A stretch of DNA of 17,756 bases from a virus. Location of the stretch: the IMG/VR virus record IMGVR_UViG_3300045988_028447, positions 1 through 17,756 of that record, one strand, 5' to 3'. The stretch's first letter is position 1. Each line of letters begins with the position of its first letter. Shown here one piece after another: positions 1-17,756 of the stretch. Below the pieces are notes generated by a model that saw only the letters and a list, made by a program, of their open reading frames with translations, made no database searches and was not told where the DNA came from. The position numbers were made by a program, and so were the translations under genes.

Positions 1-119
1 TGCTGTCTTCTGTTTGTTTTCGTCTTTTTTTATTGCCGGTTTTTGTTGTTGTTTTGTTTCATGGTTTGGGTGCGTGGTTTTTTTATTGTTTTTTGTTGTT
101 CCAGCGTGTCGTGTTTTGG
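1..119. repeat. Left inverted terminal repeat (ITR-L)
   Basis: Positions 1-119 equal the reverse complement of 17638-17756 base for base. Identity ends at 120 (g versus t). The repeat is T/G-rich and A-poor with TTGTT/GTTTT runs. Confidence 0.97.
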
Positions 120-193
120 GTGTGTTGTTGTGTGGGTTTTGTTTGTGGTGGGGTGTGTGTGGGATTGTTTTGTTGAATGGTTTTTTTCTTGCA

Positions 194-222
194 TAAGAAA
201 AGCCCCGCATTTTGCGGGGCTT
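194..222 (-). terminator. Rho-independent terminator closing the late/lysis operon (hairpin is symmetric, possibly bidirectional)
   Basis: Stem aagccccgc (200-208) pairs with gcggggctt (214-222) around a 5-nt loop. On the minus-strand RNA it is followed by UUUUCUU. It lies 16 nt after the endolysin stop (238-240). Confidence 0.85.
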
Positions 223-237
223 GTTTTTGTTGTGGTG

Positions 238-1110
238 TTATTCTACTGTGATGTGGAGGCTGTCGAGTTTGGCTTTTACGGCGTCTTGTATGGTCTGTGT
301 GATGGTGTCGTGGTCGGCTCCCATGCTTTCGGAGAGTGCTTTGACTGCTGCGGTGAGTGCGGCTATTTGGGTGATGAGTTGGCTGGTTTTGTTGTCGATG
401 CTGGCTATTCGGTCGCCGAGTTTGGCTCCTCCTTGGATTGGCTGTTCGATGACGAGGTTTCCTAGTGGGGATGCGTGGGTTTTGTTGTCCCATTGTGAGA
501 GGCGGAAGAGTTCGGTTTTGGTGGCGTTGGCTGCCATGTCGGTGCCTTGCATGCGGTCGCGCATTTTTACGCCGTTTTGGTTGAAATTCCACACGTCTTC
601 TGCTGACATGTTGTCTTCTCCTTGTAGTAGTTGGTTTGCTTTGTTGATGACGTAGTTTACGTCAAGACTGTTGGGTGCGCGGTCGGGGCATCCGGCGTGG
701 TCGGTGCCGGGTATTTCGCGGTGGAGCCAGATGTTGCCTTTGAGGCTGTCGTGGTAGAGGTGTGTCCATCCTTGTCGTCGGGCGATGTCGGCGCAGAGTT
801 TGGCTGATGCGTCCATGCATGCTTGGGTGCATGGGATGCCGTTCATGCCGCCTTCGTGTTCGATGCTGATGGTACTGTTGTTGCTCGCGTAGTTGGCGTC
901 GCTCCAGCTGCCGTCGTTTTCGCTGACGTATTGGTGGATGGTACCGTCTCCTCCGATGCCGTAGTGGGCTGAAGCTCCGTTGGGATGTTGGAATACGCTG
1001 TCCGTGCCGGTGAGGTGGCCGACCATGATGTGTAATGTGATGTGGGTGATGTGGTATCCGTTGCGGCCTTGATAGTGGTTTGGTGAGCCTATCCATGTGA
1101 TGTTGTTCAT
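238..1110 (-). CDS. Endolysin, N-acetylmuramoyl-L-alanine amidase (Amidase_2/PGRP fold) with a non-canonical C-terminal region
   Basis: Start ATG at 1110 (MNNITWIGSPNHY...) is preceded by aaggaaaaa. Upstream of that Met the listed ORF is out-of-context overlap with the holin gene. Amidase_2 signatures are present: HITLHIMVG, SAHYGIGGDGTIHQYV, ISIEHEGG, HREIPGTDHAGCPD. Confidence 0.9.
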   Translation of the reverse strand: MNNITWIGSPNHYQGRNGYHITHITLHIMVGHLTGTDSVFQHPNGASAHYGIGGDGTIHQYVSENDGSWSDANYASNNSTISIEHEGGMNGIPCTQACMDASAKLCADIARRQGWTHLYHDSLKGNIWLHREIPGTDHAGCPDRAPNSLDVNYVINKANQLLQGEDNMSAEDVWNFNQNGVKMRDRMQGTDMAANATKTELFRLSQWDNKTHASPLGNLVIEQPIQGGAKLGDRIASIDNKTSQLITQIAALTAAVKALSESMGADHDTITQTIQDAVKAKLDSLHITVE

Positions 1111-1112
1111 GG

Positions 1113-1478
1113 TTATTTTTCCTTGTGGTTTGGATTGTCGGGGTTTTGGCTGAAGATGCGCATGAATTCCGCTTGCGCTAGTTCGGGATTGATTTTGCCG
1201 ATGTTTTCGATGATGCTGGACAGTTCGATGAGCACTATACCTATGGTGACTATCGGGGTTAATGTGTTGCGAAAGCCGATGTCTATGTGCTTCATTTCGA
1301 AGTCGATGAACCATGCGATGAAGAATACGCAAAGATAGGTGAATTTATGCCCAAGACCTTCCCGCATTTTCGTACTGGATAGGTTGCCGTGCATTACGGC
1401 GCCGATGATTCCGGTAACGTAGTCCATGATGGTGAACACGAGTACGGCTAGAATTTCGTAAAATAAGGTTTCCGTCAT
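1113..1478 (-). CDS. Holin (phage_holin_4_1 / LL-H-TcdE-like family)
   Basis: The 121-aa product has three hydrophobic segments and a charged C-tail. The motif DYVTGIIGAVMHGNLSSTKMREGLGHK is typical of holin_4. RBS GAGGAA lies upstream of the ATG at 1478, and the gene sits directly upstream of the endolysin. Confidence 0.85.
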   Translation of the reverse strand: MTETLFYEILAVLVFTIMDYVTGIIGAVMHGNLSSTKMREGLGHKFTYLCVFFIAWFIDFEMKHIDIGFRNTLTPIVTIGIVLIELSSIIENIGKINPELAQAEFMRIFSQNPDNPNHKEK

Positions 1479-1485
1479 CGTTTCC

Positions 1486-2610
1486 TCACTTTCTTATACC
1501 CGATTGTTGTAACAAGCCGCCAAGAATCATACTGAATTCCGCCTTGATTTGCGGTGTTTCGAACCGTAGCCGGCCTACACGATAGGCGTTCAATATCTTT
1601 TGCGTCATATCATCCGAACGTTTGAGCATGATGCAATCCTTATCGACCAGCCGATAATCGAACGTAAAGTCGCGGGTGATTTTCGGCTGTTTCTTCGTAA
1701 TGACATACAATACCTCATCGGCATCGCTTAATTGTTGATATACGTTGAAGACACCGTATTCGGTGGTTCTCAGCGTGAACGCATAACCGGCGTTGTCGAA
1801 ATCGCTGATGAGGGTGTTGGCGTTGTCCCTGAAATCATTGTCGATGGCATAGTTCGCATAGTTCTCGTCATAGTTGCGTAGGAACGTACCGAATTTCGAT
1901 GTGGCGACCTTGGCGCTGAATCCGCCGTAATCCGCCAATTCGACCATGATAAATCCGTCGCAATAGCGCTGGTATTGCGTGTGATGGTCAAGCTGTGGCT
2001 TGAGGTTGATGTTGAAGGCGCTGAAATATGGGTTGGCGAGGGTTACGGCATTGCTGCACATGATGACCCTCACACGGTCGTTCCACCTGTCGACGGTATT
2101 GTAGAACTCTTCGAGCGCCGTGACTTCGCCGCCGAGATAACGCATGTTATCGGGAAATATTTCATCGAAGATGATGGTCCGTACCTTGGGGTAGGCGACC
2201 GACTTGACCTGTCCGGCCTGGCTGAGGGCGATGAAATACCCCATGATATGCCATGTCGGGCGTGTCTTACCATGCTTGTCGACGGTGGCGTCCCTATCGT
2301 CCAGCCAACGGCATTCCGCCTGATTGCCGGACACCCTGAAATCCAAATCCGGGTATTGTTCCGCAATGTCCGCAAACCACGTGCCCTTGTTCTTCTGTTC
2401 TTCCGCAGTGCGTCGCAGATAGACGAATTGCCAGCGTTTCCTAATCCAGTCGCCGATGACCAGTTTCTTGGCACCATAGGTCTTGCCGAGACCGCGGGCA
2501 CCGATGACGAACATCCAAGGCGCGTGATATGACAGCACGTGCCCATAGTCGTAGTAATCACCTTCGTCCAACAATCGTTCCATGTTATCCATACTATCAT
2601 AAGACAACAA
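1486..2610 (-). CDS. DNA encapsidation ATPase (phi29 gp16-like)
   Basis: VLSYHAPWMFVIGARGLGKTYGAKK matches the gp16 N-terminal region and Walker A motif as I recall it (MLSYDRILNFVIGARGIGKSY). A Walker B-like IIFDEIF is also present. The start is uncertain: TTG at 2610 (GGTGG about 10 nt upstream), or ATG at 2592 or 2583. Confidence 0.9.
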   Translation of the reverse strand: MLSYDSMDNMERLLDEGDYYDYGHVLSYHAPWMFVIGARGLGKTYGAKKLVIGDWIRKRWQFVYLRRTAEEQKNKGTWFADIAEQYPDLDFRVSGNQAECRWLDDRDATVDKHGKTRPTWHIMGYFIALSQAGQVKSVAYPKVRTIIFDEIFPDNMRYLGGEVTALEEFYNTVDRWNDRVRVIMCSNAVTLANPYFSAFNINLKPQLDHHTQYQRYCDGFIMVELADYGGFSAKVATSKFGTFLRNYDENYANYAIDNDFRDNANTLISDFDNAGYAFTLRTTEYGVFNVYQQLSDADEVLYVITKKQPKITRDFTFDYRLVDKDCIMLKRSDDMTQKILNAYRVGRLRFETPQIKAEFSMILGGLLQQSGIRK

Positions 2611-2642
2611 CGGCCGGCAGCCACCACCGGTCCACCATCATG

Positions 2643-3905
2643 TCAGAAATTCGGCGGCGCACCAGACCCATCCCACACATTCAACAACGAATAAGCGGTA
2701 TTATAGCGAGTCCCATACGATCCGAACGGTGACGTGCCCAGGATATTATCATACAACTGCCTAAGAGTCGAAGCGTGCGGCACCCTCAACGCACCCGCCG
2801 GACTCTGATGATAGGCACACGTCCACAATATCTGCATTTTCGCATCATCATACTTCTGCGGATAACCCTCATAATCCTGCGCAAACCGATTCCGCTGGCC
2901 CTGACGCGATTCCGGACGCCGCGCCCACGCCTGAAATGCGGCAACCTCGCCACCGGTCATCGCCCTATCGAACGTGCCACCCGACTCCATAAGCGCGGCA
3001 ATATCCGGCGCGGCGGCAGCAAACGCCCCATACCCTACAGCGTCAACCGCTTTCATAGCGTTCAACACTTGCAAACGCCTACCGAACGACCATTGTGCGA
3101 TGCCAATGCCCTGACGATTCGACTCGACGGCATCCCAACGCAACGACGACTCCACGGAACCGATGACATAAAGCGCATACGAGCTTCCCCCATCACCCAC
3201 GCTTGGCGTACCCTGACCATGATCGGCGTCCGGCTGACCCGAACCACCACGATACACCCACGTCTGAGCACTCGACCTGTAAAAAACAGCTTGCGACGAC
3301 GTCGTACCCGAACCACTATGATATACGAGATTATCGCCCTGCAATTGAATCCACGAGGAAACATTACCATCCACATTCACACCCGGATTATTACCACCCG
3401 TCGGATTATCCCCGGATTCCGGAGGTTCCGGCAATACCGTAGGATGCAGATAGCCGAGAAGCTGAGACCCCTTCAACAATGGCAGCGTCTGATGTACGGC
3501 AGGCGTCGGATTCTGAGTCAACACGTCGATGGAATCCCCCCGGACACCACCCCACACGATAGCCACGTGACTACCAGTGTAGATTCGACTACCGAACGTC
3601 CAGAACACCACATCACCCATGTGAGGCGTATAATCAGCGTCCTTCCTCTCGAACACGCGCCCCACCGCCGCCGTACTGGGAAACCTGGTATAATTACCCT
3701 CCGCATAACCCGTCGGAGTGATGCAATCCCCCAACGACAGATTATAATTATCCATGCAATACTTCGCCCACAAATCCCAACATTGAGCGCCGTAAGCCCC
3801 ATCCATATCCCAATACTGGTTCTGAGTACGTTCCAACCATGCTTGAACATCTACCATGACATCAGTATACCCCGCCCGGAGTACCGGACGGGGTATGGTC
3901 CACAT
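2643..3905 (-). CDS. Tail-associated peptidoglycan hydrolase: N-terminal CHAP peptidase plus C-terminal phi29 gp13-type tail lysozyme domain
   Basis: CHAP catalytic Cys context GAQCWDLW and His context GSHVAIVW are present. The C-terminal IGSVESSLRWDAVESNRQGIGIAQWS resembles the gp13 N-domain motif GNMQSES...GFGLVQWT. A G/P/S-rich linker joins the two domains. The start may be ATG 3905 or ATG 3857. Confidence 0.8.
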   Translation of the reverse strand: MWTIPRPVLRAGYTDVMVDVQAWLERTQNQYWDMDGAYGAQCWDLWAKYCMDNYNLSLGDCITPTGYAEGNYTRFPSTAAVGRVFERKDADYTPHMGDVVFWTFGSRIYTGSHVAIVWGGVRGDSIDVLTQNPTPAVHQTLPLLKGSQLLGYLHPTVLPEPPESGDNPTGGNNPGVNVDGNVSSWIQLQGDNLVYHSGSGTTSSQAVFYRSSAQTWVYRGGSGQPDADHGQGTPSVGDGGSSYALYVIGSVESSLRWDAVESNRQGIGIAQWSFGRRLQVLNAMKAVDAVGYGAFAAAAPDIAALMESGGTFDRAMTGGEVAAFQAWARRPESRQGQRNRFAQDYEGYPQKYDDAKMQILWTCAYHQSPAGALRVPHASTLRQLYDNILGTSPFGSYGTRYNTAYSLLNVWDGSGAPPNF

Positions 3906-3914
3906 GAAACGCCG

Positions 3915-5375
3915 TCACTCCCTGCCGATAGGAGTGAAACTCTGGGGCGTAATCCAACAACTACCAGACAACGCGCCGCCGCCGACAACACCGGTTATAG
4001 CCAGAACGCCGCCATCCAAATGGGCAAACGCCAGCTGATTGCCCGCATCACCCAGAATCATGACGAAATTATCACCAAGGCCGATGAAGTTCGGTAGCTT
4101 CGCAATAGTACCGGACGGACTGGAAGCAGTGAACTTCGCAGTAAGCGTCACCACGCCGCCCGCAAAACGCCAATGAAGCTTACCCGAACAACCACCGGTC
4201 ATCTCCACCTCGCCGGAAAGCTCACCCATGCACGGCTCACAATCGCCCGCAATGGTCGAAGCGAGAATACCGGCAATATAATTCGCACCGTTCGCATTGT
4301 AATGAGGGTCGCCCTCCTTAGCGAACCAATCAGAATGGCCCATGCCGAGCGTCCACGTCCACGGATGCCATGTCAAGCCATTCGCCGCCGCCGCCGAAGC
4401 GATGCCATTCATCGCCCGGGCGTTCTCGGACGGAATGATCGCATTATCCCAAAGGAAAATAGCATGAGCCGAAGCATTCGGAAAATTCCGGCCCGCACGC
4501 GGCCCGGTACCCAGCAGCGCATCGAACACGCCAAGCGCCGAATCATACGCATCGCCGACATCGTTCCTACCACCGCAAACCACCACATACTTAACCTTCC
4601 TACGGGCGTCGACATCCATTGCGGAAAGCGCCTCGCTGGCGAGGGTAAGGAACGTCTTACCCCCATCGCCCGCCCTACCATAGCCACTGGCATTATTGGC
4701 GAACACATGCAGATTAAGCCCCAGCTTCGACGCGACACGCTGAGGAATACGCTTGCTTTCGGCAAGCGCGGCCATCCCCGGCTGAAAACCGGTACTGACA
4801 CTGTCACCAATCCACACCAGTTCGGTAAGGTCGGTGGTCACGGCAGCGACGGCATTCACGGCAGTCTGCGCGGCGACAGCCGTCGACTTCGCCACACCGG
4901 CATCATCCTTCGCCGTAATGGCAGTGGAATTGATGCTCGCCGCCGTACCGGAATATCCACCCAATTGCAGATAACGGCCATCCGCCTCGCCCCTGGTATA
5001 CACGGAGCCAGCATCCACCTTACCTGCAAGAGCGCCGGAATCAGCCTTGCCATTGATGGCAGTCAGCAGATTGCGCGCCGTGACTTCGGAAGTGACGCCA
5101 AGTTCGCCGAAATAGCCGTTCAATTCGGTGATGTCGGTCCTATTGGCCTGCGCAAGATCCAAGGCGCCATCGGCTGCGGTCTTCGCCTGACCCGCCGCCG
5201 CGCCCGCATTGTTCGCCGCCGCCGTCGCCGTAGTGATATCGGTCGCGTTCCTATACATCTGCCCATCGATTCGGCTCATGTCCGCGGTATAATCACCACG
5301 CCACGACGGCTTGTCGTCCGGACTGTCGCCGAACTGGCTGAGATTATAATGAGGGGTCTTATTGACACTACTCAT
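3915..5375 (-). CDS. Tail fibre / appendage protein with C-terminal SGNH (GDSL) esterase domain and terminal beta-rich knob
   Basis: ATG at 5375 has GAGGAA 8 nt upstream; the track start at 5396 is a TTG. The N-terminus TPHYNLSQFGDSPDDKPSW...DMSRIDGQM is a common phage-fibre anchor motif, and the shaft motif VYTRGEADGRYL follows. SGNH blocks are VWIGDSVSTG (I), VVCGGRNDVG (III) and GDPHYNANG (V). Confidence 0.8.
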   Translation of the reverse strand: MSSVNKTPHYNLSQFGDSPDDKPSWRGDYTADMSRIDGQMYRNATDITTATAAANNAGAAAGQAKTAADGALDLAQANRTDITELNGYFGELGVTSEVTARNLLTAINGKADSGALAGKVDAGSVYTRGEADGRYLQLGGYSGTAASINSTAITAKDDAGVAKSTAVAAQTAVNAVAAVTTDLTELVWIGDSVSTGFQPGMAALAESKRIPQRVASKLGLNLHVFANNASGYGRAGDGGKTFLTLASEALSAMDVDARRKVKYVVVCGGRNDVGDAYDSALGVFDALLGTGPRAGRNFPNASAHAIFLWDNAIIPSENARAMNGIASAAAANGLTWHPWTWTLGMGHSDWFAKEGDPHYNANGANYIAGILASTIAGDCEPCMGELSGEVEMTGGCSGKLHWRFAGGVVTLTAKFTASSPSGTIAKLPNFIGLGDNFVMILGDAGNQLAFAHLDGGVLAITGVVGGGALSGSCWITPQSFTPIGRE

Positions 5376-5427
5376 GGTGAAGTTCCTCGCTTTCAATACT
5401 ACGGGTAGGCGTTTTTACTCGAACAAC

Positions 5428-5456
5428 ATTATAATCATCGGAATATCACGTGTCCA
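5428..5456 (-). promoter_or_regulatory. Sigma-70-type promoter upstream of the fibre gene
   Basis: On the minus strand TGGACA (5451-5456) is followed by a 17-nt spacer and TATAAT (5428-5433). It lies about 50 nt upstream of the fibre ATG, in the only sizeable gap of the late block. Confidence 0.5.
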
Positions 5457-5785
5457 ATCACACGGCACTCAAGCCCGTGACATCCGGGACCACGGCGACA
5501 GTGAACGCCGACACCCGAAACCCCAAACCGGCAATGCGGGACGTCAATGCGAAAAACGTCCGAAATACCGCTCACGAACGCAAGACGTTGCCATGAACCC
5601 CACGCATCGCCATGGATACGACATGCAATGAACGATCCCCCATCGCCCCCCGACCCATCCAACCATAGCCGGGCGATATCGACATTCCCACACCCCATCA
5701 ACATGCCGTCATACGCAACCGCCGCCAATCCACCCCCACCGCCCGTCCATGACGCCGCGTAAATCACCGCGTCAACCTTCGACAT
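5435..5785 (-). CDS. Hypothetical G/W/C-rich protein; coding status doubtful, possibly the remnant C-terminal part of a decayed fibre gene
   Basis: The 116-aa ORF has only a weak RBS (gatggcggcATG). It is in the same frame as the upstream fibre-like ORF but separated from it by four in-frame stops. The first ~75 aa look protein-like and the tail (HCRRGPGCHGLECRV) does not. Confidence 0.3.
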   Translation of the reverse strand: MSKVDAVIYAASWTGGGGGLAAVAYDGMLMGCGNVDIARLWLDGSGGDGGSFIACRIHGDAWGSWQRLAFVSGISDVFRIDVPHCRFGVSGVGVHCRRGPGCHGLECRVIGHVIFR

Positions 5786-5971
5786 GCCGCCATCATGATC
5801 GCCGGCATACGCAGGGCGGTCATCCTACGCATACCGGCTTAACCCGTAACGTTCGACATGATCGGTGGCCGTCATGACCACACCTCGCGGCTCCCGAAGT
5901 CCGACACGGTCGGATCACGCCGGACATAGGCGGCGTCCGCGTCAAGCCCGGTCAAGCAAACGCCAGTCGGT

Positions 5972-6511
5972 TCACCCCTCGGGAACGCTCCTGCCGTAAG
6001 GGAATTGGGACCGTCCCGGAAAATCCCCGGGCACGCAATTATCGACGGCAGTGGCGCGGAGATCATATTCGCGGGCGCTCAATCCCAGACCGTCATACGT
6101 GGATGCCTCAAGTTCCATGCCGTCATAATCGGACCAGAACAGCGCATGGTCACGGACATTGTCGTACATGCCATCAAGCACCGTCTGCAAGGCGTCTTGC
6201 CTGCCATACGCCGGCGACCACGCCAATCCGGTGGACTGTGACTGTTCGACGAGCCGGACAAGCTCCTCGCGGAGGGTGGCCATCTGGCGGGCCAGATCGT
6301 CGGCAAGCTGCCGGACGGTGGCGTCATTGTCCGCAATCGACTGGTTCACCTGTTCGACCAGCGTATTGAAATCGGATTGCAAACCGTCGAGATTACACCG
6401 GATGCATTCAATCAGTTGCAACGTGGTCGCCCCGTCACGGTAAGTGAACGGCACCGACGTTGGAATGCGCACCAGCGGATAGGCGCGCGAAACAAGGGCA
6501 TTGACTGACAT
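5972..6511 (-). CDS. Short fibre-like structural protein (N-terminal anchor plus coiled coil)
   Basis: ATG at 6511 has GGGAG 5 nt upstream. PFTYRDGATTLQLIECIR resembles the N-terminus of actinophage minor-tail/fibre proteins. A heptad-like stretch (LVEQVNQSIADNDATVRQLADDLARQMATLREELVRLVEQ) and YDGLGLSAREYD follow. The last ~25 aa look non-protein-like. Confidence 0.6.
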   Translation of the reverse strand: MSVNALVSRAYPLVRIPTSVPFTYRDGATTLQLIECIRCNLDGLQSDFNTLVEQVNQSIADNDATVRQLADDLARQMATLREELVRLVEQSQSTGLAWSPAYGRQDALQTVLDGMYDNVRDHALFWSDYDGMELEASTYDGLGLSAREYDLRATAVDNCVPGDFPGRSQFPYGRSVPEG

Positions 6512-6513
6512 TG

Positions 6514-7308
6514 CTACTCCCATTCTCCATAGTTACGACAGTTACCGAAAATGGTATCATACGAACCCCATACTTGCATGAAGCACGGTTCGAGACTGCG
6601 CACGACCTCCATGTCCACATTGATGACCGCGCCACGGTATTCCTGAATCAGGCTCATGGCGCTCTGGCTACGCCCGGTCACATGGCTCTTGCCCTTGGAA
6701 TTGCTTGAATCATGCTGAAAATCAGTGGCGCTTTGAGCGGTGGTATGACTGGCCGAATCCTGTGAGCTGGACGCAGTGCCCGAACTGTCCGCCTGCGACT
6801 CGTTCGCATGGGAAGCGTAGCGTGAAAAATCGCCTACGACGCCGGTCTGCGGCACGTCGCTGTCGAAACTCCTGGACGTGGTAGTGCTGCTGTTATCCGA
6901 CTTGCTGGCACTGTTGCTCGTCGAATCCTGCATACTGGACGCCTTGCCGGATGACTGGGATTCACTGCCGTTCTCACTGTCCGTAACCATGTCCACGGAA
7001 TCCAACGGATCATATTCCAAGTCCAGCGTCCTATAGCGTTCGTTGAAATAAGGCATGACCTCCGCCATCGTCATGCCCAGATAGAACACGAACTGCTGCG
7101 CGGTCTCCTGTCCTATCTCCCTGAGCGCGTAATGGCGGACGATCTTCTCATTCAATTCCGCGCGGTGAGATTCGTCATATATCGGATAATAGTCGGCGCT
7201 CAAGTGCAGCCTATCGTCGGTATCGTATCCGAATGCAATAAGATTGCCAAGGGTTTCGGTGTACTCCCCCGGCGTCTCCATCGCATAGGCGCTAAAATCC
7301 TGTGTCAT
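6514..7308 (-). CDS. Lower collar protein (phi29 gp11-like) with a long Ser/Thr/Asp/Gln-rich insertion
   Basis: YYPIYDESHRAELNEKIVRHYALREIGQETAQQFVFYL...MPYFNERY matches the conserved gp11-family N-terminal pattern. The gene lies immediately after the connector gene, with an ATGA stop/start overlap at 7305-7308. GGAGGTG RBS is present. Confidence 0.75.
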   Translation of the reverse strand: MTQDFSAYAMETPGEYTETLGNLIAFGYDTDDRLHLSADYYPIYDESHRAELNEKIVRHYALREIGQETAQQFVFYLGMTMAEVMPYFNERYRTLDLEYDPLDSVDMVTDSENGSESQSSGKASSMQDSTSNSASKSDNSSTTTSRSFDSDVPQTGVVGDFSRYASHANESQADSSGTASSSQDSASHTTAQSATDFQHDSSNSKGKSHVTGRSQSAMSLIQEYRGAVINVDMEVVRSLEPCFMQVWGSYDTIFGNCRNYGEWE

Positions 7309-8255
7309 AACACACCTCCGATACCCGCATCGTATGATGAGGGCATGTCGACATCCGTCGTACCGCCCGTGCCCGAATCAAGAGCATTGGGCACTCCGGA
7401 ACTTTGCACGTCCGCATATTCAACCCACACGTCCAACTGCGGCCACAGTCGGTTAATTTCCGTCGCCGCCGTCTGCCGAGCCTTAAGGAAACTCAATCGG
7501 AACACGTCCACCTTTTCGTTGGCTTGCGCCACCTCATCCGAAATGAGCCGCTCCTTCTTCTCCGTACCACTGGACTGGATGCCCAGGTATCCCAACACCT
7601 CGTTGGTCACCTGGGTCTTCTGCTGGATGAACTTGTCCAACAGATACGGCGTAGTGTTGGGCCACGGCTGGAACATGCTGCCGGGATCCAACGAATCATA
7701 GCCGATGATATAATCCTGACCGTCCTGTCGCTGCTGCAGCATGTTCTGGACGGTGAGCTTGGTCCGAGGATCGGCGGTGATGATGGTCGGCAGCTTCAAA
7801 CCCTCCAAGTTCACGTCGTACGCCTTATCGATATCCGCAAGACGCCGCGCATACTGCCATAGGATATCCTTGAACGACATGCGCATGCGGTTATCCCAGA
7901 TGGGAATGCATTCACGGCCCGCCTTAAGCTGCCTGTAATGATAGTTGACGCCCACCGGCTCGAAACACGTCGGATTATTATATACGTTCAGTCGGCCTTG
8001 ATATCCGGCCTGGGTCACCAGGAACCGGCCTATGCGCCCATCCTCGAAAAAGAGGGCGCACCCATATTCGCACAAACACATTTCGAGCCATCGTTCGTCC
8101 ACAGTCGGCGGCAATCCACGCCAACTGAATCGGTTCAGCGCCAGCTCTTCCAACAAATGATAATACATGCCGTCAAGGTCGGCGGCGCGTGCCTTCGCGT
8201 AATTGCCGCGCGGATGCAACGCGCCGCCGACCCGATTCTTCCTAGACCTACTCAT
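7305..8255 (-). CDS. Head-tail connector / portal (phi29 gp10-like upper collar)
   Basis: The 316-aa size is in the gp10 range. It has a basic N-terminus and the motifs LALNRFSWRGLP, CLCEYGCALFF and IPIWDN typical of the small Picovirinae connector family. It sits between tail knob and lower collar as in phi29. Confidence 0.85.
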   Translation of the reverse strand: MSRSRKNRVGGALHPRGNYAKARAADLDGMYYHLLEELALNRFSWRGLPPTVDERWLEMCLCEYGCALFFEDGRIGRFLVTQAGYQGRLNVYNNPTCFEPVGVNYHYRQLKAGRECIPIWDNRMRMSFKDILWQYARRLADIDKAYDVNLEGLKLPTIITADPRTKLTVQNMLQQRQDGQDYIIGYDSLDPGSMFQPWPNTTPYLLDKFIQQKTQVTNEVLGYLGIQSSGTEKKERLISDEVAQANEKVDVFRLSFLKARQTAATEINRLWPQLDVWVEYADVQSSGVPNALDSGTGGTTDVDMPSSYDAGIGGVL

Positions 8256-8267
8256 GTCACCATCATA

Positions 8268-10565
8268 TCACTCATAGCCGATGCCCGGCAGCGGGTCATT
8301 ATCCGCCCAATCGGTCACACCAACATACTCGGGCCTAGCCCAGACCGTCACGCCACGTTCGAACATGCCCTTGATGGCCAACCGCGCCTGTTCAGGCAGC
8401 GTGCCCCTGACATAGCATTCCTGCATCTGCCAGTACGTGAACTTCTCCATACATTGCAGGCTTGCGGGCGGAGTGATGAACCGTTGGACAAAATACCCGA
8501 ACCGCAGCATGAACTCCCCAACGCTGCGCAACGCGCTAGGGGCGCACGTGCGGAAACGTACCAGCACGCCCATGATACCGTTGGCGAGGTTGAACGAATC
8601 GCCGCCCACCGCGCCGCTCGTAGTCGGCGGCGTCATCTGCATTTGCTGCACTTGCGCGTTGATCCCCGCTATCGTATTCTCATAATCGCCTTCGGCAAAA
8701 CGCGTAGCCAACCGATAGTTCTGTCCGGCCATGAGAGCGCTGGAAGTGCCCTGAATCTGCTGGGCGCGTTGCGCGTACGCGTTCGCCTGTGAGGTTTGCG
8801 CCGCATTGGTCGCCACACTGTTGGCCGTATTCGCCGCCGCCGTATCGTTGGCGATGTCACGACTGGCACGCAACCCCGTGTTGGCGATGCCGTTCTGTAC
8901 GATCCCGCCGACGGTGCCGCCGACCAGTCCAGCCACGTTCCCCGACATGAGCGCGCTTCCCGCATTGGAAACAAGCCCCCATGCAGTCTGCGCGTTGTTC
9001 TGCGATATGTTCAAATCGGTCATGGCATTGGTGTTCGCCTGACCGATGGCCAGCGACTGGTTCAGCGAGTTGGCTGCGATAGTGTTCAACGCATTCCGGT
9101 TGGTGACACCCAATTGGGTCATCTCCTGTTGGGTGCGAATCGACGTGCCGGCCTGGGATAGCGTGTTCGCGGCGCTCATGGTCGCCTTCTGCTGAGCCCA
9201 TCCGGCCGACTGTTCGGCATAAGCCCGACCGTACGCACTGTTGGCCATGGCGAGCGAAGCCCCATTGTTCACCACCATGAATTGAGGAAAATTGGTGATG
9301 CCGAAACTCACGTTCAGCATCTCCCCGCCGTCAATCGGCAATCCGGTACCATTACCGGACGGGGAGTCGACCGTAGCCGCGCCGCCCGCATTATAGTTCA
9401 CCGGATAAAAGTTCAGACGTGGGGACGGTGGCGCGTAATTCCACGTTTCACGAATGACCAGGTCGTCGGATTGGATGTCTTCGGGCCGATAGACAACGTT
9501 GGAACCGTTCAGGCATGAGCATTCCACGATGCTATACGGGTAGCACCGCAGCTTCCTCAGATTGCGATACCGGTTCGGAATGTTGAAATTATCGCGAAAG
9601 TTCCTGATGGAGACGATGTCGTCATACCGGTTGTCGCTCCTGGCTTCCCACACGAACGTGTACACGTGGCCCTTGATGACGCCGGCCACACCGTTTCCGA
9701 AGAATTGCGTCACTTCACGGCCCGCTTCGGCGACATAGTCGGCGCTGATCTTCGGTATGGCGTAAATCGCCGTGATGCCTTGGGTCACCCACGGGAACGA
9801 ACTGCCCGCTTGCATGACGCGCGTAAAATCATCGGCGGTATCGAAATAGTAGATTCCCGCACCATTGGATTGATTCTCGAATTGCGAACCCTGTGCGGTC
9901 TTCAACGACGGCTTCTCGACAGTGCCACCCGACGCTTCAAGGTCGGTCGTAGCCACGACGATGACACCATAATTCAAGGTCGGCGAATTGAGACCGGGTT
10001 GTGCGGGCTTGCTGGACATCAGCGACTTGTATGACTGGGAGGAGACGACGGTTTCCGCACCGGTATCCAATCCCTCCGGCAGTGCAAGCGCGGTACGCCC
10101 ATAATCATCCCACTGACGTTCGTTGGCCACGCCGATATGCCCGCGCGTCACATAACAGCTGCCGAACGTCACGTCATACTGGAAACTCTGCCACACATCC
10201 AACATAAGCGTGAGCTGCGTGGTGTGCGCGTTAACGTATTCCACGGATTCGATGAAATAATACCATGTCCGCGGAGACTCCAATCCGGGATAATCGTTGA
10301 CGGCAACAAGATAATTATAATTCGACGCCTGATTGAACGGCATATCGACACGTACGGGCGCGCCGAAAACATGCATGGTGGCCGGACGGCATTCCACGCC
10401 ATCCAATCCGTCAAACCATTCCCGCTGCATCTCACGTGAAGCGAACCGTACGATATCACGATAGCTCGCATCCCACGGGACACGGCAAAGCTTCAACGCA
10501 GTGTTAGGCGTCCACTCCGCCCACGAAAAACCTGATTCCACGTAAGGATTCACATCATCAATCAT
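8268..10565 (-). CDS. Tail knob / distal tail tube protein (phi29 gp9-like)
   Basis: The N-terminal pattern NYNYLVAVNDYP...TWYYFIESVEYVNAHTTQLTLMLDVWQSF is characteristic of gp9-family knobs. The product is large (about 765 aa). The track start 10586 is a TTG. GGAGG (10572-10576) favours the third ATG at 10565, but 10568 and 10571 are also possible. Confidence 0.8.
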   Translation of the reverse strand: MIDDVNPYVESGFSWAEWTPNTALKLCRVPWDASYRDIVRFASREMQREWFDGLDGVECRPATMHVFGAPVRVDMPFNQASNYNYLVAVNDYPGLESPRTWYYFIESVEYVNAHTTQLTLMLDVWQSFQYDVTFGSCYVTRGHIGVANERQWDDYGRTALALPEGLDTGAETVVSSQSYKSLMSSKPAQPGLNSPTLNYGVIVVATTDLEASGGTVEKPSLKTAQGSQFENQSNGAGIYYFDTADDFTRVMQAGSSFPWVTQGITAIYAIPKISADYVAEAGREVTQFFGNGVAGVIKGHVYTFVWEARSDNRYDDIVSIRNFRDNFNIPNRYRNLRKLRCYPYSIVECSCLNGSNVVYRPEDIQSDDLVIRETWNYAPPSPRLNFYPVNYNAGGAATVDSPSGNGTGLPIDGGEMLNVSFGITNFPQFMVVNNGASLAMANSAYGRAYAEQSAGWAQQKATMSAANTLSQAGTSIRTQQEMTQLGVTNRNALNTIAANSLNQSLAIGQANTNAMTDLNISQNNAQTAWGLVSNAGSALMSGNVAGLVGGTVGGIVQNGIANTGLRASRDIANDTAAANTANSVATNAAQTSQANAYAQRAQQIQGTSSALMAGQNYRLATRFAEGDYENTIAGINAQVQQMQMTPPTTSGAVGGDSFNLANGIMGVLVRFRTCAPSALRSVGEFMLRFGYFVQRFITPPASLQCMEKFTYWQMQECYVRGTLPEQARLAIKGMFERGVTVWARPEYVGVTDWADNDPLPGIGYE

Positions 10566-10586
10566 CATCATCCTCCGGTATGACAA

Positions 10587-10666
10587 GACCCGGAACGCTC
10601 ACGAAGGTCACGTTCCGGGTCCTGACTTACATCACACCGTGAGAGAGTGCGGCCCAAGCCGCACTC
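10587..10666 (-). promoter_or_regulatory. Two strong RNA stem-loops between the capsid and tail-knob genes
   Basis: Hairpin 1 pairs 10645-10653 with 10658-10666 (9 bp, 4-nt loop). Hairpin 2 pairs 10587-10597 with 10611-10621 (11 bp perfect, 13-nt loop). Neither has a clear U-tract, so they are more likely an mRNA-stabilising or partial-termination element than a full terminator. Confidence 0.55.
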
Positions 10667-10674
10667 CCATCATA

Positions 10675-12411
10675 TCACTTTCCGCCGGTCACAGTCACGG
10701 TCTGCTTGCCGGACACGCCGAACAGCGTGGCCGTGACATCGGAGGAGCCCGCCTCGACACCGGTCACCACGCCCGACTTGGATACGGTAGCGTTCTCCGG
10801 AGCGCTGGAAGTCCAAGCAGCCTGCATGGTCACATCAGCCGTACGTCCGTCAATCATCGTCGCCACGGCACTCGCCTGTACCATCGCACTCTCCGTCACC
10901 TTCGGAACCGTAACGGCAATCGACGCGATGATGGACGGATTGAAGCCGATGACGCCATCGCCAACCACCGACACGTCCAAAGCAGCGGACACGGTGCCCG
11001 GCACCTCCGGCGTCTTGGGATTGGTATACAGCGCGGTGGCCGTGACCGGAATGACAGTGTTCGGTTCATCAAGGCCGACGACCAGTACGCCGGTAGGCGA
11101 AACGTACGTGTAATCGCTCTTCGGCTTCACGGTATCGCCGATGGCATACCTGACCGCATCCGAACGGAACGTAGCGTTGCCATCATTGTCGATGGCCGTA
11201 TCGGCGGTAACCTGCACCGCACCGCCACGAGCCACATCGGTCGGAGTCCCAGAGCCACCGCCGTACATGGCCAGCTTCAGCTGGAACGTCGGCGTCTTGG
11301 CCACGGTACCGGTCGGCGTCACCACGTTCGCAGTGGAACCGGCACCCGTCCAGAACATGACGGCGGGAGCGAAGCCGGACACCGAAACGATGTGCTGGAC
11401 ATGCAGATAATGGTTGACCGAGTTGATGTTCACCGGGTTTGTCTGCTGGGTCATCTCATTGATGACCGGAATGTCGATGAGGAACTTATCGGTCGTCAGG
11501 ATGGCTTGCACGCCATCCATGCCGAACCGGTCCTGTGGAATGACGATAATCCGATCGATGGTCGGCTCGGCGTCCGTCCGCTGGAACACCGTGGCCAAGC
11601 CTTGCACGTCAAGCGCCGACTTGACTTCGGGAGAGCAGAACAGCACCAACTCGTCCGGACGGGCGAAGGTCGGCATATGCCGCGCATTATAGCGGGTGGA
11701 CACGAACTTAAGCGTGTCGGCCCAAGCGCGAATCTGACGCAGCATATCGCGGGCGTCAGTCTCCGAACTACCCATGTTGTTCAGGTCGTGATCCATGTGG
11801 ACGCGCCAATACCCGCCAAGCTTCGCATATTCGACGAACTGATGACACATGGCTTCGAAAAGGTCGACTTCGGCCGCGTTATAACAAGAGGTGAGAATCT
11901 GCGAAGTGAGCGAGGCCAAGCCGTTCTCGGAAGTGAAGGCACGCTGAAGCGTCCTATCATCCGTGGTTGCGGGATACCAGTGGGCGAAGTCCAGTCGATG
12001 ATACAGCGAATCGACGTCAATCTTCCACTTGCGGAAATTATCCGCGCCAAGATACTCCGCATTCGGGTCGTACACTTGCGCCAACGGCATGCCCACGGCA
12101 ATTTCCTGCCACGTATCACCATACGCTTGCGAAGCCCGCTGGAAAACACTCAGCGGATTATTCCACCGCCACGTGTTGACATACGTGCCGCCAATACGGT
12201 TGACCAGCGCCGAGTAGAACTCGTTCTTAAGCTGGGTGGACGACATGAGGGTGGCCATCTGCCTATCCATGTTCATCTGGGTGGCGGACGGCATGCGCCG
12301 CTGATATTCGGGCGACGCCTCATTACGGATCATGTTGAGAATCTGGGCATTGTTGAATTCGGTGAGCGGCCTAAGCTGCTGCTTCGGCGTCACCACAGGG
12401 GTGGTCGACAT
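10675..12411 (-). CDS. Major capsid protein with C-terminal bacterial Ig-like (Big_2-type) domain(s)
   Basis: ATG at 12411 has GAAAGGA upstream. It is the largest late ORF and follows the scaffold gene, as phi29 gene 8 follows gene 7. The C-terminal ATVSKSGVVTGVEAGSSDVTATLFGVSGKQTVTVTG is a Big_2-like signature, which phi29 gp8 also carries. Confidence 0.8.
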   Translation of the reverse strand: MSTTPVVTPKQQLRPLTEFNNAQILNMIRNEASPEYQRRMPSATQMNMDRQMATLMSSTQLKNEFYSALVNRIGGTYVNTWRWNNPLSVFQRASQAYGDTWQEIAVGMPLAQVYDPNAEYLGADNFRKWKIDVDSLYHRLDFAHWYPATTDDRTLQRAFTSENGLASLTSQILTSCYNAAEVDLFEAMCHQFVEYAKLGGYWRVHMDHDLNNMGSSETDARDMLRQIRAWADTLKFVSTRYNARHMPTFARPDELVLFCSPEVKSALDVQGLATVFQRTDAEPTIDRIIVIPQDRFGMDGVQAILTTDKFLIDIPVINEMTQQTNPVNINSVNHYLHVQHIVSVSGFAPAVMFWTGAGSTANVVTPTGTVAKTPTFQLKLAMYGGGSGTPTDVARGGAVQVTADTAIDNDGNATFRSDAVRYAIGDTVKPKSDYTYVSPTGVLVVGLDEPNTVIPVTATALYTNPKTPEVPGTVSAALDVSVVGDGVIGFNPSIIASIAVTVPKVTESAMVQASAVATMIDGRTADVTMQAAWTSSAPENATVSKSGVVTGVEAGSSDVTATLFGVSGKQTVTVTGGK

Positions 12412-12433
12412 GATAGTTGTTCCTTTCTCATCG

Positions 12434-12775
12434 TCAGTCTTCATACAGGTCGGAGAATGTACCATAAGTGCCGTTATAGTCGTCGTCGGTCATTTCCGTG
12501 GCGTCCGGCGTCGCGTCGCCGTCCGGGCCATCGTTCAGCACGTGGTCGGCCGCCGCGTCGCGCATCGCCTCAATGGTCTTCGACAATTCGGCCACGGTCG
12601 CTTCGAGCGCGCTGAGACGGTCAGCCATGTCGGCGGTCTTATCGTCTCCCGCGTCCTCCGGTTCGCCATCGTCCCGAACCTTAAGTTCCGGGTTCGGCGT
12701 ATCGGCTTCGGCGGTCGTGTCCGGCTCGATGTCGGGCGCGGCATCCGGCTTGCCATCGATTTCAGTGTCGTTCAT
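12434..12775 (-). CDS. Scaffolding protein (candidate)
   Basis: The 113-aa product is extremely acidic, with a central helical segment (MADRLSALEATVAELSKTIEAMRDAAA). It lies immediately upstream of the capsid gene. ATG at 12775 has AGGGG 5 nt upstream; the track start 12781 is a GTG. Confidence 0.6.
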   Translation of the reverse strand: MNDTEIDGKPDAAPDIEPDTTAEADTPNPELKVRDDGEPEDAGDDKTADMADRLSALEATVAELSKTIEAMRDAAADHVLNDGPDGDATPDATEMTDDDYNGTYGTFSDLYED

Positions 12776-12793
12776 AATCACCCCTTATAAGGT

Positions 12794-12824
12794 AAAAGGC
12801 CCGGCAGCAATCACGCTGCCGGGC
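12794..12824 (-). terminator. Intrinsic terminator / attenuator hairpin just upstream of the scaffold RBS
   Basis: A perfect 10-bp GC-rich stem pairs 12799-12808 with 12815-12824 around a 6-nt loop. On minus-strand RNA it is followed by CUUUUAC (12794-12797 = UUUU). Confidence 0.75.
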
Positions 12825-12957
12825 AGGATTGCTAGGCTGTGCGGGTTCCCTCGCCGTCGATGGGCGCTGGCTACGCACGTCTTCCATCCGACCGAATCGC
12901 CTTACCGATTGCCTGACGGTCGGGCCATCGAATCGACTTGGGACGCACACCCCGCTA
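12794..12957 (-). ncRNA. Candidate structured small RNA of about 160 nt (possible phi29-type packaging RNA, or late-operon leader)
   Basis: The unit is bounded by the TGcTATAAT promoter (12964-12973) and the terminator (12794-12824). It contains co-linear nested complementarities: 12944-12951/12835-12843, 12940-12943/12847-12850, 12932-12937/12856-12861, 12924-12927/12868-12871, and a bulged hairpin 12888-12899/12906-12923. The only ORF here is an Arg/Pro-rich 67-mer running through the terminator. Confidence 0.35.
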
Positions 12958-12963
12958 CCGGTC

Positions 12964-12993
12964 ATTATAGCACAAAGAAACAGCCGTCGTCAT
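12964..12993 (-). promoter_or_regulatory. Extended -10 promoter overlapping the pol stop codon
   Basis: The minus strand reads ATGACG (12988-12993), an 18-nt spacer, then TGcTATAAT (12964-12973). The perfect TATAAT has a TG at -15/-14. Confidence 0.5.
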
Positions 12994-14425
12994 TGACATG
13001 ACGTGACCCCGGTAGAAACTCGTCGTAGGGTATGGGAGCCGCCCGATGCACGCCGCTCAGCCGCATCACCGTACCGCCGTCCTCCTGAACGCCGCAATAT
13101 TTGCGATTGCCGAGGATGCGAAGTTTCTCATAGGTATGGTCGTTTTTCCATGCGCCCAGCTTACTATCGTCCGTTTCGATATCCGCGGGCGCATCCGACC
13201 CCTCCAAAATCATGCCGTCCGTATCGGCGTAGAGCACGCGGTCGGCATTCGCATTCATTGCACGGGACAGTATCCGCCGACCGTAGGCGTTGACATAGGC
13301 GGCGGTCGGCAGCCATGCGAGAGAGTTGGTTGACTCGGGTTTATCCACAGTAAAATCCACTCCGCCATCGCCAGAGGGTTTCGGATGCAGCATGGGCCGG
13401 TAGAGCGAAGCCCCGAATTTTCCCACCAGTGAGTTCAACAGCAGTTTCGCCATCTGCCGCCGTTCCCCGGTCGCGGTCCGCTTGACGTGGAACCACTTGT
13501 CCACATACGCACAATAGAGGCCGTGTGACTTACGGAATTTCCAGCCACCGACATGATCCCACACGTGGACGTCGTAGTTTTCCGCAAGCGTCTGCCAATC
13601 CACATCCGTGACCGGCATGGTGACGACACCTAGCGTACTGTCCAGACGTTCGCCCTCATACCCCCATACTGGTAGGATGTTGGTGAGTGTCGCCGTTTTT
13701 CCCGCTTTCAGCCGCGCATCGAACGAGACGACATCGACATGCAGCGGATAATCGGCATCATCCCGATATTCCCCGTCATACCATACGGGAGCACCTACCG
13801 GCATGGCAAGGTCGTGCATGATACTCGGATAAAGGCTGTTCACATCCCAGCTTCTGCAATCCCGGTATTCGCCCGGCTTGCCATACACTATCGACCCATA
13901 GTAAGCGGGGCGCATCCGACGATAATCACCCTTATCCAATGGAGGGAAATGACGTTTGAAGCCGGCGTAATCCCCTTCGATGTAATCGGTCATCGCCATT
14001 GAGGCTATGGTCGTGCCCTTGAGATTCAGGGCGTCGCATTCCCGCGCGACATTCCACGTGACTTCCAAGTCGGTAGCTCCTCCAAACGTTTCACGCGAAA
14101 CATTCAACCCGTCATCGCGCGTGATATTGCGCACATCCAGAAAATCCACGGTGATACCGCCCATGCGCACGCGGAAACTGTAGAAGTGGCCGCGAATGTT
14201 GAACGTTCCCCACACACCGTCCTTGCTGGGGTTCGGTTGCGACGGAAGACGTTTCAATAGTTCAGCGGCCATAGGCTCGATGTCCCGCCATCCATGAGCG
14301 CACCATACGCGCGTATGATGGTCAAGCATGGTGAGACGGATGACGGCATTCGCCGTCAATGGCGTCACACCATCATCCGTCAATAATGTCGTGCCGTCCG
14401 TTGCCGCCGTTCGACGCTCTTTCAT
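12965..14425 (-). CDS. Protein-primed family-B DNA polymerase (compact, 486 aa)
   Basis: Motif A is WDVNSLYPSIM, motif B KLLLNSLVGKFG, motif C VLYADTDGM, and the KxY motif is GNRKY. RVWCAHGW resembles phi29 RVWAYGY. RBS AAGGA lies 7 nt upstream of the ATG at 14425. Confidence 0.93.
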   Translation of the reverse strand: MKERRTAATDGTTLLTDDGVTPLTANAVIRLTMLDHHTRVWCAHGWRDIEPMAAELLKRLPSQPNPSKDGVWGTFNIRGHFYSFRVRMGGITVDFLDVRNITRDDGLNVSRETFGGATDLEVTWNVARECDALNLKGTTIASMAMTDYIEGDYAGFKRHFPPLDKGDYRRMRPAYYGSIVYGKPGEYRDCRSWDVNSLYPSIMHDLAMPVGAPVWYDGEYRDDADYPLHVDVVSFDARLKAGKTATLTNILPVWGYEGERLDSTLGVVTMPVTDVDWQTLAENYDVHVWDHVGGWKFRKSHGLYCAYVDKWFHVKRTATGERRQMAKLLLNSLVGKFGASLYRPMLHPKPSGDGGVDFTVDKPESTNSLAWLPTAAYVNAYGRRILSRAMNANADRVLYADTDGMILEGSDAPADIETDDSKLGAWKNDHTYEKLRILGNRKYCGVQEDGGTVMRLSGVHRAAPIPYDEFLPGSRHVNDDGCFFVL

Positions 14426-14437
14426 GATTCCATCCTT

Positions 14438-15382
14438 TTAATGTCGCGCTGCGCTGGCCATCCATTCGTCGATTCGCGTTTCCACATTACCCGCGTCCGC
14501 TTTGGTCTCCCATTTATGCGCCTTATCATTATACCATGTCGCCTCACGCGCTACGGCGCTAAAATTCGTGTTGTTCATCAGCCAGCGTTTTTGACGGTCG
14601 GACAAAGACGCGAATTTTTGCGCGACACTGGAATCGAACGCCTCCAACCGCTGCTCGACCCCACCAAAATCCATAACCCCCTCGCTCTCAGGAATCCGCC
14701 TGGTTCCCGCACGTAACGGCGCGCGTCCCACAAGCCCGGCATACTCCAAAATCTCCCGTTTGAGTTGCCCACGATTTCCATCTCGAATCATCATGCGCGC
14801 ATGGCTAATACCACGTTCCGTACCGAACACGTTCACCCGGCTCCGCGTAAGATCATCACGCGCCGAACCGCCAACCGTATGAGTACCTAACACGTCAAAC
14901 GGAGATTCGCCCGCACGTTCCATCTCACGCACTTCACCCACGGTATAAGAAGCCATGTTCAACGCATTGAACTGCTGGGCACGCTTGATCTTCTGGCGAG
15001 CCTCAATCCGACGACGCTGCTGCTGACGCAACGTCTTCCGCCGTTTCGGCGGGGCATCGGCAATCTCCGCGTCGGATATCAACGGTCGAGCCGCCATTTC
15101 CCTATCAAGTTTCGTAATCCGCACATCAGGCACAACCTGATACGGTTCATCATCCCGCGCCCTTAAGGCTTGCTGTTGCTCTCCGAACTCCTGTCCAACA
15201 CGTCGCGCAACCTGTTCAAGCTGCCGGGCACTGAGCTTTCCCAAAAACGTTTCCGTAATTTGCTTAGGGAGACGTCCAGTACTATAATCCCTTACCGCCT
15301 GTTCCTGACGTACCTGAGCTGACCTGATTGCAGCATTGCGTTTCAGATTATTGGCACGTCGATTAGTTTTACGTTTTGCCAC
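14438..15382 (-). CDS. Terminal protein (candidate, by position and composition)
   Basis: It lies immediately upstream of pol, as phi29 gene 3 precedes gene 2. The N-terminus is strongly basic (MAKRKTNRRANNLKRNAAIR). A GTG start at 15382 has AAGGAGAGG upstream. The ITRs imply a terminal protein must exist. No motif-level proof was found. Confidence 0.5.
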   Translation of the reverse strand: MAKRKTNRRANNLKRNAAIRSAQVRQEQAVRDYSTGRLPKQITETFLGKLSARQLEQVARRVGQEFGEQQQALRARDDEPYQVVPDVRITKLDREMAARPLISDAEIADAPPKRRKTLRQQQRRRIEARQKIKRAQQFNALNMASYTVGEVREMERAGESPFDVLGTHTVGGSARDDLTRSRVNVFGTERGISHARMMIRDGNRGQLKREILEYAGLVGRAPLRAGTRRIPESEGVMDFGGVEQRLEAFDSSVAQKFASLSDRQKRWLMNNTNFSAVAREATWYNDKAHKWETKADAGNVETRIDEWMASAARH

Positions 15383-15405
15383 AGCCTCTCCTTATGAGTG
15401 TAAAA

Positions 15406-15446
15406 CACCCCCCCCGCCGCAAGGATGGAAAACGACGGGGGGGGTG
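15406..15446 (-). promoter_or_regulatory. C8/G8 homopolymer-stem hairpin in the SSB-TP spacer (possible attenuator/terminator or 5'-UTR structure)
   Basis: The C-run 15408-15415 pairs with the G-run 15437-15444. The stem is extended by ca/tg and by gccg/cgac (one mismatch). The loop is 13 nt. On minus-strand RNA it is followed by UGUUUUAC and then the TP RBS. Confidence 0.5.
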
Positions 15447-15509
15447 AGTCTGGCGGCAACATCCCCTATAGGGACGTTACCATATTATCGAATGGCGTGG
15501 ACATTTACG

Positions 15510-15947
15510 TTACTTATTCTCGCTCTTGGACACCAATTCAAGGTCGAAGAACTTATAGCCACGGCGGCTCTTCTTCTCCACCACTTTAAGAACGAGAGGC
15601 GCAGTCCACGTGTCCGGCGTGCCGAAAATGGCGAACAGATTGCCGAACGAGTGCGCCAGCGCAGGAGAAGCGGCAGCAAAGTCGCCTTCCTCCGCATGAA
15701 TGACGACGCGGGTAGAAGGATTGATTTCACCAGTCTCCTGATTGGCGACCTCGATAGCCTGAGCCAACACGTTGGTAACATGCAGTGGCTCATTGAGATG
15801 TTCATCCACCTTACCGGAGGTTTGCATGGCGCTATATAGCGCCATCTTACCATCCATGGTAGCGGTGTCGAAGAAGTGGGATACGGCGTTAGCGCCGTTC
15901 GCAGAAAAGTTGCTACCGTTCACTACGGTCAGTTCGTTGTCAGCCAT
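15510..15947 (-). CDS. Single-stranded DNA-binding protein (phi29 p5-like, candidate)
   Basis: It occupies the gene-5 position of phi29. By eye, the C-terminus LVLKVVEKKSRRGYKFFDLELV resembles my recollection of the phi29 p5 C-terminus (KVKVVQGTSSKGNVFFSLQL), and VIHAEEGDFAAASPALAHSFGNL resembles IFAADGSLYSAISKTVAEAASDL. RBS is AGGAAAGG. Confidence 0.55.
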   Translation of the reverse strand: MADNELTVVNGSNFSANGANAVSHFFDTATMDGKMALYSAMQTSGKVDEHLNEPLHVTNVLAQAIEVANQETGEINPSTRVVIHAEEGDFAAASPALAHSFGNLFAIFGTPDTWTAPLVLKVVEKKSRRGYKFFDLELVSKSENK

Positions 15948-15980
15948 GATTATTGCCTTTCCTTATAAGGGGGTTATTAA

Positions 15981-16298
15981 TTATTTTTCCTCGGAGATAA
16001 CATCATCCTCAATCACGTTGCCGTCAACCGGCCCCGGATAGTCGACAATGATATCATCCCCAAACTCACAATTAGCCCAATAGATCGCCTCATCCATGCG
16101 CGTCTTCTGCGTATGATACTCAGCGGACATAGGCAGTATGTCCTTATTAATCTTACGGGCCTTCCTCATTGCCATGTCAGCCGTGCGGCACGCGCCATCT
16201 ACGACCACTTCGGCGTCAATAAGTTCACCATTTTCGCCGCGCATGACACCATGCACGACACTGTAATGCTTTGCTCTCTTAATGTATGCCATAATCAT
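15981..16298 (-). CDS. Small early protein with acidic C-tail (possible phi29 p6-like dsDNA-binding/origin-remodelling protein)
   Basis: The 105-aa size is close to p6 (about 104 aa). It sits directly upstream of the SSB-like gene, has the acidic tail VIEDDVISEEK, and shows a loose by-eye pattern match to p6. RBS is AAGG. Confidence 0.4.
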   Translation of the reverse strand: MIMAYIKRAKHYSVVHGVMRGENGELIDAEVVVDGACRTADMAMRKARKINKDILPMSAEYHTQKTRMDEAIYWANCEFGDDIIVDYPGPVDGNVIEDDVISEEK

Positions 16299-16304
16299 AC
16301 CGCC

Positions 16305-16823
16305 TTATTCTATTTGCTGCTGCTGCTGTGACATCCTTGCGATGTTTTCATCAGTATATCGAATATCCGTCAGATTGTCAAAACATCGACACGCGATTTT
16401 AATGATAGTCTGAGCGAATTCATTGTCATCCCAAACTTTGCACATTTCGTAGCATGTCGCCCCCTTGACATGACAGACAGCGCACCACGCCACCATCGCC
16501 GGAGCATAAATGACACCACCCAACATTTCAATACCCTGAGTTCGCGCCAACGCGCCGATACGCGATGTACGAGAAGACAGCGATAAGCAAACGTCCGCCG
16601 CATGTTCAATACCGTCAGCGAACGCCACCTGCGCCCCCTGAGGCTTATAAAAGCTCTTGAGCAGTGATATACTACGACATAATGTTTCCCAATCGCCTTC
16701 ACCTCGATTATATTCAGGCAAGTGCAGATTACGGCGACGCCCACGAATAACCCGACGCACACGGTCATCATCCAGCACGCCATCATCAAACCAGTTCGTA
16801 CGATCATTACGCTCACTTCTCAT
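16305..16823 (-). CDS. Hypothetical early protein (172 aa, Cys-rich centre, C-terminal QQQQQ)
   Basis: RBS AAGGGAGG...GGGAG lies upstream of the ATG at 16823. It overlaps the upstream gene stop by 11 nt and its composition looks protein-like. I recognise no family. Confidence 0.6.
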   Translation of the reverse strand: MRSERNDRTNWFDDGVLDDDRVRRVIRGRRRNLHLPEYNRGEGDWETLCRSISLLKSFYKPQGAQVAFADGIEHAADVCLSLSSRTSRIGALARTQGIEMLGGVIYAPAMVAWCAVCHVKGATCYEMCKVWDDNEFAQTIIKIACRCFDNLTDIRYTDENIARMSQQQQQIE

Positions 16824-17082
16824 AGCACTCCCAGCCTCCCTTAGGCTCCCGGCATGTGTAAATACCGACCTTACGATACATGACGTCGGCCTTGAACCTA
16901 TGGCCGTCGTTAATAGTCTTCGCGACAGCTTGCAATTCCCTTACATAATTCGATGCAGAGTATTCCTCCGAATAAATCGGAAACATGGAAGATTCCGAAG
17001 CAAGCGGCCTAATGCGCAAACAATACACCACTCGTTCCCCCTCATATTCAATCTTATCAAAATTCAGGTCGCTCGTTCCCAT
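16813..17082 (-). CDS. Hypothetical early protein (89 aa)
   Basis: ATG at 17082 has GAAGGA 7 nt upstream. The longer N-terminal extension to 17247 overlaps the better-looking upstream ORF in another frame and reads as hydrophobic junk. Confidence 0.55.
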   Translation of the reverse strand: MGTSDLNFDKIEYEGERVVYCLRIRPLASESSMFPIYSEEYSASNYVRELQAVAKTINDGHRFKADVMYRKVGIYTCREPKGGWECYEK

Positions 17083-17293
17083 AGTTATATCCTTCACGGT
17101 ATCCACGTCGATAATCACCCTCAAACATCCTATGAATGTCATAAGGCAGCGTTTCGCATTCGGCCCTACCCTCCGCGGCGTCCAGTACACCACGCTCATA
17201 GCCCCTAACGGCGGCGATATGAGCGCCCCGTTCAGACCACTGAGCAAACAGTGGCATACAAACTTCCGTAATACTGCTAGGCTCTGACATCAT
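17057..17293 (-). CDS. Hypothetical early protein (about 78 aa, charged, Tyr/Arg/Glu-rich C-terminus)
   Basis: AAGGGG RBS precedes GTG-ATG-ATG at 17296/17293/17290. The composition is balanced and charged. No family recognised. Confidence 0.5.
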   Translation of the reverse strand: MMSEPSSITEVCMPLFAQWSERGAHIAAVRGYERGVLDAAEGRAECETLPYDIHRMFEGDYRRGYREGYNYGNERPEF

Positions 17294-17356
17294 CACCCCT
17301 TACCATAGCATCCACAATACACAAACCAATCAAAACGCTACTCACGTTCCACCACC

Positions 17357-17596
17357 TCAATACTTACAACAGCAACGCTCAGCATCCTTAGCCGAACGCC
17401 CCATGAGGTAATGAATGAACCACATCATATTCAACATGGCAGAACGAGTCCCGCCAGTACGAGAATCATATGTTTCAGTAAAGCACTTGCAACCACACAA
17501 ACGACCATTAACGCGATAGTACAAGGTGATAACCTCATGACCATTATTCATTCTAGTATCGAATTTGATTGAGAGACCAGCCATCCCAATCACCAT
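17357..17596 (-). CDS. Hypothetical first early protein (about 79 aa, Cys clusters CGCKC and CCCKY)
   Basis: The track ORF runs into the ITR, where it encodes T-rich hydrophobic junk. A credible start is ATG 17596 (AAGGAA 10 nt upstream) or ATG 17584 (GAAAGGA upstream). Confidence 0.5.
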   Translation of the reverse strand: MVIGMAGLSIKFDTRMNNGHEVITLYYRVNGRLCGCKCFTETYDSRTGGTRSAMLNMMWFIHYLMGRSAKDAERCCCKY

Positions 17597-17625
17597 CCTT
17601 TCTGTATTCCTTAGCTGATACTTAT

Positions 17626-17634
17626 ATAATAGCA
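17626..17634 (-). promoter_or_regulatory. Candidate early promoter (extended -10) just inside the right ITR boundary
   Basis: The minus strand reads TGcTATTAT, with the same TGCTAT core as the 12964 promoter. It lies about 30 nt upstream of the first early RBS. No good -35 is present. Confidence 0.4.
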
Positions 17635-17637
17635 TAA

Positions 17638-17756
17638 CCAAAACACGACACGCTGGAACAACAAAAAACAATAAAAAAACCACGCACCCAAACCATGAAA
17701 CAAAACAACAACAAAAACCGGCAATAAAAAAAGACGAAAACAAACAGAAGACAGCA
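17638..17756. repeat. Right inverted terminal repeat (ITR-R)
   Basis: Exact reverse complement of positions 1-119. Confidence 0.97.

Follow-up and report, generated by a model that had tools for sequence, protein, structure and literature searches.

A candidate divergent packaging RNA encoded directly behind the DNA polymerase gene of a phi29-like phage

The locus and its transcription unit

The window, that is, the whole stretch of viral DNA analysed here (17,756 nt, positions 1 to 17,756 of IMG/VR record IMGVR_UViG_3300045988_028447), is a complete phi29-like genome with 119-bp perfect inverted terminal repeats. The gp10 connector and gp16 ATPase on which the original prediction relied are both recognised by Pfam (Table 1), and other phi29-type genes include those of a PF25622 (Phi29_MCP) capsid protein and a type-B polymerase. 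According to its translation, the connector begins with the basic, arginine/lysine-rich sequence MSRSRKNRVGG; the pRNA-binding N-terminus of phi29 gp10 is likewise rich in these residues. The gene order is SSB, a gene in the terminal-protein position, pol, a promoter and the RNA, and that of phi29 is SSB, TP, pol, four small ORFs, promoter A1 and the pRNA, the RNA gene being in both genomes 3' of the early replication genes (SSB, TP, pol) and on the same strand. Behind the RNA, the scaffold-position gene probably starts at ATG 12775 rather than at GTG 12781, judging by the conservation of this ATG and of its AAGGGG Shine-Dalgarno sequence.

Table 1. Features of the unit, of the gene behind it and of the two motor genes
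Feature	Position	Strand	Basis and remarks
-35-like hexamer ATGACG, within pol coding sequence	12988..12993	-	promoter scan; moderately conserved in relatives
Extended -10 TGcTATAAT	12964..12972	-	promoter scan; contains pol stop TAA (12967-12965)
Predicted RNA 5' end, A 8 nt after the -10	12956	-	inferred, not mapped
Terminal helix (helix A equivalent), 5' strand, AA and AU bulges	12925..12955	-	MFE, RNAalifold consensus
C-helix equivalent, 5' strand CCGACCG	12917..12923	-	MFE; pairs with 12894-12888
CE-bulge equivalent, 5'-side bulge UCAGGC	12911..12916	-	alignment of 80 relatives
E-hairpin equivalent AAUCG / GUAAGG loop / CGAUU	12895..12910	-	MFE; helix 6
C-helix equivalent, 3' strand CGGUCGG	12888..12894	-	MFE, relatives
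Single-stranded junction segment AUGGAAGACGU between the two arms	12877..12887	-	unpaired in consensus structure
D-hairpin equivalent GCG-UAGCCAG-CGC	12864..12876	-	alignment, consensus, covariation
Terminal helix (helix A equivalent), 3' strand	12831..12863	-	MFE, consensus
Short single-stranded linker AAUCCU	12825..12830	-	length and sequence variable; indels at A1 columns 177-180
3' hairpin, equivalent to domain II and stem of an intrinsic terminator	12799..12824	-	terminator scan; loop region GUGAUU 12814-12809
U tract UUUU	12794..12797	-	terminator scan
Shine-Dalgarno AAGGGG and probable ATG (12775-12773) of scaffold-position gene, first late gene	12773..12786	-	conserved in relatives' alignment
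phi29 gp10-type connector	7305..8255	-	Pfam PF05352 (GP10), 6e-42
phi29 gp16-type packaging ATPase	1486..2610	-	Pfam PF05894 Podovirus_Gp16, 9e-43; PHROG 2150

The unit is read from the minus strand and consists of a promoter, about 130 nt of strongly structured RNA and a GC hairpin of 10-11 bp with a short U run (12824-12794). As a whole, the promoter is sigma-70-like (ATGACG-18-TATAAT with a TG extension, 12993-12964) and, as had been claimed, it overlaps the pol stop codon. The T, G and TAT.AT bases of its -10 element are unchanged across 80 relatives, TGCTATRRT overlapping the pol stop is also present in BD811P1, BP1, BadAztec1 and BadAargau2, and an extended -10 promoter is conserved in all clades. 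In alignment A1, columns 38-44 are variable and an invariant block starts at column 45, which corresponds to window position 12956; from this predicted start to the U tract, the RNA would be about 165 nt long. The top terminator-like site of the whole window is GCCCGGCAGCG-UGAU-UGCUGCCGGGC (12824-12799, minus strand), whose stem of 10 Watson-Crick pairs and one G.U is followed by CUUUUA, in agreement with the GC hairpin and U tract originally described.

A lone promoter or terminator match does not rise above chance, since promoter-like sites in the window number 22 against 14.7 expected, and terminator-like ones 16 against 15.3; it is the conservation and covariation of the unit in about 160 related genomes that set it above this background. 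The weakness of such single matches would suit the absence of any dedicated RNA, the locus being then nothing more than the early terminator and a promoter whose GC-rich structure is incidental, or the gene of a 67-aa protein, and this possibility is weighed below against the comparative data.

The unit had been described as self-contained, which is only partly the case: the window has its tract of four U, but the tract is weak in most close relatives (CCACUUACUUU) and no separate late-gene promoter stands behind the RNA, the motif being present between the 3' hairpin and the scaffold start in 0 of 80 window-clade relatives. In the BD811P/BP1 clade, the U tract is strong (CAUUUUAUUUU), a T-rich terminator tail is found in most members, and a separate extended -10 promoter follows the RNA in 78 of 78. 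As in most other clades, the late genes of the window clade come immediately behind the RNA without an intervening promoter, and the window RNA probably heads the late transcription unit.

This arrangement also fits a different reading, in which the RNA acts in cis as a 5' leader or attenuator of the late (structural) operon; the junction, the hairpin and the U tract would set the read-through into the scaffold and capsid genes, the contact between bulge and loop would be intramolecular, and the binding of a phage or host factor might provide temporal control. Besides the weak U tract and the missing promoter of the window clade, it is supported by the BadAztec/BadAargau 3' hairpin, which has no U tract at all, by several low-GC clades in which the terminal helix is directly followed by a U run and the ribosome-binding site of the next gene, and by the general knowledge that riboswitch aptamers are often three-way junctions with loop-loop contacts. 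However, the BD811P/BP1 RNA is insulated from the late genes by its own late promoter and, mostly, its T-rich tail, and is still conserved with covariation. Moreover, the consensus contains a single structure, in which no conserved antiterminator pairing was seen (no formal search was made), and no Rfam leader or riboswitch was matched. We regard a leader, the chief alternative to a packaging RNA, as unlikely, also in view of the resemblance to phi29 pRNA described below, which it leaves unexplained.

A conserved non-coding unit with covarying structure

Eighty close relatives carry the unit in an equivalent position, and it recurs there, with the same promoter arrangement, in some 80 phages belonging to the BD811P/BP1 Bifidobacterium clade. 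None of the deposited relatives has an annotation for the gap, which the recognition of a pRNA-like gene would correct. The RNA core is better conserved than either of its neighbouring genes (pairwise identity of 0.941, against 0.847 for pol, with 0.672 at codon position 3, and 0.844 for scaffold), and it has no wobble pattern. The overlapping 67-aa ORF (12762-12965), protein-level conservation of which would have spoken against the original prediction, is ATG-initiated in the window; nevertheless, it was rejected, since the ATG is present in only 27 of 80 relatives, the lengths range from 10 to 65 codons and 1-nt indels interrupt it, and it has no PHROG match. The antisense ORFs 12498-13001 and 12829-12996 (both on the plus strand) were rejected as well: roughly half of the relatives have 1-nt indels there, and neither start nor length is conserved. 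On these sequence comparisons, the unit is non-coding and under selection.

The gap is not, as had been stated, the sole long spacer without a credible ORF: 5786-5971 is equally long, though not conserved in relatives, which have coding sequence there, and it was rejected as a pRNA site. The other spacers of the window were also discarded, as none has the topology described in the next section.

The stretch of 171 nt from 12960 to 12790 folds with -85.2 kcal/mol (z = -3.88, none of 200 shuffles being as stable), and the 130-nt core alone reaches z = -3.38, which upholds the structured RNA originally proposed. The covariation on which that proposal was to be checked is present in both clades. 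In the window clade, 99.3% of cells are paired and 132 are doubly changed, against 50 in shuffles; the core is almost invariant here, so that most compensatory changes fall in the 3' hairpin. The stem of this hairpin has such changes at five pairs in the window clade and at three in the BD811P clade, and its GUGAUU loop is conserved in both. In the BD811P/BP1 clade, 17 pairs have compensatory changes, a number that none of 500 shuffles reaches (10.8 +/- 1.6) and that drops to 2-6 in slid controls. The relatives of MT835873 (L168), 97-99% identical, are uninformative in this respect. G.U pairs are far more frequent than A.C (221 vs 23, and 296 vs 72), indicating that the fold belongs to the minus-strand transcript.

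The reading without a dedicated RNA can point to the ease with which GC-rich sequence folds, as well as to the ORF and to the background of promoter and terminator matches. Yet the significance of the fold against shuffles, the conservation of the core above its flanking genes without a wobble pattern, the compensatory changes and the decay of the ORF are all opposed to it; the comparative data already contradict this reading, and we find it scarcely credible.

The predicted fold and its loop complementarity

In the predicted fold, a long terminal helix leads to a three-way junction with two arms, one carrying a 5' bulge and a short hairpin and the other being a second hairpin; a linker and the 3' hairpin follow. 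From the series of nested segments proposed at first, 12944-12951/12835-12843, 12940-12943/12847-12850 and the bulged hairpin 12888-12923 are present in the MFE structure, whereas the third and fourth segments were mis-registered, the MFE pairings being 12937-12934/12856-12853, 12931-12925/12863-12857 and a separate small hairpin at 12876-12864.

In the 80 sequences, 99-100% of cells are paired in the 5' strand of the terminal helix, where pair 72/146 changes from GC to AU in 11, and the C-helix equivalent (helix 4) is 99.8% paired, with changes solely from G-C to G.U. Within the bulge, GGC (12913-12911) is invariant (80/80) and the first two bases vary freely. A purine-rich 6-nt E loop is also present in phi29 (UUGAGU) and in other clades. 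The 3-bp mini-hairpin that the MFE of the window places in the junction (12877-12887) has no support from relatives. In the D-hairpin equivalent, stem pairs 128/139 and 132/138 show compensatory changes, and the loop keeps GCC (12871-12869) in 80 of 80 amid bases that vary, including insertions of 1-3 nt. A pseudoknot between the GUGAUU loop and an upstream AAUC was dropped, as its partner base is variable.

Folded with one and the same tool, the window RNA and phi29 pRNA have the same topology. In an explicit test for this topology, phi29, the window and BD811P1 pass, compared with 0-2 of 1000 dinucleotide shuffles; the criteria and some of the loop boundaries were set after the structures had been seen. 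The BadAztec/BadAargau RNA shows covariation in helix A and in the 3' hairpin, and its inner fold is ambiguous, the RNA of the honeybee phage BadAztec giving no clean fold into the pRNA topology. A leader of the late operon would account neither for the element-by-element match with phi29 pRNA nor for the equivalent position behind pol in phi29, in which no late genes come after the pRNA.

Bulge and D loop are complementary through GGC and GCC, both of them invariant. This complementarity is of 3 bp only and, taken alone, close to chance. The bulge and loop partners differ by clade and remain complementary, with AACC/GGUU in phi29 and GCCA/UGGC, UAACU/AGUUA, UAAUCA/UGAUUA, GUCA/UGAC, UUGCA/UGCAA and others elsewhere. 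Over nine divergent clades including phi29, the matched pairs sum to 35, against 23.3 +/- 2.6 when permuted between clades (1/20,000), which answers in the affirmative the original question of whether complementary loop pairs exist. Such a pairing could also take place within one molecule.

Loops of this kind bear on a further possibility, a small RNA that acts in trans, as a regulator or on the host, and has no part in packaging; it would for instance titrate a host protein or pair with an mRNA. A strong promoter of its own, a conserved non-coding structure and the conserved single-stranded loops GGC, GCC, GUAAGG and GUGAUU all speak for it. Against this, no target complementarity was found, and the conserved loops are mutually complementary and change in concert from clade to clade, which points to self-association; the pRNA-like topology and synteny do not suit it either, and we consider it quite improbable.

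The sequence itself gives no direct link to the known family. Rfam RF00044 matched neither the window nor L001-L003 nor 13 other clades, at the gathering score or at E <= 10, while the phi29 positive control scored 145 bits; most of the computational checks suggested with the original prediction were run, and this Rfam check is the only one that did not speak for it. At a permissive threshold, Rfam returned only noise on the hairpin, on the plus strand (ncr1175, STnc310 and CRISPR-DR9, E 2-8), and an RNA anti-CRISPR or solitary repeat was dropped, these scores being far below gathering and on the plus strand. The comparison of the region with GenBank phages by blastn gave nothing meaningful. 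A covariance model of the BD811P clade (R1) did not find the window RNA, only its GUGAUU hairpin being matched (E 0.7), and gave marginal matches only on the syntenic RNA of L303, L308 and L311. Due to this failure, the homology between clades rests on position, promoter arrangement and topology, and not on alignable sequence.

A probable packaging RNA and its relation to known systems

We consider it fairly probable that the gap encodes a divergent prohead (packaging) RNA. The candidate pRNA of the original prediction is supported by the match in topology and position with phi29 pRNA; its function is inferred, and there are no data on expression, prohead binding or packaging. According to the proposed mechanism, the host RNA polymerase would start at the constitutive extended -10 over the pol stop, with the 5' end inferred near 12956. 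In the computed structure, the first 125 nt or so (12956-12831) resemble domain I of phi29 pRNA. Their two ends would form the long bulged helix, closing a three-way junction from which the arm of helix, 6-nt 5' bulge and short hairpin and the second small hairpin would emerge. The linker and the 3' hairpin (12824-12799) would correspond to domain II. By inference, this hairpin and the U tract would end some of the transcripts at about 165 nt, and the remaining polymerases would continue into scaffold, capsid and other late genes, so that the RNA would be made together with the structural proteins. The GGC of the bulge may then pair with the GCC in the second hairpin loop of a neighbouring molecule and close a ring of RNA on the basic N-termini of the gp10-type connector in the prohead, where the free end of the long helix would dock the gp16-type ATPase, the enzyme driving the terminal-protein-linked genome into the head. 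The connector is thus presumed to be the docking partner of the RNA, and the ATPase that of its terminal helix, without binding or packaging data.

A broader claim, which we would accept no more readily than reject, is that the window RNA belongs to a large unrecognised pRNA superfamily. Most phi29-like phages, among them phages of Actinobacteria (Bifidobacterium, Curtobacterium) and low-GC gut bacteria, would encode a pRNA directly after pol, usually as the first unit of the structural-gene transcript and with co-evolving bulge and loop; the Bacillus family of Rfam would be one narrow branch, and pRNA ancestral to the lineage. To our knowledge, pRNA is the only RNA component of viral DNA-packaging motors, and it is widely used as a scaffold in RNA nanotechnology. 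Reviews regard pRNA as peculiar to phi29 and its relatives among the Bacillus phages (PMC11476376, PMC5066667), and the phages named by a covariance-model search of the virus database in 2025 were, as far as we can recognise them, once more Bacillus phages only (PMC12670572). A pRNA in the present phages would bear on the questions of why relatives with the same ATPase and connector seemed to lack it, and of where this RNA originated. If the reading is true, pRNA would be ancient and general in the phi29-like lineage, nature would offer many more three-way junctions and loop pairs that form rings, and the question could be tested in the cultured phages BD811P1-3 and BP1.

Among known systems, attenuating leaders and riboswitch-type junctions such as the purine riboswitch aptamer resemble the window-clade RNA in being promoter-proximal and structured: a helix closes the junction, the loops of the two arms are complementary, and a hairpin and U tract stand directly before the operon. 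In the window RNA, however, one arm would make its contact via a bulge and not via a hairpin loop, and in the BD811P sister clade a strong terminator and a second promoter insulate the RNA.

Another putative pRNA outside the Bacillus phages was proposed for the phi29-like Streptococcus phage Cp-1 (Martin et al. 1996, as cited in PMC6266182), and is not recognised by Bacillus-based covariance models (PMC6266182). As far as that citing account goes, it is a single-genome prediction without comparative support, whereas the window RNA shows covariation in about 160 genomes. The Cp-1 gap 5160-5412 was folded here and rejected, since it looks coding and is not pRNA-like.

The closest comparison is with phi29 pRNA, whose family RF00044 comprises the Bacillus phages phi29, PZA, M2/Nf, B103, SF5, GA1 and their relatives. 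The sequence similarity between the two RNAs is undetectable, and the window RNA is GC-rich, unlike that of phi29. Its loop pairing is GGC/GCC (3 bp) instead of AACC/GGUU, its inter-arm junction has 11 nt instead of UUU, and its domain II consists of no more than a simple hairpin of 26 nt whose GUGAUU loop is conserved, which is not the case in phi29. The gene lies inside the genome, before the scaffold and capsid genes with which, unlike in phi29, it is probably co-transcribed, and not at the genome end, and the host is an actinobacterium (Bifidobacterium-type) in place of Bacillus. What both share is a gene in a protein-primed podophage that encodes a gp10 connector and a gp16 ATPase, a constitutive promoter of its own, a length of about 165-174 nt, domain I elements that are identical in kind (helix A, three-way junction, C/CE/E arm and D hairpin), a bulge complementary to the loop of the second hairpin, and a single-stranded linker leading to a 3' hairpin domain (PMC5066667).

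Genome context of the RNA-bearing gap

The window (17,756 bp) carries perfect 119-bp inverted repeats at its ends, which makes it a complete linear phage genome whose replication is presumably protein-primed. Every gene lies on the minus strand. Among cultured phages, the Bifidobacterium podophages BD811P1-3, BP1 and BadAztec/BadAargau come closest, although their DNA polymerases (pol) share only ~36% amino-acid identity with that of the window. The endolysin region (245-1232) is 84-85% identical at the DNA level to the B. dentium phages BD811P1-3, and no nucleotide-level match to these phages was found in the window outside it. This identity suggests that the lysis module may have been exchanged recently and that the host would be a Bifidobacterium.

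Organization of the window, with genes in the direction of transcription
Feature	Position	Strand	Remarks
Inverted terminal repeats	1-119 and 17638-17756		Perfect; left end T/G-rich on the plus strand
Small early genes		minus	First in the direction of transcription
SSB	15947-15510	minus	After the small early genes
Terminal-protein-position gene	15382-14438	minus	314 aa; after SSB
Type-B DNA polymerase (pol)	14425-12965	minus	After the terminal-protein-position gene
RNA-bearing gap		minus	Between pol and the scaffold-position gene
Scaffold-position gene		minus	113-115 aa; directly after the gap
Phi29_MCP capsid protein, tail protein, GP10 connector, lower collar		minus	After the scaffold-position gene, in this order
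Variable genes and hydrolase		minus	Between the lower collar and the ATPase
Podovirus_Gp16 ATPase, endolysin		minus	Last in the direction of transcription

For the scaffold-position gene, the most likely start is ATG 12775 rather than GTG 12781 of the ORF finder; this ATG is conserved, with a Shine-Dalgarno sequence AAGGGG at 12786-12781. The scaffold label rests on position alone, since the sole family match is weak and Rz-like (E 0.0065).

Structured sites are also present elsewhere in the window. A perfect 10-bp hairpin with U/T runs on both sides, located between the endolysin stop and the left terminal repeat (200-222), is a bidirectional, terminator-like site. The capsid-tail spacer (10587-10674) and the spacer between SSB and the terminal-protein-position gene (15383-15509) hold two very strong hairpins each (z -5.2 and -4.8), probably terminators or processing sites. 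A 186-nt spacer without an ORF (5786-5971; MFE -85.8, z -2.25) includes a perfect hairpin of 15 bp. Most relatives have here an upstream gene extended by ~30 codons, with the next ORF beginning a few bases on, so that the spacer resembles coding sequence that varies or has decayed, not a conserved RNA.

Conservation and folding of the gap

The original prediction placed in the gap a promoter overlapping the pol stop, together with a terminating GC hairpin and U tract, and scanning recovered both on the minus strand. The promoter, ATGACG-18-TATAAT with TG in front (12993-12964), contains the pol stop codon in its -10 box, and 12824-12799, followed by CUUUUA, is the strongest terminator-like site in the entire window. 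Taken singly, promoter-like or terminator-like matches show no excess over background in the window, so that the case depends on the comparison with relatives. The RNA-gene stretch folds at -85.2 kcal/mol (z = -3.88), and its 130-nt core by itself reaches z = -3.38. In this fold, two of the four nested complementary segments originally proposed hold, as does the bulged hairpin, and the other two were mis-registered.

Close relatives were collected by a pol search of IMG/VR (80 genomes, 86-93% amino-acid identity), and all 80 carry the RNA unit. In their alignment, the promoter keeps its TG and TAT.AT unchanged, the seven bases 3' of the -10 box are variable, and a near-invariant block starts exactly at column 45 (window 12956), from which the putative 5' end of the RNA is inferred. 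Mean pairwise identity within this clade is 0.941 for the RNA core, 0.847 for pol at all positions, 0.672 for pol third codon positions, and 0.844 for the scaffold gene. Neither strand of the gap can be coding: the clade is divided by one-base indels in the RNA region, and the 67-aa ORF, whose protein-level conservation would have refuted the RNA, has its ATG in only 27 of the 80 sequences and varies in length from 10 to 65 codons. On the curated structure, standard pairs make up 99.3% of cells, and 132 cells are doubly changed, where shuffles give 50 +/- 11 and slid controls collapse; these compensatory changes fall mostly in the 3' hairpin, since the core barely varies. The excess of G.U over A.C pairs (221 vs 23) assigns the structure to the minus-strand transcript. 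The U tract is weak in most of these sequences, and a second promoter behind the RNA was found in none of the 80.

An unannotated gap of 178-230 nt also separates pol from the scaffold-position gene in BD811P1, BP1, BadAztec1 and BadAargau2, with TGCTATRRT across the pol stop; each of these gaps ends in a GC hairpin. The alignment built from 80 IMG/VR relatives of BD811P1 (78 sequences, mean column identity 81%) is far more variable than that of the window clade. On the pRNA-type structure, 96.3% of its cells are paired, and 17 pairs changed on both sides, vs 10.8 +/- 1.6 in shuffles (0/500; slid controls 2-6). The first arm holds six of these pairs, the second hairpin five, the 3' hairpin three and the terminal helix two. 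Structure-preserving covariation, proposed at the outset as a check, is thus present in both clades. The 3' hairpin loop GUGAUU (window 12809-12814; columns 159-164 of the BD811P-clade alignment) is conserved in both, within stems that differ between them and covary; neither a pairing partner nor a function could be assigned to it.

In the honeybee Bifidobacterium phages BadAztec1 (3744-3895) and BadAargau2 (2441-2600), the promoter likewise overlaps the pol stop and the terminal helix covaries; their 3' hairpin has no U tract. Their inner segment GGUG-CCGGAAACC-CGUA-UUAAGU-UACG-CCCACC resembles the phi29 arm GGGG-AUUAAACC-CUGA-UUGAGU-UCAG-CCCAC. The BadAztec RNA gives no clean fold, and the overall fold in these phages is ambiguous.

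Further clades and loop complementarity

An alignment-based pol search yielded further clades, mostly low-GC and with pol identity of ~30%, in a large share of which pol is immediately followed by a consensus promoter. The RNA behind this promoter measures 110-140 nt and is closed by a long terminal helix; after it come a U run and the ribosome-binding site of the next gene. In unrelated low-GC phi29-like gut phages (IMG/VR genomes L302, L303, L304, L307, L308, L311, L324, L329, L331 and L342, and L168, MT835873), the RNA lies directly 3' of the pol stop. Rfam recognises none of these RNAs, and their first-arm sequence is partly common with the BD811P clade, e.g., GUCGGAC-GCUACGGGGUGAAAUCCGCCGA vs GUCGGACUGCCACGGCUGAGAAUGCCGCCGA. 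Curtobacterium phage Prophecy has an unannotated 194-nt gap before its scaffold-position gene (3985-4178, z -5.4), with a pRNA-like three-way junction, bulge AUUGCAG, loop CGUUGCAA and a 5-bp complement, and then a 17-bp terminator. In the phi29-like Eggerthella phage LE1-1, pol overlaps the next gene and the gap is absent, leaving no room for an RNA at the pol-proximal position; several IMG/VR clades (e.g., L305, L306, L309) likewise lack a gap after pol, so the pol-proximal RNA is widespread, not universal.

The Rfam pRNA model (RF00044), suggested earlier as a way of recognizing the RNA, left the window, the Bifidobacterium phages and 13 other clades without a match even at a permissive threshold; phi29, as control, scored 145 bits. 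A covariance model of the BD811P-clade RNA does not detect the window RNA, and matches the RNA at the syntenic position in three low-GC clades marginally only. What connects the clades is therefore position, promoter arrangement, topology and the logic of the loops, and no alignable sequence.

In phi29, the CE-bulge AACC pairs with the D-loop GGUU of the next molecule (PMC5066667). Complementary loops that could serve such a ring, which the original prediction proposed to look for, were found in the window: its clade has GGC in the bulge and GCC in the second hairpin loop, both invariant, beside bases that vary, even with insertions. The BD811P-clade partners are GCCA and UGGC, and the flanking pair switches among G-C, G.U and A-U, never mismatched. 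Automatic parsing of further clades gave UAACU/AGUUA, UAAUCA/UGAUUA, GUCA/UGAC, GAC/GUC, CAC/GUG and UUGCA/UGCAA. Over nine clades including phi29, the longest Watson-Crick runs of matched partners sum to 35, vs 23.3 +/- 2.6 when partners are permuted between clades, and 35 was reached in 1 of 20,000 permutations; with five manually parsed clades added, the observed value was reached in 0 of 20,000. Controls (bulge vs E-loop, E-loop vs D-loop) are lower, with 1-4 bp per clade. As judged from sequence comparison, between-clade covariation exists for the bulge-loop interaction that defines pRNA; in the window, this complementarity amounts to 3 bp only.

Proposed function and comparison with phi29

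Computationally, the promoter is conserved, and the predicted fold is non-coding, strand-specific, conserved and co-varying, with a phi29-type topology; to this are added complementary co-varying loops, synteny with phi29, and genes for the partner proteins gp10 and gp16. We consider it fairly likely that the window RNA is a packaging RNA, its function being inferred. Counting against this reading are the missing RF00044 match, the failure of the BD811P-clade model on the window RNA, the loop complementarity of just 3 bp in the window, and the unclean fold of the BadAztec RNA. According to this mechanism, a transcript with inferred ends would terminate partially at 12797-12794, with read-through into the late genes; the RNA would form a ring on the connector, the ATPase would dock on the terminal helix, and packaging would require the RNA. 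Since the RNA directly precedes late genes in most clades, a cis-acting leader or attenuator of these genes, with an intramolecular loop contact, is a real rival. However, no alternative pairing is evident in the consensus fold, the phi29 pRNA itself precedes no late genes, and in the BD811P clade a T-rich tail after the 3' hairpin, followed by a second extended -10 promoter in 78 of 78 sequences, makes the RNA an insulated gene, yet one that is kept conserved.

Published descriptions confine the pRNA to phi29 and its relatives among Bacillus phages (PMC11476376, PMC5066667). In 2025, a search of the virus database with Infernal reported 12 new pRNAs (PMC12670572), and the pRNA of Cp-1, predicted in 1996, was missed by covariance models (PMC6266182). 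Our literature search found no paper that mentions a pRNA for phages of Bifidobacterium or other Actinobacteria, and the gap is unannotated in every deposited relative. The phages named in the available part of the 2025 search we take to be Bacillus phages. We rate the packaging-RNA candidate of the window as a new, divergent form of pRNA-type RNA, beyond the Bacillus phages.

The 174-nt pRNA of phi29 was folded by the same tool as the window RNA. Both have a bulged terminal helix (~25 bp in phi29, ~28 bp in the window), a first-arm helix (9 and 7 bp), a 5'-side bulge (9 and 6 nt), a short hairpin (stems of 4 and 5 bp, 6-nt loops UUGAGU and GUAAGG), a second hairpin, a direct return to the terminal helix, a single-stranded linker, and a 3' hairpin domain. 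The MFE folds of phi29, of the window core and of BD811P1 all satisfy an explicit topology test, with criteria written from phi29, yet after the folds had been seen; of 1000 dinucleotide shuffles each, 0, 0 and 2, respectively, satisfy it. Several further clades meet the test in its strict form. The connector of the window starts with a basic N-terminus (MSRSRKNRVGG), and the N-terminus with which phi29 gp10 binds the pRNA is basic too. The gene order is also alike: phi29 has SSB, TP, pol, four small ORFs, promoter A1 and the pRNA on a single strand, and the window has SSB, the TP-position gene, pol, the promoter and the RNA.
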